This document shows positions 1 to 64,000 of a stretch of 64,000 nt of DNA, piece by piece. The number at the start of each line of letters is the position of its first letter. The stretch's first letter is position 1. Below the pieces are notes generated by a model that was given only the letters and a program-made list of their open reading frames with translations, had not been told where the DNA came from and did no database searches. Made by a program: the position numbers and the translations under genes. This stretch comes from Candidatus Hydrogenedens sp. (GTDB lineage Bacteria; Hydrogenedentota; Hydrogenedentia; Hydrogenedentales; Hydrogenedentaceae): assembly GCA_049968235.1 (NCBI GenBank), contig JBMFRC010000001.1, forward strand, positions 288,001 through 352,000, given 5' to 3'.

Positions 1-794
1 CATTGATTCTGATATACAAGAGGAACACACATAGCGGAAGCAATACGATGTCGAATAATACTGCCTGAAATGTTTTTAAATCGGCTATCTTCTCCTGCGT
101 TTTGAGTAATTAAAGCCTCTTTCTTCTCAAAAGCACGATTCACAATGGTAGCACTGATTGAAAATTCTTCCACTGCTGTTTTTGTATGGATAAATTCAGG
201 GACAAGCCGTTTTTTTCGTTTATCCCATAATAAAATGGCTCCATTGTGAGCGGGTAGATGAGAAAAAATCTGTTCTATAATTTTTGAAAATAAGCTCTTT
301 AAATTATTCTCACTGACGATTATTTGATTTGCGTTATAAACAGCCCGTAAACGATTTTGTATGGACTTTATTTGTTCCTGGGCGACTTTTCCCTGAGGGA
401 CTTGAAAAAGTGTTTCATGGATGAGACTTAAATCTGCACTTTCAGTGTCTTCATCTAAGGTCGCATCAAAACGCACAGGAGATTTTTCTACATCAGAAGA
501 AGTTTCTATAACTTCATAGCGAATTAATTGTGTTCCCACACGAAAAACATCTCCCGGTTTAAGCAGATACTCTGTTATTTTTTGATTTCCTACATAAGTT
601 CCATTAACACTATTTAAATCTTTTAGTAAAGGGCCATCCTCCGTAGGCTCTACTACCGCATGCTTTCTTGACACTTTTGGGTCATCAAGAGTAATAACAT
701 TTTCCTGTCCTCTACCGATGGTTAAAACCTCATCCGCAGGGAAGGAAACACCTTTTTTTGTTCCCGTTAGGACTACAATATTTGCATCTTTCAT
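1..794 (-). CDS. FHA domain-containing protein, partial (3' end runs off the window start); possible GAF-like C-terminal region
   Basis: Minus-strand translation from ATG at 794: MKDANIVVLTGTKKGVSFPADEVLTIGRGQENVITLDDPKVSRKHAVV...NSVNGTYVGNQKI is a typical FHA fold signature. The ORF stays open to position 1. Confidence 0.6.
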   Translation of the reverse strand, partial: MKDANIVVLTGTKKGVSFPADEVLTIGRGQENVITLDDPKVSRKHAVVEPTEDGPLLKDLNSVNGTYVGNQKITEYLLKPGDVFRVGTQLIRYEVIETSSDVEKSPVRFDATLDEDTESADLSLIHETLFQVPQGKVAQEQIKSIQNRLRAVYNANQIIVSENNLKSLFSKIIEQIFSHLPAHNGAILLWDKRKKRLVPEFIHTKTAVEEFSISATIVNRAFEKKEALITQNAGEDSRFKNISGSIIRHRIASAMCVPLVYQNQ

Positions 795-970
795 AAACTA
801 TCTTTCCTTACATTCAATATCATTTTACCTTATAACTCAGGTAAAAAGGAAAGAATTTATTTTGTTTTCTACATAATTTTGTAGAAATAGTAACAACAAA
901 TATAGAAAAAAAAATTCAAATTTTGGGAAGAAAAATTATAAAATAACTCGTCTTTAGTTTATAAAAAAAA

Positions 971-1047
971 TGGCGCGCCCGGCGGGATTTGAACCCACGG
1001 CCCCTTGCTCCGGAGGCAAGTGCTCTATCCAACTGAGCTACAGGCGC
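971..1047 (-). tRNA. tRNA-Arg (anticodon CCG)
   Basis: The reverse complement reads GCGCCTGTAGCTCAGTTGGATAGAGCACTTGCCTCCGGAGCAAGGGGCCGTGGGTTCAAATCCCGCCGGGCGCGCCA. It has a cloverleaf, a T-loop GTTCAAATCC, anticodon loop CT-CCG-GA and an encoded 3' CCA. Confidence 0.85.
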
Positions 1048-1123
1048 GTTGACAACGGTACTCCTATTAATAAGAATATCACATTTGCAGAATCTAATTC
1101 TAAAAAAGGATAGATTTGAGGAA

Positions 1124-2350
1124 CTAATCTTTGTTCCCAAATTCATATTTTATGCCTGCAGATAAACAATGTTCCCAGGGTTCAATATCCCTCTTTTGAT
1201 GTTCACTGTCATATTCATTGGAAAGGGTAAGTTCTACACTCATGTTTTTAGAAACGGGGGTTGATAAATTTGTCAAAGAATTAATACGGTAATAGTCAAT
1301 GCGTTCCAAACTGGGCTCAAATGTTAGGTCATGAGAAAGTTCAGAACTCATAATTTTCCGTGTATATTTACTTCCAATTTTCAAACTCGTGAAATCATTG
1401 GTTGTATTTTCTGCATTTAATGGATTTAAAACTTTTATACTTCCACCAAGAATTCCGCCTAAGTTTGCAATATCTGCTGGATTTTGAATTAATCTTTGAG
1501 AAGAAGTAATTATCTGATTTAGCCCATCCTGAATTTGTTCCTGCTTAACTTCACTTTTCTGAAATGGGACATAGGGGAGCCATTCTTCATGGGTTAACAT
1601 GAGAGCTCCTTCCATAGACCAGGTCTGACGCGGTTGGGATATAATCTCATAACCTGTTCCTCCTCCAATCTGTCCCCTCAATCCTAATTTTCTACCTTCA
1701 TCTCGTTCTGCACCCATATCTGTGTAAATATACCACTTTTCTTCTGGATAGTATTGGTAGCGAAATTTTCCGTCATATCTCCGTGTATTAATTGCATTTT
1801 CAACCTCGCCATAAGCCCCTGATAATTTCATTTCTATGAGGTCCTTTTTCCTTTTCCCGGATACGGTTATACTGCTTTCAAAATTTGTGGTATCTGTTGT
1901 TCCCTTTTGAAGTGATGCAAGGACTTTACCACTTCCCGACCATTTTCTCTTATCTTTTTGTTCTTGCGTTTCTTGTGTTGCTGAATTTTCGGGTACAGGT
2001 GTGATTTTTTGTATATTTTCCCAGGGAATAGACTGTTTCTTTCCTTTTTCTATAATAAACAGCATATCACTTGTAAAATTCATTTTACCCTGAATTACTT
2101 CTCCATTCAGGAGAGATACTTCCCAGGGACCCTCTTGCTCAATTTTCTTTATATCTACTCGCTTTATATTAATAGTTCCCAGAATATCATTATTTAATGT
2201 TAAATGGTCATTTGTTATCTTAAGGATTTGCCCAGTAAGGGTATCACCATTTGTTAATTCAATATGGTCTGAGTAACCAAATGAAACTTTTAATATAGAA
2301 AAAAGCATAATAATAAAAAATATAAATAAACTATGTTTTTTTGATTTCAT
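1124..2350 (-). CDS. secreted or outer-membrane protein with N-terminal signal peptide (DUF481-like beta-barrel is a guess)
   Basis: 408-aa ORF. The N-terminus MKSKKHSLFIFFIIMLFSILKVSFG is signal-like. It is Gly/Tyr-rich with alternating hydrophobic segments and has a C-terminal ...KYEFGNKD. Confidence 0.4.
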   Translation of the reverse strand: MKSKKHSLFIFFIIMLFSILKVSFGYSDHIELTNGDTLTGQILKITNDHLTLNNDILGTINIKRVDIKKIEQEGPWEVSLLNGEVIQGKMNFTSDMLFIIEKGKKQSIPWENIQKITPVPENSATQETQEQKDKRKWSGSGKVLASLQKGTTDTTNFESSITVSGKRKKDLIEMKLSGAYGEVENAINTRRYDGKFRYQYYPEEKWYIYTDMGAERDEGRKLGLRGQIGGGTGYEIISQPRQTWSMEGALMLTHEEWLPYVPFQKSEVKQEQIQDGLNQIITSSQRLIQNPADIANLGGILGGSIKVLNPLNAENTTNDFTSLKIGSKYTRKIMSSELSHDLTFEPSLERIDYYRINSLTNLSTPVSKNMSVELTLSNEYDSEHQKRDIEPWEHCLSAGIKYEFGNKD

Positions 2351-2552
2351 ATATTAATCCCTAAAAAGTATAATCATTTACAATATCGTAATTATTAGAC
2401 GAATGAAGAGGATTTATGTATTCAATTTTATGTGGTAAAATTTAATATTTAAATGTAATAATAGAAACGCAGAAAAAATATAATAGAAAACAATTATGAA
2501 TGTATGATATAAAATTATGATATATTCTTGAATTTCTCTTTGAGGATTTTTT

Positions 2553-3668
2553 ATGCAAATGTTATATGACACATGGCTTTTATGGTCTATCACTTTTTTA
2601 TTTCTTGCTTTACTTGTAGTTTCTTTTATCATTGGTATTTATAAGAAGAAGAAAGAAGAAAAAAAACGCATTTTAAGAGACTGGGAACGGGTCCGCTATA
2701 TTTTGAAGGAGAAGGAATTAAATGAGAAGGAAATAAAACTTTTAGAAGAAATCATACATAAATATGATGCACAAAATCCGCTGGGAGTGACAACTTTTCG
2801 TCAGCATTTTGTCCGCTGTGTATATAAATATATAATAAATGCACGAAAATATCTCGACTTTGAGGAATTGGATGAAGTCGGGGAGATACTTCGTGAAATT
2901 AGTATTCGTTTAGGACACGATTATATTCCTTATGGACAACGTATATACACCACCGTAGAACTTTATCAGAATCAACCATTATGGATGTCGCCTCAGGGAG
3001 AAAATCCATCTTTATGGAGAAAAGGGAATGTTGTTGATATAAATGGTGCTTTTTTTCGAGTTGCTCCATATACACCGCAGGATAGGCTTCCTATAAATTT
3101 AGGGCAATATATATCATTCAAGATGTGGCGGGAAGATGATGCACGGTATCAATTCTCTACTGTGTTACGAAAGATAGAATTAGACCCTGAAGTATATGTA
3201 TTTGACCATGCTTTTTCTTTAGAACGTTTCCAGTCTCGTGCCTATTTTCGTGTTCGATTGGACAAACCTATAGAGGCAGATGTTGTTACGATAGACAAAA
3301 AATATGATTTAAATCAGATTAGTGCGGAAGATGTCTCCTGTAAAATTATTTTCTCAACACGGGCTCGTATTGTTAATCTAAGTGCTGGAGGTTCTGCTAT
3401 ACTGATTGATAGAGATATTGAAGAAGGATTATTTCTTAGAATACTTCTTGATATGGAAGATGATAAGGAACCAAAGTTTATTACTTTGTATATGCGTATT
3501 ATTAATAAAGTAAATGTGGCATTGGGAAGATATATATATCGTGGAGCCTTCATGGGATTAACAGATGAAAATCGTGACCGTCTCGCTAAATATGTATTCC
3601 GCCAACAACCTCCTGTATCCTCTGCACTTCGTGAACAACAGAAAAAAGATGAAGAGAAGAAAATATAA
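2553..3668 (+). CDS. c-di-GMP-binding PilZ domain protein, YcgR-like, with N-terminal TM helix
   Basis: PilZ motifs RAYFR (RxxxR) and NLSAGGSA (D/NxSxGG) lie in the C-terminal half. The N-terminus has one TM helix followed by a Lys/Glu-rich stretch. Confidence 0.65.
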   Translation: MQMLYDTWLLWSITFLFLALLVVSFIIGIYKKKKEEKKRILRDWERVRYILKEKELNEKEIKLLEEIIHKYDAQNPLGVTTFRQHFVRCVYKYIINARKYLDFEELDEVGEILREISIRLGHDYIPYGQRIYTTVELYQNQPLWMSPQGENPSLWRKGNVVDINGAFFRVAPYTPQDRLPINLGQYISFKMWREDDARYQFSTVLRKIELDPEVYVFDHAFSLERFQSRAYFRVRLDKPIEADVVTIDKKYDLNQISAEDVSCKIIFSTRARIVNLSAGGSAILIDRDIEEGLFLRILLDMEDDKEPKFITLYMRIINKVNVALGRYIYRGAFMGLTDENRDRLAKYVFRQQPPVSSALREQQKKDEEKKI

Positions 3669-3695
3669 AGTAATACAAGGAAGGCATATTCAGGA

Positions 3696-4445
3696 ATGCA
3701 ATGGGAGCGCATAAAAAACAATCAAAGTAAAATAATTCCTTTGTCCGGAATTTATATTTTTGTTCATACTGCAACATTTTTTGTATATGAACTTTTGTCA
3801 TTAAATTTAGAACTTTCATCGGGGAATTTTCCGAATGATATCTTATTATCCCTTGTAGATGTCGTTAGAGAACTGGTGCTTTGTGCCATTTTAGGTGGGT
3901 TACAATCTATCGTTTTTGCCCGGCTTGGTGTAATCTTAGAATTTCCTATCTGGCGTTGTAAAGATGATAAAGAAGCACTAAGTCGTTTCTTCCTGCTCTG
4001 GTTTGGAATTAATGCAGGACTAATAACCATCAATCGTGTAGCCAATATATTAGCAGAAAAAGGAATTTCAGACCTTGCTTTTTTATTGGGAGGAGTAGGA
4101 CTTATTGCAAATATTATTTATTTACCCCTTACTGTTTGCTGGATGTATTCTGGCGAAAAACTCTCTGAGGATGACTCTTTTCTTCGTGTGTTTCGTCCTA
4201 TCACACGACAATGGGGAGAAACATTAGGAATGTGGGCGATTCTCAGCATTTCCCTTTTTGTTGCTCTGTTTATATTAGGACTGCCCCTATTCCAGGAATC
4301 CTCCATTTTTACAGTTGTCATAAAAACAATTATAATTATACCTCTGGCAGGAATAGACATTTTTGTATTTTGCTGGACATGGCTGTTATGTATTCAGTGT
4401 AGAATTCAAGGATTGGATGAGGATGTATCATTAGATGATTTTTAA
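3696..4445 (+). CDS. hypothetical polytopic membrane protein
   Basis: 249-aa ORF with several hydrophobic helices, 27 bp downstream of the PilZ gene. Confidence 0.4.
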   Translation: MQWERIKNNQSKIIPLSGIYIFVHTATFFVYELLSLNLELSSGNFPNDILLSLVDVVRELVLCAILGGLQSIVFARLGVILEFPIWRCKDDKEALSRFFLLWFGINAGLITINRVANILAEKGISDLAFLLGGVGLIANIIYLPLTVCWMYSGEKLSEDDSFLRVFRPITRQWGETLGMWAILSISLFVALFILGLPLFQESSIFTVVIKTIIIIPLAGIDIFVFCWTWLLCIQCRIQGLDEDVSLDDF

Positions 4446-4474
4446 CAGTACTAGAAAAGGACTAAGTTATATCC

Positions 4475-5686
4475 ATGAAAGCCATTATTCTTTGTGCGGG
4501 TAAAAGTACACGGACTTATCCGCTTACTGTAACCCGTCCAAAACCACTGCTCCCTCTATTAAATCGACCCATTATTGAATTTCAATTGGAAGGACTTTAT
4601 TCTTTTGTTGACGCGTTTATTCTTGTTGTTGGGTATCGTCAGGAAATGATACAGCAACAATTGGGTGATAACTGGAAAGGAAAAAAGATTACTTATGTTA
4701 TTCAGGAAGAACAGCGAGGAACTGGACACGCTGTATTGATGTGTGAAAAAGAAGTTCAGGGTCCGTTTATCGCGATGAATGGTGATGACCTTTTTGACCC
4801 GAATGACCTAAAAAATCTTGCCCGGCAAAGCAGGCCTTCTGCATTAGTAAAAGAAGTTTCCAATCCCAAAGATTACGGAATATATGAATTGGAGAGCAAC
4901 AATAAAGTAAAAAAACTCGTAGAAAAACCGAAGGTTATATTTTCTAACATTGCAAATATTGGTGCCTATCTATTTACACAGGACATTTTTCCTATCCTGC
5001 ATAGAACACCTTTATCTGAACGCGGAGAAATTGAAATTACTTCTGCAATACAAATAATGGCAGAACAAAAGGGATTCTGGGTAGTTCCCGCGGAGGGATA
5101 CTGGCTACCTATTGGCTACCCATGGGACTTACTTCGGGCAAACGCGTTTCTGTTAGATGGTATGAAAGACGCTACGGTCCTGGGAACAGTCATGTCCGGA
5201 GCATGGATTGAAGGAAATGTTTTTATTGACGAAGGCACAATTGTCCGTCCAGGTAGTTTTATTGAAGGTCCTGCTTACATTGGGAAAAACTGCACAATAG
5301 GACCTAACTGCTGGATAAGACCTTATACGACTATCGGGGATAACTGCCGTGTCGGTCAGGCTTCTGAAATAAAAAATTCTATTTTATTTAACCATGCTTA
5401 CGCACCTCATCAAAACTATGTAGGTGATAGCATTTTAGGTGAAGGAGTCAATCTGGGATGTGGAACGGTAACTGCAAATGTTCGACATGATGGACAAGCT
5501 CCTAAATCCGTTGTAAATGGTGTCCTGATTGAAACAGGATTAAAAAAGTTAGGGGCTGTCTTAGGCGATAATGTCCACACAGGAATCTTAACCGCAATTT
5601 ATCCCGGTCGTAAAATGTGGCCCGGCACATTTACCCGACCTGCAGAGGTAGTTGAACGAGACATCATCGGTGAAGAAAATGGCTGA
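4475..5686 (+). CDS. sugar-1-phosphate nucleotidylyltransferase with C-terminal left-handed beta-helix (GlmU-like bifunctional NTP-transferase/acyltransferase)
   Basis: N-terminus MKAIILCAGKSTRTYPLTVTRPKPLLPL is the nucleotidyltransferase G-x-G-T-R motif. The C-terminus carries hexapeptide-repeat stretches (IGKNCTIGPNCWI, IGDNCRVGQAS). Confidence 0.65.
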   Translation: MKAIILCAGKSTRTYPLTVTRPKPLLPLLNRPIIEFQLEGLYSFVDAFILVVGYRQEMIQQQLGDNWKGKKITYVIQEEQRGTGHAVLMCEKEVQGPFIAMNGDDLFDPNDLKNLARQSRPSALVKEVSNPKDYGIYELESNNKVKKLVEKPKVIFSNIANIGAYLFTQDIFPILHRTPLSERGEIEITSAIQIMAEQKGFWVVPAEGYWLPIGYPWDLLRANAFLLDGMKDATVLGTVMSGAWIEGNVFIDEGTIVRPGSFIEGPAYIGKNCTIGPNCWIRPYTTIGDNCRVGQASEIKNSILFNHAYAPHQNYVGDSILGEGVNLGCGTVTANVRHDGQAPKSVVNGVLIETGLKKLGAVLGDNVHTGILTAIYPGRKMWPGTFTRPAEVVERDIIGEENG

Positions 5687-6782
5687 TAATGAGCAAAAAA
5701 AGATGAAAATAGTATTTTTTGGAAATGCCACTGAAAAAAATGCTGCAATCCGGTATCGCGTGCAAAAATTTGCAGATATGTTTGAGGTGGAAGGATATCC
5801 GTGTATTGTTTGTTTACCTTCTTCTGTGGATTTCTACTTAAAATATTTTGAGAACCAACCAAAGTACAAGAAGGCAATTTATTGGCTTTGTGTATGGCTT
5901 CGTCGCTGGTTTCAACTACGACACATTTTTAATGCGGATGTAATATTTTTAAGAGGTCCTATATTTAAATACGGACCACCAATCTTTGAATATATAATTC
6001 ACTTGTTTAATAAAAATATGGTCTTTGATATTGATGACGCTGTCTGGGAAAAACCGGCTTTCGTAAAAAATTATTCTCTTCGTTTTATTGATTTTGACTG
6101 GGCTAAGAAAATGTGTAAAATCTGTGCGGGCGCAGTCGTCGGCAATCGTTATCTGGAAGAACATGTGAAACAATGGGGAGCAAAGAAAATTGCTATTGTT
6201 CCGACATGTATTGATATAGAGAAACACCAGCAGAAAAAAGAATACCCAAAACATAACAATCCAGTAATTATAGGTTGGACAGGAACTCATACCAATTTAG
6301 GTTACCTGGACATACTCAAAGAACCATTAAAGGAATTATCTAAAAAATATCCGATACAACTGTTTATTGCTTCTAATGGTTTGAATTACAATATGGAAGG
6401 AGTAAATGTCGTATTTGAAAATTGGAAACTCGAAAAGGAATTTGAATACTTGCAAAGGCCTGATATTGGTTTGATGCCACTTATTGACACACCACGAGCA
6501 CGAGGAAAATGTGCTTTTAAGGCATTAGAATACATGGGTGTTGGGACGCCGGTTGTCATTTCACCTGTTGGTATGAATGCGGAGGTGATAGAAAATGGTG
6601 TTCATGGTTTCCTGGCACAGACTCCTGAAGAGTGGTATGATCGATTAGAAAGATTAATAACGAACCCGGATTTACGAGAGCAAATGGGACGGAAAGCACG
6701 GCAACGCATTGTAGATTTATATTCATTTGAAGCGAACTATCCCCAACTGAAAGAATTCCTATTGGATATTGCAAAAGGATAA
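5679..6782 (+). CDS. GT-B glycosyltransferase (family 4-like)
   Basis: GWTGTHTNLGYL...EYMGVGTPVVISPVGMNAEVIENGVHGFLA matches the GT1/GT4 C-terminal domain. The start was chosen at ATG 5679 (MADNEQKK), overlapping the upstream TGA stop; the ORF track lists 5652 as an alternative start. Confidence 0.7.
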   Translation: MADNEQKKMKIVFFGNATEKNAAIRYRVQKFADMFEVEGYPCIVCLPSSVDFYLKYFENQPKYKKAIYWLCVWLRRWFQLRHIFNADVIFLRGPIFKYGPPIFEYIIHLFNKNMVFDIDDAVWEKPAFVKNYSLRFIDFDWAKKMCKICAGAVVGNRYLEEHVKQWGAKKIAIVPTCIDIEKHQQKKEYPKHNNPVIIGWTGTHTNLGYLDILKEPLKELSKKYPIQLFIASNGLNYNMEGVNVVFENWKLEKEFEYLQRPDIGLMPLIDTPRARGKCAFKALEYMGVGTPVVISPVGMNAEVIENGVHGFLAQTPEEWYDRLERLITNPDLREQMGRKARQRIVDLYSFEANYPQLKEFLLDIAKG

Positions 6783-6787
6783 ATCAA

Positions 6788-8101
6788 ATGAAAGAAACAA
6801 ATAATCCAGATGTGGCTCTGGCGTGGGAGTGGATAGAAGAACTGGATGCATGGTTGGGAAAAAATGGATTGTGTGGTTATGACCGTTTCAATGTAAAAGA
6901 CCATCCTTTATGTCGCTCCTTACAAACGATGCCTTTGCTTCGCAAATTGAGTCCCGGATATTCTGAATTATTTCCAAAATTTACACGATGGCTTTTACGT
7001 GTAAAAAAAACAGAGAATCCTAAAGCCCATGCGTTAATGGCAACCGGACATTTGCGATTGCTTTCAATTGAACCTGAAAAGGAACATTTAGAAAGGGCAG
7101 AAAGACATCTACTATGGCTCCGTTCTCAGAGGGTACCGGGTCTTGATGGCTGGGCTTGGGGATATCCTTTCGCTTACACAGGCAAAGGGGTTCATGTCCC
7201 TGCGAATACCCCCGTTAGCGTTGTTACTGCTATTGCAGGTCAAGCATTTTTATCCGCATATCAGATGACGCAGGAAGAACAATATCTCTCTGCCATACTT
7301 GAAATTGCAGAATTTTTTATTAAGGAACTCCCTCACTGGAAACTGAAAAACGGGGGACTGTGCTTCGGTTATGCTCTTAAAGGAGACCCACGAAAAGTTC
7401 ATAATGCAAATCTACTTGTAGCAGAATATCTTTATCATGTCTCCCATATCACAGGTGAGAAAAAATACCAAGAAATAGCAGAGCCTGCATTAGAGTTTTC
7501 TCTCAACGCACAAAACGAAAATGGCTCATGGTATTATGGATACTGGGAAGAGGACGACCCCTCTGAAAAAGAATTACATAAAATTATAGATAACCATCAT
7601 ACAGGGTTTGTTTTAAGGTCTTTATACGGAATTTACAAGTTAGAACCCAATGAAGTGCTTAAAGAAAAAATACTGAAAGGTTTCCAATATTATGCTACTT
7701 TATTTGAAGAATGCGGACAACCCTATTTTGCAGAAAACAAGAAATGGCCTGTGGATATACATGCGTGTGCAGAGGGAATTTTATGTCCCTCAATTTTAGC
7801 GGAAGTTATCCCTGCGGCACATGTTCTTGCAGTGTTCGTTCTACGCTGGGCATGGTTCCACATGCGAAACTTAAAAACGGGGGAACTCTATTATCGGCGT
7901 TACCCGTTCTTTATCTCTAAAATCACCTTTCCGAGGTGGGGTGTGGCGTTGATGTTCCGGGCTATCGCAGAATATCTTTCCCGCTTCTATGAAGTCAAAG
8001 AACGGGTAGAGAGATTAAAAATGCAAGCCATACGATGGATAGAACCCATTCCTAACATAGGAAATACATCAAATAGTAATACAATAGAAGAAACAAAATA
8101 A
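6788..8101 (+). CDS. hypothetical protein in polysaccharide locus (possibly heparinase II/III-like alpha/alpha-toroid; uncertain)
   Basis: 437-aa ORF, Trp/aromatic-rich. It is co-localised with GT and oxidoreductase genes, and no motif was recognised with confidence. Confidence 0.3.
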   Translation: MKETNNPDVALAWEWIEELDAWLGKNGLCGYDRFNVKDHPLCRSLQTMPLLRKLSPGYSELFPKFTRWLLRVKKTENPKAHALMATGHLRLLSIEPEKEHLERAERHLLWLRSQRVPGLDGWAWGYPFAYTGKGVHVPANTPVSVVTAIAGQAFLSAYQMTQEEQYLSAILEIAEFFIKELPHWKLKNGGLCFGYALKGDPRKVHNANLLVAEYLYHVSHITGEKKYQEIAEPALEFSLNAQNENGSWYYGYWEEDDPSEKELHKIIDNHHTGFVLRSLYGIYKLEPNEVLKEKILKGFQYYATLFEECGQPYFAENKKWPVDIHACAEGILCPSILAEVIPAAHVLAVFVLRWAWFHMRNLKTGELYYRRYPFFISKITFPRWGVALMFRAIAEYLSRFYEVKERVERLKMQAIRWIEPIPNIGNTSNSNTIEETK

Positions 8102-8102
8102 T

Positions 8103-10244
8103 TTGGAGATTTTCATGCTTCAGGGAATTATTAAAAAAGGTAAAGCATTGACTGTTAATGTTCCTGCTCCACAGGTAGGTAAAGGGATGTCGCTTATAAA
8201 AGTTATTTTTAGTTGCATTTCAGCAGTAACAGAATTGAGCGGACTTGCCCGTAGTAAAAAGCCATTAATTCAACGGGCATGGGAACAACCCGATAAGGTA
8301 AAAAAAGTGATGGATATATTGCGGGATGAAGGTTTTACAGTCGTCTATGCAAAGGTTAAGAATAAATTAGAATCCGGTACACCTATCGGTTATTCGGTTA
8401 GTGGTATTGTTATAGCAGTTGGTGAAGAGATTAGCCGATTTCAACCGGGAGATAAAGTTTCTGCATCAGGTGTAGGATATGCTCATCACGCAGAGTTCGT
8501 TTCTGTTCCAGAAAATCTTGTAGTTAAGTTTCCGGAGGAAGTATCTTTTGAAGAGGCATCTACTGTGGCATTGGGGGGAATTGCTATACAGAGTATACGA
8601 CGGGCAAACCTTCAACTGGGTGAATTTGTTGTGGTTTTTGGGCAGGAATTTTAGGCTTGCTAACAACACAAGTGCTCATCGCTTCGGGAATAAGAACAGC
8701 AGTAATTGATATTGACTCACATCGTTTAGACATTGCTAAAGAATTAGGTACGGAATTGGTTATTAATCCGCATGATGAAAATCCTATCGATAAAGTAATT
8801 AACTGGAGTGATGGCTATGGAGCCGATGCAGTTATTTTCACGGCGTCCACACAGCAAAACAAACCTCTTTCTCAATGTTTCCGTATGACTCGAAAGAAAG
8901 GAAAGGTTGTTTTGGTAGGTGTGTCGGGTCTTGAAATTAAACGCGAGGATATTTATTCCAAAGAATTGGATTTTCTTATTTCCACATCTTATGGACCCGG
9001 CAGATACGATACACAATATGAAGAAAAAGGGGTTGATTACCCGTATGCCTATGTTCGCTGGACAGAAAACAGGAACATGAAAGAATACTTGAGGTTAATC
9101 CACAGTAAGCATATAAAACTTGATAGATTAATAGAAAAAACATACCCCATTGAACAAATTGCAGATGCGTTTGATTGCCTATCTTCACAAACACCGCGTC
9201 CGTTAATTGTGCTTCTCCAATATGACACACCTGAGACAGAACCATTCCTTGCGGATATATCACAACAACTAATTCATGTGAATACGAACTATACACGAAA
9301 ATCTGTTATTAATGTTGCAATTATCGGCACAGGGGGATTTGCAACAAACATGCATTTGCCAAACCTTGCAAGGCTTAAAGATAAATATTCCATTTATGCC
9401 ACTATGAACCGTTCCGCACAACAGGCAAAATTCGTAGCAGAACAATATCAAGCCAAATACACCACGACCAACCTGGATGAAATATTGAGTGATAAACAGG
9501 TGGACCTCGTTTTTATAACCACAAGACATGATTCCCATGCGGAATATTGTTTGAAAGCATTACATGCAGGGAAACATGTTTTTGTGGAAAAACCTTTAGC
9601 CACATCTCAGGAAGAGTTGAATAAGATAAAAGATTTCTACACACAGGGGAGTGAACTTAAACCCATATTACTCGTCGGCTTTAACCGTCGGTTCAGTAGA
9701 TACCTTACAGAAAAAAAAACATACAGACAGGCGAATTAACCCTTTACTTATTCATTATCGAATGAATGCAGGACTTTTACCTTCGGACCATTGGGTTTTT
9801 GAAACAGGGGGTCGGATTATTGGCGAAGCATGTCATATTATAGACACCGTTTCCTTTCTCACAAAAAGCCCCCTGGAAACTATATCCGTAGAATCTCTAA
9901 CACCAACGACAGACCGATATAGACCTACGGATAACAAAATTGTGCTATTAAAATATAAGGACGGCTCTGTTGCTTGTTTTGAGTATTTCTCTGTAGGAAG
10001 TACAGAATTTGCTAAAGAATATATGGAGGTTCATTTTGACGGGAAAACCCTTGTAATGGACGATTATAAATCTCTAAAAGGTTATGGTCTGAAAATCAAT
10101 GAAATACAAACTCGAACCAGCCAGAAAGGCTACTTTGAAGAAATTCTGGCTCTTTATGATTCCATAACGGGTAAAAACCCAGATTTGCCTATCCCACTCC
10201 CCGAATTGTTCCAGACTACAGAAGCAACATTTATAATAAAGTAA
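8103..10244 (+). pseudogene. bi-domain oxidoreductase (Zn-dependent MDR alcohol dehydrogenase fused to Gfo/Idh/MocA), interrupted by two single-base frameshifts
   Basis: Three consecutive ORFs (8103-8654, 8657-9739, 9651-10244) encode ADH N-terminus, ADH C-terminus plus Gfo/Idh/MocA Rossmann, and Gfo/Idh/MocA C-terminus. Shifts occur at a G-run (~8634: expected VVFGAGILGLL, read VVFGQEF*) and at an A9 run (~9711). Confidence 0.7.
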
Positions 10245-10313
10245 AACTGCATTTTATTCTAATTGCTAACTTAATAACTCCATTCTACATTTCAATTCTA
10301 TAACCATAAATGT

Positions 10314-11921
10314 TTAATCTTTAGTGGGTTTCTCTACTTTGTAAATAGAATTCCATAATAACGAATGATGTTTCCATAAAGTATCTTTAGAACTATACAC
10401 AGGGACACCATTTTCAATCCGAAACAATTCGGGATTTAACAATACAGGATTTACAGATATTTTCGTAAGCACAATATCGGAAAGTATGTATTGAGAACCA
10501 ACAGAACTCGATAAATCAAATTTAAATATTCGTGAAAAGAAAGTATCTTTATAAATATGTCGATATTGGAAAGAATTTGATACGACAATATAATCGATAT
10601 CATATTGTTTAATAAATTCCTCTTCATTTTGTTCTTTTAGCAAACATGGGAAAATTTCCCCTCCCACAATACCGTCCACACTTATTAATTGGGCATTCGT
10701 ATTGAACTGAAACTGTATTTCATAAATTAATATTTTGCTTTTTTCATGGATACCCAATCTCCGAATTTCCTCTGCAAAATCATTTCCTAAGATACGGTCA
10801 AAACTGTACTTATAGTTTTCGGGTTTATTTAATTGCAAATGTTGATATATAGCAAATACAAACAGGGGCAACATAATAATAATTGCTATCTTTGAATATT
10901 TTGAAAAATGTCTTCCTATCTCCATTGCAATCCATGGAAACAATACAGGGACCAATGTTAGCAAATATCTGTTTGAGTAAAGCATAGGAGGAAAAAGAAG
11001 GTAAATAAATACCAGAAGTACACTACTAAAAAACATAATATTTTGTATTTTATCATTGGAAATAAGTTTAAAAATGTCTAGAAAGACCAGAAGAATAAAT
11101 AGAGGTAACACAAAAAGTAACGCGGGAGAAAACCGATATAAATCACCAATGGAAATTACTATTTTCTCTACATAGGAAATATCTTTATTTTCTAATGAAC
11201 GGATAAAACGCCCTAAAATAGAAGAAGGTGAAAGGATACCTGTCATCACGAATAAATATCCATAAACGACTACCGGGCTTGATAAACCTAAAATAAGATA
11301 TTTCCCAAATATTTTTCTATTCTCTGAAATTAATAAAAGTGCAGTAACAAAAAGCAGAAAATATTCTGGACGAACAAGAATAGAACATCCTGCGAAAAAG
11401 ATACCTGCTTTGTTCCATTTTATTTTCAATAAGAATAATGCAAATGTGGGGATAAAAATTATTAATGCAGTTTCGTATAATTGTGTAGAAGATATAAAGA
11501 GAGAATAAACAAACATATAGGAAAGAATTAAGAATAAAACAATAAATATTTTTTCCTTTTTTTGCATCGGGAATTGCTCATTGCCAATGCATATATAGAC
11601 ATTCAGGAGTACTCCTCCAAGGATAAAAATCTTATTTACATAAGTAGCAAATACCAGCCATTTTTCAAACCCCAAAAAATAATAAGGAATGGAATTTAAC
11701 ATGACCCAGAGAGGAGAGGTCGCTCCATGCTTTACTTCATAACCAAAGACAAAAGGTTTGGGGAAAAAATCACGAATAAAAGTAAAATATATAGAAGCAT
11801 CGCCATGAATTCGTGTTTTGTGAAGATAAAGAATAAAAAGAAGAAAGATAACAGGAAGAGTTAGCGATATACAATATATGACTTTTCCCTTTTGAAAATG
11901 TTGCGGATATAAATGATACAT
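10314..11921 (-). CDS. polytopic membrane protein, possible GT-C-type glycosyltransferase
   Basis: 535-aa ORF with more than 10 predicted TM helices and a C-terminal soluble domain. It neighbours the polysaccharide locus. Confidence 0.35.
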   Translation of the reverse strand: MYHLYPQHFQKGKVIYCISLTLPVIFLLFILYLHKTRIHGDASIYFTFIRDFFPKPFVFGYEVKHGATSPLWVMLNSIPYYFLGFEKWLVFATYVNKIFILGGVLLNVYICIGNEQFPMQKKEKIFIVLFLILSYMFVYSLFISSTQLYETALIIFIPTFALFLLKIKWNKAGIFFAGCSILVRPEYFLLFVTALLLISENRKIFGKYLILGLSSPVVVYGYLFVMTGILSPSSILGRFIRSLENKDISYVEKIVISIGDLYRFSPALLFVLPLFILLVFLDIFKLISNDKIQNIMFFSSVLLVFIYLLFPPMLYSNRYLLTLVPVLFPWIAMEIGRHFSKYSKIAIIIMLPLFVFAIYQHLQLNKPENYKYSFDRILGNDFAEEIRRLGIHEKSKILIYEIQFQFNTNAQLISVDGIVGGEIFPCLLKEQNEEEFIKQYDIDYIVVSNSFQYRHIYKDTFFSRIFKFDLSSSVGSQYILSDIVLTKISVNPVLLNPELFRIENGVPVYSSKDTLWKHHSLLWNSIYKVEKPTKD

Positions 11922-11939
11922 ACGAACTCCGAGTAAGCA

Positions 11940-13499
11940 CTATTCCGGGAATACACCAATGGGGACAGATATCGATTGGTTAATTATCGCCTGTATATCG
12001 CTTGCTCCCAAGCCATTACCATCAACATCTATATCTTTATCAATTGGTGTAATGCCCAAAATGACCTCTACTGCAAGGTCTACATCTTCATCGTTTACTT
12101 TACCATCCGAATTAATGTCACCATCACTCAGGGGAATGTCGCGACGGGTTGCCCATCCATCAACAACCTCAATTCCATTTACACGGTAAGGAATATATCC
12201 TGGTGCTGTAAAAGCAAGGTTGTATGTCCCGGGCAATAATAGCCGATGATAATTTCCTACACGCGGATGACTGAAAACAGGTTGCGTGTTGCCCTGCACT
12301 AAAACCTTTGTCCAGACAGGGTCTCCTGTATTGCGGTCATATACCAATCCACGAATTCCACGTAAAACGCACTCTAAATACGATAACATGGATTCACGGT
12401 TATTATTCCATAATGTCGGTATCCATGACCCAGCCGGGAATTTTGTGTTAAATAATTCTATCGTCATTTCAATACATCCCGTAAATCGATAATTCCAATC
12501 TTGCATTCCACCTGTAACGACATACCACTCCGCACCATTTGTTATTCCGCCGGGAAATTGAGAATTAGTGTACATGGGTGTGTTATGCATAGCATATTGC
12601 GTGGCTATCCACTTCATTAGTGCATCATCCGGTGTCGGTGCCTCAACACCACTGGGACCTCCATCATTGTCATATGGATAATTTACAACCATTGCACCTG
12701 TATGAAAATTTGCAGATAAACTAAAATTGTGTTCTAATGACCAACGCATAATATGCTGAATCTCGGGCTGCCTCGTTTCAATAGATATATTACCTCCATC
12801 ATAATAGAATGTATTGAAATCAGTAGGATAATTGGGAAAAGAACGGTTTAAATCTACGCCATTAGCATTAAACCGTGATACCGCTTCGCGTCCATCCGGA
12901 TTCATCAAAGGCACAATCCATATAGAAACCTCATCAACAACATTTTTAATCCTTGTATCTGTGGAATAGTTTTGCAGGAGATACTCCGCAAAAAACAGAC
13001 ATAACTCTGTCCCGATGGGTTCATCCCCATGTATTGTAGCAATATACTTAAACTCAGGCTCATCTTCTTCTATATCCGGATTATCCGTAATGTGAAGTGC
13101 CCACAATTCTCGTCTCTGCACAGATTGCCCCAATGACATTAAACGGGTAAGAGTCGGATATGTATCGGTAAGGTTTTGTAAAAATTGTGTTAATTCTGCG
13201 TAGTTGTGATACCCTGTAGGTGTTTTCTCTAAGTAAGGCGATGGGTCTGTCCCTATCACTTGTGGTTCAAAACCTTCATTTTGCAATTTTTTCAATGCAT
13301 ACTTCGGAATATAAACACGAGCATAATTCCCATCATACGAATCAACAGAATACCCTTGTTGCTCAAGATAATCAATGTCTGATAGGCTCTTAATTTTTAC
13401 CTGCACGATATACCATATGGGTAAGGATGCTTTCTGCGCAAAAACTTCAATATCGGAGAGAACAACAAATAACAATAGAATTAATACTAATTTTTTCAC
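11940..13499 (-). CDS. secreted M14 zinc carboxypeptidase with carboxypeptidase-regulatory-like domain and C-terminal dockerin-like module
   Basis: Signal peptide, then an M14 HxxE zinc motif (IHGDEPIGTE) and NPDGRE. The C-terminus has two dockerin repeats, DINSDGKVNDEDVDLAVEVILG and DVDGNGLGASDIQAIINQ. Confidence 0.75.
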   Translation of the reverse strand: MKKLVLILLLFVVLSDIEVFAQKASLPIWYIVQVKIKSLSDIDYLEQQGYSVDSYDGNYARVYIPKYALKKLQNEGFEPQVIGTDPSPYLEKTPTGYHNYAELTQFLQNLTDTYPTLTRLMSLGQSVQRRELWALHITDNPDIEEDEPEFKYIATIHGDEPIGTELCLFFAEYLLQNYSTDTRIKNVVDEVSIWIVPLMNPDGREAVSRFNANGVDLNRSFPNYPTDFNTFYYDGGNISIETRQPEIQHIMRWSLEHNFSLSANFHTGAMVVNYPYDNDGGPSGVEAPTPDDALMKWIATQYAMHNTPMYTNSQFPGGITNGAEWYVVTGGMQDWNYRFTGCIEMTIELFNTKFPAGSWIPTLWNNNRESMLSYLECVLRGIRGLVYDRNTGDPVWTKVLVQGNTQPVFSHPRVGNYHRLLLPGTYNLAFTAPGYIPYRVNGIEVVDGWATRRDIPLSDGDINSDGKVNDEDVDLAVEVILGITPIDKDIDVDGNGLGASDIQAIINQSISVPIGVFPE

Positions 13500-13922
13500 T
13501 TTTACATTAAGACCTTATGTCTACAGATTTCGATATAACCATTATAAAACTTTAAGTGATTGTTAACAACCTATCTATAAAAGAACTAAACATACATTGT
13601 TATTGATGCTAATACTAACAAATGGTACCTATAAATAAATCATATTATGCAAACAATATCATATTATATAATATTTGGGAAGGATAAGGGAGAAAAAATT
13701 GAAACAGAAAAATGAGGGAAGAGGTATATATTTTACGGAATCAATTGGTTAATTACCCGGTAAGGAAGAATTAAAATCAAAAAATCAACACGGTATAATA
13801 AAAAGGATGGAGCATAGAAGTTCTTAGATTATGTAGTGTTCAATCAGAAGTGGAAACGGCAGAGGGAAGTTTTGAATATCTAATAGTAATTTTCAAGGGT
13901 TTCTTTTTAGATATTTTTCAAT

Positions 13923-13951
13923 TTGTTTAAAAGATGTTTTTTTGCTATAAT
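13923..13951 (+). promoter_or_regulatory. candidate sigma70-type promoter for the rpsF operon
   Basis: TTGTTT, a 17-nt spacer, then TATAAT, about 55 nt upstream of the rpsF start codon in an AT-rich 500-bp intergenic region. Confidence 0.35.
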
Positions 13952-14006
13952 AAGAGTTTCTAAACGCCAGTAATATAAAAACCCAAACCGTAATGAGGAG
14001 TAAAAT

Positions 14007-14435
14007 ATGTCATTACGAACTTACGAAGCGCTGTTTATCGTCAGTCCGGAAGTGGAAGACGATAACATCCAGGCAATAGCCCGCGAGACCGAGAATCTGG
14101 TCATAAAGAGCGGAGGGGTTATTGTGCGCTCCGAAGTATGGGGTCGGCGGAGATTGGCTTATAAAGTCAAAAATTTTTTGGAGGGTATCTATATCCTGAT
14201 ACGTTTCCAATCCTCCCCCAACTTCATTGCGCGACTGGAAAATTATTTCCGCCTCAGTGAACAAATTATTCGCTACATCGTCGTTTATTTCGATGAAAAA
14301 ACGCTCCGATTGGAAGCAGAGCAGGCACAGCGCCGGCAGGAATTAGAATCCGGATACGAACAACAATCCGATAAAGATGAAAATCTTGCCCCCATTCCTA
14401 CAAGTGTTGCAGAGGAAGAGGAGGATGAGGAATAA
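14007..14435 (+). CDS. rpsF: 30S ribosomal protein S6
   Basis: MSLRTYEALFIVSPE...VWGRRRLAYKV with an acidic C-terminal tail. Confidence 0.9.
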   Translation: MSLRTYEALFIVSPEVEDDNIQAIARETENLVIKSGGVIVRSEVWGRRRLAYKVKNFLEGIYILIRFQSSPNFIARLENYFRLSEQIIRYIVVYFDEKTLRLEAEQAQRRQELESGYEQQSDKDENLAPIPTSVAEEEEDEE

Positions 14436-14459
14436 ACTTTAACATAGGAACAGGTAATT

Positions 14460-14969
14460 ATGTCGGATATTCGCGTTCCTGATTTAAACATTGTTCTAAT
14501 TGCCGGTAGACTTATAGGAGACCCGGAAACCCGTGCCACTCCCACTGGGAGAACAGTTACAAAATTTACTATAGCAAATAACCGCCGTTTCAAAGGTAAA
14601 GATGGAGAAGTCAGAGAGGAAAGCCTCTTTATTTCTATCGTATCCTGGGATAGTATGGCGGATTACGCCTATAAGTATCTCCGTAAAGGGGGACCGGTTC
14701 TCGTCGAAGGTCGATTGCGGATGGATAAATGGAATGACCCAACAACCAACCAGCGCAGGTCGCGGTTCGAGATTGTAGCACGAAGTATTCAACAGCTTGA
14801 TTGGGGGACAGGTTCGTCAGGGAAAGCAGGACAGGGAAGTATTCCTCCAAATGAAAAGGCAGTTCCCAATATGAACAATTACCCTAATCAGGATAAAGGA
14901 ACTTTCTATCCAGAGGAAAATTACCCGGACGATAGTTACCCTATGCCGGAAGATGATGTCCCGTTCTAA
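14460..14969 (+). CDS. ssb: single-stranded DNA-binding protein
   Basis: OB-fold N-terminus (LNIVLIAGRLIGDPETRATPTGRTVTKFTIA), a Gly/Pro/Asn-rich linker and an acidic C-terminal DDVPF tip. Confidence 0.9.
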   Translation: MSDIRVPDLNIVLIAGRLIGDPETRATPTGRTVTKFTIANNRRFKGKDGEVREESLFISIVSWDSMADYAYKYLRKGGPVLVEGRLRMDKWNDPTTNQRRSRFEIVARSIQQLDWGTGSSGKAGQGSIPPNEKAVPNMNNYPNQDKGTFYPEENYPDDSYPMPEDDVPF

Positions 14970-15057
14970 TTCCATTTCAAGAAAATCGTTTATTATTACC
15001 AACCTATAGAAACAATTAAAATTTTAACCCATATTTTAACAAAAGGAATAATGTCTT

Positions 15058-15339
15058 ATGGCACACATTTCTGCAAAAGCAAAATCAAAAATTCGGATGA
15101 AACGATTAAAGAGAAGAAAGAAGAAGAGAGTTTTCCGGAAGAAAACGAGCAGGTTAACCATAGAACGAATAGTATATATCGATTATAAGGATACGAATTT
15201 GTTACGGCATTACATAACCGAACGTGGTAAAATCATACCCCGTCGGATTACGGGTACCACAGCAAAACAACAGCATATGCTTACAAGGGCAATTAAATTA
15301 GCCCGTCAGATTGCATTGCTTCCTTTCGTAGCGGAATAG
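15058..15339 (+). CDS. rpsR: 30S ribosomal protein S18
   Basis: [33 protein letters not shown] is the S18 signature. Confidence 0.9.
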
Positions 15340-15357
15340 CCCATATTTAATTCGTAA

Positions 15358-16365
15358 TTGTTTCTTATGTCCAATGTGTTAACGAAAATATTGTTTTTAA
15401 TTTTGACCACTGCCTATTTAACAGGGGAAGGATTATTTCTGTTACTTCCCCTTGTTACAATTGTAGTTATTGGCCTGACAATAGCAAGAAATTCGTGGTT
15501 ACGTACAGCCCTTCTTTGTTTAGCCCTCATTCCGGGGTTTGTATTAGGGGCAATTATGGAATCACTACCATTAAGCACTGAAAATCTTCTAATGTGGACT
15601 GCTACCTTTCTGGCAGGTATTTTATTACCCATTTTCATAGGGTATGCATTAAGAAAATACTCGTGGTCACGCTGTCTCCTTCTAATAACCTCGCTTCTGT
15701 TCATTTGCGGAATAGCCTTTACCATGTATTTCTGGAATGATTTACGCAAAGATATAACAATCTCTATTAATGCCCGGATTGCAGAAATAAAGGAACTGGG
15801 CAAAGAACAGGCCCCTGAGAATTCAGAAGAAATCAACAAGAACTTGATTGAAGGGTTGAAATATCTCGATTATCATTGGGAAGATTTTCACATTGGGCTA
15901 TTATTTGGACAAAGTTTAATAACAGCCCTAATCATTATGGGCTGGATGATTGCACGGCTAAAAAATATGCCCACAGAAGATGGCATTCATTACTGGGAGA
16001 ACTCACAGTTAGGAACTTTTTATCAAGTTCGCCCCCCGGATTACCTGGTATGGCTGGCTATTTTAACAGCAATTATCTTGATATATGACCAGCATTATAA
16101 CGCAGGCGAGTGGCTTCGTATCATCTCGAGAAATACTGCTATTATTCTCAGTTTTATTTACTGGCTCAACGGATTGAGTATACTCACTTTGCTTATCTAT
16201 TTATCTCATTGGAACATTATGTTAACACTGGGAATTTTTCTTCTTGCGTTGGGCATGTGGACTTTTCCCCTCCTTGCGATTATTGGTTTTTTCGATACAT
16301 GGTGGGAATTTCGAAATATGCTTTTACGGTATAACAATTGGGCACGCTCGAAAACAAACGTTTAG
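15358..16365 (+). CDS. DUF2232 (YybS-like) membrane protein
   Basis: 335-aa polytopic membrane protein between rpsR and rplI, the position occupied by yybS in Firmicutes. Confidence 0.5.
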   Translation: MFLMSNVLTKILFLILTTAYLTGEGLFLLLPLVTIVVIGLTIARNSWLRTALLCLALIPGFVLGAIMESLPLSTENLLMWTATFLAGILLPIFIGYALRKYSWSRCLLLITSLLFICGIAFTMYFWNDLRKDITISINARIAEIKELGKEQAPENSEEINKNLIEGLKYLDYHWEDFHIGLLFGQSLITALIIMGWMIARLKNMPTEDGIHYWENSQLGTFYQVRPPDYLVWLAILTAIILIYDQHYNAGEWLRIISRNTAIILSFIYWLNGLSILTLLIYLSHWNIMLTLGIFLLALGMWTFPLLAIIGFFDTWWEFRNMLLRYNNWARSKTNV

Positions 16366-16425
16366 ACTCGAAATAAGAACAAAGATAAAAATATAATTAA
16401 ACAAGAAAGGTCAGGAGAATAAACG

Positions 16426-16902
16426 ATGAAAGTGATTCTATGCAAAGACATCGAAAAATTAGGTAAGGTCGGAGAAACTGTTGAGGTTTCTGACGGTTAC
16501 GCACGCAATTTTCTGATTGCCCGTAAACTTGCGGTATCCGTCCAATCTGCTTCCGCTGCGGAAATTCGTCATCACCTTGAAATTATTCAACGACGTGAAG
16601 CCAAACGAAAAGCAGAAATGGAATCGGTAGCCAGGCAACTCAATACAATCACTATTGAATTTAAAATGCGTGCTAGCGATGAAGAAAAATTATTTGGTTC
16701 GGTAACTTCCGCTATGATAGCAGAGGAACTGCAAAAGATGGATTTTGACATTGACCGCAAACAAGTTCTTCTGGAAGAGCCTATTAAGACTCTGGGCATC
16801 TTTTCAGTCCCTGTAAAATTAGGAAGTGGAGTAACTGCGGAAGTGAAAGTATGGGTCAGTCAACTTACTGATGAAAATAATCCGGTAAATTCAGATAATT
16901 AA
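16426..16902 (+). CDS. rplI: 50S ribosomal protein L9
   Basis: MKVILCKDIEKLGKVGETVEVSDGYARNFLI. Confidence 0.9.
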   Translation: MKVILCKDIEKLGKVGETVEVSDGYARNFLIARKLAVSVQSASAAEIRHHLEIIQRREAKRKAEMESVARQLNTITIEFKMRASDEEKLFGSVTSAMIAEELQKMDFDIDRKQVLLEEPIKTLGIFSVPVKLGSGVTAEVKVWVSQLTDENNPVNSDN

Positions 16903-16905
16903 TCT

Positions 16906-18354
16906 ATGGCAGATTCCCGCACGAAAGATAAGTCGAAAAGGAAATCATCTATTACGTTTTTTGACCGCGAACCGCCACAATCTATTGAATCGGAACGCGC
17001 TGTTTTAGGGGCTGTTTTTCTGGACCCGGATACATTTCCCAAAGTTCTTGAGATTTTTAATTATAACACCGACAATATCTTTTATTATGGACCGCACCAG
17101 ACTATCTTTGAAGCCATGTATGATATTTATCATACAACACAAAGCAAACCCGACCTTCAGGCAGTTGCCGGCAATCTTGAAACAAAAAAATTACTGGCAG
17201 ATGTAGGAGGTATTTCTTATCTAACAGAGTTATCCAGTTCCGTACCGACCTCCGCAAATATAACCTATTATGCGAATATTGTTATAGAAAATGCATTAAA
17301 ACGGAAACTAATTGAGATATGTGGTGATGTTATTAGCAAGACTTACGACGGACAGACACCATTTAAAGAACTTGCGGATGAAGCAGAAAGTAGCCTTTTT
17401 ACGGTTGCAATGCAAAGAAGGACAAATCCCATTTATAAATTAGGGGAATTCGCTGCATCTTTTGTTTCAGACATGGAAGAAAGAGTAGGAAGGAAAGAAA
17501 CGTTAACCGGAGTTCCCACAAACTTTCCTGAATTGGATGATAAACTGTGCGGACTTCAGTATTCCGAAATGATTGTTCTTGCAGCACGACCTTCTGTTGG
17601 AAAAACCGCTTTCGCCCTTAATATTGCTCGTAATGTGGCTAAAAGGGGGATAGGTGTGCTTATTTTTAGTTTGGAAATGTCCAAAGAATTGCTTCTTCAA
17701 AGACTTATTTGTATGGAAGGACAAATTGATGGACAAAAAATGAGAAATGCTTTTGCTGTCCAAAAAATTATGGCAGATATAGTGGAAGCCACCGGGCGAA
17801 TATGTAATCTTCCTATTTTTATTGACGATACTCCCAGCATTAATGTTATAGAACTTCGTTCAAAAGCACGAAAGCATCTATATTCAAATCCGGAAGTACA
17901 ATTAATTATTATTGACTATCTCCAATTAATGAATGTTCACCGACGTGGTGAAAATCGACAGGTAGAAATCGCAGAAATATCACGACAGATTAAAGGTCTG
18001 GCACGCGAGTTAAAAGTCCCCATTCTTACATTGTGTCAATTAAGTCGCGAGGCAGAAAAAGAATCTTCCGAGCCAAAACTTTCTCATTTGCGAGAGTCAG
18101 GAGCCATTGAACAGGATGCCGATGTTGTTCTTATGTTATATCAAGATAAAAAAGAAGAGAAAAGCAAAGATACATCTAGAGAGGAAGCTCCGGTAAGTGT
18201 ACACTTAAAGATAGCCAAACAAAGAAATGGCCCCACAGGGATTATTGATTTCTTTTTCCATCGTAGATATCAATCCTTCTTAGAGGTAGGTCATTTTATA
18301 GGAGAAGAACCTTCTTCTAAAACAAGCGAGGATGATGAGGAATCCCCCATTTAA
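16906..18354 (+). CDS. dnaB: replicative DNA helicase DnaB
   Basis: N-terminal DnaB domain (ESERAVLGAVFLDPD) and a RecA-like core with Walker A (ARPSVGKTAFALN) and DYLQLM. Confidence 0.9.
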   Translation: MADSRTKDKSKRKSSITFFDREPPQSIESERAVLGAVFLDPDTFPKVLEIFNYNTDNIFYYGPHQTIFEAMYDIYHTTQSKPDLQAVAGNLETKKLLADVGGISYLTELSSSVPTSANITYYANIVIENALKRKLIEICGDVISKTYDGQTPFKELADEAESSLFTVAMQRRTNPIYKLGEFAASFVSDMEERVGRKETLTGVPTNFPELDDKLCGLQYSEMIVLAARPSVGKTAFALNIARNVAKRGIGVLIFSLEMSKELLLQRLICMEGQIDGQKMRNAFAVQKIMADIVEATGRICNLPIFIDDTPSINVIELRSKARKHLYSNPEVQLIIIDYLQLMNVHRRGENRQVEIAEISRQIKGLARELKVPILTLCQLSREAEKESSEPKLSHLRESGAIEQDADVVLMLYQDKKEEKSKDTSREEAPVSVHLKIAKQRNGPTGIIDFFFHRRYQSFLEVGHFIGEEPSSKTSEDDEESPI

Positions 18355-18387
18355 AATAAAAAATAAGTAAAGGTAAAGGAGAAAAAT

Positions 18388-19257
18388 ATGTTCAAAGGTT
18401 CATGGGTTGCTTTGGTAACACCTTTCAAAGAAAATTATGAAGTTGATTTTGATGCGTATGGAAGATTGATAGATTTTCATATTGAACAGGGGACGCATGG
18501 TTTGGTCCCATGTGGTTGCACAGGTGAAGCGGCGACACTCTCTCACGAGGAACAAAAGGAATGTATTCGTTTTGTTGTGGAACGCGTTGCGGGTAGGCTC
18601 CCTATCATCGCTGGAACAGGCTCTAATAATACTATGGAAGCATTAGACCTTACCCGTTGTGCAAAAGAACTTGGTTGTGAAGGTGCTTTATTAATAACCC
18701 CTTACTATAATAAACCAACACAAGCAGGCTTGATAGCTCATTACAAAAAAATCGCAGAAGAAGTAGATATTCCTATCGTTCTTTATAATGTTCCCAGTAG
18801 AACCGGTATTAAATTAGAACCGGATACAATTGCAGAACTAAACAAATTCCCAAATATTGTTTGTATTAAAGAAGCCTGCGGTAGCGTTGACCAGGTATCC
18901 CAGATTCGTTCCCTTTGCGATATAACGGTATTGTCAGGTGATGATAGTTTAACCTTACCCATGATGTCCATCGGTGCTACAGGTGTTATATCCGTTGCTG
19001 CAAATATTGCTCCTGCGGATATTGCTTGTATGTGTACTCTGGCTCTGGAAGGAAATTATGCAGAAGCACAGAAAATCCATTATCGGCTTATGCCTCTTTT
19101 CAAAGCCTTGTTCTATGAAACCAATCCAATGCCTGTAAAGGCAGGTTTGGCACGTATGGGCATGATTAAGAATATCTTGCGTCTCCCTCTGGTCCCAATG
19201 AGTGAACCTCAATTCAAACGATTAGAACAAGTTCTTCAGAAATTGAATTTCATCTAA
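18388..19257 (+). CDS. dapA: 4-hydroxy-tetrahydrodipicolinate synthase
   Basis: ALVTPF...GLVPCGCTGEAATLSHEE...NKP...YNVPSRTG are DapA family motifs. Confidence 0.85.
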   Translation: MFKGSWVALVTPFKENYEVDFDAYGRLIDFHIEQGTHGLVPCGCTGEAATLSHEEQKECIRFVVERVAGRLPIIAGTGSNNTMEALDLTRCAKELGCEGALLITPYYNKPTQAGLIAHYKKIAEEVDIPIVLYNVPSRTGIKLEPDTIAELNKFPNIVCIKEACGSVDQVSQIRSLCDITVLSGDDSLTLPMMSIGATGVISVAANIAPADIACMCTLALEGNYAEAQKIHYRLMPLFKALFYETNPMPVKAGLARMGMIKNILRLPLVPMSEPQFKRLEQVLQKLNFI

Positions 19258-19365
19258 TTTATTACCGGTTCAAAGATTTTTATTTTACTCTAAAATAGTT
19301 CGTATCATTACATGCAGATAGTAGTTTTCTCCTCAAAAGTGTAAAGAAGGTCATGAGGAAGGGCA

Positions 19366-20964
19366 TCAGGATTTCCGTTGATACAGAGTAATACTCAACC
19401 CCCAATAAGAAACGACTTCTGTTCTTTGCCAGTTCTCTTCAAGATATTTTCGGAGAGGTTCGGTATGAGGCTTATATTCAAATGTTAATCCATGCGTTTC
19501 AAGAAACCATAACCGTTGATACTTTTTTGTTGCCTGTGCTATGGGGACAGGCAACACTCCATGATAAGCAAGTAACGTGGGATTTCCAAAAGTATCGATG
19601 TGAACCTGAACGTCAATGGCACTCATGCCTACTCTACATTGAGGGTATCCTCCCAAATAGTGTCTCATCGAAGGAGCCATAAAATGACTGGGATAAATTA
19701 TAATGTCCCCTTCCTGATAATGATTACGAATCCAATTTGCAGAACTACGGAAATCCACTTTATCATACACACCCAAACGATGCATCTCGTTAGGGTGCAG
19801 TTTCAAGTGATAGTAATCGTTAATGCAGATAGCCGTGAGTAAACCGAACACAATTAAAATCAGAAATCGCGTTGGATAAAATTTTATTCCGTGGATACCT
19901 TGTGCAACTGCAAATAAAGATACAACCCCTGAAAAGATAAATAGCCGATGTTCATAAAACGAGAAATGGCGTGTTCCCCAGATGAATACATTGGCAAATA
20001 TAGGCAACAGACTCATCAAAAATACATAAAGACCATTTTCAGGTTGTCTTCGATAGCACCATAGTCCCCATATAAAAAGGAGTATGGATAGAACAAATAA
20101 AGACCAATAAACACTGCTATTGGAAGTATAGCCTGCAAAGAAGTTTTTCCATGTTATTAATCCGGTCTTTATCGTCGGATTGGGATACCATACATAACGA
20201 ATATTCGATACTATCTCGTGAAAATACCATGCAAGATATAATGCCGGTAGAACTAATATTCCCGCTATAAAATTCGTCCAGAACCACTTGCGAAACAAAT
20301 CTCGCCTGCCTAAGCCCATTAGTATTAAAAGGAATATATTCGTTAGAAAAATCGACCAGACACTAAAATAGTGAGAATACATTAGCAGAACAAAACTGCC
20401 TCCTAATCCCAACCAGTTTTCCCACCGATTATTGGATAAAATGCGGAGTAGAAATAATAAACTTAAAAGATTTAATAGAACATAAAAGGAATAGATACGC
20501 AATTCTTGAGCATAATAAATCTGAAAAGGGGAAATGACAAAAAGGAGTGTGGCGACAAGAATTGTGAAAGGTCTGTCCAACATCCGTTTTGCCACCTGAT
20601 AAAAAACTATAATAGATAAAATGCTCCAGAAACAGGGCAACAATCGCCATGCAAAATCATCCCAGATAGAATACTGTTCCCAGAAACGGATACTGTTCAA
20701 TATCCTACCCCATAAAAAGGTTAGTAATGGATTTATCGGCGGTTCATTATTGAACAAAGGGGAGAGAAATGACCCTTTCCAATCTACCAGTTTACTTAAC
20801 TCTATGGAAGCACATTCATCATACCAGAGACTTAACGAACCCAGATGAAACAATCGGAGTAGAATTCCTGCAGGTAGCAAAACTCCCCAGAAAAGATACT
20901 CCATAATCCTCTTTTTAAACTTTTCAAGTTGTTCTTGCTTCTTTTCCTCTTCAGTTTGAACCAT
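19366..20964 (-). CDS. GT-C family (ArnT/PMT-like) membrane glycosyltransferase
   Basis: 532-aa polytopic membrane protein with the N-terminal motif ...SLWYDECASIEL typical of GT39/GT83-like enzymes. Confidence 0.55.
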   Translation of the reverse strand: MVQTEEEKKQEQLEKFKKRIMEYLFWGVLLPAGILLRLFHLGSLSLWYDECASIELSKLVDWKGSFLSPLFNNEPPINPLLTFLWGRILNSIRFWEQYSIWDDFAWRLLPCFWSILSIIVFYQVAKRMLDRPFTILVATLLFVISPFQIYYAQELRIYSFYVLLNLLSLLFLLRILSNNRWENWLGLGGSFVLLMYSHYFSVWSIFLTNIFLLILMGLGRRDLFRKWFWTNFIAGILVLPALYLAWYFHEIVSNIRYVWYPNPTIKTGLITWKNFFAGYTSNSSVYWSLFVLSILLFIWGLWCYRRQPENGLYVFLMSLLPIFANVFIWGTRHFSFYEHRLFIFSGVVSLFAVAQGIHGIKFYPTRFLILIVFGLLTAICINDYYHLKLHPNEMHRLGVYDKVDFRSSANWIRNHYQEGDIIIYPSHFMAPSMRHYLGGYPQCRVGMSAIDVQVHIDTFGNPTLLAYHGVLPVPIAQATKKYQRLWFLETHGLTFEYKPHTEPLRKYLEENWQRTEVVSYWGLSITLYQRKS

Positions 20965-21069
20965 ATCCTTTTACTCTAAGGGGAATTTGTTCCATTGTTC
21001 TTATTCTATTATTAGGTATAATTTACCTGTAAGAATATCCGAAAATCAAAATAATAAAGTTTATAATCT

Positions 21070-21948
21070 ATGTCCACAAACTTACCACAAATAAAACCAT
21101 GTCCCTGCTACATAGGGGTTTCGGGTTGGGCATATAAAGATTGGAAAAAGACCGTATATTCAGAGAATCAAACCCTGAATATCCATCCCATACGATACCT
21201 TGCTCAATGGATAAATTGTATAGAAGTAAATGTTACCCACTACCAGCCCATACCTGCAATACGAGTACAATCCTGGGTAGAACAGGTTATTGATAATCCC
21301 TCCTTTTTATTTACAGTTAAAATCTGGAAACGGTTTACACACGAGGATAAAAGAAATATAGATATCGAAGATGTAAAACTTTTTATAAACTCTATTGAAC
21401 CTATTGTGGAAACGAACAAATTAGGTTGCTTACTTATTCAGTTTCCTCAGCGATTTCATCGCACACCAGAAAATAGAAGATATCTTACAGAATTAACCAA
21501 TATTTTTACTCCTTTACCTCTATGTATCGAATTTCGGCATAAATCCTGGTTGCATATTCAAACCTTAGAATCGTTCCGTGAAAGAGGGCTTGCCTTTTGC
21601 AATATTGACCAACCCTTGCCAGACCCGAATTGCCTACCTCCTACGGAAGAAGTTACCGCAGATTTCGCATATATACGATTCCATGGGAGAAATATAAAAA
21701 ATTGGTTTTCGGGAAAATCCAATCGCGATGAAAGATATAACTATCTTTACTCCGAATCGGAATTAGAACCATGGGTGGAAAGTATCCAGAGAATGCGTAA
21801 CAAGGCACAACGCATTTTTGTATTAATGAATAATCATTTTGCGGGCAAAGCCCTGATTAATGCGATACAACTCCGAAAAAAACTTGGATATTCTGTGGAC
21901 ACTCCACTTCCCTATGAACTTCAGCGAGTTATAACCGAACATAAATAA
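21070..21948 (+). CDS. DUF72 (YecE-like) family protein
   Basis: YIGVSGWAYKDWKKTVY...QFPQRFHRTPENRRYL matches the DUF72 pattern. Confidence 0.65.
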   Translation: MSTNLPQIKPCPCYIGVSGWAYKDWKKTVYSENQTLNIHPIRYLAQWINCIEVNVTHYQPIPAIRVQSWVEQVIDNPSFLFTVKIWKRFTHEDKRNIDIEDVKLFINSIEPIVETNKLGCLLIQFPQRFHRTPENRRYLTELTNIFTPLPLCIEFRHKSWLHIQTLESFRERGLAFCNIDQPLPDPNCLPPTEEVTADFAYIRFHGRNIKNWFSGKSNRDERYNYLYSESELEPWVESIQRMRNKAQRIFVLMNNHFAGKALINAIQLRKKLGYSVDTPLPYELQRVITEHK

Positions 21949-22086
21949 TGAATCTTTCGAACACATCCTACTTTTTTCGTGAGATACCCCTTTTATCTAA
22001 AAGTAAATCGTTGGAAATTATATAAATTATGAATAAAGACGGTACCTATTTTTGTTTTTGATATAATAAAATAGTAAAGGATTGAT

Positions 22087-24189
22087 ATGATTGAAAGCAG
22101 GTCGTCTTTTATACCTATAGAGATAGAACGACAATTTCTTTCTTTAGTGCAACTCCTGCATAGCAACGGGATTGGTGCAGAAGGTATTGTCCAGGTCCGG
22201 AAAGCGTTTGAATTAGCGGTATGGGCACATCAAGGGCAGGAACGTGCCTCCGGAGAGCCTTATATCACTCACCCCATAGAAGTAGCCCGATTGTTAGCAG
22301 AAATCAAACTTGACTCCATGACCATTATGGCGGGGCTCCTGCACGATGTTATAGAGGATAAACAAGTGTCACGAGAACTTCTTGAAAAAGAAGTGGGGAA
22401 AGTAGTCCTCCAGATTGTTGAAGGGGTTACCAAAGTATCCAAACAACAAATGAAGGCAACTGTTAAAGAAAATGAGGATACGCGAAAATTAGAAACCCTG
22501 CGAAAACTCTTTCTAATCGCTGTAAAAGATGTCCGTGCCTTACTGGTAAAATTGGCAGACCGTCTCCATAATATGAGAACAATCAAATACCTACCGCGGG
22601 AATCTCAAGAACGAATTTCTCGTGAAACGTTAAATATATATGCACCCATAGCCCACCGTTTAGGAATTTATCGATGGAAAATGGAATTAGAAGACCTTGC
22701 TTTTAAAGTTCTACTACCCACCGAATACAAGTGTCTGGCTTCCCGTATTGCAAGGAAAAAAGATGAACGAGAAAATGAAATCAAGAACATCATTACTTAT
22801 CTGGAGAACGAACTGAAAAATATTGGTATCCCGGCACGGATTTTAGGGAGACCCAAACATTTGTATAGTATTTACCTGAAAATGCAAAGGCAACAAATCC
22901 CTCTCGAACGAATTATGGACCTGTATGCAATACGGATTGTTGTCAATACCATCGAAGAATGTTACCGTGTGCTGGATATAGCACATCGACTGGGGAATCT
23001 TATTCCGGAGCGGTTCCGTGATAATATTCGCAAACCGAGAAGTAATGGCTATCGTTCTTTGCATACTACTGTTTTTATACCTAAAAAATATCCTCTGGAA
23101 ATTCAAATTCGAACCGAAGAAATGGACCAGGAAGCGGAATTTGGAATTGCAGCTCACTGGTTCTATAAAGAAGGTGGTGGAATAGATGATTCGCTTATGC
23201 AGAAGCGGATTGAATGGCTTCGTTCTATGGTTTCAGAACTATCTGCTCCAGGCGGTTCTTCATTCACAGCACAGGATATTCAGGATGACCTGAAAATATC
23301 CGAAATTTATATATATACGCCCAAAGGGGATGTCTTCGAATTACCTTCAAATGCCACTGTGCTGGACTTCGCATATACAATTCACACCGAAATTGGTCAC
23401 CATTGCATCGGAGCCCGTGTAAATGATAAGTATGTTCCGATAACAACCCAACTTAATACAGGTGACCGTGTTGAAATCTTGACCTCGCCGAAACAGGAAC
23501 CTCATCTGGATTGGTTAAAAATTATCACTATCGGGAAAGCACGAAATAAGATTCGGCATCACCTCCGGGAAAAGGGTATTCTACCGAAAGAGGAAGAAAC
23601 GGAAATGCCCTCTCGAAAAGAGGAGAAAAACGACGAGCGTGCAGGAAATGTCCAGACAAACAATTCCTCTCTCCCTTACCTTTCCGCATTAACAAAAATA
23701 GAATATGTTGGAGATAATAAGGAATTTGAAAAAGAACGGTATCTAAGTATACGTATCGATGGACAAAAGAATATTACTGTCCATTTTAGTCGATGCTGCA
23801 ATCCTCTTCCCGGTGATGATGTGGTTGGTTATTCTACATTAAAAGGAACCATTACAGTTCACAAAAAGGACTGCAAAATATTTAACAGTGCCTATCGTGA
23901 CCCTTCACGAATACATAAAGCTCGATGGGAAATTGATAACATTACTCACATTACTGTGCAGGTACTGGCTCGCCCATCCTCTACCGTTATTCAGGAATTA
24001 ACTTCATTACTCATAGAGAATAAAGTTCCGGTTATCTCTGCTCACTACAATTTCTTGCGGAAAGGTTTGATTAAATTTGAGTTTACACAGAAATCCATTT
24101 TTTCAGGAAATCCAAAATCTTTCGATTTGCTCATGCGTTCCATCCGTTCTATTGAAGGTGTGTTAGAAGTTCATCGCAAAACAAAATAA
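22087..24189 (+). CDS. bifunctional (p)ppGpp synthetase/hydrolase (RelA/SpoT family)
   Basis: HD hydrolase motif HDVIED, a synthetase domain (YRSLHTTV), then TGS and C-terminal ACT-like regions, in 700 aa. Confidence 0.85.
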   Translation: MIESRSSFIPIEIERQFLSLVQLLHSNGIGAEGIVQVRKAFELAVWAHQGQERASGEPYITHPIEVARLLAEIKLDSMTIMAGLLHDVIEDKQVSRELLEKEVGKVVLQIVEGVTKVSKQQMKATVKENEDTRKLETLRKLFLIAVKDVRALLVKLADRLHNMRTIKYLPRESQERISRETLNIYAPIAHRLGIYRWKMELEDLAFKVLLPTEYKCLASRIARKKDERENEIKNIITYLENELKNIGIPARILGRPKHLYSIYLKMQRQQIPLERIMDLYAIRIVVNTIEECYRVLDIAHRLGNLIPERFRDNIRKPRSNGYRSLHTTVFIPKKYPLEIQIRTEEMDQEAEFGIAAHWFYKEGGGIDDSLMQKRIEWLRSMVSELSAPGGSSFTAQDIQDDLKISEIYIYTPKGDVFELPSNATVLDFAYTIHTEIGHHCIGARVNDKYVPITTQLNTGDRVEILTSPKQEPHLDWLKIITIGKARNKIRHHLREKGILPKEEETEMPSRKEEKNDERAGNVQTNNSSLPYLSALTKIEYVGDNKEFEKERYLSIRIDGQKNITVHFSRCCNPLPGDDVVGYSTLKGTITVHKKDCKIFNSAYRDPSRIHKARWEIDNITHITVQVLARPSSTVIQELTSLLIENKVPVISAHYNFLRKGLIKFEFTQKSIFSGNPKSFDLLMRSIRSIEGVLEVHRKTK

Positions 24190-24337
24190 AATTCCTGAAA
24201 GAATATCCTCTTTCTCTTCTGAATGGTAGTTCCGGCATTCAGGTAATACTCCACTCTCCACCTATATTTCTTTTTCCTGCACCTTCTCTTGTATATACTA
24301 TCCCTGATAGAAATTACGACCTTATGTATACAAGCAA

Positions 24338-24946
24338 CTAAGAAATAATTCCCTGTTGAGTAAGGTAAATAAGTAAAAAGTTGATGGCTTGTTCTACGGT
24401 ACACTGTCCCGTATCTATTATAATTTCCGGATTTTCGGGTTCTTCATACGGGGCGGATATCCCTGTAAACTCCGGAATCTCACCCTTTTTAGCTTTTTTA
24501 TAAAGACCTTTAGGGTCTCGCTGTTCACATATATCAATATCACATTTAACATAAACTTCGATAAAATTTTTTGGATTTAGTTTGCGAGCCTTTTCGCGAT
24601 CACTACGATAGGGAGAAATAAAGGCTGTCATCACAATAAGCCCTGCATCCGCAAATAATTTTGCTACCTCACCAATACGACGAATATTCTCCTCTCTGTC
24701 CTGAGGTGAAAACCCCAAATCTTTATTTAATCCATGTCGTATATTATCACCATCTAAAACATAAGTTTTGCATCCTTTCTCAAATAAGGCATTTTCAAGA
24801 GCATGAGCAAGGGTTGATTTTCCCGATGCAGAAAGCCCTGTAAACCATATTACTGCTCCCTGATGTCCATTTGCCCGTTCACGGTCTTCCCGTTTAATAT
24901 CGCCTTGATGCCATGTAATATTGGTTGCCTTTATAATTTCTTCCAC
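24338..24946 (-). CDS. cysC: adenylyl-sulfate kinase
   Basis: [19 protein letters not shown]-loop, [16 protein letters not shown] and ISPYRSDRE are APS kinase hallmarks. Confidence 0.85.
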
Positions 24947-25029
24947 AATACCTTTCCTTAATTTTTAATGTTGCGTGAACAATTATTAATAATCAGTTTT
25001 CTTTTTACAAAAGACCTGTTTGATATAGA

Positions 25030-26562
25030 TTATCTAGTTTCCTGGGGTAGAAAATACTTCTTGATAAGGTCTAAATCTATATTGGGATACACAGGATATT
25101 GTTGTAATAATTCCAATACTCTTGCCTTTTGCTTTTTCTGGATAGAAGCGTCTAATACAAAATTCTTCCTGGAAGGTTTTCCTGCATTGGGTCCTTCACT
25201 TAGAATTTCTGGTTTTGTTTCATCTAAAACATCTTTAATAATTGATGCTATTTCTTTCATTTCTACTCCACCCATGCCCAGAGTGGTTACCGCGGGAGTT
25301 CCCAATCGGAGTCCACTTGTAATTAAAGGTCCATTAGGGTCAAAGGGCAAGGAATTGAAATTAAGTGTAATACCACATGCTCGTAATGCCCCTGCGGCTT
25401 GTCTGCCCGTTAAACCGTGACTTTCCTGAACATTTAACAACATCAAATGATTATCTGTTCCTCCTGTTGCAACTACCAATCCTTCACTTTTCAGAGATTC
25501 CGCCAGCATCTGTGCATTACGAACAATCTGCCTCGCATAATCACAAAATTCAGGGCGGTTTGCTTCTGTAAAAGCAACTGCTTTGGCAGAAAGAACATGA
25601 GGTAAAGGACCTCCTAAAACTAATGGACAACCTTTATCTACAAACTCAGCAAATTCTTTCTTGCAAAGAACAATCCCACCCCGGGGACCGCGCAGAGTTT
25701 TATGCGTGGTGGATGTAACAATATGAGCATGAGCCACCGGGTCATATTCCCCTTGAAATACTTTACCCGCTACCAGCCCTGCGAAGTGAGCCATATCTAC
25801 CATCAAAACAGCACCTACTTTATCGGCAATCTCACGAAGGCATGCAAAATTAATTTTGCGAGGATAAGCACTATAACCTGCCAGTAAAATGAGCGGTTTT
25901 ATTTCTTGAGCCATTCTCTCTATCTCGGTATAATCTAATAAACCGGTATCCCGACGAACGGTATAAGAATACGCATCGAACATTTTTCCTGAAATATTTC
26001 GACGGTAACCATGTGTAAGATGACCACCGGAATAATAATCCATTCCTAATAATCGCTGGTTACCCATCTTTTCACGAATTTTTTGCCATTGTTCTTGTGT
26101 AACTTTCGATGGGTCTTTTATATCCAGTTGTTCCAATTCCGGTGTTTCAATTTTCGCAGATAAAATTGCCCAATAAGCAACTAAATTGGCATCTGCACCA
26201 CTGTGAGGCTGGACATAGGCATGCTCTGCGTCAAATAATTTCTTCGCCTGTTCGCAAGCAATTGCTTCAATTGAATCTACATTTCCACAACCTTCGTAAA
26301 ACCGTTGATACGGTATTCCTTCTGCATATTTATCAGTCAATAGATTTGCCATTGCAAACTGCGTTGACAAAGAACAATAATTTTCACTTGCAATCAATTT
26401 TAGATAACTTCGCTGATCTATCAATTCCTGCACGATCCCTGTGGACACTTGAGGAGATACTTTGGCTACTTCTGCTAAATTACATAAGTAGCCTAAAAAT
26501 CCCGAATCCAGTTTGTCCGGCGGAGTAGAACCAATATACTCAATAATAGACGGGTGTATCAT
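25030..26562 (-). CDS. glyA: serine hydroxymethyltransferase (long form with N- and C-terminal extensions)
   Basis: LIASENY...KYAEG...THKTLRGPRGG PLP-lysine motif. The 510-aa ORF is about 90 aa longer than canonical GlyA, so the real start may be internal. Confidence 0.85.
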   Translation of the reverse strand: MIHPSIIEYIGSTPPDKLDSGFLGYLCNLAEVAKVSPQVSTGIVQELIDQRSYLKLIASENYCSLSTQFAMANLLTDKYAEGIPYQRFYEGCGNVDSIEAIACEQAKKLFDAEHAYVQPHSGADANLVAYWAILSAKIETPELEQLDIKDPSKVTQEQWQKIREKMGNQRLLGMDYYSGGHLTHGYRRNISGKMFDAYSYTVRRDTGLLDYTEIERMAQEIKPLILLAGYSAYPRKINFACLREIADKVGAVLMVDMAHFAGLVAGKVFQGEYDPVAHAHIVTSTTHKTLRGPRGGIVLCKKEFAEFVDKGCPLVLGGPLPHVLSAKAVAFTEANRPEFCDYARQIVRNAQMLAESLKSEGLVVATGGTDNHLMLLNVQESHGLTGRQAAGALRACGITLNFNSLPFDPNGPLITSGLRLGTPAVTTLGMGGVEMKEIASIIKDVLDETKPEILSEGPNAGKPSRKNFVLDASIQKKQKARVLELLQQYPVYPNIDLDLIKKYFLPQETR

Positions 26563-26616
26563 GATCAGCTCCTTAAATAAAGAAATTATATGTTTATTGA
26601 AATAATATGTTCTATA

Positions 26617-28503
26617 TTATTCAAAATTCATGATGTAACTGTAAACTCCTTCATGGAGTTGTGATTCTACTTTCAGACCACTCCGTTCAAATACCGCCTG
26701 CATAGGTTTGTTCTCACGCAGAACTTCGGCTGTAAACCCTGCAATACCATTACGACGGGCTATATTTATCAAATGACGGAAAAGGAAAGAACCAATTCCC
26801 CGGTTTTGCCATTCATCCTGAACAACGAACGCTACCTCTGCACGGTTCGTTTTCGGATTTAAGTAATAACCACCCATTGCAACAATTTCTTCTCCATCTG
26901 GATCGGGAACTGTGGCTACAATGGATACTTCATTACGATGGTCAATATACACAAATTCCTGAACCTGTTTGCGAGGGACCCATTTCATACGGCTCATAAA
27001 ACGTTTATATAGGGATTCCTGCGATAGAGAATAAAACAGTTCACGTATACGCGGTTCATCGGTTGGGTGTATAGCACGAATTGTTACGGAAGTTCCATCA
27101 TCACAAATATAAGTAGTGCGGATGTCCCTCGGACCTATTACAATCTTATTCTTAAAGTCTGTAAGTTCAGGACGAATATATTTTGATTCGATTGCTTCCA
27201 TTAATAACTTTTCGCGGAATTTTGGATGTGCAATACTAATAAGAGCCAGAGCGCGTTCCTGAACATTTTTCCCATGTAAATAGGCAACACCATATTCGGT
27301 GACAACATAATGGACATCGCCTCGGGTCGTTACAACTCCGGCACCTTCACTCAAATGACAAACAATTCGCGATACCTCTCCATTATGTGCAGTAGATGGT
27401 AAAGCAATTATGGTTTTTCCTCCATTAGAGCGAGCCGCTCCACGATTAAAATCAACCTGCCCACCAATACCGGAGTAGAATTTAGATCCCATGGAATCGG
27501 CACATACCTGCCCTGTTAAATCTACTTCTAAAGCAACATTAATAGCCACCATCTTGTTTTGTTGCGAGATAACAAACGGGTCGTTTACATATTCTGTCGG
27601 ATAGAAAGAAAATTGGGGATTGTTATGCAAATACTCATAAAGTTTTTTGGTTCCCATAGCAAAACTTGCAACGATTTTACCGCGGTCCAATGTTTTCCGT
27701 TTCCCGGTAATAATCCCTTTTTCTATAGGCTCTATAATCGAATCGGTTAACATCTCGGTGTGTATTCCCAAATCCTTTTTATCTTCTAAGAATTGAATTA
27801 CAGCCTGGGGAATACGGCCTATCCCCAATTCCAGAGTGGCACCGTCCTCTATCAAACCTGCAATGTATTGCCCTATCTCACGGGTAACATCATCCGGCTC
27901 GGCTATGGGAAATTCAATTAGCGGTTCATCCACAGGAACGAGATAATCAATATCATGTACATGGATAAAACAATCGCCCATTGTTCTGGGCATCTGCGGA
28001 TTTACCTCTGCAATAACCAATCGTGAATTTTCCGCTGCACTTTTCACGATATCCACAGAAATTCCTAAACTGCACATACCATCTTCATCCGGAGGAGAGA
28101 CCTGAATAAGTGCTGCATCCAGGGGTAACTGTCCTGTTTTAAATAAACGAGGAATATCGGATAAAAATATGGGGGTATAACCGCCTAACCCTTCCTGAAT
28201 AATATGACGGACATTCTGAGCAATGAAAAAACTATTTACCGTAAAATGATTAATCAAGTCTTTCTGGGCGTAGGGAGCATCCCCTAAAGTTAGCAAGTGC
28301 ACAATTTCTATATCTGCCAGGTCTGCATGCCTTGCTACCAATGCATCTACTAACCGTTGAGGTTGGGCACAACCCGTCCCAATAAAAACGCGGAAACCCG
28401 GTTGAATGCGAATTACCGCTTCCTGAGAGCTTACTACCATATCGGAATATTTTTCTTCCCAATTCGGGTCAAAATTCATTTCTTTTTTGGATATATCACT
28501 CAT
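26617..28503 (-). CDS. acetyl-CoA hydrolase/transferase family domain fused to C-terminal GNAT N-acetyltransferase
   Basis: The N-terminal ~430 aa resemble the Cat1/Ach1 family of CoA-transferases. The C-terminal ~190 aa carry the GNAT motif QNRGIGSFLFRHLINIARRNG. Confidence 0.65.
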   Translation of the reverse strand: MSDISKKEMNFDPNWEEKYSDMVVSSQEAVIRIQPGFRVFIGTGCAQPQRLVDALVARHADLADIEIVHLLTLGDAPYAQKDLINHFTVNSFFIAQNVRHIIQEGLGGYTPIFLSDIPRLFKTGQLPLDAALIQVSPPDEDGMCSLGISVDIVKSAAENSRLVIAEVNPQMPRTMGDCFIHVHDIDYLVPVDEPLIEFPIAEPDDVTREIGQYIAGLIEDGATLELGIGRIPQAVIQFLEDKKDLGIHTEMLTDSIIEPIEKGIITGKRKTLDRGKIVASFAMGTKKLYEYLHNNPQFSFYPTEYVNDPFVISQQNKMVAINVALEVDLTGQVCADSMGSKFYSGIGGQVDFNRGAARSNGGKTIIALPSTAHNGEVSRIVCHLSEGAGVVTTRGDVHYVVTEYGVAYLHGKNVQERALALISIAHPKFREKLLMEAIESKYIRPELTDFKNKIVIGPRDIRTTYICDDGTSVTIRAIHPTDEPRIRELFYSLSQESLYKRFMSRMKWVPRKQVQEFVYIDHRNEVSIVATVPDPDGEEIVAMGGYYLNPKTNRAEVAFVVQDEWQNRGIGSFLFRHLINIARRNGIAGFTAEVLRENKPMQAVFERSGLKVESQLHEGVYSYIMNFE

Positions 28504-30604
28504 GGCTTGTTTTAAGACCTCCTAATATCATTCGTGCATCCGCCACTGTTGGTGGAGTTCCTACTTCGCCAACAATAAACGGGTTAATATCAATTTCATG
28601 AATACCGGGGAATTCTGTGGCTAATTGACTCATTTTTTGTAGAGCCTGGGCTATCGCATGGACATCCACCGCAGATTGTCCTCGGGTTCCTTTTAATAAT
28701 GCATAAGAACGAGTTCCCACAAGCATCTGTAAGGCTTCTTCCTCTGTTATTGGGGCAAGATAAAAACTAACATCTTTCATCACTTCTACAAAAATACCGC
28801 CCAGTCCAAACATCAACATAGGACCAAATTGTGGGTCGCGATGCATCCCTAAAATTACCTCTCGACCCTGTTTTGCCATCTTTTCCACATAAATACCCTG
28901 AATTTTTGCATTTGGCATTTTACGGATTACGCGGAGCATCATTAAGTCGAAGGCATCGCGCACTTGAGAAGGATTGGATAGGTTTAAACGAACACCTCCG
29001 ATATCAGACTTATGGATAATATCCGGTGAAACGATTTTCATAGCCACTGGATAGCCAATTCGGTCTGCAATGGTTACTGCCTCTTCATCTGTTCGAGCCA
29101 ATGCCCCTGGTGGGACATAAAAATCATACGCCTGCAAAATCTCTTTTGCATCTACTTCGTTGATAAAGGTTCTTCCTTCTCGCATCTGACGACGAATAAT
29201 CCGTTCTATTCTTCTGCGGTTTACCGGAAAACGCATCACAACCCGCGGAGGTCTACGCCTCCATGCGGAATAATCACACATTGCTTTCAATGCATATACT
29301 GCCCGTTCCGGGGACGGGTAATCCGGGAGATTTGCTAACACCAATTCATCCCGCGCCGGCATAACATCCGCTCCACCCATGAATGCTGCCAGAACAGGTT
29401 TATTCCCCCGCAAATTTTTAATAATGGCTCGGGCTGTTTCTGCAGGCTGAGTCATGGCTTGTGGAGTTAATATAACAATTACAGAATCAATTGTATCATC
29501 ATCCAAAGCCGCATTTAGAGCCATAGCATAGCGTTCCGGGTCGGCATCCCCCAATACATCGATTGGATTTGCAACACTCGCCGCAGGAGGCAACTTTTGT
29601 TTCAGTGCAGAGGATATTTCTGTTTGCAATGGTTTGACTTGTAAACCCGAGTTTTCTACAGCATCTGCTGCCATAATACCGGGACCACCTGCATTGGTTA
29701 TCACCGCAACACGATTTCCCTTAGGTAAAGGTTGCATCGCTAACGCAGAAGCGTAGTCAAATAAGGATTCGAAGGTCTCTGCTCGAATAACCCCTGATCT
29801 ACGAAATGCAGCTCCATATGCAATATCTTCCCCTGCAAGACTACCCGTATGCGATGATGCGGCTCGACTACCTGCCTGTGTCGTCCCTACTTTCAAAATA
29901 ACTACCGGTTTTATCGATGCTACTTGTTCCGCTATTTTTATAAATTCTTCTCCACGCACAATATTTTCCAGATAACACGCAATAACTCTTGTTTGTTCAT
30001 CTTCACCCAACATTTGTAACAAATCAATTTCGGATATATCCGCTTTATTCCCAATGCTAATCAACTTAGCCAGACCTACACCACGACCTACAGACCAGTC
30101 CAAAATGGCTGTGCATAAGGCCCCTGATTGCGATATTACAGAGATGGAACCTTTACGAGGCATCTGGGTGGCAAAGGAAGCATTCATATTGTTCTCTGTG
30201 TTAATAATCCCCAAACAGTTCGGACCTAACAATCTCATGTGATGTTCTTTACAATACTGGGCTATTTCCTTCTCCAATAAAGCACCTTCAGGTCCTACCT
30301 CCTTAAAACCCGCAGTAATAACGCAAACGGATTTTGCTCCTGCCTGAAATGATTCTTCCAATGCGGATTTCACCAATTTGTTGGGAACTACAATAATAGC
30401 AAAATCAATGGGAATACCTGCATCTTTAGGCGTCTTGTAACATTTTAAACCTAATACTTCATCTGCGGAAGGATTTACGGGAATTACTTTCCCAGCAAAA
30501 CCGGAGGAAATTAAATTGTTTAATATGGAATATCCTACTTTGCCCGGGGTCCTTGATGCCCCAATTATTGCAATACTTTTAGGTCTTATAAGTGTTTCAA
30601 GCAT
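28496..30604 (-). CDS. ADP-forming acetyl-CoA synthetase (acetate--CoA ligase, NDP-forming; fused alpha/beta)
   Basis: CoA-binding N-terminus (SIAIIGASRTPGKVGYSIL), a succinyl-CoA-synthetase-like flavodoxin domain and a C-terminal ATP-grasp. It overlaps the downstream gene by 8 nt. Confidence 0.75.
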   Translation of the reverse strand: MLETLIRPKSIAIIGASRTPGKVGYSILNNLISSGFAGKVIPVNPSADEVLGLKCYKTPKDAGIPIDFAIIVVPNKLVKSALEESFQAGAKSVCVITAGFKEVGPEGALLEKEIAQYCKEHHMRLLGPNCLGIINTENNMNASFATQMPRKGSISVISQSGALCTAILDWSVGRGVGLAKLISIGNKADISEIDLLQMLGEDEQTRVIACYLENIVRGEEFIKIAEQVASIKPVVILKVGTTQAGSRAASSHTGSLAGEDIAYGAAFRRSGVIRAETFESLFDYASALAMQPLPKGNRVAVITNAGGPGIMAADAVENSGLQVKPLQTEISSALKQKLPPAASVANPIDVLGDADPERYAMALNAALDDDTIDSVIVILTPQAMTQPAETARAIIKNLRGNKPVLAAFMGGADVMPARDELVLANLPDYPSPERAVYALKAMCDYSAWRRRPPRVVMRFPVNRRRIERIIRRQMREGRTFINEVDAKEILQAYDFYVPPGALARTDEEAVTIADRIGYPVAMKIVSPDIIHKSDIGGVRLNLSNPSQVRDAFDLMMLRVIRKMPNAKIQGIYVEKMAKQGREVILGMHRDPQFGPMLMFGLGGIFVEVMKDVSFYLAPITEEEALQMLVGTRSYALLKGTRGQSAVDVHAIAQALQKMSQLATEFPGIHEIDINPFIVGEVGTPPTVADARMILGGLKTSHE

Positions 30605-30872
30605 AAAAAATCCCTAATCTATAAAAATAATTCTTGTTATTTTGTTTGCCTTTCTGGAACAAAATTGACATTCCAATAATTTTAGAAAAATTGGAATTTT
30701 TATAATATTATATTCCTTTTCCAGACCTCATTTCCATATAACATATTGTCTTATAAAAAGTAGAAATCAAACCCATATAAAAAACTCTACATAAACTACC
30801 ACACATAAAAGACGCACAATAATTATAAGGCTTTCACTTGGGTTGAGTAACTACATAATATTCTCAGTTAAA

Positions 30873-32852
30873 TTACCCTTTCTCTCCGCGAATGATAGTA
30901 TACAGTGCGTTTACCGCATTCTTTAATTGAACCGCCTGAGCAGAAAGTTCTTCTGCTGTGGAAGCGGTTTCTTCGGAAGTTGCAGAAATATTTTGTGATA
31001 CTTGATTGATTGAGGATAGAGCCAGATTAATCTGCTCAATACCTTGTGCTTGCTCTATAGTTGTTGTTGAAATTTCAGTGATAAGGGTAACCGTTTTTTG
31101 AACGGATTCTGTAATTGTTTGTATGGCAGAGAAAACTTTTTCAGATACCTCCGCCCCTTTAGCAACATTGACTTGTGATTGCTTTAACAATTCTGCTGTT
31201 TCTTTTGCGGCAAGGGCACTACGTTGTGCCAAATTACGTACTTCCTCTGCAACTACAGCAAAACCTCGCCCGGCTTCACCTGCACGAGCCGCTTCTACTG
31301 CAGCATTAAGTGCCAGTAAATTTGTCTGAAAGGCAACCTCTTCTATCGTTTTGATAATTTTGGCTGTTTCATCAGATGATTTCTTAATCGCGGACATAGC
31401 CTGATTAAGTTCTGTTACTGCTATTGAACTCTGTTCTGTAGCATTCTGAATTTCTAATATTTTGTTTTTGGCTTCTTCTGAATTTGAGGCACTCTCCTGT
31501 ACATGAGAAGAAATTTCTTCCAGTGAAGCAGAAGTCTCTTCTAAGGAAGATACCTGATTACTTACCTGAGAAGCCATATCCTGACTACTGCTGGCTAAAT
31601 GTTCAGAAGCGCTATCTACCTGATTGGCAGATTCGTTCAATAGATTTGATAAATCCATCATATGTGAAGTCAATCGTCTTGCCATAAAGAACCAAAACAA
31701 TAATGATACTACCAGCGTTAGTACAGATAGGGTAATTACTAAAATAATCTGATTTTGGAATGCCCCTCGAATTTTAGATTCCACTTCCTGAAGTTCATCC
31801 ACATAAGCACTGCAACCGATAACCCAATCCCATGGTTCATAATACATAATCATGGCTATTTTTTTACGGGGCGTAATATCGTCTGCTTTTTTCCATGTGT
31901 AATAATGAATTGCTGTTTCTTTTCCTTTTAATGTTAATGCTTTGTTTATAATGTTCTGTATAAAATATTCTCCATTGGCATCTTTTGTTTCCCATTCATT
32001 TTTCCCATCTCGCGTTCCTTTGTATGAAATTACACAATACCCTTTATTGATACCTTTTCCATTCAGGACAAAGACATATCCCGTTTTACCTATTACAATA
32101 TCCATAATCGCTTTTCGCAAAGCAGTGGTACTCTCCTGCGGAATACCCGCATATAACATTCCAATAACTTTTCCTCCTGAATCACATATAGGGTCATACG
32201 CCGTTATATACCAGCGGTCAACAACAAAAGCAAGTCCTTTATACCTTTCTCCTTTTAATACTGTGTTTACCTCTGCATTGGGATTACCATCCGGCTCTTT
32301 TGCAGGAATATAAGTCCCTATTGCCCGGTACCCCTCTTTCGTTAACACATTGGTACATACCCTTAACATATCTCCTGCATCATTCATTCGTTGAAAAATA
32401 GTGCAAGTTACATTCTGCAAGTTTTTCACTTCATCTACAATAGGGGAAGGAATTTTAGGGTCTTTATTCGGCTCTATGATTTTGTCCCCTATCTTCATTA
32501 ATGGTAATACTACACTTTGTTTTTCCTTCGTAATTTGATTTGTCCCTTCCCATGTTGAAAGAGAATCTGTATTAATTTTTACACCTCCGGACATCTCCAC
32601 CAACTTATGAGCAACATCCAAACTCTTACCCACATAACTTTCCAAAACTTCCTGTTGACTTTCACAGAGACTATATACTCCCTCTGTAATATGCTTTAAA
32701 TCCGAATTAGCAAGTCTCTCTGTTTCAGTTAAAACGGAATCCAGAACCTTATTGTTCTGAAAATAAACACTTAAAAAAATGATTAATGCAGGCAGTACAG
32801 TAAAAACGGCACCTAAAATTAACAGCTTTAAAGTAAGAGATAAATTCATCAT
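30873..32852 (-). CDS. methyl-accepting chemotaxis protein with periplasmic Cache-type sensor domain
   Basis: N-terminal TM, a periplasmic ~300-aa domain, a second TM, HAMP, and an MCP signalling domain (LLALNAAVEAARAGEAGRGFAVVAEEVRNLA). Confidence 0.85.
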   Translation of the reverse strand: MMNLSLTLKLLILGAVFTVLPALIIFLSVYFQNNKVLDSVLTETERLANSDLKHITEGVYSLCESQQEVLESYVGKSLDVAHKLVEMSGGVKINTDSLSTWEGTNQITKEKQSVVLPLMKIGDKIIEPNKDPKIPSPIVDEVKNLQNVTCTIFQRMNDAGDMLRVCTNVLTKEGYRAIGTYIPAKEPDGNPNAEVNTVLKGERYKGLAFVVDRWYITAYDPICDSGGKVIGMLYAGIPQESTTALRKAIMDIVIGKTGYVFVLNGKGINKGYCVISYKGTRDGKNEWETKDANGEYFIQNIINKALTLKGKETAIHYYTWKKADDITPRKKIAMIMYYEPWDWVIGCSAYVDELQEVESKIRGAFQNQIILVITLSVLTLVVSLLFWFFMARRLTSHMMDLSNLLNESANQVDSASEHLASSSQDMASQVSNQVSSLEETSASLEEISSHVQESASNSEEAKNKILEIQNATEQSSIAVTELNQAMSAIKKSSDETAKIIKTIEEVAFQTNLLALNAAVEAARAGEAGRGFAVVAEEVRNLAQRSALAAKETAELLKQSQVNVAKGAEVSEKVFSAIQTITESVQKTVTLITEISTTTIEQAQGIEQINLALSSINQVSQNISATSEETASTAEELSAQAVQLKNAVNALYTIIRGEKG

Positions 32853-33180
32853 CCTCTCCCTTGTAACTCACTATTACTATTTGTTTTAATTTTATTATTA
32901 CATAACAACGAATAGAAAAGAAACTTTTCACAAAAGAAAATAAACAAATTTTATACTGGATATTTCTAAGACTATTCAGAATAGGGTTGTCTCATTTCCA
33001 AAAAGATATATTTACTAATCTATAAAGATATTGTTTTTTATTATTTTTTGAGTAATAATATATGGGCAATTTGATTTTATATATATGATAGGAGTATGCT
33101 TTTCCTCAATTGGGCTGTTTTCAGAAAGTTTGAGACTCCCCATCGAAACTCGAAAAATCACAATTTAAAGGAGACAAAAC

Positions 33181-33948
33181 ATGTCAGTTCTTAATGGTAA
33201 AATGATTCTTATAACATCTTGCTTATTGATATCCGCTCTTTTGCTTTTTATAACCCCTGTAAGAGGGCAGGATACAGCAGAGAAACCAACGTTTGAAAAT
33301 GATGTGGATAAATTATGCTATACCTTAGGTGTAAATGTGGCGAAGACTTTTCAAATGCTAAATACAAAACCTAATTTAGATGTGTTAAACAAAGCCATTA
33401 ATGATGTTCTGGAAAATAAAACTCTGGCTATGACAGACGAGGAAATGCAGAATTGCATCCGTAGTTTCCAGCAGAACCTTATGGAAGCACAGATGAAAAA
33501 GCGAGAAGAAGATGCCGTAAAAAATGAAGCAGAAGCGAAGAAATTCCTTGAAGAAAACAAAACGAAAGAAGGTGTTGTTACACTTCCCAGCGGTTTGCAA
33601 TATAAAGTATTGAAAGAAGGGAACGGTCCTAAACCGAAAGAAACGGACAGTGTAACTGTTCATTATAAAGGCACTCTTTTAGATGGAACAAAATTTGATA
33701 GTTCTTACGACCGAGGGGAACCCGTAACATTCCCATTAAATCGTGTTATTAAAGGCTGGACAGAAGCCCTACAACTCATGCCTGTTGGTTCCAAATGGCA
33801 ACTTTTCATTCCTCCCGACCTTGCCTATGGCAAAGATGGTAATCAACGCATTCCACCGAATGCTCTACTTCAGTTTGAAGTTGAATTAATTGAAATTAAA
33901 CCTCCAGAGCAAGAAAACAACAACACGGTCCAACTTCCCAATCAATAA
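33181..33948 (+). CDS. periplasmic FKBP-type peptidyl-prolyl cis-trans isomerase (FkpA-like)
   Basis: Signal peptide plus FKBP domain (VTVHYKGTLLDGTKFDSSYDRGEPVTFPLNRVIKGWTEAL). Confidence 0.85.
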   Translation: MSVLNGKMILITSCLLISALLLFITPVRGQDTAEKPTFENDVDKLCYTLGVNVAKTFQMLNTKPNLDVLNKAINDVLENKTLAMTDEEMQNCIRSFQQNLMEAQMKKREEDAVKNEAEAKKFLEENKTKEGVVTLPSGLQYKVLKEGNGPKPKETDSVTVHYKGTLLDGTKFDSSYDRGEPVTFPLNRVIKGWTEALQLMPVGSKWQLFIPPDLAYGKDGNQRIPPNALLQFEVELIEIKPPEQENNNTVQLPNQ

Positions 33949-33980
33949 ATAAAAAACATCGAAGAATAGAGAGTATATTA

Positions 33981-34014
33981 TCCCCCATACTTCTTCATAT
34001 GGGGGATTTTATTT
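33981..34014 (+). terminator. Rho-independent terminator after the FKBP gene
   Basis: TCCCCCATA, a loop, TATGGGGGA, then TTTTATTT. Confidence 0.6.
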
Positions 34015-34177
34015 GAGGTTGAGTAACAAATATTAACAAAGAGTAATTGTCTGGTATCGACAAAATGTAATTTGATGGAATAAAAGATGGTCTGTATCTA
34101 TTTCAACTTACAGAATGGGAATTAAGTAAAAACCATTCTTTCCATATTTTTTATTCGTTTGTGATTGCTTATAAATG

Positions 34178-35338
34178 TTACCCAAATACCTGTCGCATGC
34201 GGTCACAATAATAACAAATGTTATCCCATTTTGCATCAGGAGGAATGCGATGGTCTGGACAAGGGATAAAACCACCCAAATCTACCAGAGGTTTTAGTCG
34301 TTCTATCTCACGGTCAACAGCATCTTTATCGTAAAGGAATACTACTTTGTTCATTCCTCCGACGCCGCGTAAACCTTTGCCATATTTCTCTCTCCATGGA
34401 GCAATGCTTGCGTTCCATGTGCCGACCTCTATTGGAAACATGGTATTCACACCATTACGGAACCATGTTGGAATAAGGGCATCAATACAGCCATCACAAT
34501 CCAGTGAAACAATATCCAGACCATAACTGCTACATAATTCTGTAATTCTTTTATAATGAGGTCCAACCAATTCATCAAATACAGAAGGAATTACCAGCGG
34601 TCCGTTCTTAAAGCAGATGTCCTCCCAGAAATGAGCGAAATCGTATCGGGCTCCGTTCTGTAAGGCTCGTTTTGTATTCTGATAGCAAAGTTCTCCATAA
34701 GTATTAATCATCTCCTTAAACAAATCCGGGTCATCGGCATAAATATAACTTAATCCTACTACACCGGTAATATTTCGTAACGAACCTAATAAACTTCCAC
34801 AATGCAATCCATAAAGATAATCCCGTTCATTTTTTTTGAGAAATTCCTCTCCTCCTTCTCCAAAAGGTATCATTTTATCATTGACACGAACCGGCGTTTT
34901 CAGTATCCTGTCTTCATTATATTGAAGTCTTGGCAAATAATACTCTTCCCAATCCTTTCGTGCTTTCAATAGGTGGTCAAACTCTGCTGGAATAGAAACA
35001 GCCCCCGGTTTTTCAAGGACAATAACACCATCTTCGCTTTGAATCTTTCTTGAACCATCCGGCAATTCTTCAATAGTTTTTCGCTCAAATAATGGTGCTA
35101 AATGGGCATTAGGTTTAAATACTGAATAATAATTGAAATCAAAACCTAACTTTTCACTTATTACTGCATCCACAGGATTTCCATCCACCCATTCTTTCGC
35201 TTCTTCCTTTGTAATATATCCTTCTTCTGCCCATTTTGTTAATGTCTCATTCCAAAAACCAAAATGAACTATCGGTAAACGGTCATACAGTTCATATCTC
35301 AAAACCGCAAGTGTTCTTTCCCTATGTGTCATTAACAT
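34178..35338 (-). CDS. uroporphyrinogen decarboxylase (URO-D/MtaA-like) family protein
   Basis: N-terminal ...ERTLAVLRYELYDRLPIV... pattern and a length of 386 aa fit the URO-D family. Function is unknown. Confidence 0.45.
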   Translation of the reverse strand: MLMTHRERTLAVLRYELYDRLPIVHFGFWNETLTKWAEEGYITKEEAKEWVDGNPVDAVISEKLGFDFNYYSVFKPNAHLAPLFERKTIEELPDGSRKIQSEDGVIVLEKPGAVSIPAEFDHLLKARKDWEEYYLPRLQYNEDRILKTPVRVNDKMIPFGEGGEEFLKKNERDYLYGLHCGSLLGSLRNITGVVGLSYIYADDPDLFKEMINTYGELCYQNTKRALQNGARYDFAHFWEDICFKNGPLVIPSVFDELVGPHYKRITELCSSYGLDIVSLDCDGCIDALIPTWFRNGVNTMFPIEVGTWNASIAPWREKYGKGLRGVGGMNKVVFLYDKDAVDREIERLKPLVDLGGFIPCPDHRIPPDAKWDNICYYCDRMRQVFG

Positions 35339-35592
35339 GCTCCTTATTCGGTTTAATTTTTTTCTTATCCATAATTATATATTACTCCCTAAATGAAAAA
35401 TGCAAAAATGAATAGAATGATTTTGTTCTTATGCATCATGGCAAAATATCCGGATGACTTATATTTTTTTCTTGCAACGAGTGCATAATTCGTAGTAACA
35501 TTATATATGCTGAATTTATTGTTTTATGCGGTGTTTTATTAACGATTTCCTTATGTTATCCTATTTCGGTTCATAGAAAAGGTTTTCTTTTT

Positions 35593-36624
35593 TTGAAAAA
35601 AAAGTTTTTATCTGAAATAATTATTTGTTTTTGTTTTTTACTCTTATCTCTTTCTACATATGGAGATGCATTAAAGTCTGTAACTATCCGTTTTCCTGCT
35701 ATGGGAACGGAGTTTGTATTTATTATCTATCCCCCCTCCGAAGGCATGCTTGAAGAAGATATCCGCAATTTATGTGAACCTGCTATAAATGCTGTTTATA
35801 ATCTTGAGAAGCATATCAGTCATTACTTACCTGATAATGACCTTGCACGGTTAAACCAATCGGCAGGTTCAGGTATGCTTAAAGTAAACAGTGACCTTTT
35901 TGAGGTTATCCGCTGGTCTAAACGATATTGGGAACGCACAGGTGGTGCCTTTGACCCGAGTGTGGGTCCTTTGCTGGACCTATGGGGATTTTATAGAAAA
36001 AATCGAGAGGACCTTCCTTCGGATAAAGAAATTTCTGAAGCATTAAAGAAAGTAGGTATGGATAAAGTAATTATAAATGGAGACGAACAATCTGTTGGAC
36101 TAACAGTTCCCGGGATGCGTCTTGATTTTGGCGGAATAGGAAAAGGATTGGCATTAGACCGAGCAAAAACGATATTAAAAGGACAGGGAATACAATCGGG
36201 CATATTGCATTCCGGAACAAGTTCGATTGTAGCCATTGGGACACCCCCCAACCAGACAGGTTGGAAAATAGGTATCCGTTCGCCTTATAATAAAAGTGAA
36301 ACGATTGAAGAATTTATAATTAATGATGAATCACTTTCTACATCTTCCGTTTCTGAACAGTTTTTGGAACGAAAAGGCAAAAAGTTTGGTCATATATTTA
36401 ACCCGAAAACAGGTTACCCTGTAGATAATAGTATTGTGAGTGCCACAGTTATTTGCAAAACTGCAGTTGAAAGTGATGCTTTAAGCACATCGTTTTTTGT
36501 ACTTGGTATTGATAAAACACAGGAATATTGTAAAAAATTTCAGGATGTGAAAGTTTTTCTGGTATCCGAAAGTAATAAAAAATTAGATAAACAATACATA
36601 AACCTTAAACAAAGCGAGGAATAG
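35593..36624 (+). CDS. apbE: FAD:protein FMN transferase (ApbE family), secreted
   Basis: Signal peptide. GGAFDPSVGPLLDLWGF and LDFGGIGKGLALD are ApbE motifs. Confidence 0.8.
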   Translation: MKKKFLSEIIICFCFLLLSLSTYGDALKSVTIRFPAMGTEFVFIIYPPSEGMLEEDIRNLCEPAINAVYNLEKHISHYLPDNDLARLNQSAGSGMLKVNSDLFEVIRWSKRYWERTGGAFDPSVGPLLDLWGFYRKNREDLPSDKEISEALKKVGMDKVIINGDEQSVGLTVPGMRLDFGGIGKGLALDRAKTILKGQGIQSGILHSGTSSIVAIGTPPNQTGWKIGIRSPYNKSETIEEFIINDESLSTSSVSEQFLERKGKKFGHIFNPKTGYPVDNSIVSATVICKTAVESDALSTSFFVLGIDKTQEYCKKFQDVKVFLVSESNKKLDKQYINLKQSEE

Positions 36625-36626
36625 CC

Positions 36627-38084
36627 ATGAAATCCAATGTCTCTCGTAGAAATTTTATCAAAACAGCAAGCACTGCCACAGGACTTATGGTAATGGCAGG
36701 AAAAGCCCCATTCTCCTATGCACTCAACGACAAAGTAAAGGTCGGTTGTGTGGGTTGTGGAGGACAGGGAAGTTTTCATATTAAAGATGGATTGATGGGT
36801 ACTTCTGATATTGTCATCACTGCGGTATGTGATGCGTATGGTCCCCATCAACGGTTAGCGGTGCAATTAGCCCAGATTTCAAATGCAGGTATTGCCCTTG
36901 AACCCGGACAGGGTCTAACCGAAGAACAACGGCAAAAGGCTCTGGCTGCATTCAAACCGAAGAGTTATTATGATTACCGTGAAATGTTAGAAAAAGAAGA
37001 ACTGGATGCAGTTGTAATTTCCACGCCACTCCATACACACTATCAAATAACTATGGATAGTTTGAGTGCCGGTAAATATGTCTTTTGTGAAAAGACTATG
37101 TGCTATGAGATTGAACAAGCACGAGACATCGTAAAGAAATGTCACGAAACAGGTAAATGGGTTCAGGTAGGACATCAACGGAGATACAATCCTTTATATA
37201 ACAAAGCCTTGATGATGATTTGGGAGGAGGGGACTATTGGTCGTATTGTTCATATTGATGCTCAATGGCACCGCAATAATGATTGGCGACGTCCGATTAA
37301 CAAAGACCATAAACTCAACTCTCAAGAAGCACGCTTCATTAAAGATTTAGAGCGATATATGAACTGGCGATTGTATAAAGAATCCTCCCGAGGCTTATTA
37401 ACAGAATTAGCAACGCACCAATTGGACATTGTTGCATGGTTCCTCGATGCTATGCCCAAACGGGTTCATGGTTGCGGTAGTCTGGATTACTGGAGAGACG
37501 GACGCGAAATTCACGATAGCATTAATATGATTTATGAATTTGATATAACCCCTGAAAATCGTGGCTACCGTGCTATTAATGCTCGCAGTAGTTATCAGGA
37601 TAAAAAGGCAATCAATCAACCTTACACAGTTCAATTAGCCTATTCCAGTATCACTGCTAATGCAAAGAAAGGATGTAATGAATTAATACAAGGTGATGAA
37701 GGGACTATTGAATTGAGTGAAGAGGGCGGAAGTTTCTATCCGGAAGCAACATCCAAAGTTTCCTGGGGCGAGTCCGGTAGTGCAGAACAAACCGCAACAG
37801 TCATCACTTCTGGTGGAACCTTAAAACTGAGTAATAAAGCCCTTCAAGAAGGCAAACCGATTGTTGTAGATAATACGCGTTCTGTTGACCAACTTCAATT
37901 TATGCGTTTTGCAAAAGATATTAAAGAAGGTGGCATTCCAAAGGCGAATCAGATGGTCGGATTACGTGCTACAATTATGGCTCTTGCAGGTTATCAGGCC
38001 ATAGAGGAAAAACGCATGGTTGAAATAGACCCGGCTCTCTACACCTTTGACTTCCCGACTCCCGACCCATCAACGGTTAGTTAA
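36627..38084 (+). CDS. Tat-exported Gfo/Idh/MocA family NAD(P)-binding oxidoreductase (a GH109-like glycosidase is not excluded)
   Basis: Twin-arginine signal (SRRNFIKTASTATGLMVMAG), a Rossmann motif VGCVGCGGQG, then the Gfo/Idh/MocA C-terminal domain. It starts 3 bp after apbE. Confidence 0.7.
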   Translation: MKSNVSRRNFIKTASTATGLMVMAGKAPFSYALNDKVKVGCVGCGGQGSFHIKDGLMGTSDIVITAVCDAYGPHQRLAVQLAQISNAGIALEPGQGLTEEQRQKALAAFKPKSYYDYREMLEKEELDAVVISTPLHTHYQITMDSLSAGKYVFCEKTMCYEIEQARDIVKKCHETGKWVQVGHQRRYNPLYNKALMMIWEEGTIGRIVHIDAQWHRNNDWRRPINKDHKLNSQEARFIKDLERYMNWRLYKESSRGLLTELATHQLDIVAWFLDAMPKRVHGCGSLDYWRDGREIHDSINMIYEFDITPENRGYRAINARSSYQDKKAINQPYTVQLAYSSITANAKKGCNELIQGDEGTIELSEEGGSFYPEATSKVSWGESGSAEQTATVITSGGTLKLSNKALQEGKPIVVDNTRSVDQLQFMRFAKDIKEGGIPKANQMVGLRATIMALAGYQAIEEKRMVEIDPALYTFDFPTPDPSTVS

Positions 38085-38154
38085 CATTTTCAATTTTTAT
38101 AGAACAGATTCATATAATAAAATTATAAACATATAAAAAAGAGAAAGTGATGCC

Positions 38155-41100
38155 ATGAGTAAATCGTGGAGAAGATGTATTTCATTATTAGTTTTCACTT
38201 TGGGTTTTCTGCCATTCCTTTCTATTTCAGCAAAGGAGACAACAGAACCATTACAAAACATTATAGAAAATTATGATAAATATATAGGCAGAGACCTTGT
38301 AATTAATAATCGTGCTCCCAACGCAAAAGTCATTCGCACACTACCTCTCTCATGCCCTCCTTTCCATTTAAGGGATAAAAATGGGGATATTATTGACCCG
38401 ACAAAAAATGCGGATGGGACACCCATTGACCCCAACCTGCCGGTTCAACAGCAAGGAATTCCCAGAGCGGTAAGCACAAAACAGACATGTGGAGCATGTC
38501 ATCCTTATGACAGGATTACTCATGGTTATCATTTTCAGATGGGTCGTGATGAACTTTATCCAGATACAGACCCGAGTAGTGGCGTTCCTAAAGATAAAAG
38601 TCCCGGGTTTTTCGGGAAATGGCTCTCTCTATATCAACGGGAATTGGTAGGAAAACATTTTGAAAATCCTGAACAGGTAGATATGACTCCTTTTGACTGG
38701 ATTGTAAATTGTGGAGTATGTCATCCCGGTGGTGGACCTGCTGAATATGACCGTTCCGGTAAAAATTATGCAACGGTGAAAAAAACAAGTCCATTAGCAG
38801 GTTCTTTTGGGGATGGAGATTACCACGAATCCCCATGGGAAAAAACAGGGGTTATTGAAGCGGATTGTTTCATTTGTCACCTTGAAGATTATGAATATTC
38901 CCTTCGTGCTCAACAGATAAAAAAATGGAACTTCGAATATGCAGCAACTGCGGGTGCTGGCTTTGGTTTCGTTTGGGGCTCAACCATTGATGGACAAGAG
39001 CCCAAAGTTTACTATAACAAAAGCCTTTTCCGTGCAGATGGAACAGTGCACCTACACATTCGCCGTCCAACAGACCGTCAATGTATGTTCTGCCATGATA
39101 TGTCCAGTGTTCAGAAACGTGGAATTTCATGGCACTCTCCATATATGCAGGATGTTCACACAGAACAAGGTCTGAAATGTATTGATTGCCACCATGGTGA
39201 TATCCGCCACAATTTTGCAAAAGGAGATTCTTCTATACAAACAGTTCGCGATGATTTGGATAATACAATTTTATCCTGTAAAAAATGTCATTACCAACAG
39301 GAAAAAGGCGCCCCGTACCCCGAACATAAAGGATTACCTCCTTTACATCTGGAACGGATAGATTGTACAGCGTGCCATATAACGCATCGTCCATTCTTGC
39401 CTGTATCTATTATTGACCCATTAACAGGCAAAGCCATAACTTTACCGGAAATCCAGGATATGAATTATTGGGGAGCCTTTGAATTCGGCGGTTTTTGGGG
39501 TTGGTCGCGAAGTAGAGACGATGCAAATCTTATATTTCCTTATACCGAAGACCAATTAAAGCAGGCTAAGGAATATATTATTTCTAATGAAGACAATATT
39601 CGCAAAATGTTCAAAGAAGCATTTTTGACAGACCTGCCCGAAGGGAATATTAAAGTCGCCGATTTCATCCAGCAAAAACAGGGACTTGAAAATTCAGAAG
39701 CCCGTGGATTAATGCTGATTACATTATCCCAATTAGTCCGTCCTGCAAAAGAAGCATTCCCGGTTGTTGTTTTCCGAAATCAAGCATACTCCTACGATGC
39801 CGGGCAAATACGGGAATTAAAAACAACACCACAACCGAAACGACCCGGTGCTACTATTATCGAATCTTCTTTTGATTTAGGTAGAAGTAAACCTGATGGA
39901 AAAATCTATGCTCAGAATACTCAGGTTTCCGCATATTGGGTTTATACTGATGGGGAGGAGGTTCGTCCTGTATTGCTTAAAGACATGAAGAAGGCTTACG
40001 ACTGGTTAACATCACAAGAATATAGTTTCTCTCTTTATTCCGCACAGCCTCAGAATGGACAGACTTCTCCTGCACTTCCGGAAAATCCATTCAAACAGGC
40101 ACAACAGACAACTACAACCTCATCGGAAAATACCGGAGCATTACAATCGCAAACATCTCCTCCCTCAGATACAGCAGAACGTAAAAAGACAGCGGAAGAA
40201 GTTCGTCAAATAGCAGAGATGGAAGAAAACCTAAAATCTGCTATACAGAAAAAAATAAAGGTATATTCCACATCGGACACTCGACCATTAAAAATTTATG
40301 ACGATAACAATGATACCTTCCCCGAAGTAAATTCTCAGGAAGAAATCGGCTTGTTCGCATGGGCACTTAAACAGACTGTTCCATCGCTACGCGAAAAAGA
40401 TTTATATTACTTGAGAGGAACCACTGTTTTTCGTGTTAGTGTTAAAGGCGGAGAAAATCCTTATGACCGTGAGTTTTTAGATATGGACCGTATTGGTGAG
40501 AATAAACCTTTCATAGCCATTACGAGATACGAACAGAAAGAAGAATCCGGTGAATATAGTTGGGACAAACCGAAACAAGTTTGGAAACCTGTCGAAATAC
40601 GACTTTGTTCGCCGTATGAAGCAGAGATTGTGCAAGTTGACCCGAAGGCATATCCATCTATTATCGCTATGGCAAAACCATTAGAATGGACTGTCTCTCA
40701 TGGTGTAGAACCTGCAAGCCGTGCATACGGTGCTAAAGGTTGTACAGAGTGCCATTCAGAAAATTCTTCATTCTTCATGGGTAGTATGCTCGTAGACCCA
40801 TTTTCTGAAAACGGGACGCCCAAATATGTTCCCCTATGGCATATCTTGGGCTACGATATTTCCAACTTGAAAATAGGAGCATGGCGCGAAGGTGTATTGA
40901 AAAAATATGCCCCATGGATTGTGCTCATACAATTATTACTCATTCTTGTACACTATGTCCTTATCGGGAGAAAAGAAGGAACACCTGTTGGGAAACCTAA
41001 TGTCCTTCGTTTCCGTTTTTATGAACGAATAGCCCATGCGATTGCCATGATTAGTGTTACATTCCTGGCTATTACGGGTTTCTTCTTCCTTATGGGTCAA

Positions 41101-41601
41101 CATGACCCCTTAGGACCCTGGGCAAGGGTGTGGCATACATGGTTTGGTTATGTCGCATGTGCGGGTGTTGTATTTATCTTCTTATCCTGGGTAGCCTTCA
41201 TGTTCCCTGCTAAAGGGGATTTCCGTTGGTTATTGAAAGCAGGCGGTTATTTAGGTGGTGTTAAAGGACATGTTCCAGCGGGCAAATTTAATGCCGGGCA
41301 AAAAATCCTATTCTGGTTAGCAATACTTGCATCAGGGACCTGTGGAATAACAGGTGTTGTTATGGGACTTAATCGTGGTTTTCACTTCCCAAATCAAGAA
41401 ATATTCTATACGATACACGATATATCTGCACTGGTTATGATTCTGGTACTCATTGCTCATATTTATTTAGCCGCCTTTGTTGTCCCTCACAGTTTGCGGG
41501 CTATTTTCGGAGGAAAGGTAAGCGATATATGGGCAAAAGAACACCATTCACTCTGGGCTTTTACAGTAATTGATGAAAAAAACAATTCATCTGAACATTA
41601 A
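38155..41601 (+). CDS. multiheme c-type cytochrome (8 CxxCH) fused to a C-terminal FdnI/HydC-like di-heme cytochrome b membrane domain (CbcL-like domain content)
   Basis: Signal peptide, then eight CxxCH motifs (CGACH, CGVCH, CFICH, CMFCH, CIDCH, CKKCH, CTACH, CTECH). A Q/T/S/P-rich low-complexity linker follows, then four or five TM helices with conserved His (HAIAMISV, WHTWFGY, HDISALV...IAHIY). Confidence 0.8.
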   Translation: MSKSWRRCISLLVFTLGFLPFLSISAKETTEPLQNIIENYDKYIGRDLVINNRAPNAKVIRTLPLSCPPFHLRDKNGDIIDPTKNADGTPIDPNLPVQQQGIPRAVSTKQTCGACHPYDRITHGYHFQMGRDELYPDTDPSSGVPKDKSPGFFGKWLSLYQRELVGKHFENPEQVDMTPFDWIVNCGVCHPGGGPAEYDRSGKNYATVKKTSPLAGSFGDGDYHESPWEKTGVIEADCFICHLEDYEYSLRAQQIKKWNFEYAATAGAGFGFVWGSTIDGQEPKVYYNKSLFRADGTVHLHIRRPTDRQCMFCHDMSSVQKRGISWHSPYMQDVHTEQGLKCIDCHHGDIRHNFAKGDSSIQTVRDDLDNTILSCKKCHYQQEKGAPYPEHKGLPPLHLERIDCTACHITHRPFLPVSIIDPLTGKAITLPEIQDMNYWGAFEFGGFWGWSRSRDDANLIFPYTEDQLKQAKEYIISNEDNIRKMFKEAFLTDLPEGNIKVADFIQQKQGLENSEARGLMLITLSQLVRPAKEAFPVVVFRNQAYSYDAGQIRELKTTPQPKRPGATIIESSFDLGRSKPDGKIYAQNTQVSAYWVYTDGEEVRPVLLKDMKKAYDWLTSQEYSFSLYSAQPQNGQTSPALPENPFKQAQQTTTTSSENTGALQSQTSPPSDTAERKKTAEEVRQIAEMEENLKSAIQKKIKVYSTSDTRPLKIYDDNNDTFPEVNSQEEIGLFAWALKQTVPSLREKDLYYLRGTTVFRVSVKGGENPYDREFLDMDRIGENKPFIAITRYEQKEESGEYSWDKPKQVWKPVEIRLCSPYEAEIVQVDPKAYPSIIAMAKPLEWTVSHGVEPASRAYGAKGCTECHSENSSFFMGSMLVDPFSENGTPKYVPLWHILGYDISNLKIGAWREGVLKKYAPWIVLIQLLLILVHYVLIGRKEGTPVGKPNVLRFRFYERIAHAIAMISVTFLAITGFFFLMGQHDPLGPWARVWHTWFGYVACAGVVFIFLSWVAFMFPAKGDFRWLLKAGGYLGGVKGHVPAGKFNAGQKILFWLAILASGTCGITGVVMGLNRGFHFPNQEIFYTIHDISALVMILVLIAHIYLAAFVVPHSLRAIFGGKVSDIWAKEHHSLWAFTVIDEKNNSSEH

Positions 41602-41659
41602 TTTCCTTTACAATTAAACGTTATAACACATTATTTATCATTAACATTGGGAGTATCTT

Positions 41660-42226
41660 ATGAAAATCCTGTCTTTATTGGGAAGCCCTAAAAAAAATGG
41701 GAACTCCGCACATGCATTGAACTATCTCGAAGAACAACTGAAACAACAGAACCATGAAATAAAACATATCCATGTCTCTTCCTTCCTTATTGAAGGGTGT
41801 AGGGAATGTTATTGGTGTAAACAGGAGGGGAATTTTTTGTGTTGCAATAACGATGATGCAATACCTATCTTAAAAGGAATGCTTGATTCAGATGCTATTA
41901 TCTTTTCTGCACCGACCTTTTGTTGGGGTTTTCCCGCACAAATGAAAGCCCTTTTCGACCGCATGTTCTGCCTGATTTCATGGAAAGAAGGAGATAGTGA
42001 AAATAAATCTTTGCTGAAAGGGAAAACTATGGCACTCATTGTAACTGCAGGGGGTGAAGTGAAAAATAATGCAGAACTTTTAGGAATTGCCTTCAACAAT
42101 ATGGCAGAATTTATGAATTGTAAATCTGCAGGGATAGTTTATATTGCCCCCTGCGAAGGTATTCATTCTATCAATGATAAGATAAAAAAACAATTAGACA
42201 ACTTAGCCCAAAATCTGAGTATCTAA
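41660..42226 (+). CDS. flavodoxin-like fold NAD(P)H-dependent FMN reductase or iron-sulfur flavoprotein-like protein
   Basis: MKILSLLGSPKKNGNS... is an FMN-reductase-like N-terminus, with a Cys cluster CRECYWCKQEGNFLCC. Confidence 0.55.
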   Translation: MKILSLLGSPKKNGNSAHALNYLEEQLKQQNHEIKHIHVSSFLIEGCRECYWCKQEGNFLCCNNDDAIPILKGMLDSDAIIFSAPTFCWGFPAQMKALFDRMFCLISWKEGDSENKSLLKGKTMALIVTAGGEVKNNAELLGIAFNNMAEFMNCKSAGIVYIAPCEGIHSINDKIKKQLDNLAQNLSI

Positions 42227-42464
42227 TATCTTTAATTGTAAAATAGATCTGCCATTACTTTGAAAAAAAAAGAATATTGTTATCATTTCTGCTGTTAGTA
42301 TGAGGCCCACGAAACGGATGTAATTGTATCTACAACCACATTGATATTACATTGCAATTATAAATTTAATTTTTATATCTTCTCACCCCCCTATATCTAC
42401 CATTCGATTATAGATAGCACTAATGGTATTTTCTATGAATACCTATGCTCATAGCCCTTGAGTA

Positions 42465-42506
42465 TGCAAGCCCTCCAGTTTCCCAGAGGGCTTGCATAAT
42501 ATTTTT
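42465..42506 (+). terminator. intrinsic-terminator-like hairpin (perfect 11-bp stem plus T-run)
   Basis: TGCAAGCCCTC, a 10-nt loop, GAGGGCTTGCA, then TAATATTTTTTGTT. It lies between the flavodoxin gene and the convergent surface-protein gene. Confidence 0.45.
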
Positions 42507-42523
42507 TGTTCAAGCAGTGAGTA

Positions 42524-43759
42524 TTATCTTTCGTTAGAATTATTCTTCAGGATTCCCCTTACCTTGCTATTTTGTGTCAATAACAAGAAGGAAAGAATTA
42601 CTAAAACAAATATATCACTCAGATGTGAATTTGTTGAAGGTCCACCGGAACCGCAAGATACAATGAAAGTTCTCTTGGCTCCTTTACTCATTACCAGTAT
42701 AACCTCTGTCCCCTTAACAACTTCAGTTCCAACAGAGGGCTCGGTTCGGATTATGCTCCCTTTCGGTACATCTTTGCTATATTCTTCTTTAATCGTTGCG
42801 GATACCTTAAGTCCTGCAGATGTTAGTATTTGAATAGCCTCGTCTTTAGATTTTCCTTTAACATCCGGCACTTTTACTTTCTGAATAGGTTCTCCTTCAT
42901 TACTTCCTTCGGGAGTACCTTCAACTACACCTTCAGGGGTTCCTTCTGGACTACCTTCCTGATGACCTTCGACTGTTCCTTCGCCTTCTGCATTCCCTTC
43001 GACAGAACCTTCTGTGCTTCCTTCTATACTACCCTCTTGCATACCTTCAGGAATGCCTTCTGTTGAACCTTCTTGTGCTCCTTCTCCTTCGAGAGTGCCT
43101 TCTATTATACCTTCTTGCTGTCCTTCGGTGATTCCTTCAACATTTCCTTCGCCTTCTGCAGGCGGTTCTAATGGAAGTATTTTAGGTGCTTTCGGGTCAT
43201 CAAACATGGGAACATAAGCAAATATATCGTTGATTTGGACTTGAGCCAAATTTATTTGTGCATCCCCGGTTTGTTTCATACGGAACAATACTTTGAGCAA
43301 TTCAAGACTTCCCTTAGCACCGATATTTTCAGAACTGCTTCCTGCAATTTTCAGACTACCTGTAGCATTTGCATTAGAGTTATAACTTAACTTCATATTG
43401 CTAACTGCATCACCTAATACGACCTCCATTACCTCCGCATATTCTTTATCGAAATTAATTACAAGAGAGAAGCCCGCTATATTGGATACATTGTTCATTA
43501 CCACAGATACCCACTTTTCAGAGCCTGCTGTTCCAGATAAGTAATCTGTTAATTGGGCATAAACAGTTGCATCCTCTTTTTCTACTCGTGCAAGGGTAGA
43601 CTCCGCAGACAAAGAACCTGCATCTGCCAGCCATTTTAAGTCGCTTATATAGTCTTCATAACTCTTTGCGTCTATTTTCTTTCCTGTTGGCATTACATCT
43701 TTACCTGTTAACCAGCGTTGTAGCATGCTGGAGTCAGCACTATCCACCATTCCATCCAT
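42524..43759 (-). CDS. surface protein segment A: cohesin-like domain, xxEG tetrapeptide-repeat linker, PASTA domain and a C-terminal Cys/Gly-motif + TM + basic anchor (probably the 3' part of a disrupted giant gene)
   Basis: Cohesin-like IAGFSLVINFDKEYAEVMEV...GSLELLKVLFRMKQTGDAQI, about 25 xxEG repeats, and PASTA VPDVKGKSKDEAIQILTSAGLKV. The C-terminus is SCGSGGPS...IFVLVILSFLLL...KVRG. The frame is open upstream to 43855 and encodes a dockerin repeat (SGDFNMDGMVDSADSSMLQRWL). Confidence 0.6.
   Translation of the reverse strand: MDGMVDSADSSMLQRWLTGKDVMPTGKKIDAKSYEDYISDLKWLADAGSLSAESTLARVEKEDATVYAQLTDYLSGTAGSEKWVSVVMNNVSNIAGFSLVINFDKEYAEVMEVVLGDAVSNMKLSYNSNANATGSLKIAGSSSENIGAKGSLELLKVLFRMKQTGDAQINLAQVQINDIFAYVPMFDDPKAPKILPLEPPAEGEGNVEGITEGQQEGIIEGTLEGEGAQEGSTEGIPEGMQEGSIEGSTEGSVEGNAEGEGTVEGHQEGSPEGTPEGVVEGTPEGSNEGEPIQKVKVPDVKGKSKDEAIQILTSAGLKVSATIKEEYSKDVPKGSIIRTEPSVGTEVVKGTEVILVMSKGAKRTFIVSCGSGGPSTNSHLSDIFVLVILSFLLLTQNSKVRGILKNNSNER
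42900..43170 (-). repeat. coding tandem repeat: about 25 units of 12 nt encoding xxEG tetrapeptides
   Basis: Periodic ...ccttc... on the plus strand, which is GAAGG(N) on the coding strand. Similar arrays lie at about 44950-45135, 45545-45715 (including a perfect 21-nt duplication encoding MSEGEG twice), 52330-52440 and 54650-54690. Confidence 0.7.
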
Positions 43760-43845
43760 ATTAAAGTCACCGGATTTCTGAATACAGGGATTTCCTCCTG
43801 TGTTATTTGTCCAATAATCCAGGATATATTGTGTGTCTAAATCGT

Positions 43846-46179
43846 TTACTTCATATTATTATCCGCATCACCAAAGACACATCCGTCTGTAACACACAAT
43901 TGTCCATCTTCTAATATAAGTTCTAACGGTTGTGTAAATGAGGAGATCACATCGTATAGGCGAACTCCATTGCCGGCTCCATCATCCGGAATAAGGTGTA
44001 ACTGTCCACATAAAGGACCTAAAACAGATAAATTGGGTTTAGCAATAATATTAAACAGAGTCCCAGCACCATACAAACTTTCTGCTTTTATTCCTGCTGC
44101 AGCAATTCGAACATTAATTGTCTCACCTTGAGGTATAGCTAATGATGCTATCATCATCCCACTAGTAATACCTGATGGTAATACGGTGATAGTCTCGGGG
44201 TCTGATATTAAGGCAGATGGCAATTCCGAATCAATCTGTATGGATGTTGCTGAAACATCATAAACTGATTTTGAGTTCACGGGAATACGAATAAGTATTT
44301 CATCAAGATTTTGTGGATTCGGTTGTAGCCAATAAAGACTGGTATCTGTTATATTAACCTGTTCAGGGAAGAATACGGTTAAGTATTGTCCACGAACCGT
44401 CTCCGAAGCATCTGATAACACAGTATAACGGTCCACATCACTTACAGCCTGTATGGCATATTGGTAGTAAATCCCTAATTCTACCGCATTATCTATATAT
44501 TCTAATGTTGTTAGATAACCTTCATAAGGCAACCTGTCCGGATTATTCAATCGTTGCCAATCTGTCAATGAATTCCCATCTCTATCTACTGTCCTGCGAT
44601 ACACATTATAGCCAGCAATATTATACTCAGGATTTGTATCCCATGCTACGCGAACACTATGCGGTCCACTATAAGGACGTGGACGGAATGATTTTTGAAT
44701 ATTTCCGGGGTCTAATTCAACAAGCAATTCAGCATTGGTATCCACAGGTTGTATCGTTTTGGGCTTATATTTCCGCTTTGTAAAGTCCAAACGATATGGC
44801 GGTTGCAATGTACCTAAATCTGGAAAGGCAAAACGTCCATTATTATCTGTTAGCACAGGTTCATTCCCTTTACTATCTGCAACGCTAATTTGGACTAATA
44901 CACCGGGAATCGGGCTTTTGCTTATACTATTTATCACCTGACCACGAACACCTGCATATTCGCCTTCGAATGTCCCTTCCGTAGTTCCTTCAATAGTTCC
45001 CTCCGGAATTCCTTCAATTACTCCTTCAGGTATTCCTTCAACATTACCATCCATAGGACCTTCGGGAATCCCTTCGATAACACCTTCAATTGTTCCTTCC
45101 GTTACACCTTCAGGTGTCCCTTCTTCACAGGGTCCTGTGGAAACCCAGATATCCACAGGTATTTCTATTGTATTCTCATAATTACAAGTGCCTTCTACAG
45201 CCATAGGTTCTTGCAAAGCGATGTATCCAGCGGGATAATTATTATCACATACCTCAACAATCTGTCCTAATAATAATCCATAATCTACAATTAATTGTTG
45301 TGCCTCTTCCAATGACATACCTATAACATTAGGAACTATGGTACAGGGTCCACAAGAGATAATCAGGTCAACGATTGTTCCAATCTCTACTGTATTTCCA
45401 CCACCGGGTATTTGTTCAACGACTGTGCCTGCCGGGTATTGGTCATTGCACATCTCAATAATAGCACCAATATTTAGGTTGGCATTACTAATTTCTCCCG
45501 TTGCTTCCTGTTGCGGAAGTCCTATCATATATGGAACTATAGTTGTTTCAATAGCACCTTCGCCTTCAGACATCCCTTCGCCTTCAGACATCCCTTCGCC
45601 TTCGAATAGCCCTTCTGAACTGCCTTCAATACTACCTTCGGTAGTTCCTTCAAATGAACCTTCTCCTTCTACAATACCTTCAACTACACCGGGTTCAGGC
45701 TCTCCAATAACAGGATTGAGTGGGTCTTCAAATCTTGGGGTATGTCCATATTTATCGTGTATCTGAACCTGAACAAATTTAATATCGCCTTTTCCATCTC
45801 GCTTAATCTTAAACTTTACTTTTACCAATTCAACTTCTCCAGAGGTTCCCAACTCTTCTTCACCTCCCGCACTTATCCGCAAACTGCTACTGGAACCAGA
45901 ATTTACTACTTCATAATTCCATCGCCATATATTTGCTGCATTCACAGGTTTTACCTGCTTTACTTCAGCAAAATCACTATCATAATTCAAGACAAATTCA
46001 AATCCTGCCACATTTGTTACTTCATCAGCCACAATGGCAATCCATTTATCACTGCCTGCAGACCCTTCTAATGTGCCACGGAACCACACCTTTACTCCCA
46101 CATTATTCTTTTCTAATTTGGCTAACTTTGCTTGTGCGGATAGGGAACCATGGGAAGCTAACCATTTCAATTCATCCAC
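43846..46179 (-). CDS. surface protein segment B: cohesin-like, EG linkers, 2 PASTA, CarboxypepD_reg-like, Fn3-like, cohesin-like, then dockerin repeat 1 (interrupted). No signal peptide of its own, so it is probably the middle part of a disrupted giant gene.
   Basis: The domains can be read off the translation. The frame is open upstream to an in-frame TGA at 46270-46272, and the upstream region encodes dockerin repeats GDVNNDSVIDSTDEQFVLDYW and GDINLDG*VDSADSSLIQRWL. At the 3' end a -1 shift inside dockerin repeat 1 (GDADNNMK* versus in-frame VNDLDTQYILDYW) leads into segment A. Confidence 0.6.
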   Translation of the reverse strand: MDELKWLASHGSLSAQAKLAKLEKNNVGVKVWFRGTLEGSAGSDKWIAIVADEVTNVAGFEFVLNYDSDFAEVKQVKPVNAANIWRWNYEVVNSGSSSSLRISAGGEEELGTSGEVELVKVKFKIKRDGKGDIKFVQVQIHDKYGHTPRFEDPLNPVIGEPEPGVVEGIVEGEGSFEGTTEGSIEGSSEGLFEGEGMSEGEGMSEGEGAIETTIVPYMIGLPQQEATGEISNANLNIGAIIEMCNDQYPAGTVVEQIPGGGNTVEIGTIVDLIISCGPCTIVPNVIGMSLEEAQQLIVDYGLLLGQIVEVCDNNYPAGYIALQEPMAVEGTCNYENTIEIPVDIWVSTGPCEEGTPEGVTEGTIEGVIEGIPEGPMDGNVEGIPEGVIEGIPEGTIEGTTEGTFEGEYAGVRGQVINSISKSPIPGVLVQISVADSKGNEPVLTDNNGRFAFPDLGTLQPPYRLDFTKRKYKPKTIQPVDTNAELLVELDPGNIQKSFRPRPYSGPHSVRVAWDTNPEYNIAGYNVYRRTVDRDGNSLTDWQRLNNPDRLPYEGYLTTLEYIDNAVELGIYYQYAIQAVSDVDRYTVLSDASETVRGQYLTVFFPEQVNITDTSLYWLQPNPQNLDEILIRIPVNSKSVYDVSATSIQIDSELPSALISDPETITVLPSGITSGMMIASLAIPQGETINVRIAAAGIKAESLYGAGTLFNIIAKPNLSVLGPLCGQLHLIPDDGAGNGVRLYDVISSFTQPLELILEDGQLCVTDGCVFGDADNNMK

Positions 46180-46269
46180 ATATCCTTTGCCCGCTGTTGA
46201 GATTTTTGGAGGTGTAATACTTTTTCTTGCTAACCAACGCTGAATTAAACTGGAATCCGCACTATCTAC

Positions 46270-47574
46270 TCACCCATCGAGATTAATATCTCCTGATTTT
46301 AAGATGCATGAATGTGCACCTACTTTCCTAACCCAATAATCCAGAACAAATTGCTCATCTGTACTATCAATTACACTATCATTATTTACATCTCCATGAA
46401 TACATCCCCCTGAAACGCATAATCGTCCATCCACAAGAAGCACAGGTAAGGTTCTGTCTGATTTTGAATTACATTATATAACCGAACACCATTTCCCACA
46501 CCATCATCAGGAACTAAATGTAATAAACCACACTCATTCAAAAGATTTAAGCGAGGTTTTGCAAGAATATTAAATAATACTCCAGAACCATATAAACTCT
46601 CTGCTATCCCACCAGCAGATGATATACGAACATTAATTTTATCTCCATTTCTAACGGCATTGGCACTTATATTCATACCTGCGGTAATACCTGAGGGCTC
46701 CACCGTAATTGTGTCGGGATTGAGCAATAAACTTCTGGGCAATTCCGCATCGATTTGTATGGAAGTAGTGGAAACATCATATACAGCCTCTGAATTAACA
46801 GGTATTCTTACTAATTGTTGTTATGGATTTTGAGGGTCTCTTTCCCAGAGAAACATACCGCTATCTTTATAATTTACTTGTTCCGGGAAGAAAATAGTTA
46901 AAAATTGCCCTACTACATCTTCCGAAGCATCCGAAAGATTGGAATAACGGTCGACATCACTAACTGCCTGTATTGCATATTGATAGCGAATACCCGGTTG
47001 TATTGCGGTATCTGTATATTCTAATCCTCCAATATATCCTTCATAAGGAGGTAATCCCGGATTATTCAATTTTGCCCAAATAGAACTTCCTACTGTCCGA
47101 CGATATACATTATAGCCAGCAATGTTATATTCAGGATTTGTATCCCATCCAATACGGACACTATTGGTTCCTCCATAAACACGAGGAATGGTGGGTCTCT
47201 GAATATTTCCCGGCTCTATTTCCGCAAAAAGTTCTGCACCCGAATCAACAGGTTGAACCGTTTTCGGTTTAAATTTATTCTTTGTAAAATCCAGACGATA
47301 GGGAGGTAATAAACTCCCTAAATCGGAAAATTCAAATAGCCCATTTTTCATCTGTTAAAACAGGCTCTGTACTCTGTTTATCTGCAATACTTATTCCAAC
47401 AAGTACTCCCTCTACAGGTTTTTTGCTAATACTGTTAATAACCTGTCCCTTAACACTAAAGACTTTTTCTGCTACTGCTTGATTAGTAATAGCACATGCT
47501 ATTACTAATAGTGATATGCTCAAAAATATATTATTTTTTACAAAAATTGACTTTGCCCTACTTTTTGCATTCAT
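46270..47574 (-). pseudogene. surface protein segment C: signal peptide, CarboxypepD_reg-like, Fn3-like, cohesin-like, dockerin; disrupted by one frameshift at ~47340, an in-frame TAA at 46812-46814, a frameshift at ~46420 and a TGA at 46270
   Basis: Three ORF fragments (47332-47574, 46821-47351, 46386-46742) plus a dockerin-encoding stretch align residue-by-residue with the C-terminal half of segment B. The disruptions are a +1 in an A5 run, a CAA-like codon replaced by TAA, a -1 in a TT/TTT run, and TGA where the paralog has ATG. Confidence 0.6.
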
Positions 47575-47745
47575 TTTAGGTCTCCTTTGATTTATTCGCT
47601 CCAGTAGTTGGTTATTTTTTTATCCTTATTAAATAGCATTTAATAACAAAATTTGCCTGTTTTTTTGATAATCGTTGCCTCAAATAAGAACTATGATTCT
47701 TATGTGATTAGTGGTGAATAGAAGAAAATAATACTATTTTTAGAC

Positions 47746-48843
47746 TCACTTCCCATCAACTTCACGAATAGTAAACTTCATATTTAAAATTTTCCCTTCC
47801 CGAAAAACCTTCATTTCCACAGAGTCACCGATAAATAAATCCCAATTTATAAAATCCACATCTGAAGGGTCTTCGACAGGTTGGCGGTTAATCTCTATGA
47901 TTACATCACCAGGACGCAATCCTGCCTGATACGCTGGACTTTCTTTTAATATTCGTGTTACGAAAACTCCTTTATCTACCCGAATACCTAATTCTCGTAG
48001 AAGTCGGGAGTCTATTGAATCAAGAGATTCCGTTTTAAATCCAAACCATGGGTCGCGACGTTTCCCAAATTTAATCAGTTCTTCCGCTACACGACGGACA
48101 CGATTGATGGGTATAGCAAAACTTAATCCCTGATACCCACCCGTTTTAGAAAAAATCATGGTATTAATCCCAATAACTTTACCCTGGCTGTTAACCAGAG
48201 GTCCTCCGCTATTGCCCGGATTTATTGCCGCATCGGTTTGAATAAGGTCCTGATATAATCGAGTATCTCCGGAAACATTTCGACTCACTTTACGATGAAC
48301 GGCAGATACAACACCTACACTGACCGTAGGACGAGGATCTTTCATTAGTGAACCAAAGGGATTTCCTATGGCGATAACCCATTCTCCAATATATAAATTA
48401 TCTGAGTCACCTAAAGGAATATAGGGGAAGTTCTTTCCACTCGCTTTCAGCACTGCAATATCTGTCCGCGGGTCCGCACCAATAAATTCTACATCCAGTT
48501 TTTCACCACTTGAAAGAGTTACAGAATTAATTTTACTGGCATTTTCCAGTACATGGTAGTTTGTTAAAATATACCCCGCCTCATCAAAAATAAATCCGCT
48601 ACCGATGGAAGAAATTTGCTGACGACGAATGGGAAAACCGAACAACTCAAAGAACGGGTCTAAATCGTCTGATTGATACTCTACCACATTGATAGTTACC
48701 ACTGCGGGTGATGCTTTTTCTACCGCTGTTACTATCGCATTGCGTCGTGAATCTGATATACTGTCCTGCGAAATCGCAGGGGGTGTGTAAAATATCAAAA
48801 TAAAAAGCAGTGTTATAATACTAATGAAGATATTTTTCTGCAT
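47746..48843 (-). CDS. HtrA/DegP-family periplasmic serine protease with one PDZ domain
   Basis: Signal peptide, then the catalytic triad context (TNYHVL, ...D..., NPGNSGGPLVN) and a C-terminal PDZ. Confidence 0.85.
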   Translation of the reverse strand: MQKNIFISIITLLFILIFYTPPAISQDSISDSRRNAIVTAVEKASPAVVTINVVEYQSDDLDPFFELFGFPIRRQQISSIGSGFIFDEAGYILTNYHVLENASKINSVTLSSGEKLDVEFIGADPRTDIAVLKASGKNFPYIPLGDSDNLYIGEWVIAIGNPFGSLMKDPRPTVSVGVVSAVHRKVSRNVSGDTRLYQDLIQTDAAINPGNSGGPLVNSQGKVIGINTMIFSKTGGYQGLSFAIPINRVRRVAEELIKFGKRRDPWFGFKTESLDSIDSRLLRELGIRVDKGVFVTRILKESPAYQAGLRPGDVIIEINRQPVEDPSDVDFINWDLFIGDSVEMKVFREGKILNMKFTIREVDGK

Positions 48844-48933
48844 AAGTGAATCCTTTTGCTTTAATTAAAATATAACTAATATTTTACTATAATTAAGAAA
48901 TAAGTTGCTCTGATACATGAGGAGATACGGTTT

Positions 48934-49137
48934 ATGATTAAGATTATTGTAAATGATGAAGAAAAATTGCTTTTAGATAATTCTTCCATTGAATTTTTAT
49001 TAAAAGAAATGAACTTGGATGGGAAAACGATGGTCGTTGTCGTAAACGATGAGATTATAGAACATACACAATATGCAGAAACGATTTTGCATGATGGTGA
49101 CCGTATAGAATTGGTTCGTATTGTTGGAGGAGGATAA
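48934..49137 (+). CDS. thiS: sulfur carrier protein ThiS
   Basis: 67 aa with a beta-grasp and a C-terminal GG (…VRIVGGG). Confidence 0.7.
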   Translation: MIKIIVNDEEKLLLDNSSIEFLLKEMNLDGKTMVVVVNDEIIEHTQYAETILHDGDRIELVRIVGGG

Positions 49138-49139
49138 TT

Positions 49140-49811
49140 ATGACTCATGATGAACGTATTAAGATGTTTCAGGGAACAGATTTGTATGTAGTTATCACAG
49201 AAAAAATGTGTAAAGGGAGATCTTCGGAATTTGTCCTTGAAGAATGTCTGAAAGCAGGTGTGCGCCTGGTTCAGTTCCGTGAAAAAAATAGTGACGATAG
49301 AACGAAATATCACAAAGCGATGGAATTCCGTAAAATTACCAATAACTATAATGCCTTGCTCATCATTGATGACCGTATCGACCTTGCTTTAATGGTAAAT
49401 GCAGATGGAGTTCATTTGGGACAGAATGATTTACCTATATATGAGGCGAGAAAAATAGCACCGAACCTGATTATCGGTGCTTCCACTCATAATTTAGAAC
49501 AGGCTTTGAAAGCACAGGAAGACGGGGCAAGTTATGTAAATATAGGTCCTATTTTCTCCACCCAGACAAAGGCAACTTCGGTTTCCCCTTTAGGTGTAGC
49601 GTCATTGGAAAAAATACCGCATCACTTAAATATCCCCTTCACCTGTATGGGCGGAATTAAATTGGAAAATATTGATGAGGTCCTAACACGCGGGGCTAAG
49701 CATATTGCTGTGGTAACCGCAGTAACTGAGGCGGATAATATCCAACAATCCGTGAAACAGTTAAGGGAAAAAATTCTGATGTACACGGAAAAAGTCTATA
49801 AAAAAATGTGA
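49140..49811 (+). CDS. thiE: thiamine-phosphate synthase
   Basis: LYVVITEK...VQFREK...LIIDDRIDLA...GADGVHLGQ.D...IGAS.H are ThiE motifs. Confidence 0.85.
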   Translation: MTHDERIKMFQGTDLYVVITEKMCKGRSSEFVLEECLKAGVRLVQFREKNSDDRTKYHKAMEFRKITNNYNALLIIDDRIDLALMVNADGVHLGQNDLPIYEARKIAPNLIIGASTHNLEQALKAQEDGASYVNIGPIFSTQTKATSVSPLGVASLEKIPHHLNIPFTCMGGIKLENIDEVLTRGAKHIAVVTAVTEADNIQQSVKQLREKILMYTEKVYKKM

Positions 49812-49925
49812 AAAGAGAACTAACAATCAATAAAAACCATTTTTGATTATCTTTATGGCTCTGCAAACCATATCTTGATTTTTCCTTATCTTCTTTGTTC
49901 TTATATGGAAGAAGGATAATACTCT

Positions 49926-52184
49926 ATGCATTTCTGGCTGATTAATGACAATGTTTTATTAAAATCTTCCCGTGCAGACATCGGTGGAAAAGGCTGGGGG
50001 CTGGTTCGATTAAAATTACAGGGATTAAATGTGCCACCTTTCGGAATAATCAGCACAGAAGGTGTGAAATATAAACTCTGGAAAACCGATACAGATTTTC
50101 AAAATGCAATAATGGCATGGTGTAAAGAGATATGGGATTGTTCCATAAGTAAGAAAGTAATCGTCCGCTCATCTGCATGTGAGGAAGACCATCAACATCA
50201 TTCTTTTGCAGGAAAGTTTTTAACAGAGGTTATAACAAAGCCAGAAGAACTTGTTCCAACACTGGACAGGATAGCCAAACATTATGCTTTAACTATAAAA
50301 ATGGATACGGGGAATTTTTCTGAAGGTCCCCATGGACTTGCAATTATTCTCCAGGAGTTTGTCAGTGGTGAAATCTCCGGCGTATGCTTTTCGACCCGAC
50401 CTATGAATGCAAATCCTCAACAAGTATATTGTGAAGTAGTAAATGGTGAAAATAAGTTGTTGGTTGATGGGGAAATACAACCCACTCGGATACTTTTTTA
50501 TCCCTCCACCGCAGAATTGATAGATTTTCAGGAAGGTTCTAATGGACCTGAATCAATACCTGAAGAATTATTAATAGAATTATCTCATGGGCTAATGAAG
50601 ATGGAATGGGATTACCGCACTGCAGTGGATATGGAATGGACATGGAATGGTAACAAGGTATGGTTTTTACAGATTCGCCCAATTACAAAGGTAACTCCTT
50701 CCCATAATTTATATCCAAAGGAATGTGCTACTTGCTGGTTTTTTGACCAACGTTTTATTGAACCGATTACAACTATTACCCAAACCACACTTATTCCGTT
50801 AATCCTGAGAAAGGCAATCACAGAGGGACTTAACATGCGACGAAAAAATACCCCCATTGAACCGTATTACTTTGGGGGTCAGGTGTATATCCCCCATCGG
50901 GCTTACTTCGATTTACTGGAGGGTTGTCCTAAATGGTGGCTTTCCTCCGATTTAAAACTGTTATTCCCTAATAACTGTGGTTGCCCGCATAAAAAAAAGA
51001 ACTTCCTGGGAATAGAATTCTGGCTGGATGCTTTTCGTTCATTGTTAAAACACTGGCGTGATGCTATTTTTGTGTTATGTCGCTGGGGACAATGGAAGAA
51101 GGATTTATCAAAGAAATTAAGTCTGTGGAATAAGGAGGATTTGTCAGAGATTACAACAGATGAATGGGTAACGCAATGGGAGCAATGCCAGAGATTATCC
51201 GAAGAATTTTTAGAAATACATCGCTGGGCAATACTCTGGTCCAGTTATGTATATCGTTTAGGGGGAAAGTATATCGTTCGTGGTAAGGAAAGACAGTATC
51301 CCTCTATTACGACACGGGCAAATCACATATTGACATCTTATTTATTCACCCGTGACATAAAATTATTAGCCCTCCTTCGCACTGAATATTCACACCGCAC
51401 AGAAAGTCTCGATTTTATATCTCCTCGATGGGGAGAATGGCTTTCCGGTGAGGAACAAAATGAATTGTTTAAAACGCAATTATTAGAGGAGAGGAAAGAT
51501 ATTCCATTAACATCACTGCAAACAAGGGAAAAAGCAGGTATTCTGTATCGTATTTTCGCAAAGTTTATACATCTGCGTGAGGAACAACGATTTGAATGGG
51601 AAAAAATATTAAATGTACAGAAAAAATTATTAAAGGAAGCAGGTAAACGATTGGTAGAAAAAGGTATCTTGATGGAGATAAATCAGGTCTGGTTTATAAG
51701 CGGGCTGGAATTAATGGAAGCACTTATAAAGGATAAGCCAATTAATCTAAAAGAAGTTTTGCTACGCCAACATCAATGGTGCGTTGAACATATATTTACA
51801 AAACCATTATTTATCAACGAAGGTGGTTTCATACTATCTACTTCCGAAAAAGATAAAGATACATGGTCAGGCTGGGGTGTGTCCGAAGGAAGAGTAAAAG
51901 GGACTGCCTATGTGAGCAGTAATCCGACTTCACTCCCATCCAATATCGCACATCCTCGTATTCTTGTAACACCTTGTTTAAATCCCGGACAGACATGGTG
52001 TCTGCAATACTGGGACGGTGTTCTATTGGAACGAGGCAGTGAACTGTCTCATCCTGCTATCATTGCACGGGAGATGAATATCCCCATGATTGCGAATTTA
52101 CCTGAGATTACACATAAACTAAACACGGGCGATTTAATTTATATAGATGCAACTTATGGTAAAGTTAGCCGTTTAAAATCTTAA
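49926..52184 (+). CDS. PEP-utilising enzyme family protein: N-terminal PPDK-type ATP-grasp (PEP/pyruvate-binding) domain plus C-terminal phosphohistidine mobile domain (rifampicin-phosphotransferase-like architecture)
   Basis: N-terminus ADIGGKGWGLVRL. The C-terminus has GRVKGTAYV... and ...ILVTPCLNPGQTW...ERGSELSHPAIIAREMNIPMIA (swivel His). There is no PEP-utilising TIM-barrel domain. Confidence 0.65.
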   Translation: MHFWLINDNVLLKSSRADIGGKGWGLVRLKLQGLNVPPFGIISTEGVKYKLWKTDTDFQNAIMAWCKEIWDCSISKKVIVRSSACEEDHQHHSFAGKFLTEVITKPEELVPTLDRIAKHYALTIKMDTGNFSEGPHGLAIILQEFVSGEISGVCFSTRPMNANPQQVYCEVVNGENKLLVDGEIQPTRILFYPSTAELIDFQEGSNGPESIPEELLIELSHGLMKMEWDYRTAVDMEWTWNGNKVWFLQIRPITKVTPSHNLYPKECATCWFFDQRFIEPITTITQTTLIPLILRKAITEGLNMRRKNTPIEPYYFGGQVYIPHRAYFDLLEGCPKWWLSSDLKLLFPNNCGCPHKKKNFLGIEFWLDAFRSLLKHWRDAIFVLCRWGQWKKDLSKKLSLWNKEDLSEITTDEWVTQWEQCQRLSEEFLEIHRWAILWSSYVYRLGGKYIVRGKERQYPSITTRANHILTSYLFTRDIKLLALLRTEYSHRTESLDFISPRWGEWLSGEEQNELFKTQLLEERKDIPLTSLQTREKAGILYRIFAKFIHLREEQRFEWEKILNVQKKLLKEAGKRLVEKGILMEINQVWFISGLELMEALIKDKPINLKEVLLRQHQWCVEHIFTKPLFINEGGFILSTSEKDKDTWSGWGVSEGRVKGTAYVSSNPTSLPSNIAHPRILVTPCLNPGQTWCLQYWDGVLLERGSELSHPAIIAREMNIPMIANLPEITHKLNTGDLIYIDATYGKVSRLKS

Positions 52185-55100
52185 GTTCGAAAGGTCTGAC
52201 TTGTCCAACGGGTGTTCTCTCCTTCGCATACCACTCATAGCAAGTAATAACATGCCCATCAACACAAAATCCAATAGATATTTTAACCAATTGTCTCCAT
52301 CCCTGGATTTATGATTACACCCACAAATTCCAGTATTTTGCCCCTCTCCTTCCCCTTCTCGAGTGCCCTCAACATTCCCTTCCACTATTCCTTCCGGATT
52401 ACCTTCTTGAGTTCCTTCCAGAGTTCCTTCACTAACTACTATACCTGCTTCTGCTTTATCAATATATCCATCCTTATTGGTATCAGCACTATCAAAAGTA
52501 TCTCGGGACAGGGTGGAATATCGTGCCACTGCTTCTTCATAGGAAACTTTCCCATCCTTATTCGTATCCACCAAATCAAAATTTGTTTTTAGGTCATTTA
52601 TGAATTGCTCTACCCCGGTTATGGTAATAGAAGCACCTTTTGCATTAATTACTCCATACCAACTCAGGTCATCTCCAAATTCCCCCTTTATTTTTACTTC
52701 GCGTATTTGAATGTTTATTTTCTTTGATGTCATCGTTGTGGGTTTAAACTTTATTTGTATAATTCGTCCTTTTTCTTTTGTTGTAATGGGTTTTTCGCTA
52801 CTTATTGAAACTTTCAAATAACCCTCACCGACTTCTGTATCCTTCTTAAAGTTGCTGGCAATATCTGCCATGTTTAATCCGTAGAAATTTATACCTTCAT
52901 CATAGGTTAAGAGCAAATCCATTCCCGCAACACCTAATAATGAACTTAATTCTATACCTGTGCGATATTCATTGTTTGAGTCCGGTGTTAGGTTATCTAC
53001 AACAATTTCCACCGTACGATTATTTTCCGTTTCTAACAAGGCTTTTTCCCCAATCACGGTTGAACTCGGATTGATTGGAAGCCCTGCCAATTTACGCAGT
53101 AGTAACGACACATCCGCACAATCTAAAATTCCATCTCCATTAAAATCACCTCTCCGTTTATCACATTCCAAATCAACAATACCTGCTTTGCGAACAATCT
53201 TGCGCAGGAACACAATCGTATCAGACATACCAATGTAACCATCAGTATCCATATCTCCATAGATGCAACGACTACTAATACAATTCGTATCTGGGTTTTC
53301 TTCCAATACATTGAGTTGTCCATGAACCAATTCTACTGGCAATTCCTTCTGCTGGGTATCTTTAATAATAACCTTCTGCAATTTCAGGTCTGTATCCTGA
53401 GCACAACTTCCTGCCACTGTATTCTGTCGCACACGAAAAACCATATCAAAGAGGTGTCCTTCTCCATAAAGCACTTTCTTCTCATTATCAACTCTGGGTC
53501 CCGCATGGAATTTTATAACACCCTGTGTACGGGTATCCGAAACAACCTCAAGATTTCGTGTTACAACCGTTTTTTGAACCTCTACAAGTTCAAGCACTGT
53601 GTTGTTGTAACTCACATTAATATCAATCGTATAGGGTTCCAATCCCCGTACACTGTTTATATTTATCGGTATCTGAATTGTATCCCCACTTCCTTCTGGT
53701 ATCCAATCGATTGTAGGTATCCATACACGTAGCTTACCCGGTTCTGCTTTGACAGGCTCTGTAGGGTCGCTTTGTTGTTGATTGGTAGCAATAGCAATCA
53801 AACGATAATACCATGCCCGAGAGGTATCCACTTCGTTATCTGTGTAATTTGTACCTGTAATAATATTTGAGGAAACAGTAATCCACGGTCCGTTTCGTGT
53901 TTCGCTTCGTTCTAATTGGTATCCTGCAAGATTTCGCTCCACATTAGGCTCCCAGATAAGATAAACATGGTCTATCCCTGAAAAAACCTGCAATCCATGA
54001 GGGGTTGAAATCTTTGTCCCAGCAGGGTCAGGACCATTACTTACAATTAACTCAACCGTTGTTCCGTTCAATACGGAACTTCCTCCAACAGGAGATTGTC
54101 CCATTACAACATTTTGTGAAACGGTATCGCTATACTGCATTACTGTACGGGTCAGCAAACCCGTAGATTGGATTTGCCCTATTGCAGAAGTTATATTCTG
54201 CCCAATAACATCCGGTACCGTGATATATGTGTTTCCAGAACATTGTCCTGTTGAAACCCAAATTGTAACTTCCGCACCTCGATTTACTCCACTATAAGCA
54301 ATTGGTGATTGGCGTATTACCTGCCCCATGGCAACATAATTGTTACATTCCCGTTCCACCTTAACATGCAAATCCGCTATCTGTATTGCCTCATTCGCCT
54401 GCTGTTCGCTTCTCCCTACAACATCTGGAACCAATACACCCGGACATAATCCACTGGATACAGTTAACTGAATATAGGTTCGTGATGAAATTACATCTCC
54501 CGATGATGGGATTTGACTCAGGACATTTCCCTGTGCCACTGTGTTACTACAGTTATAAGTCGTACGGATTCTATTCAGTCCTACACCTTCAAGAGTGTTT
54601 TTTGCTTGTTGTTCTGTCATACCGACCACCCCCGGAATAGTTACGAAGATTTCTCCTTCTCCTGTTCCTTCGCCCTCTCCCTCTCCTATAAGGTCTACAA
54701 TCCATTTAAGTAATGGATAATCTGTCCCTTCATTTGCAACCCATATATTAACAAAATCCCAATCGTTGTATGTTGCTTGCTTATACATTTCTATTGTGGT
54801 TTTTCCTGTTCCACCATCGGAAAACGATGTCCCGGCAGATTGCACATCCCAATAACTGGACACTACTGTTCCTCCATCGTTATACCCAACAAGCCCACCA
54901 ACATATAGTTTCCCCGTAACATTGGCACTGCTATAACAATTACGAATATTTGTTTCAAAAGAATTCTCAGTATTCATTTGGTACCCAACCAATCCACCGA
55001 TAAACGAATTTCCGCCAACAAAGGAATCATAAACAAAACTATCTGTTATATTGCCACCATAATTTATCCCTACAAAACCACCCACTCCATAATCAGCTGT

Positions 55101-57416
55101 TTCGCCATTCACAAGTATTTCACCGGCAACACATCTTAATATTTTCCCCTTATTTCCACCGACGAATCCACCAATACTATCATCTTGGCTTATTCCCGAA
55201 ATATAACTTGCCAGGACACCACATTCCACAATTTCACACTCACTATCAACAACAACACCCGCTATAGCACCCACAAAATAATACCCTGTAAAACTACTTT
55301 CAACAATTATTAAATTTTGAATCTTTCCCGGAGAGGTTACAATCCCAAACAGAGCTGTATAATCCGCCTCAGAATTATCAATATAAAGGTTAGAAATAAT
55401 ATGGTTTTGCCCATTAAAATTACCTCTAAATGGTTTTTCCCATGTTCCTATGGGTCTAAACCCTTTCCCATTATTCCAGTTGACTGTATCACTTGCATCT
55501 ATATCTTGAGTCAAAATATATGAACCAAAAGGTGGATAATCCGGGTCATTCCCTATCTTTTGCAACTCCTCAATACTATCTATTTCAATAGTTGGACAGG
55601 GACCTTTGAAAACGAACAAATATACTTCGCTGTTCTGTATAACTTGTGCTCCACCTTCGGGTGATTGACCTATAACAGTACCCACCGGAGTAATTTCTTC
55701 ACCGCACCCATAATCGACAATTACATGGAAACCCATTTCTTGTAGAGTAGTAACAGCATTTGCTTCTGTCATTCCCATTACATCCGGCATGTTAACATAA
55801 ACACAGCGTCCTGTTGAAACAACAATATATACAGTGCTATCTATTTGCACAACATTTCCTGCAATGGGTTCCTGCTCTATAACAACCCCTTCAGGAATAT
55901 TGTCATCACAACGGTATAGGACATTGGCAGAGAGATTTTGTACCTGAACTGTATTTATAGCGGTAGTTTCATCCATCCCGATAACATCAGGTATTGTTAT
56001 AGAACAGGGTCCTCGTGAAATAAGCAAAGAAATCTCCACATCAGGTAATTCATTTGTGCCCGGTACGGGGTTTTGAGTTATCACTGCCCCAGAAGGAACT
56101 CCATCATGGCAATCATAATATGTAGTGATTGTACCCGTAAACCCGGAGGAACGAAGTAAATTTATAGCTTCTGTCCCATTCATTCCTACAACATTAGGTA
56201 GGGGGATGAAACACGGACCTGTGGACACAATAATGGAAACAGTACCATTAAGCTCAACCGATGCCCCTGCTCCGGGCTGTTGGTCCATAACTACCCCCGC
56301 AGGATATATATTGCTACAACTATAAGACACATCAGCAATCAATCCCAATCCATTTAACATATTAACTGCATTTTCTTCCATCATTCCTAACAAACTTGGA
56401 ACTTCCACCGTATGTTGTATATTTATAACCCATCTCAAATAGGGATAGTCTGTTCCCTCTTCTATACCCCATACATTCGTGAAATCCCAGCCTGCATAAG
56501 TCGCCTGTTGTTTCATTTCTCCCGTAGTTTTCCCTGTTCCACCATCAGAAAAGAACATTTGGGACACAGTCGTATCCCAATAACTGGATGTTACAGTCCC
56601 CCCATCATTAAATCCGATAAGTCCACCTATATACATGGTTCCTGCTACAGCCGAACTACTATAACAATTTGTAACTGTGCCAGTGCTTTTCTTTGAATTT
56701 TCGAGTATTCCAACCAGACCACCGACACCGTATGCTCCTGCTATTGAGGTGATATATGAAGATGAATACACACAACTATTTATAATAACTCCACCTGTAT
56801 TACGACCCACCAATCCACCCACTCCATATTGAGCATAACTATCATAAATTGTCGAATTAGAAACTACACATCTATCTATAACTCCATAATTTCCTCCTAC
56901 CAATCCACCAACACTATTATATATGCTTCCCATCCCTTCAATATCTGAAGAGGCAACTCCACATTCTCTGATTTCTCCCGCCATATTTAATCCAACCAAT
57001 CCCCCGATAAATAAAGAACCTGCGATATTGGAATTAAATAAAATAACATTGTGAACATTCCCGCCGGATATATTTCCAAACAAACCTGCAAATTCAGATT
57101 GTCTATTAATATAAAGATAGTAAATACCATAATTCTGACCATCAAAACTCCCTGTAAATGGATTATTCGTATCCCCTATCGGTTTAAATCCTCTGCCACT
57201 ATCCCAATTAATTGTATCGCTGGCATCTATATCCCGTGTTAATACATAATTCCCGTTAAGTGGATATTCAGGCTCATTCCCTATTCTCTGCAAATCTACA
57301 ATATTGCTTATAGGAATACCTTGTGCGGAAACCAAAATACACATGCAAAAAACAAAAATGGTCAATAGTGATAAAATATAGGTAGATTCTCTCGTAGACA
57401 TTTTACAATACCTCAA
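52173..57416 (-). CDS. giant (1747-aa) secreted surface protein: signal peptide, GLUG-like beta-helix module, 4 PASTA, second GLUG-like module, EG linker, 3 PASTA, Fn3-like, cohesin-like, dockerin, cohesin-like, EF-hand pair, xxEG linker, C-terminal Cys/Gly-motif + TM + basic anchor
   Basis: An intact ORF. Repeated GGLVG motifs occur in two ~300-aa modules that are about 50% identical to each other. There are seven PASTA units (…PDV[IV]GM…). The dockerin is GDMDTDGYIGMSDTIVFLRK…GDFNGDGILDCADVSLLLRKL and the EF-hand pair DTNKDGKVSYEE / DTNKDGYIDKAE. The C-terminus is GICGCNHKS…LLDFVLMGMLLLAMSGMRRRE. Confidence 0.8.
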   Translation of the reverse strand: MRYCKMSTRESTYILSLLTIFVFCMCILVSAQGIPISNIVDLQRIGNEPEYPLNGNYVLTRDIDASDTINWDSGRGFKPIGDTNNPFTGSFDGQNYGIYYLYINRQSEFAGLFGNISGGNVHNVILFNSNIAGSLFIGGLVGLNMAGEIRECGVASSDIEGMGSIYNSVGGLVGGNYGVIDRCVVSNSTIYDSYAQYGVGGLVGRNTGGVIINSCVYSSSYITSIAGAYGVGGLVGILENSKKSTGTVTNCYSSSAVAGTMYIGGLIGFNDGGTVTSSYWDTTVSQMFFSDGGTGKTTGEMKQQATYAGWDFTNVWGIEEGTDYPYLRWVINIQHTVEVPSLLGMMEENAVNMLNGLGLIADVSYSCSNIYPAGVVMDQQPGAGASVELNGTVSIIVSTGPCFIPLPNVVGMNGTEAINLLRSSGFTGTITTYYDCHDGVPSGAVITQNPVPGTNELPDVEISLLISRGPCSITIPDVIGMDETTAINTVQVQNLSANVLYRCDDNIPEGVVIEQEPIAGNVVQIDSTVYIVVSTGRCVYVNMPDVMGMTEANAVTTLQEMGFHVIVDYGCGEEITPVGTVIGQSPEGGAQVIQNSEVYLFVFKGPCPTIEIDSIEELQKIGNDPDYPPFGSYILTQDIDASDTVNWNNGKGFRPIGTWEKPFRGNFNGQNHIISNLYIDNSEADYTALFGIVTSPGKIQNLIIVESSFTGYYFVGAIAGVVVDSECEIVECGVLASYISGISQDDSIGGFVGGNKGKILRCVAGEILVNGETADYGVGGFVGINYGGNITDSFVYDSFVGGNSFIGGLVGYQMNTENSFETNIRNCYSSANVTGKLYVGGLVGYNDGGTVVSSYWDVQSAGTSFSDGGTGKTTIEMYKQATYNDWDFVNIWVANEGTDYPLLKWIVDLIGEGEGEGTGEGEIFVTIPGVVGMTEQQAKNTLEGVGLNRIRTTYNCSNTVAQGNVLSQIPSSGDVISSRTYIQLTVSSGLCPGVLVPDVVGRSEQQANEAIQIADLHVKVERECNNYVAMGQVIRQSPIAYSGVNRGAEVTIWVSTGQCSGNTYITVPDVIGQNITSAIGQIQSTGLLTRTVMQYSDTVSQNVVMGQSPVGGSSVLNGTTVELIVSNGPDPAGTKISTPHGLQVFSGIDHVYLIWEPNVERNLAGYQLERSETRNGPWITVSSNIITGTNYTDNEVDTSRAWYYRLIAIATNQQQSDPTEPVKAEPGKLRVWIPTIDWIPEGSGDTIQIPININSVRGLEPYTIDINVSYNNTVLELVEVQKTVVTRNLEVVSDTRTQGVIKFHAGPRVDNEKKVLYGEGHLFDMVFRVRQNTVAGSCAQDTDLKLQKVIIKDTQQKELPVELVHGQLNVLEENPDTNCISSRCIYGDMDTDGYIGMSDTIVFLRKIVRKAGIVDLECDKRRGDFNGDGILDCADVSLLLRKLAGLPINPSSTVIGEKALLETENNRTVEIVVDNLTPDSNNEYRTGIELSSLLGVAGMDLLLTYDEGINFYGLNMADIASNFKKDTEVGEGYLKVSISSEKPITTKEKGRIIQIKFKPTTMTSKKINIQIREVKIKGEFGDDLSWYGVINAKGASITITGVEQFINDLKTNFDLVDTNKDGKVSYEEAVARYSTLSRDTFDSADTNKDGYIDKAEAGIVVSEGTLEGTQEGNPEGIVEGNVEGTREGEGEGQNTGICGCNHKSRDGDNWLKYLLDFVLMGMLLLAMSGMRRREHPLDKSDLSNLRF

Positions 57417-57649
57417 ACCAATGGAGTGAATATTAATTTTTCTAAAATATATGATAACACATTTCTAAAATATATAATAATACATTAGAAAAAAAATAAA
57501 AAGGATGTCTTACTTATTATTTTTGAGTAGTACAAAATTATTCCCCTGCATCATGTAAGTCATAGAGGCCAAAAACTGACTTTTAAAATATTAATTAATA
57601 AAGAGTATACTAAATCCAAAATTATTATGGACAGGATGTTGTAAGTATT

Positions 57650-58135
57650 ATGTATCACATTCGCAAACCAAAATTATCAGAAGTTATACAATTAAAAACA
57701 TTAATAGATAATGCAGTTAGTAAAGACCTCGTTCTTCCGAGAACTTTAGAGGAACTGTACGAAAATGTTCGTGATTTCTATGTGTATGCAGATGAAAATG
57801 GTCTTGCTGGTTGCGTGTCTCTGCATATTGACATGGAAGACCTTGCAGAGGTAAGAACACTGATTGTTCGTGATGACCTACAGCGGAAAGGTATCGGAAG
57901 AATGTTATTGCACGCTGTTTTGAATGAAGCACGCGAATTGGGTATTCCCAGAGTCTATGTTCTAACACGGTGTCCCGAATTTTTTGAAAAACAGGGTTTT
58001 AAAAAAACCTTATTAGAACAACTTCCTTACAAAATACGAAAAGATTGTGTCCGTTGCCCCAAATATGGAATATCATGCGATGAAGTCCCCATGATTTTGC
58101 ATTTAAATGATAAGAAAAAAGAAAGTTCTCTATGA
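57650..58135 (+). CDS. GNAT family N-acetyltransferase (short ArgA-like amino-acid N-acetyltransferase)
   Basis: GNAT motif A is RKGIGRMLLHAVLNEARELG. The gene overlaps the proC start by 4 nt. Confidence 0.6.
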   Translation: MYHIRKPKLSEVIQLKTLIDNAVSKDLVLPRTLEELYENVRDFYVYADENGLAGCVSLHIDMEDLAEVRTLIVRDDLQRKGIGRMLLHAVLNEARELGIPRVYVLTRCPEFFEKQGFKKTLLEQLPYKIRKDCVRCPKYGISCDEVPMILHLNDKKKESSL

Positions 58136-58971
58136 AAGGAGTATTTATGTCCTCCGATGAAATAAAAAATACTCATTTATCTCTTTTAGGTTTTGGAAAT
58201 ATGGGACAGGCAATTGTAAAAGGGTTATTGCGAAAAAATATCTTTTTACCTTCCCAGATATTTGTGTTCGACCCAGCAGATGATAAACAACAGGATGCAA
58301 AAAACATCCATCTTCAACTGGTTACCCATATAGAAGATTTGCTGAATAATTCAAAAATATTACTTGTTGCGGTAAAACCACAAATGATACAGTCAGCACT
58401 TCAACCATTGATAGCCTCAATAGGAAAAGAGGTATTAATCATTTCTATTGCTGCGGGCATATCTATCCACTATTACAAAAATCTATTGGGGAAATCAGAC
58501 CTCCGGATAGTCCGAACCATGCCAAATACACCTGCCCTGGTCGGAGAAGGAATTACCGCAATTAGTTTTAGCGAACAATGTTCGGAACAGGATAAAATCC
58601 TTGCTCAACGAATATTCCAATCTGTTGGGAAAACTGTTCTCGTTTCAGAGGAACAAATTGATATCGTTACCGCTGTAAGTGGAAGTGGACCTGCCTATTT
58701 CTTTTATTTGTGTGAATGTATGATAGAAGCAGGCAAATCTTTGGGGTTATCCGAAGAAATAGCACTATCTCTGGTTCGACAGACTTTTTATGGTTCTGCA
58801 TCACTTCTCATGAGTGGAGATGATTTGCCAGAGGTTCTCCGTGCTCGTGTAACTTCAAAAGGTGGAACTACAGAATCAGCCATAAAAACGATGGAAGGAA
58901 AAAATCTTAAATCTATTGTTATAGAAGCAATTCATTCCGCATACCATCGTGCCCGGGAACTTGGAAAATAA
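58132..58971 (+). CDS. proC: pyrroline-5-carboxylate reductase
   Basis: LGFGNMGQAI Rossmann fold, then RTMPNTPALVGEG and TSKGGTTESAI, all ProC motifs. Confidence 0.85.
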   Translation: MKGVFMSSDEIKNTHLSLLGFGNMGQAIVKGLLRKNIFLPSQIFVFDPADDKQQDAKNIHLQLVTHIEDLLNNSKILLVAVKPQMIQSALQPLIASIGKEVLIISIAAGISIHYYKNLLGKSDLRIVRTMPNTPALVGEGITAISFSEQCSEQDKILAQRIFQSVGKTVLVSEEQIDIVTAVSGSGPAYFFYLCECMIEAGKSLGLSEEIALSLVRQTFYGSASLLMSGDDLPEVLRARVTSKGGTTESAIKTMEGKNLKSIVIEAIHSAYHRARELGK

Positions 58972-59043
58972 TGTAGAGATAATAAGAAACGAGACGCTCA
59001 AGAATGATACAATTTATACAATAATCGTATTTGAGGTCAATCC

Positions 59044-59652
59044 ATGAGAAGAGACAAAGTCATATCGGAAGTATTGGGTGCCGAAACCATACTAACGCCC
59101 AGTGAGATTTACGCACAACGTTTCCCGAAAAGTTTTGTTGGAGGTTACTCGGTAGAATCAGTAGACGAATTCCTCCATCGTATAGCAGATACCATAGAAT
59201 TACTTCTGGACCGTATCCAGGAATTGAAAGAGAAAATTGATGAACAAACAAAACTGGTTGAATTTTATCGTCAGGAAGAGTCCGTTTTACGAAGTGCCTT
59301 AAATTCAGCCCAGAAATTAAATGAAGATATTATAGAAAGTGCTCAAAGACAAGCTGAATCTATCATAACAGAGGCTCAAACAAGGGCACAACAAATACCT
59401 CTTCGTCTGGAACAGGAAATACAACACCTGATACATCTACGGGATAGATTCCATCAAGAGGTTAAAACCGTCTTGCTCTCATTTCAATCTATGCTTTCCG
59501 AATATGAAGCCACAAAAATAAAAAATATATCCCCGGAAAATCGCGAAGTAATATTGGGCGAACTTCGCAAATCCCTTGACCAGGCACTATCGGTAGATTT
59601 TAACCTGGATTCATTAACCGAAGAAGAAGAACAAAATGACAACGCCGAATAA
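59044..59652 (+). CDS. DivIVA domain-containing protein
   Basis: N-terminal DivIVA motif (FPKSFVGGYSVESVDEFLHRIADTIE) followed by coiled coil. Confidence 0.7.
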   Translation: MRRDKVISEVLGAETILTPSEIYAQRFPKSFVGGYSVESVDEFLHRIADTIELLLDRIQELKEKIDEQTKLVEFYRQEESVLRSALNSAQKLNEDIIESAQRQAESIITEAQTRAQQIPLRLEQEIQHLIHLRDRFHQEVKTVLLSFQSMLSEYEATKIKNISPENREVILGELRKSLDQALSVDFNLDSLTEEEEQNDNAE

Positions 59653-60505
59653 ATTATATATATTTTGTCTTTGCCTATCTTTATTTCTTGTCCTCTACCC
59701 ACGAACACTATACTGCCAGAACTCAGAAGAAGATAAGGAATTGGACGCATTCTTCAAAAAATATACAGAATCACGTGAAAAGATAGATGTTCTCGTTGCA
59801 ACTTTTCAACAGAAAAATATTTATCCCGACGAAATCTATACAACTGACGGCTCTCTCGTTTTTGTAAAACCCCAGAGAATGGTTTTTACTACAGATGAAC
59901 CGCAAAAATACACCGTGGTAGAAGAAAAACGAATCTACGAATATGAACCGGATATTAAACAAGTAACTATTTATGATTTGAAAGATTCCGCTGAAACCGA
60001 ATTGTTTTTCTTCGCATTTGCAGAAGACCTGAATACACTCCGCAAAAAATATCACGTCCTGCCAATTCGTCTATCGGATGAACGAGGAAAACATGGCATA
60101 TCTATCCGACCTTTTACAGATAAGGAAGAAGACAACCCATTTGAAGAAATTGTTTTATATCTGCAAGATGATACCTTTTTACCTTATCGTTTGCGGATTG
60201 TTAACGAAGGTAATGTCCAGACTATTGTCGATTTCGAACATATAAAGATTAATGAAAAAATTCGACTGGAAGAGACACAAATATACTTGCCCCCAGGAAC
60301 AAATATAATTGAAAATGACAAATTTAAAGAAACCGTTGCAGGTGAAGGCAAAAAAATTCCTGACCCCGCAAAATTAGACCCTAAATACATTGATACATCT
60401 CCCCCACCAACCGCAATTAAAAAAGAAGAAAATAAAATTCAGAATACTCCAGAAGAAATAAATAAAATAGAAATAAGAGACCTTGAACCTATAAAAAAAC
60501 AGTAA
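59636..60505 (+). CDS. secreted LolA-like (outer-membrane lipoprotein carrier-like) protein
   Basis: Signal peptide, a ~200-aa domain with LolA-like beta-strand periodicity, and a K/E/P-rich C-terminal tail. Weak call. Confidence 0.35.
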   Translation: MTTPNKLYIFCLCLSLFLVLYPRTLYCQNSEEDKELDAFFKKYTESREKIDVLVATFQQKNIYPDEIYTTDGSLVFVKPQRMVFTTDEPQKYTVVEEKRIYEYEPDIKQVTIYDLKDSAETELFFFAFAEDLNTLRKKYHVLPIRLSDERGKHGISIRPFTDKEEDNPFEEIVLYLQDDTFLPYRLRIVNEGNVQTIVDFEHIKINEKIRLEETQIYLPPGTNIIENDKFKETVAGEGKKIPDPAKLDPKYIDTSPPPTAIKKEENKIQNTPEEINKIEIRDLEPIKKQ

Positions 60506-60522
60506 AATAGGGAACTGTTACT

Positions 60523-61143
60523 ATGGAAGATTGTAAACTCCCTCTTGTTCTTGCATCTGCATCACCTCGCCGTCATTCATTATTATCATCCATAGGTATT
60601 GATTTTGAAGTAATTGTTAGTTATGCAAAAGAAGTAGATGCGGGAGCGTCTCCTACCACATTGGTCGAGGAAAATGCCTGTGCCAAATGTGAGGAAGTTG
60701 CATCTCGCATAGCATATCCTGCAGTAATTATCTCTGCAGATACTCTTGTGTTTTGCGATGGTGAGGTCCTGAGTAAACCACAGGATATCAACGAAGCAAG
60801 AAATATGCTACATCGCCTTTCAGGAAACACACACCAGGTAATTACAGGAATTGCAGTGGCAAATACCGCCGATGGAAGAAAAGCGAGAGGCTCTGAAACA
60901 ACAGATGTTACCTTCCGTAATTTGAGTAATGAAGAAATAGAAACATTTATTCGCATCGTGAACCCTATTGACCGCGCAGGTGCTTATACCGTAGATGGTC
61001 CGGGAAGTTTACTCGTCTCTCGGTATGATGGCTGCTACTACAATGTATTAGGTTTACCTATTGTCCGTTTAGATAAACTACTTCGCAAAGTAGGGGTTGT
61101 ACTATTTCAACGAATTAATGCAGGAAAAGCAAAATTTTTATAA
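60523..61143 (+). CDS. maf: Maf-like nucleoside triphosphate pyrophosphatase (septum formation protein)
   Basis: LVLASASPRRHSLL...SADT.V...G...KP......A...L..LSG..H.V.TG.... are Maf motifs. Confidence 0.85.
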   Translation: MEDCKLPLVLASASPRRHSLLSSIGIDFEVIVSYAKEVDAGASPTTLVEENACAKCEEVASRIAYPAVIISADTLVFCDGEVLSKPQDINEARNMLHRLSGNTHQVITGIAVANTADGRKARGSETTDVTFRNLSNEEIETFIRIVNPIDRAGAYTVDGPGSLLVSRYDGCYYNVLGLPIVRLDKLLRKVGVVLFQRINAGKAKFL

Positions 61144-61713
61144 ACTTAAACCTGCCACACCTCCACAATTCAGTGTAATGAAAAACGAATTGAGAACCTA
61201 ACATGGGTGTTCCATCTATGTAAAACTACGATTCCATACTTATTTCCATCTCATATCATTCATTACTAAAAAAAACAAAAGCAAGAGATACCTGTAAATG
61301 TAAAAATACAGTAGAAGTGTTGATATAAGAAGTAACACAGGCAGTTCTTTCTGTCTGTATCATCACCGCATAGATTATCCACATGCAGAACTGTCCATAT
61401 TACATTCGTGCAAAAAATATCTCACCCCTGCATTAACCCGCCTACATGGCAAATGCATCTCTTCGTAGGGGCGGATAATTATTTGTCATGATATTTATTG
61501 CGGAATTTATGCATAAATATAAGATATTTGCAAGTGAGTTTATAATTTTTTACTCTATTATTTTTTGCACCTTCATAGTATTCTGGTATTTGAATAATAT
61601 TTAATTGTAGAGATACATTTCTTTTCTACTTTTTTACTATCTTTTTCTTTATGCCATCTCTTAATGCTTCATTTTATCATAAAATCTTTGTACATCCTTT
61701 AGATATTGAACAT

Positions 61714-64000
61714 CTATTTTAGGGGAAGAGGGGTGAAAGTATCGGGGAGTGAGTCGAGGAATGTTTTGATTCGGATGGATTGGAAGTTTTTAATGGGGAA
61801 TTTGTTTTTAAGGAGGTATTCTCGTAGTGTTTTGGGTTTGAAAAATTTGCCTTTAATTATAGGGGTCTGCCATTGTAATAAGATGGAATTATTTTCGGTT
61901 CTTATTTCAACTGGGAATGGATTTAATGCGGATGTTTTTCCTTGTGCAATTTCTTCCAATTGTGAATGGATAAATATTTTTAGTTCTTCCATATCCTCTA
62001 TATTGTTTGATTTTTCTGTTTGAATAATAACTGCGTAGTGTAGTCCTGCTACACGCTCCATGATAGAAGGACTTGATATAGGAATAGATTCTACGGTATA
62101 TAAAAGGAAGCCCGTGGGTAGAGCGGATTGAATCCGTTTTTGAAGTTCGTCTGTATCTTTTTCTGTCTGAAGCCATATCTCGATATATTCTTCCAGTAAT
62201 ATCTCACCGACAGGAGCAGGTAAGGCTATGCTAATTCGTGCATGGGCATGATAACCCTGTGTGTATGCTAATGGCAGTTGTGTACGTCGCAGGGCACGAA
62301 TCCATGCGGTTTGGAATTCTAGATGGCTCAGGAAGCGAGATAATCCTACTTTACCCACTTTTAATAACAATCTCTGAATGGGATGATGTGAAGTAGATAC
62401 TGGTGGTAAATGAGAAGAAGACGTTTCAATTTCTATAATTGACTCTTTTTTTTCCTTTTTCCAATGGATACAATGAAAACCTTCTCGTTGTTGTATTCCA
62501 CATTGCAAGCAACCCTTTTCTCTGCAATCAGATGTAATTTTGTATTGATGAGCGTTCTGCCACTCTTTGTATAACCAATCTTTTTTAATTCCTGTGTCGA
62601 TGAAGTCCCAGGGGAAAGCCTCGTCCTCATTTCGTTCTCGGAGAAAATTTTCTCCCATCAGGTTATGTTTTTCAAGGGCATGTAACCAATGTTGAATTGA
62701 AATTTTATCTGTGGAGGTTTCTAATTTAGCACCTTCCTGCCATGCAGAGAGGATAACGGGACTTATTCTACGGTCTGCACGGCTAAGAAGCCCTTCGATA
62801 AAAGAGGCATCGGGGGTATGGAAATTTATTTTTATGGCTTTGTATTTTTTGAGTCCGCTTAATATTTTTTTCTGTTTTTCTGTGGTTTCTTCCAATGATA
62901 TTTGGTTTGCCCATTGGAAGGGTGTCCATGGTTTAGGAACAAAGGTAGATATGCCTAAATGGATATGTGCGGAATGCCGAATTTTTTTGGCGATGTTTAA
63001 ACATTGGATTGATAAATTGATTAATGCGTTCAAATCTTCTTCCGTTTCTGTAGGTAAACCAATCATGAAATATAATTTTACATGTGTCCATCCTTTTTGA
63101 AAGGCAATACGAATTATCTCCATTAAATCTTCATCTGTTACAGATTTATTTATCATCTTTCGTAATCTTTCTGAGCCTGCTTCCGGTGCGAAGGTTAGTC
63201 CACTCCGCCGAATAGCGGAAATAGAATCCGCTAATTTTACCGAGAAGGAGTCAAGCCGAAGCGATGGAAGGGATATACCGGTCATAGAAGGTTGAGTAAT
63301 TTGTCGGGTCTGATGTAAAAGGTCTTGAATTTGAGAATGGTCACAGGTGGAAAGGGATACAAGAGTAACTGTTTCTAATCCTGTATCAGGTAAGAACGAA
63401 GCGAGTAAGGTAGAGACTTCTTCGGGAGAACGTTCCCGAACTGGTCGAAAGGTACAGCCTGCAAGACAAAAACGACAGCCTCGAGTGCAACCCCGCATTA
63501 CTTCGATGGATAATCCGTCATGTATTAATGAAGCGAAAGGGACAATATATTTTCCTACAAAATTTTTTGTAGTTAATTCTTTCGTTATTGCACGACGAAC
63601 TTTCCTCGTTGAAGCATCGGGTATTGGGACACCATGTTGGTTGGAAGTAAGGGGAATAGTGTCAGGGACATAAATACCATCTATTCTGGAAAGCAATGCT
63701 AATTTTTTATCACGGCTTGCATCTTTATTTGTGAGAAGTATTTCTGCTATTTCTAAAATGATGTCTTCACCTTCGCCGATAACGAAAAAATCCATAAAAG
63801 GTGCCATAGGTTCGGGGTTAAAACAGCAAGGACCTCCGGCGCAAATTAATGGGTCTTCATTGGTACGGTCTTTTGCATATAAAGGTATATGAGCAAGGTC
63901 TAAAATATTCAGCACGGTGGTATAAGTCAATTCTGATTGAAGTGTTATGCCGACCCAATCACTTTGTTTAATGGGGTCTTTGGATTCCCAGAGAAATAGG
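61714..64000 (-). CDS. B12-binding-domain radical SAM protein fused to a DUF2344-like C-terminal domain (TIGR03960/TIGR03936-type), 5'-partial: the frame is open to the window end
   Basis: The radical SAM cluster is MRGCTRGCRFC. The ORF-track start at 63930 is a TTG, and the same frame stays open upstream to 64000 (…SGNPKTPLNKVIGSGITLQSE-LTYTT…). Confidence 0.7.
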   Translation of the reverse strand, partial: LFLWESKDPIKQSDWVGITLQSELTYTTVLNILDLAHIPLYAKDRTNEDPLICAGGPCCFNPEPMAPFMDFFVIGEGEDIILEIAEILLTNKDASRDKKLALLSRIDGIYVPDTIPLTSNQHGVPIPDASTRKVRRAITKELTTKNFVGKYIVPFASLIHDGLSIEVMRGCTRGCRFCLAGCTFRPVRERSPEEVSTLLASFLPDTGLETVTLVSLSTCDHSQIQDLLHQTRQITQPSMTGISLPSLRLDSFSVKLADSISAIRRSGLTFAPEAGSERLRKMINKSVTDEDLMEIIRIAFQKGWTHVKLYFMIGLPTETEEDLNALINLSIQCLNIAKKIRHSAHIHLGISTFVPKPWTPFQWANQISLEETTEKQKKILSGLKKYKAIKINFHTPDASFIEGLLSRADRRISPVILSAWQEGAKLETSTDKISIQHWLHALEKHNLMGENFLRERNEDEAFPWDFIDTGIKKDWLYKEWQNAHQYKITSDCREKGCLQCGIQQREGFHCIHWKKEKKESIIEIETSSSHLPPVSTSHHPIQRLLLKVGKVGLSRFLSHLEFQTAWIRALRRTQLPLAYTQGYHAHARISIALPAPVGEILLEEYIEIWLQTEKDTDELQKRIQSALPTGFLLYTVESIPISSPSIMERVAGLHYAVIIQTEKSNNIEDMEELKIFIHSQLEEIAQGKTSALNPFPVEIRTENNSILLQWQTPIIKGKFFKPKTLREYLLKNKFPIKNFQSIRIKTFLDSLPDTFTPLPLK

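What the first reader, a model, noticed from the sequence alone, without database searches (positions are those of the whole stretch)
54070..56430. Seven PASTA domains in a non-PBP, non-kinase extracellular protein, with more in the tandem paralog
Two PASTA arrays lie at about 55600-56430 (4 units) and 54070-54700 (3 units). Units include VEVPSLLGMMEENAVNMLNGLGL..., PLPNVVGMNGTEAINLLRSSGF..., ITIPDVIGMDETTAINTVQ..., VNMPDVMGMTEANAVTTLQEMGF..., VTIPGVVGMTEQQAKNTLEGVGL..., LVPDVVGRSEQQANEAIQ... and ITVPDVIGQNITSAIGQIQSTGL.... Segments B and A add three more units. PASTA repeats are classically confined to PBP2x-type transpeptidases and PknB-type kinases, so this stand-alone arrayed use on a scaffold is atypical.
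Basis: partly seen in the sequence, partly recalled or inferred. Interest (0 to 1): 0.55.

Follow-up and report, generated by a model that had tools for sequence, protein, structure and literature searches.

The report
PASTA-domain rods in a Hydrogenedens surface protein
Seven genuine PASTA domains sit in a large secreted protein with no kinase or penicillin-binding enzyme part, from a Candidatus Hydrogenedens-like bacterium; they probably act as stiff spacers, and public metagenome data hold many similar but unstudied proteins.

Summary
One gene (52173-57404, minus strand, 1743 aa) encodes seven PASTA domains in arrays of four and three. Each unit passes Pfam's threshold on its own (45-53 bits against a cut-off of 23.2). 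A confident AlphaFold model of array 1 superposes on the linear PASTA rods of S. aureus PrkC and M. tuberculosis PknB. POTRA and BON are excluded.

The protein has no kinase, transpeptidase or other catalytic domain. Its order is signal peptide, GLUG beta-helix, PASTA x4, GLUG beta-helix, PASTA x3, FN3, cohesin, dockerin-like module, cohesin, EF-hands, C-terminal membrane anchor.

An 81%-identical ortholog lies in conserved gene order in Candidatus Hydrogenedens terephthalaticus.

The claim that this use is atypical holds only against characterised proteins. A profile of these units finds 52,241 cluster representatives. The top 150 carry 7-34 PASTA units, and very few of 70 sampled have a kinase domain.

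Six of the seven units carry a strongly co-occurring cysteine pair, so a disulfide staple is inferred. Among homologs the number of PASTA units varies widely between and after GLUG blocks.

Best reading: rigid stalk and connector modules, with peptidoglycan binding possible but untested. The "tandem paralog" is distant, separated by three unrelated genes, and disrupted.

The parts
52173..57404 (-). Whole gene, 1743 aa: a secreted, C-terminally anchored multi-module protein with no catalytic domain detected.
   Evidence: ORF list and translation; Pfam hits PASTA, Glug, Cohesin and EF-hand; 81%-identical full-length ortholog in Ca. Hydrogenedens terephthalaticus; no HExxH motif.
57324..57404 (-). 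N-terminal signal peptide (aa 1-27, ...CILVSA|QG).
   Evidence: Read directly from the translation: hydrophobic core followed by an A-x-A-like site. This is inference; no predictor was run.
56412..57323 (-). GLUG beta-helix block 1 (aa 28-331).
   Evidence: Pfam Glug, 8 stretches over both blocks. AF2 model pLDDT 92.7, pTM 0.92. Best PDB matches are 3n6z (BACOVA_03286, E 1.1e-8) and streptococcal IgA1 protease entries 6xjb and 6xja.
55596..56411 (-). PASTA array 1: four units (56211-56411, 56004-56210, 55803-56003, 55596-55799), each with a Cys pair (363/398, 432/467, 499/534, 567/603).
   Evidence: Per-unit Pfam scores 45.1-51.1 bits. AF2 pLDDT 95.9. Foldseek matches 3py9, 3m9g, 2kui and 5e12. 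phmmer match to 2kui at E 2e-16. Cys positions.
54690..55595 (-). GLUG beta-helix block 2 (aa 604-905), an internal duplicate of block 1.
   Evidence: Pfam Glug best stretch at aa 802-830. Block 2 is 51% identical to block 1 in alignment A5.
54027..54647 (-). PASTA array 2: three units (54444-54647, 54240-54440, 54027-54227). Units 5 and 6 have Cys pairs (952/987, 1020/1055). Unit 7 is canonical, with Tyr in place of Cys and no terminal Cys.
   Evidence: Per-unit Pfam scores 50.1-52.8 bits; alignment A2; Cys positions.
53730..54026 (-). FN3-like domain (approximately aa 1127-1225).
   Evidence: phmmer match to PDB 3mpc 'Fn3-like protein', E 4.3e-5, aa 1149-1218.
52635..53729 (-). Cohesin, dockerin-like EF-hand module, cohesin (approximately aa 1226-1590; boundaries approximate).
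   Evidence: Pfam Cohesin E 3.8e-12 with 2 stretches, best at 1239-1366. Dockerin_1 scores only 13.9 bits against a cut-off of 22.9, at aa 1382-1439.
52425..52634 (-). EF-hand pair (approximately aa 1591-1660).
   Evidence: Pfam EF-hand_7, EF-hand_1, EF-hand_6 and EF-hand_5, aa 1599-1652.
52176..52424 (-). E/G-rich linker and C-terminal tail: a GxCGC motif, about 14 residues, a transmembrane helix, then RRR.
   Evidence: Translation. The same tail type recurs in orthologs and in many PASTA-array proteins. No NCBIfam model matches it.
42527..47619 (-). Disrupted distant paralog carrying 3 PASTA units (45343-45546, 45127-45345, 42677-42880). Module order: signal peptide, CarboxypepD_reg, FN3, cohesin, dockerin, cohesin, PASTA x2, CarboxypepD_reg, FN3, cohesin, dockerin, cohesin, linker, PASTA, tail.
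   Evidence: Pfam. Frame map shows 3 frameshifts and in-frame stops TAA at 46821-46823 and TGA at 46270-46272. BLASTP gives 23-36% identity to the main protein. No such gene is seen downstream of the ortholog in related genomes.

Best explanation
The seven units are bona fide PASTA domains. They are used as structural modules of a large, non-enzymatic cell-envelope protein of a Candidatus Hydrogenedens-like bacterium.

The protein is exported by an N-terminal signal peptide and held by a C-terminal transmembrane tail. It is built as beads on a string: two repeats of a GLUG beta-helix head followed by a PASTA array, then FN3, cohesin, a dockerin-like module, cohesin, and EF-hands.

The PASTA arrays most likely form stiff, linear rods like those of PknB and PrkC. 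Six of the seven units are further locked by an intradomain disulfide that ties the C-terminal linker to the end of strand beta-2. The rods would act as variable-length connectors and stalks. They would space the beta-helix binding heads and project them away from the membrane, while the cohesin and dockerin-like modules mediate assembly with other surface proteins.

Shown: domain identity, fold, linear arrangement in the model, absence of catalytic domains, Cys co-occurrence, copy-number variability among homologs, and purifying selection.

Inferred: export and topology, formation of the disulfide, the stalk role, and cohesin-dockerin assembly.

Ligand binding (peptidoglycan or another glycan) by some units is not excluded and could coexist with the stalk role.
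For: Identity and fold:
- Pfam whole-protein E 3.2e-85 with 7 stretches; each of the seven units scores 45-53 bits alone.
- AF2 pLDDT 95.9. The model superposes on three linear PASTA domains of the S. aureus kinase (3m9g, TM 0.82 normalised to the target, rmsd 3.1 A over 204 columns). It fits the compact PBP2x pair much less well (TMq about 0.2).
- Linear PASTA rods are established for PknB and PrkC (PMC3601408). Total PASTA length, not only ligand contact, matters for PknB function (PMC6428115).

No enzyme:
- No Pkinase, Transpeptidase or peptidase hit, and no HExxH motif.
- The GLUG block matches BACOVA_03286 (3n6z) and streptococcal IgA1 protease entries. That this corresponds to the non-catalytic N-terminal beta-helix of the protease rests on my own knowledge of those structures.

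Connector behaviour:
- Architecture strings in homologs (G = GLUG block, P = PASTA) are GPPPPGPPP, GPGPGP, GGPPPPPGPPPP, P10-G and G-P16.
- 93 of 120 GLUG homologs have no PASTA and carry other domains instead, for example PF18998 and PF05342.

Disulfide:
- Over 1969 PASTA units from 188 proteins, both Cys are present in 338, only the first in 34, only the second in 11, and neither in 1586.
- The pairs are conserved in the 81% ortholog. Within each array, intradomain pairing leaves no Cys unpaired.

Selection:
- dN/dS is 0.13-0.18 for the PASTA arrays. That is purifying, but looser than for the cohesin and dockerin-like modules (0.04-0.14).
Against: - No experiment exists on any protein of this type.
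- PASTA domains of kinases and of S. aureus PBP1 do bind peptidoglycan or muropeptides (PMC3601408, PMC9426605). A binding role therefore cannot be dismissed, and no sequence rule reliably separates binders from non-binders (PMC9426605).
- pTM 0.62 means that inter-domain geometry is only moderately certain.
- Localisation is unknown. The window encodes a LolA-like protein, which suggests an outer membrane. A protein anchored in the inner membrane would then sit in the periplasm next to peptidoglycan unless the C-terminal tail is a sorting signal.
- dS is near saturation, so the dN/dS values are rough.
Confidence: 0.55

Rival explanations
1. Peptidoglycan anchoring. The PASTA arrays bind the cell's own peptidoglycan or its precursors. 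They would tether this membrane-anchored protein, and anything bound through its cohesins, to the sacculus in the periplasm.
For: - Family knowledge: PrkC and PknB PASTA domains bind muropeptides, and S. aureus PBP1 PASTA domains bind cell wall (PMC3601408; PMC9426605).
- The closest sequence and structure matches are kinase-type PASTA domains.
- A LolA-like gene in the window suggests an outer membrane, so an inner-membrane anchor would place the arrays near peptidoglycan.
- The PASTA arrays are under purifying selection.
Against: - No conserved binder motif could be tested.
- Unit number varies from 1 to 16 among GLUG homologs and up to 34 elsewhere, and other GLUG homologs carry different repeat domains in their place.
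- If extended, seven PASTA units plus two beta-helices, FN3 and two cohesins would probably exceed the width of a periplasm. This rests on general knowledge and was not measured.
- Some PASTA domains are reported not to bind muropeptides. This also rests on my own knowledge and was not checked here.
Confidence: 0.25
2. Capture of foreign cell-wall debris. The arrays act like carbohydrate-binding modules for peptidoglycan of other, dead cells. They would form part of a cellulosome-like cohesin-dockerin surface assembly used to scavenge dead microbial biomass.
For: - Cohesin domains are present (E 3.8e-12), with a dockerin-like module in the same protein and a Dockerin_1 hit above threshold in the paralog.
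- PASTA is combined with peptidase and other domains in related proteins, for example P0061 with Peptidase_S8 (PF00082) and P0047, which its source names a C45 family hydrolase.
- An HtrA-like protease and an M14 carboxypeptidase are encoded in the window.
Against: - No peptidoglycan hydrolase or other degradative enzyme with a dockerin was found in the window.
- The lifestyle argument is speculation. No paper in the searched library links PASTA to Hydrogenedentes.
- The variability argument against the anchoring rival applies here too.
Confidence: 0.12
3. Transmembrane sensor. The PASTA arrays sense muropeptides and signal into the cell, as PASTA kinases do.
For: The only support is the homology of the units to kinase PASTA repeats: NCBIfam PknB_PASTA_kin, best stretch on model positions 364-563, 254.7 bits.
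Against: - There is no kinase or other cytoplasmic output domain. Only about 17 residues follow the C-terminal transmembrane helix.
- The NCBIfam score is below the family cut-off of 450.
Confidence: 0.03

Closest known systems
Extracellular PASTA arrays of Hanks-type kinases (M. tuberculosis PknB, S. aureus PrkC/Stk1, B. subtilis PrkC, S. pneumoniae StkP)
   Same: - Same domain family and fold, and the best sequence and structure matches (2kui E 2e-16; 3py9 E 1.4e-15; 3m9g target-normalised TM 0.82).
- Tandem units of about 67 aa in a linear arrangement, located outside the cytoplasm.
   Different: - No kinase domain.
- The arrays lie in the N-terminal half of a protein anchored at its C-terminus, not directly after an N-terminal transmembrane helix.
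- There are two arrays, each following a beta-helix block.
- Six of seven units carry a Cys pair that replaces the canonical aromatic residue.
- The host appears to be a diderm candidate phylum rather than Firmicutes or Actinobacteria (for the taxon; LolA for the outer membrane).
C-terminal PASTA pair of class B PBPs (S. pneumoniae PBP2x, S. aureus PBP1, B. subtilis PBP2B)
   Same: Same Pfam family. Foldseek hits 7o4c, 7o61, 2z2l and 1qmf at E 1e-4 to 1e-6.
   Different: No transpeptidase or pedestal domain. The compact PBP-type pair superposes poorly on the modelled rod, with TMq about 0.2 and rmsd 13-16 A.
Uncharacterised 'PASTA domain-containing proteins' of Hydrogenedentota and Planctomycetota in public databases
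   Same: - Same architecture class: GLUG and PASTA, with or without EF-hands and the same tail.
- An ortholog at 81% identity lies in AWNW01000014.1.
- Relatives carry 1-16 units, and other proteins carry up to 34 units.
   Different: None in kind; this gene is one member. None of these proteins has been studied. No paper in the searched library mentions PASTA together with GLUG or Hydrogenedentes.
Beta-helix domain of M26 IgA1 proteases and BACOVA_03286 (the GLUG domain)
   Same: The two GLUG blocks have this fold (3n6z E 1.1e-8; 6xjb and 6xja E 2e-4 to 8e-4).
   Different: No M26 catalytic domain and no HExxH motif.
Rod-like repeat stalks of Gram-positive surface proteins (SasG/Aap G5-E repeats), as a functional analogy
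   Same: Tandem small beta-rich modules that form an elongated stalk carrying a distal binding domain. Only weak shape-level Foldseek hits were found (4wve, 4fum; probability about 0.15).
   Different: Unrelated fold and family. The analogy concerns the proposed role only.

Membership tests
PASTA domain (Pfam PF03793) | Sequence match above the curated gathering score for each unit | tested here: met
   All 10 units in the window score 35.1-74.6 bits against a cut-off of 23.2, and no other family is hit. The whole protein matches at E 3.2e-85.
PASTA domain (Pfam PF03793) | Small alpha/beta fold: short beta-1, one helix, and a three-stranded sheet, about 65-70 aa | tested here: met
   AF2 pLDDT 95.9 with strand-helix-strand-strand-strand repeated four times. 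Foldseek gives probability 1.00 to PrkC, PknB, PBP1 and PBP2x PASTA structures. Single-domain matches: 3ouv TMt 0.90 at 1.3 A, 5e0y TMt 0.84 at 1.5 A.
PASTA domain (Pfam PF03793) | Extracytoplasmic location | tested here: inconclusive
   The translation shows an N-terminal signal-peptide-like sequence and a single C-terminal transmembrane helix. No predictor or experiment was used.
PASTA domain (Pfam PF03793) | Binding of beta-lactam, muropeptide, lipid II or peptidoglycan | not testable with these tools
   No reliable sequence signature exists. The Arg/Glu predictor is reported to have failed for S. aureus PBP1 (PMC9426605).
PASTA kinase (NCBIfam NF033483, PknB/Stk1 family) | N-terminal Hanks-type kinase domain, transmembrane helix, then C-terminal PASTA repeats; score at or above 450 bits | tested here: not met
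   Score 254.7 bits, with the best stretch on model positions 364-563 of 563. No Pkinase Pfam hit.
Class B penicillin-binding protein (PBP2x type) | Transpeptidase domain (PF00905) with an N-terminal pedestal, followed by PASTA | tested here: not met
   The Pfam scan at E<=1 lists no transpeptidase or PBP dimerisation domain.
M26 IgA1-specific metalloprotease | GLUG beta-helix N-domain together with an HExxH zinc-protease domain | tested here: not met
   The beta-helix is present. There is no HExxH motif and no M26 catalytic-domain hit.
Cohesin-dockerin (cellulosome-like) scaffold protein | Cohesin module or modules | tested here: met
   PF00963 E 3.8e-12, 47 bits against a cut-off of 24.1, 2 stretches.
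Cohesin-dockerin (cellulosome-like) scaffold protein | A true dockerin, and dockerin-bearing enzyme partners | tested here: inconclusive
   Dockerin_1 scores 13.9 bits against a cut-off of 22.9 in the main protein. A fragment of the disrupted paralog scores 24.6 bits, above the cut-off. No dockerin-bearing enzyme was seen in the window.

The most novel reading that the evidence does not exclude
PASTA may not be only an accessory of cell-wall enzymes and kinases. In Hydrogenedentota and Planctomycetota-type bacteria it may be a widely reused extracellular module with a disulfide-stapled subclass. On that reading it builds giant surface rods that also bind peptidoglycan or another glycan, for example to capture cell-wall debris of other microbes. 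These proteins would be delivered by a so-far undescribed C-terminal sorting signal (a Cys-Gly motif, a spacer of about 10-20 aa, an LGDLFL-type transmembrane helix, and an Arg cluster).
Probability: 0.15. Interest if true: 0.6.

Novelty: new variant of a known kind. Interest (0 to 1): 0.35.

Why it matters
Almost everything known about PASTA comes from kinases and PBPs of Gram-positive bacteria, where the domain is read as a peptidoglycan or beta-lactam sensor.

This gene and its many metagenomic relatives show the same fold reused in bulk in large proteins with no enzyme domain. Arrays reach 34 units, and the named examples come from poorly known candidate phyla. The domain often carries a paired-cysteine staple.

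If these arrays are inert rods, then annotations such as 'beta-lactam-binding protein with PASTA domain' on these proteins are misleading. If they bind peptidoglycan, they would be a new class of cell-wall-binding surface proteins.

Either way this is a database-level insight about domain use rather than a new mechanism. The gene itself has a near-identical, already deposited ortholog.

Tried and rejected
Only PASTA is hit by sequence, and all significant PDB fold matches are PASTA structures.
- Kinase or PBP fragment, or a mis-called gene: rejected. The ORF is intact and full length, with a signal peptide. Orthologs of 1729-1741 aa share the same domain order, and no catalytic domain is present.
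- PASTA-only word-index homolog search: it returned just 16 hits and missed even the orthologs, so it was useless for a census. It was replaced by an exhaustive profile search.
- Arg/Glu 'peptidoglycan-binder' residue rule: it could not be mapped without the reference sequences, and it is reported to have failed for S. aureus PBP1. It was not used.
- Literature searches for PASTA with GLUG, PASTA with Hydrogenedentes, and stand-alone PASTA gave zero or irrelevant papers.
- NCBIfam search for the C-terminal tail as a known sorting signal: no hit, apart from a sub-threshold NPXTG match for one related tail.
- AFDB Foldseek search: the library was unavailable.
- Alternative genetic code as an explanation for the stops in the paralog: rejected. 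The stops are of two kinds (TAA and TGA), frameshifts accompany them, and the main gene has no internal stops.
- Promoter and terminator scan: counts did not exceed the shuffled expectation in any informative way.
- Functional link to the divergent DivIVA, Maf, LolA and ProC genes: the gene order is conserved, but only among close relatives (73-81% identity), so it carries no information.
Full report
**1. What is there**

The finding lies inside a single long ORF on the minus strand, 52173..57416. The probable start is the ATG at 57404, giving 1743 aa.

Pfam gives PASTA (PF03793) at E=3.2e-85 with seven stretches. It also gives the GLUG motif (8 stretches), Cohesin (2 stretches, E=3.8e-12), several EF-hand families, and a sub-threshold dockerin.

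Scanned one at a time, the seven units of this protein score 45-53 bits against a gathering score of 23.2. The three extra units elsewhere in the window score 35-75 bits. Every unit hits only PASTA.

Exact coordinates:
- Array 1: 56211-56411, 56004-56210, 55803-56003, 55596-55799.
- Array 2: 54444-54647, 54240-54440, 54027-54227.

A six-frame scan of the whole window with an HMM built from these units finds only these seven and the three units in ORFs 43846-46179 and 42524-43759.

**2. Fold**

An AlphaFold2 model of aa 329-604 (17-sequence alignment) has mean pLDDT 95.9 and pTM 0.62. It shows four repeats of strand, helix and three strands.

Foldseek against the PDB returns only PASTA structures as significant matches:
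- S. aureus PrkC/Stk1: 3py9 at E 1.4e-15; 3m9g at target-normalised TM 0.82 and rmsd 3.1 A over 204 columns.
- M. tuberculosis PknB: 2kui, 5e12, 5e10.
- Then the S. aureus PBP1 and S. pneumoniae PBP2x PASTA pairs.

Plain sequence search of the PDB agrees, with PknB 2kui at E 2.1e-16.

The good superposition on the three-domain kinase rod, against the poor one on the compact PBP2x pair (TMq about 0.2), indicates a linear kinase-like arrangement in the model.

**3. The protein around the arrays**

There is no kinase, transpeptidase or peptidase domain and no HExxH motif. The NCBIfam PknB_PASTA_kin model scores 254.7 bits against a cut-off of 450, with its best stretch on model positions 364-563 of 563.

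The domain order, N to C, is:
- signal-peptide-like N-terminus;
- GLUG block 1 (aa 28-331);
- PASTA x4;
- GLUG block 2 (aa 604-905);
- a short E/G linker;
- PASTA x3;
- an FN3-like domain (PDB 3mpc, E 4e-5);
- cohesin, a dockerin-like EF-hand module, cohesin;
- an EF-hand pair;
- an E/G-rich linker;
- a tail with a CGC motif, a transmembrane helix and RRR.

An AF2 model of GLUG block 1 (pLDDT 92.7, pTM 0.92) is strand-rich throughout. Its best PDB matches are BACOVA_03286 (3n6z, E 1.1e-8) and streptococcal IgA1 protease entries 6xjb and 6xja. From my own knowledge of those structures, the matched part is the non-catalytic N-terminal beta-helix. The scaffold therefore looks like a binding or adhesin-type protein, not an enzyme.

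**4. Origin and conservation**

The best genomic match is Candidatus Hydrogenedens terephthalaticus (AWNW01000014.1). It carries a full-length ortholog of 1729 aa, 81% identical, with all Cys pairs conserved.

Gene order is conserved around it in that genome and, on the upstream side and for the PPDK-like gene, in a third relative at 73% identity. On one side lie genes for a GNAT acetyltransferase, ProC, a DivIVA-like protein, a LolA-like protein and Maf. On the other lie a PPDK-like gene, then ThiE and an HtrA-like gene.

Rough Nei-Gojobori estimates give the following dN/dS values:
- PASTA arrays: 0.13-0.18.
- GLUG blocks: 0.12-0.16.
- Cohesin and dockerin-like modules: 0.04-0.14.

PASTA array 1 is the fastest-evolving folded part (61-75% identity). 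dS is near saturation, so these values are approximate. They show purifying selection with somewhat looser constraint on the arrays.

**5. How unusual is this?**

The full-length search found many GLUG-plus-PASTA proteins. Several are named 'PASTA domain-containing protein [Candidatus Hydrogenedens sp.]'. None of the 120 listed hits has a kinase or transpeptidase Pfam domain.

A profile of the window's ten units was searched exhaustively against 1.84 billion cluster representatives. It matched 52,241 proteins at E<=1e-3, 28,811 at E<=1e-10 and 6,701 at E<=1e-30. The best 150 are proteins of 520-5204 aa with 7-34 units.

I scanned 70 of these, taken at even steps down the ranking, against Pfam:
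- All 70 have PASTA.
- Pkinase occurs in 3 of 35 in one batch. In the other batch it is not among the 25 families listed, all of which are matched by at least 2 members, so at most 1 member has it.
- No transpeptidase family is listed in either batch.
- Partner domains are EF-hand, WD40, NHL, PKD, RHS, TIG, LamG and CarboxypepD_reg.

Named members come from Planctomycetota (a 3298-aa protein with 30 units) and Hydrogenedentota.

So the classical statement that PASTA belongs to PBPs and kinases describes the studied proteins. It does not describe what sequence databases now hold. I found no paper in the searched library that mentions PASTA together with GLUG or Hydrogenedentes. Database names are the only description I found for this class.

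**6. Features that bear on mechanism**

(a) Cysteine pairs. Six of the seven units have Cys at profile column 32 and at column 67. Column 32 follows strand beta-2 and usually holds Tyr or Phe. Column 67 is the last residue, in a G-x-C motif. The positions are 363/398, 432/467, 499/534, 567/603, 952/987 and 1020/1055.
- Over 1969 evaluable units from 188 proteins, the counts are: both Cys 338, first only 34, second only 11, neither 1586.
- Relatedness inflates the significance, but the coupling is plain.
- Intradomain pairing leaves no unpaired Cys in either array.
- From the strand order in the model, both positions lie at the C-terminal pole of the domain. A disulfide would clamp the inter-domain linker.

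(b) Copy number and position vary freely among homologs. Writing G for a GLUG block and P for a PASTA unit, the architectures are:
- GPPPPGPPP in this protein and three orthologs;
- GPGPGP, GPGPGPPP, GGPPPPPGPPPP, P10-G and G-P16 in others.
93 of 120 GLUG homologs have no PASTA and carry other domains instead, for example PF18998 and PF05342.

(c) Published work shows that kinase PASTA arrays are linear rods. It also shows that overall array length matters for PknB function, in addition to ligand contacts (PMC3601408; PMC6428115).

**7. Interpretation**

The best-supported reading is that the arrays are rigid, partly disulfide-stapled rods. They would serve as connectors and stalks between and behind the beta-helix heads of a surface or envelope protein, whose cohesin and dockerin-like modules mediate assembly. 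I put this at about 0.55.

The rivals are:
- Binding to the cell's own peptidoglycan, about 0.25. This rests on family knowledge that kinase and S. aureus PBP1 PASTA domains bind peptidoglycan (PMC9426605). No sequence rule could test it.
- Capture of foreign cell-wall debris within a cohesin-dockerin assembly, about 0.12.
- A sensor role, about 0.03. Only a short tail of about 17 residues follows the transmembrane helix.

Binding and stalk roles are not mutually exclusive.

**8. The 'tandem paralog'**

The three further units lie in a region (42527-47619, minus strand) that reads as one gene of about 5.1 kb. Its module order is signal peptide, CarboxypepD_reg, FN3, cohesin, dockerin, cohesin, PASTA x2, CarboxypepD_reg, FN3, cohesin, dockerin, cohesin, linker, PASTA, tail.

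It is broken by three frameshifts, one at an A5 run, and by two in-frame stops (TAA at 46821-46823 and TGA at 46270-46272). It has no GLUG block. Its shared modules are 23-36% identical to the main protein. Three unrelated genes separate it from the main gene. No such gene is seen downstream of the ortholog in the two related genomes examined. It is a distant, probably decayed paralog rather than a tandem copy.

**9. Verdict**

This is a new variant of a known kind. The Cys-stapled subclass, the GLUG-PASTA architecture and the recurrent C-terminal tail appear to be undescribed in the literature I could search.

Interest is moderate to low (0.35). The gene has a near-identical deposited ortholog, and there is no evidence of a new mechanism. 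It does point to a large, unstudied use of a well-known domain.

Noticed in passing
window 52176-52300 (-); also 42527-42680 (-); proteins P0001-P0004, P0009, P0010, P0122, P0145, P0158, P0168, P0227, P0232, P0237, P0279 and others: A recurrent C-terminal tail: a Cys-Gly(-Cys) motif, about 10-20 residues, a hydrophobic helix (often ...LGDLFLxGLxL...), then an Arg/Lys cluster. It ends this protein, its orthologs and many PASTA-array proteins. It looks like a sorting signal, but no NCBIfam model matches it.
   Followed up: partly
window 42527-47619 (-): A large surface-protein gene with cohesin, dockerin, PASTA, CarboxypepD_reg and FN3 modules and an internal duplication at about 65% identity. 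It is broken by 3 frameshifts and 2 in-frame stops, so it is a pseudogene or carries assembly errors. It is not seen at this position in two related genomes.
   Followed up: yes
proteins P0013, P0027, P0029, P0031, P0045, P0046, P0059, P0110, P0129 (not in the window): A different conserved C-terminal module in GLUG/PASTA homologs...H(A/S)SDYNPxDWxIsLsELLRlIQFFNxgGYxPCPxxEDGYCPG. It is cysteine-rich and has no transmembrane helix. Its function is unknown.
   Followed up: no
window 54648-54689, 52300-52424, 43000-43250, 44950-45126, 45550-45680 (-), approximate: Long low-complexity E/G-rich linkers (EGxxEG-type periodicity) separate the modules in both surface proteins. Homologs such as P0123 have them too.
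   Followed up: no
window 38155-41601 (+): A 1148-aa ORF that joins multihaem cytochrome c modules (NapC/NirT-like and c7/c3-like) to a C-terminal cytochrome b561-type membrane domain. An FMN reductase gene follows it.
   Followed up: no
window 57650-61143 (+) and L001, L035: A divergently transcribed block (GNAT, ProC, DivIVA-like, LolA-like, Maf) is conserved next to the PASTA gene in three related genomes. DivIVA and Maf are associated with cell division, but the genomes are too closely related for the linkage to mean much.
   Followed up: partly
proteins P0176, P0198, P0200, P0202, P0203, P0230, P0247, P0249, P0262, P0266 (not in the window): A subgroup of large PASTA-array proteins begins with a zinc-ribbon-like CPxCG...CPxCGY N-terminus instead of a signal peptide or kinase domain. 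This suggests yet another uncharacterised PASTA architecture.
   Followed up: no
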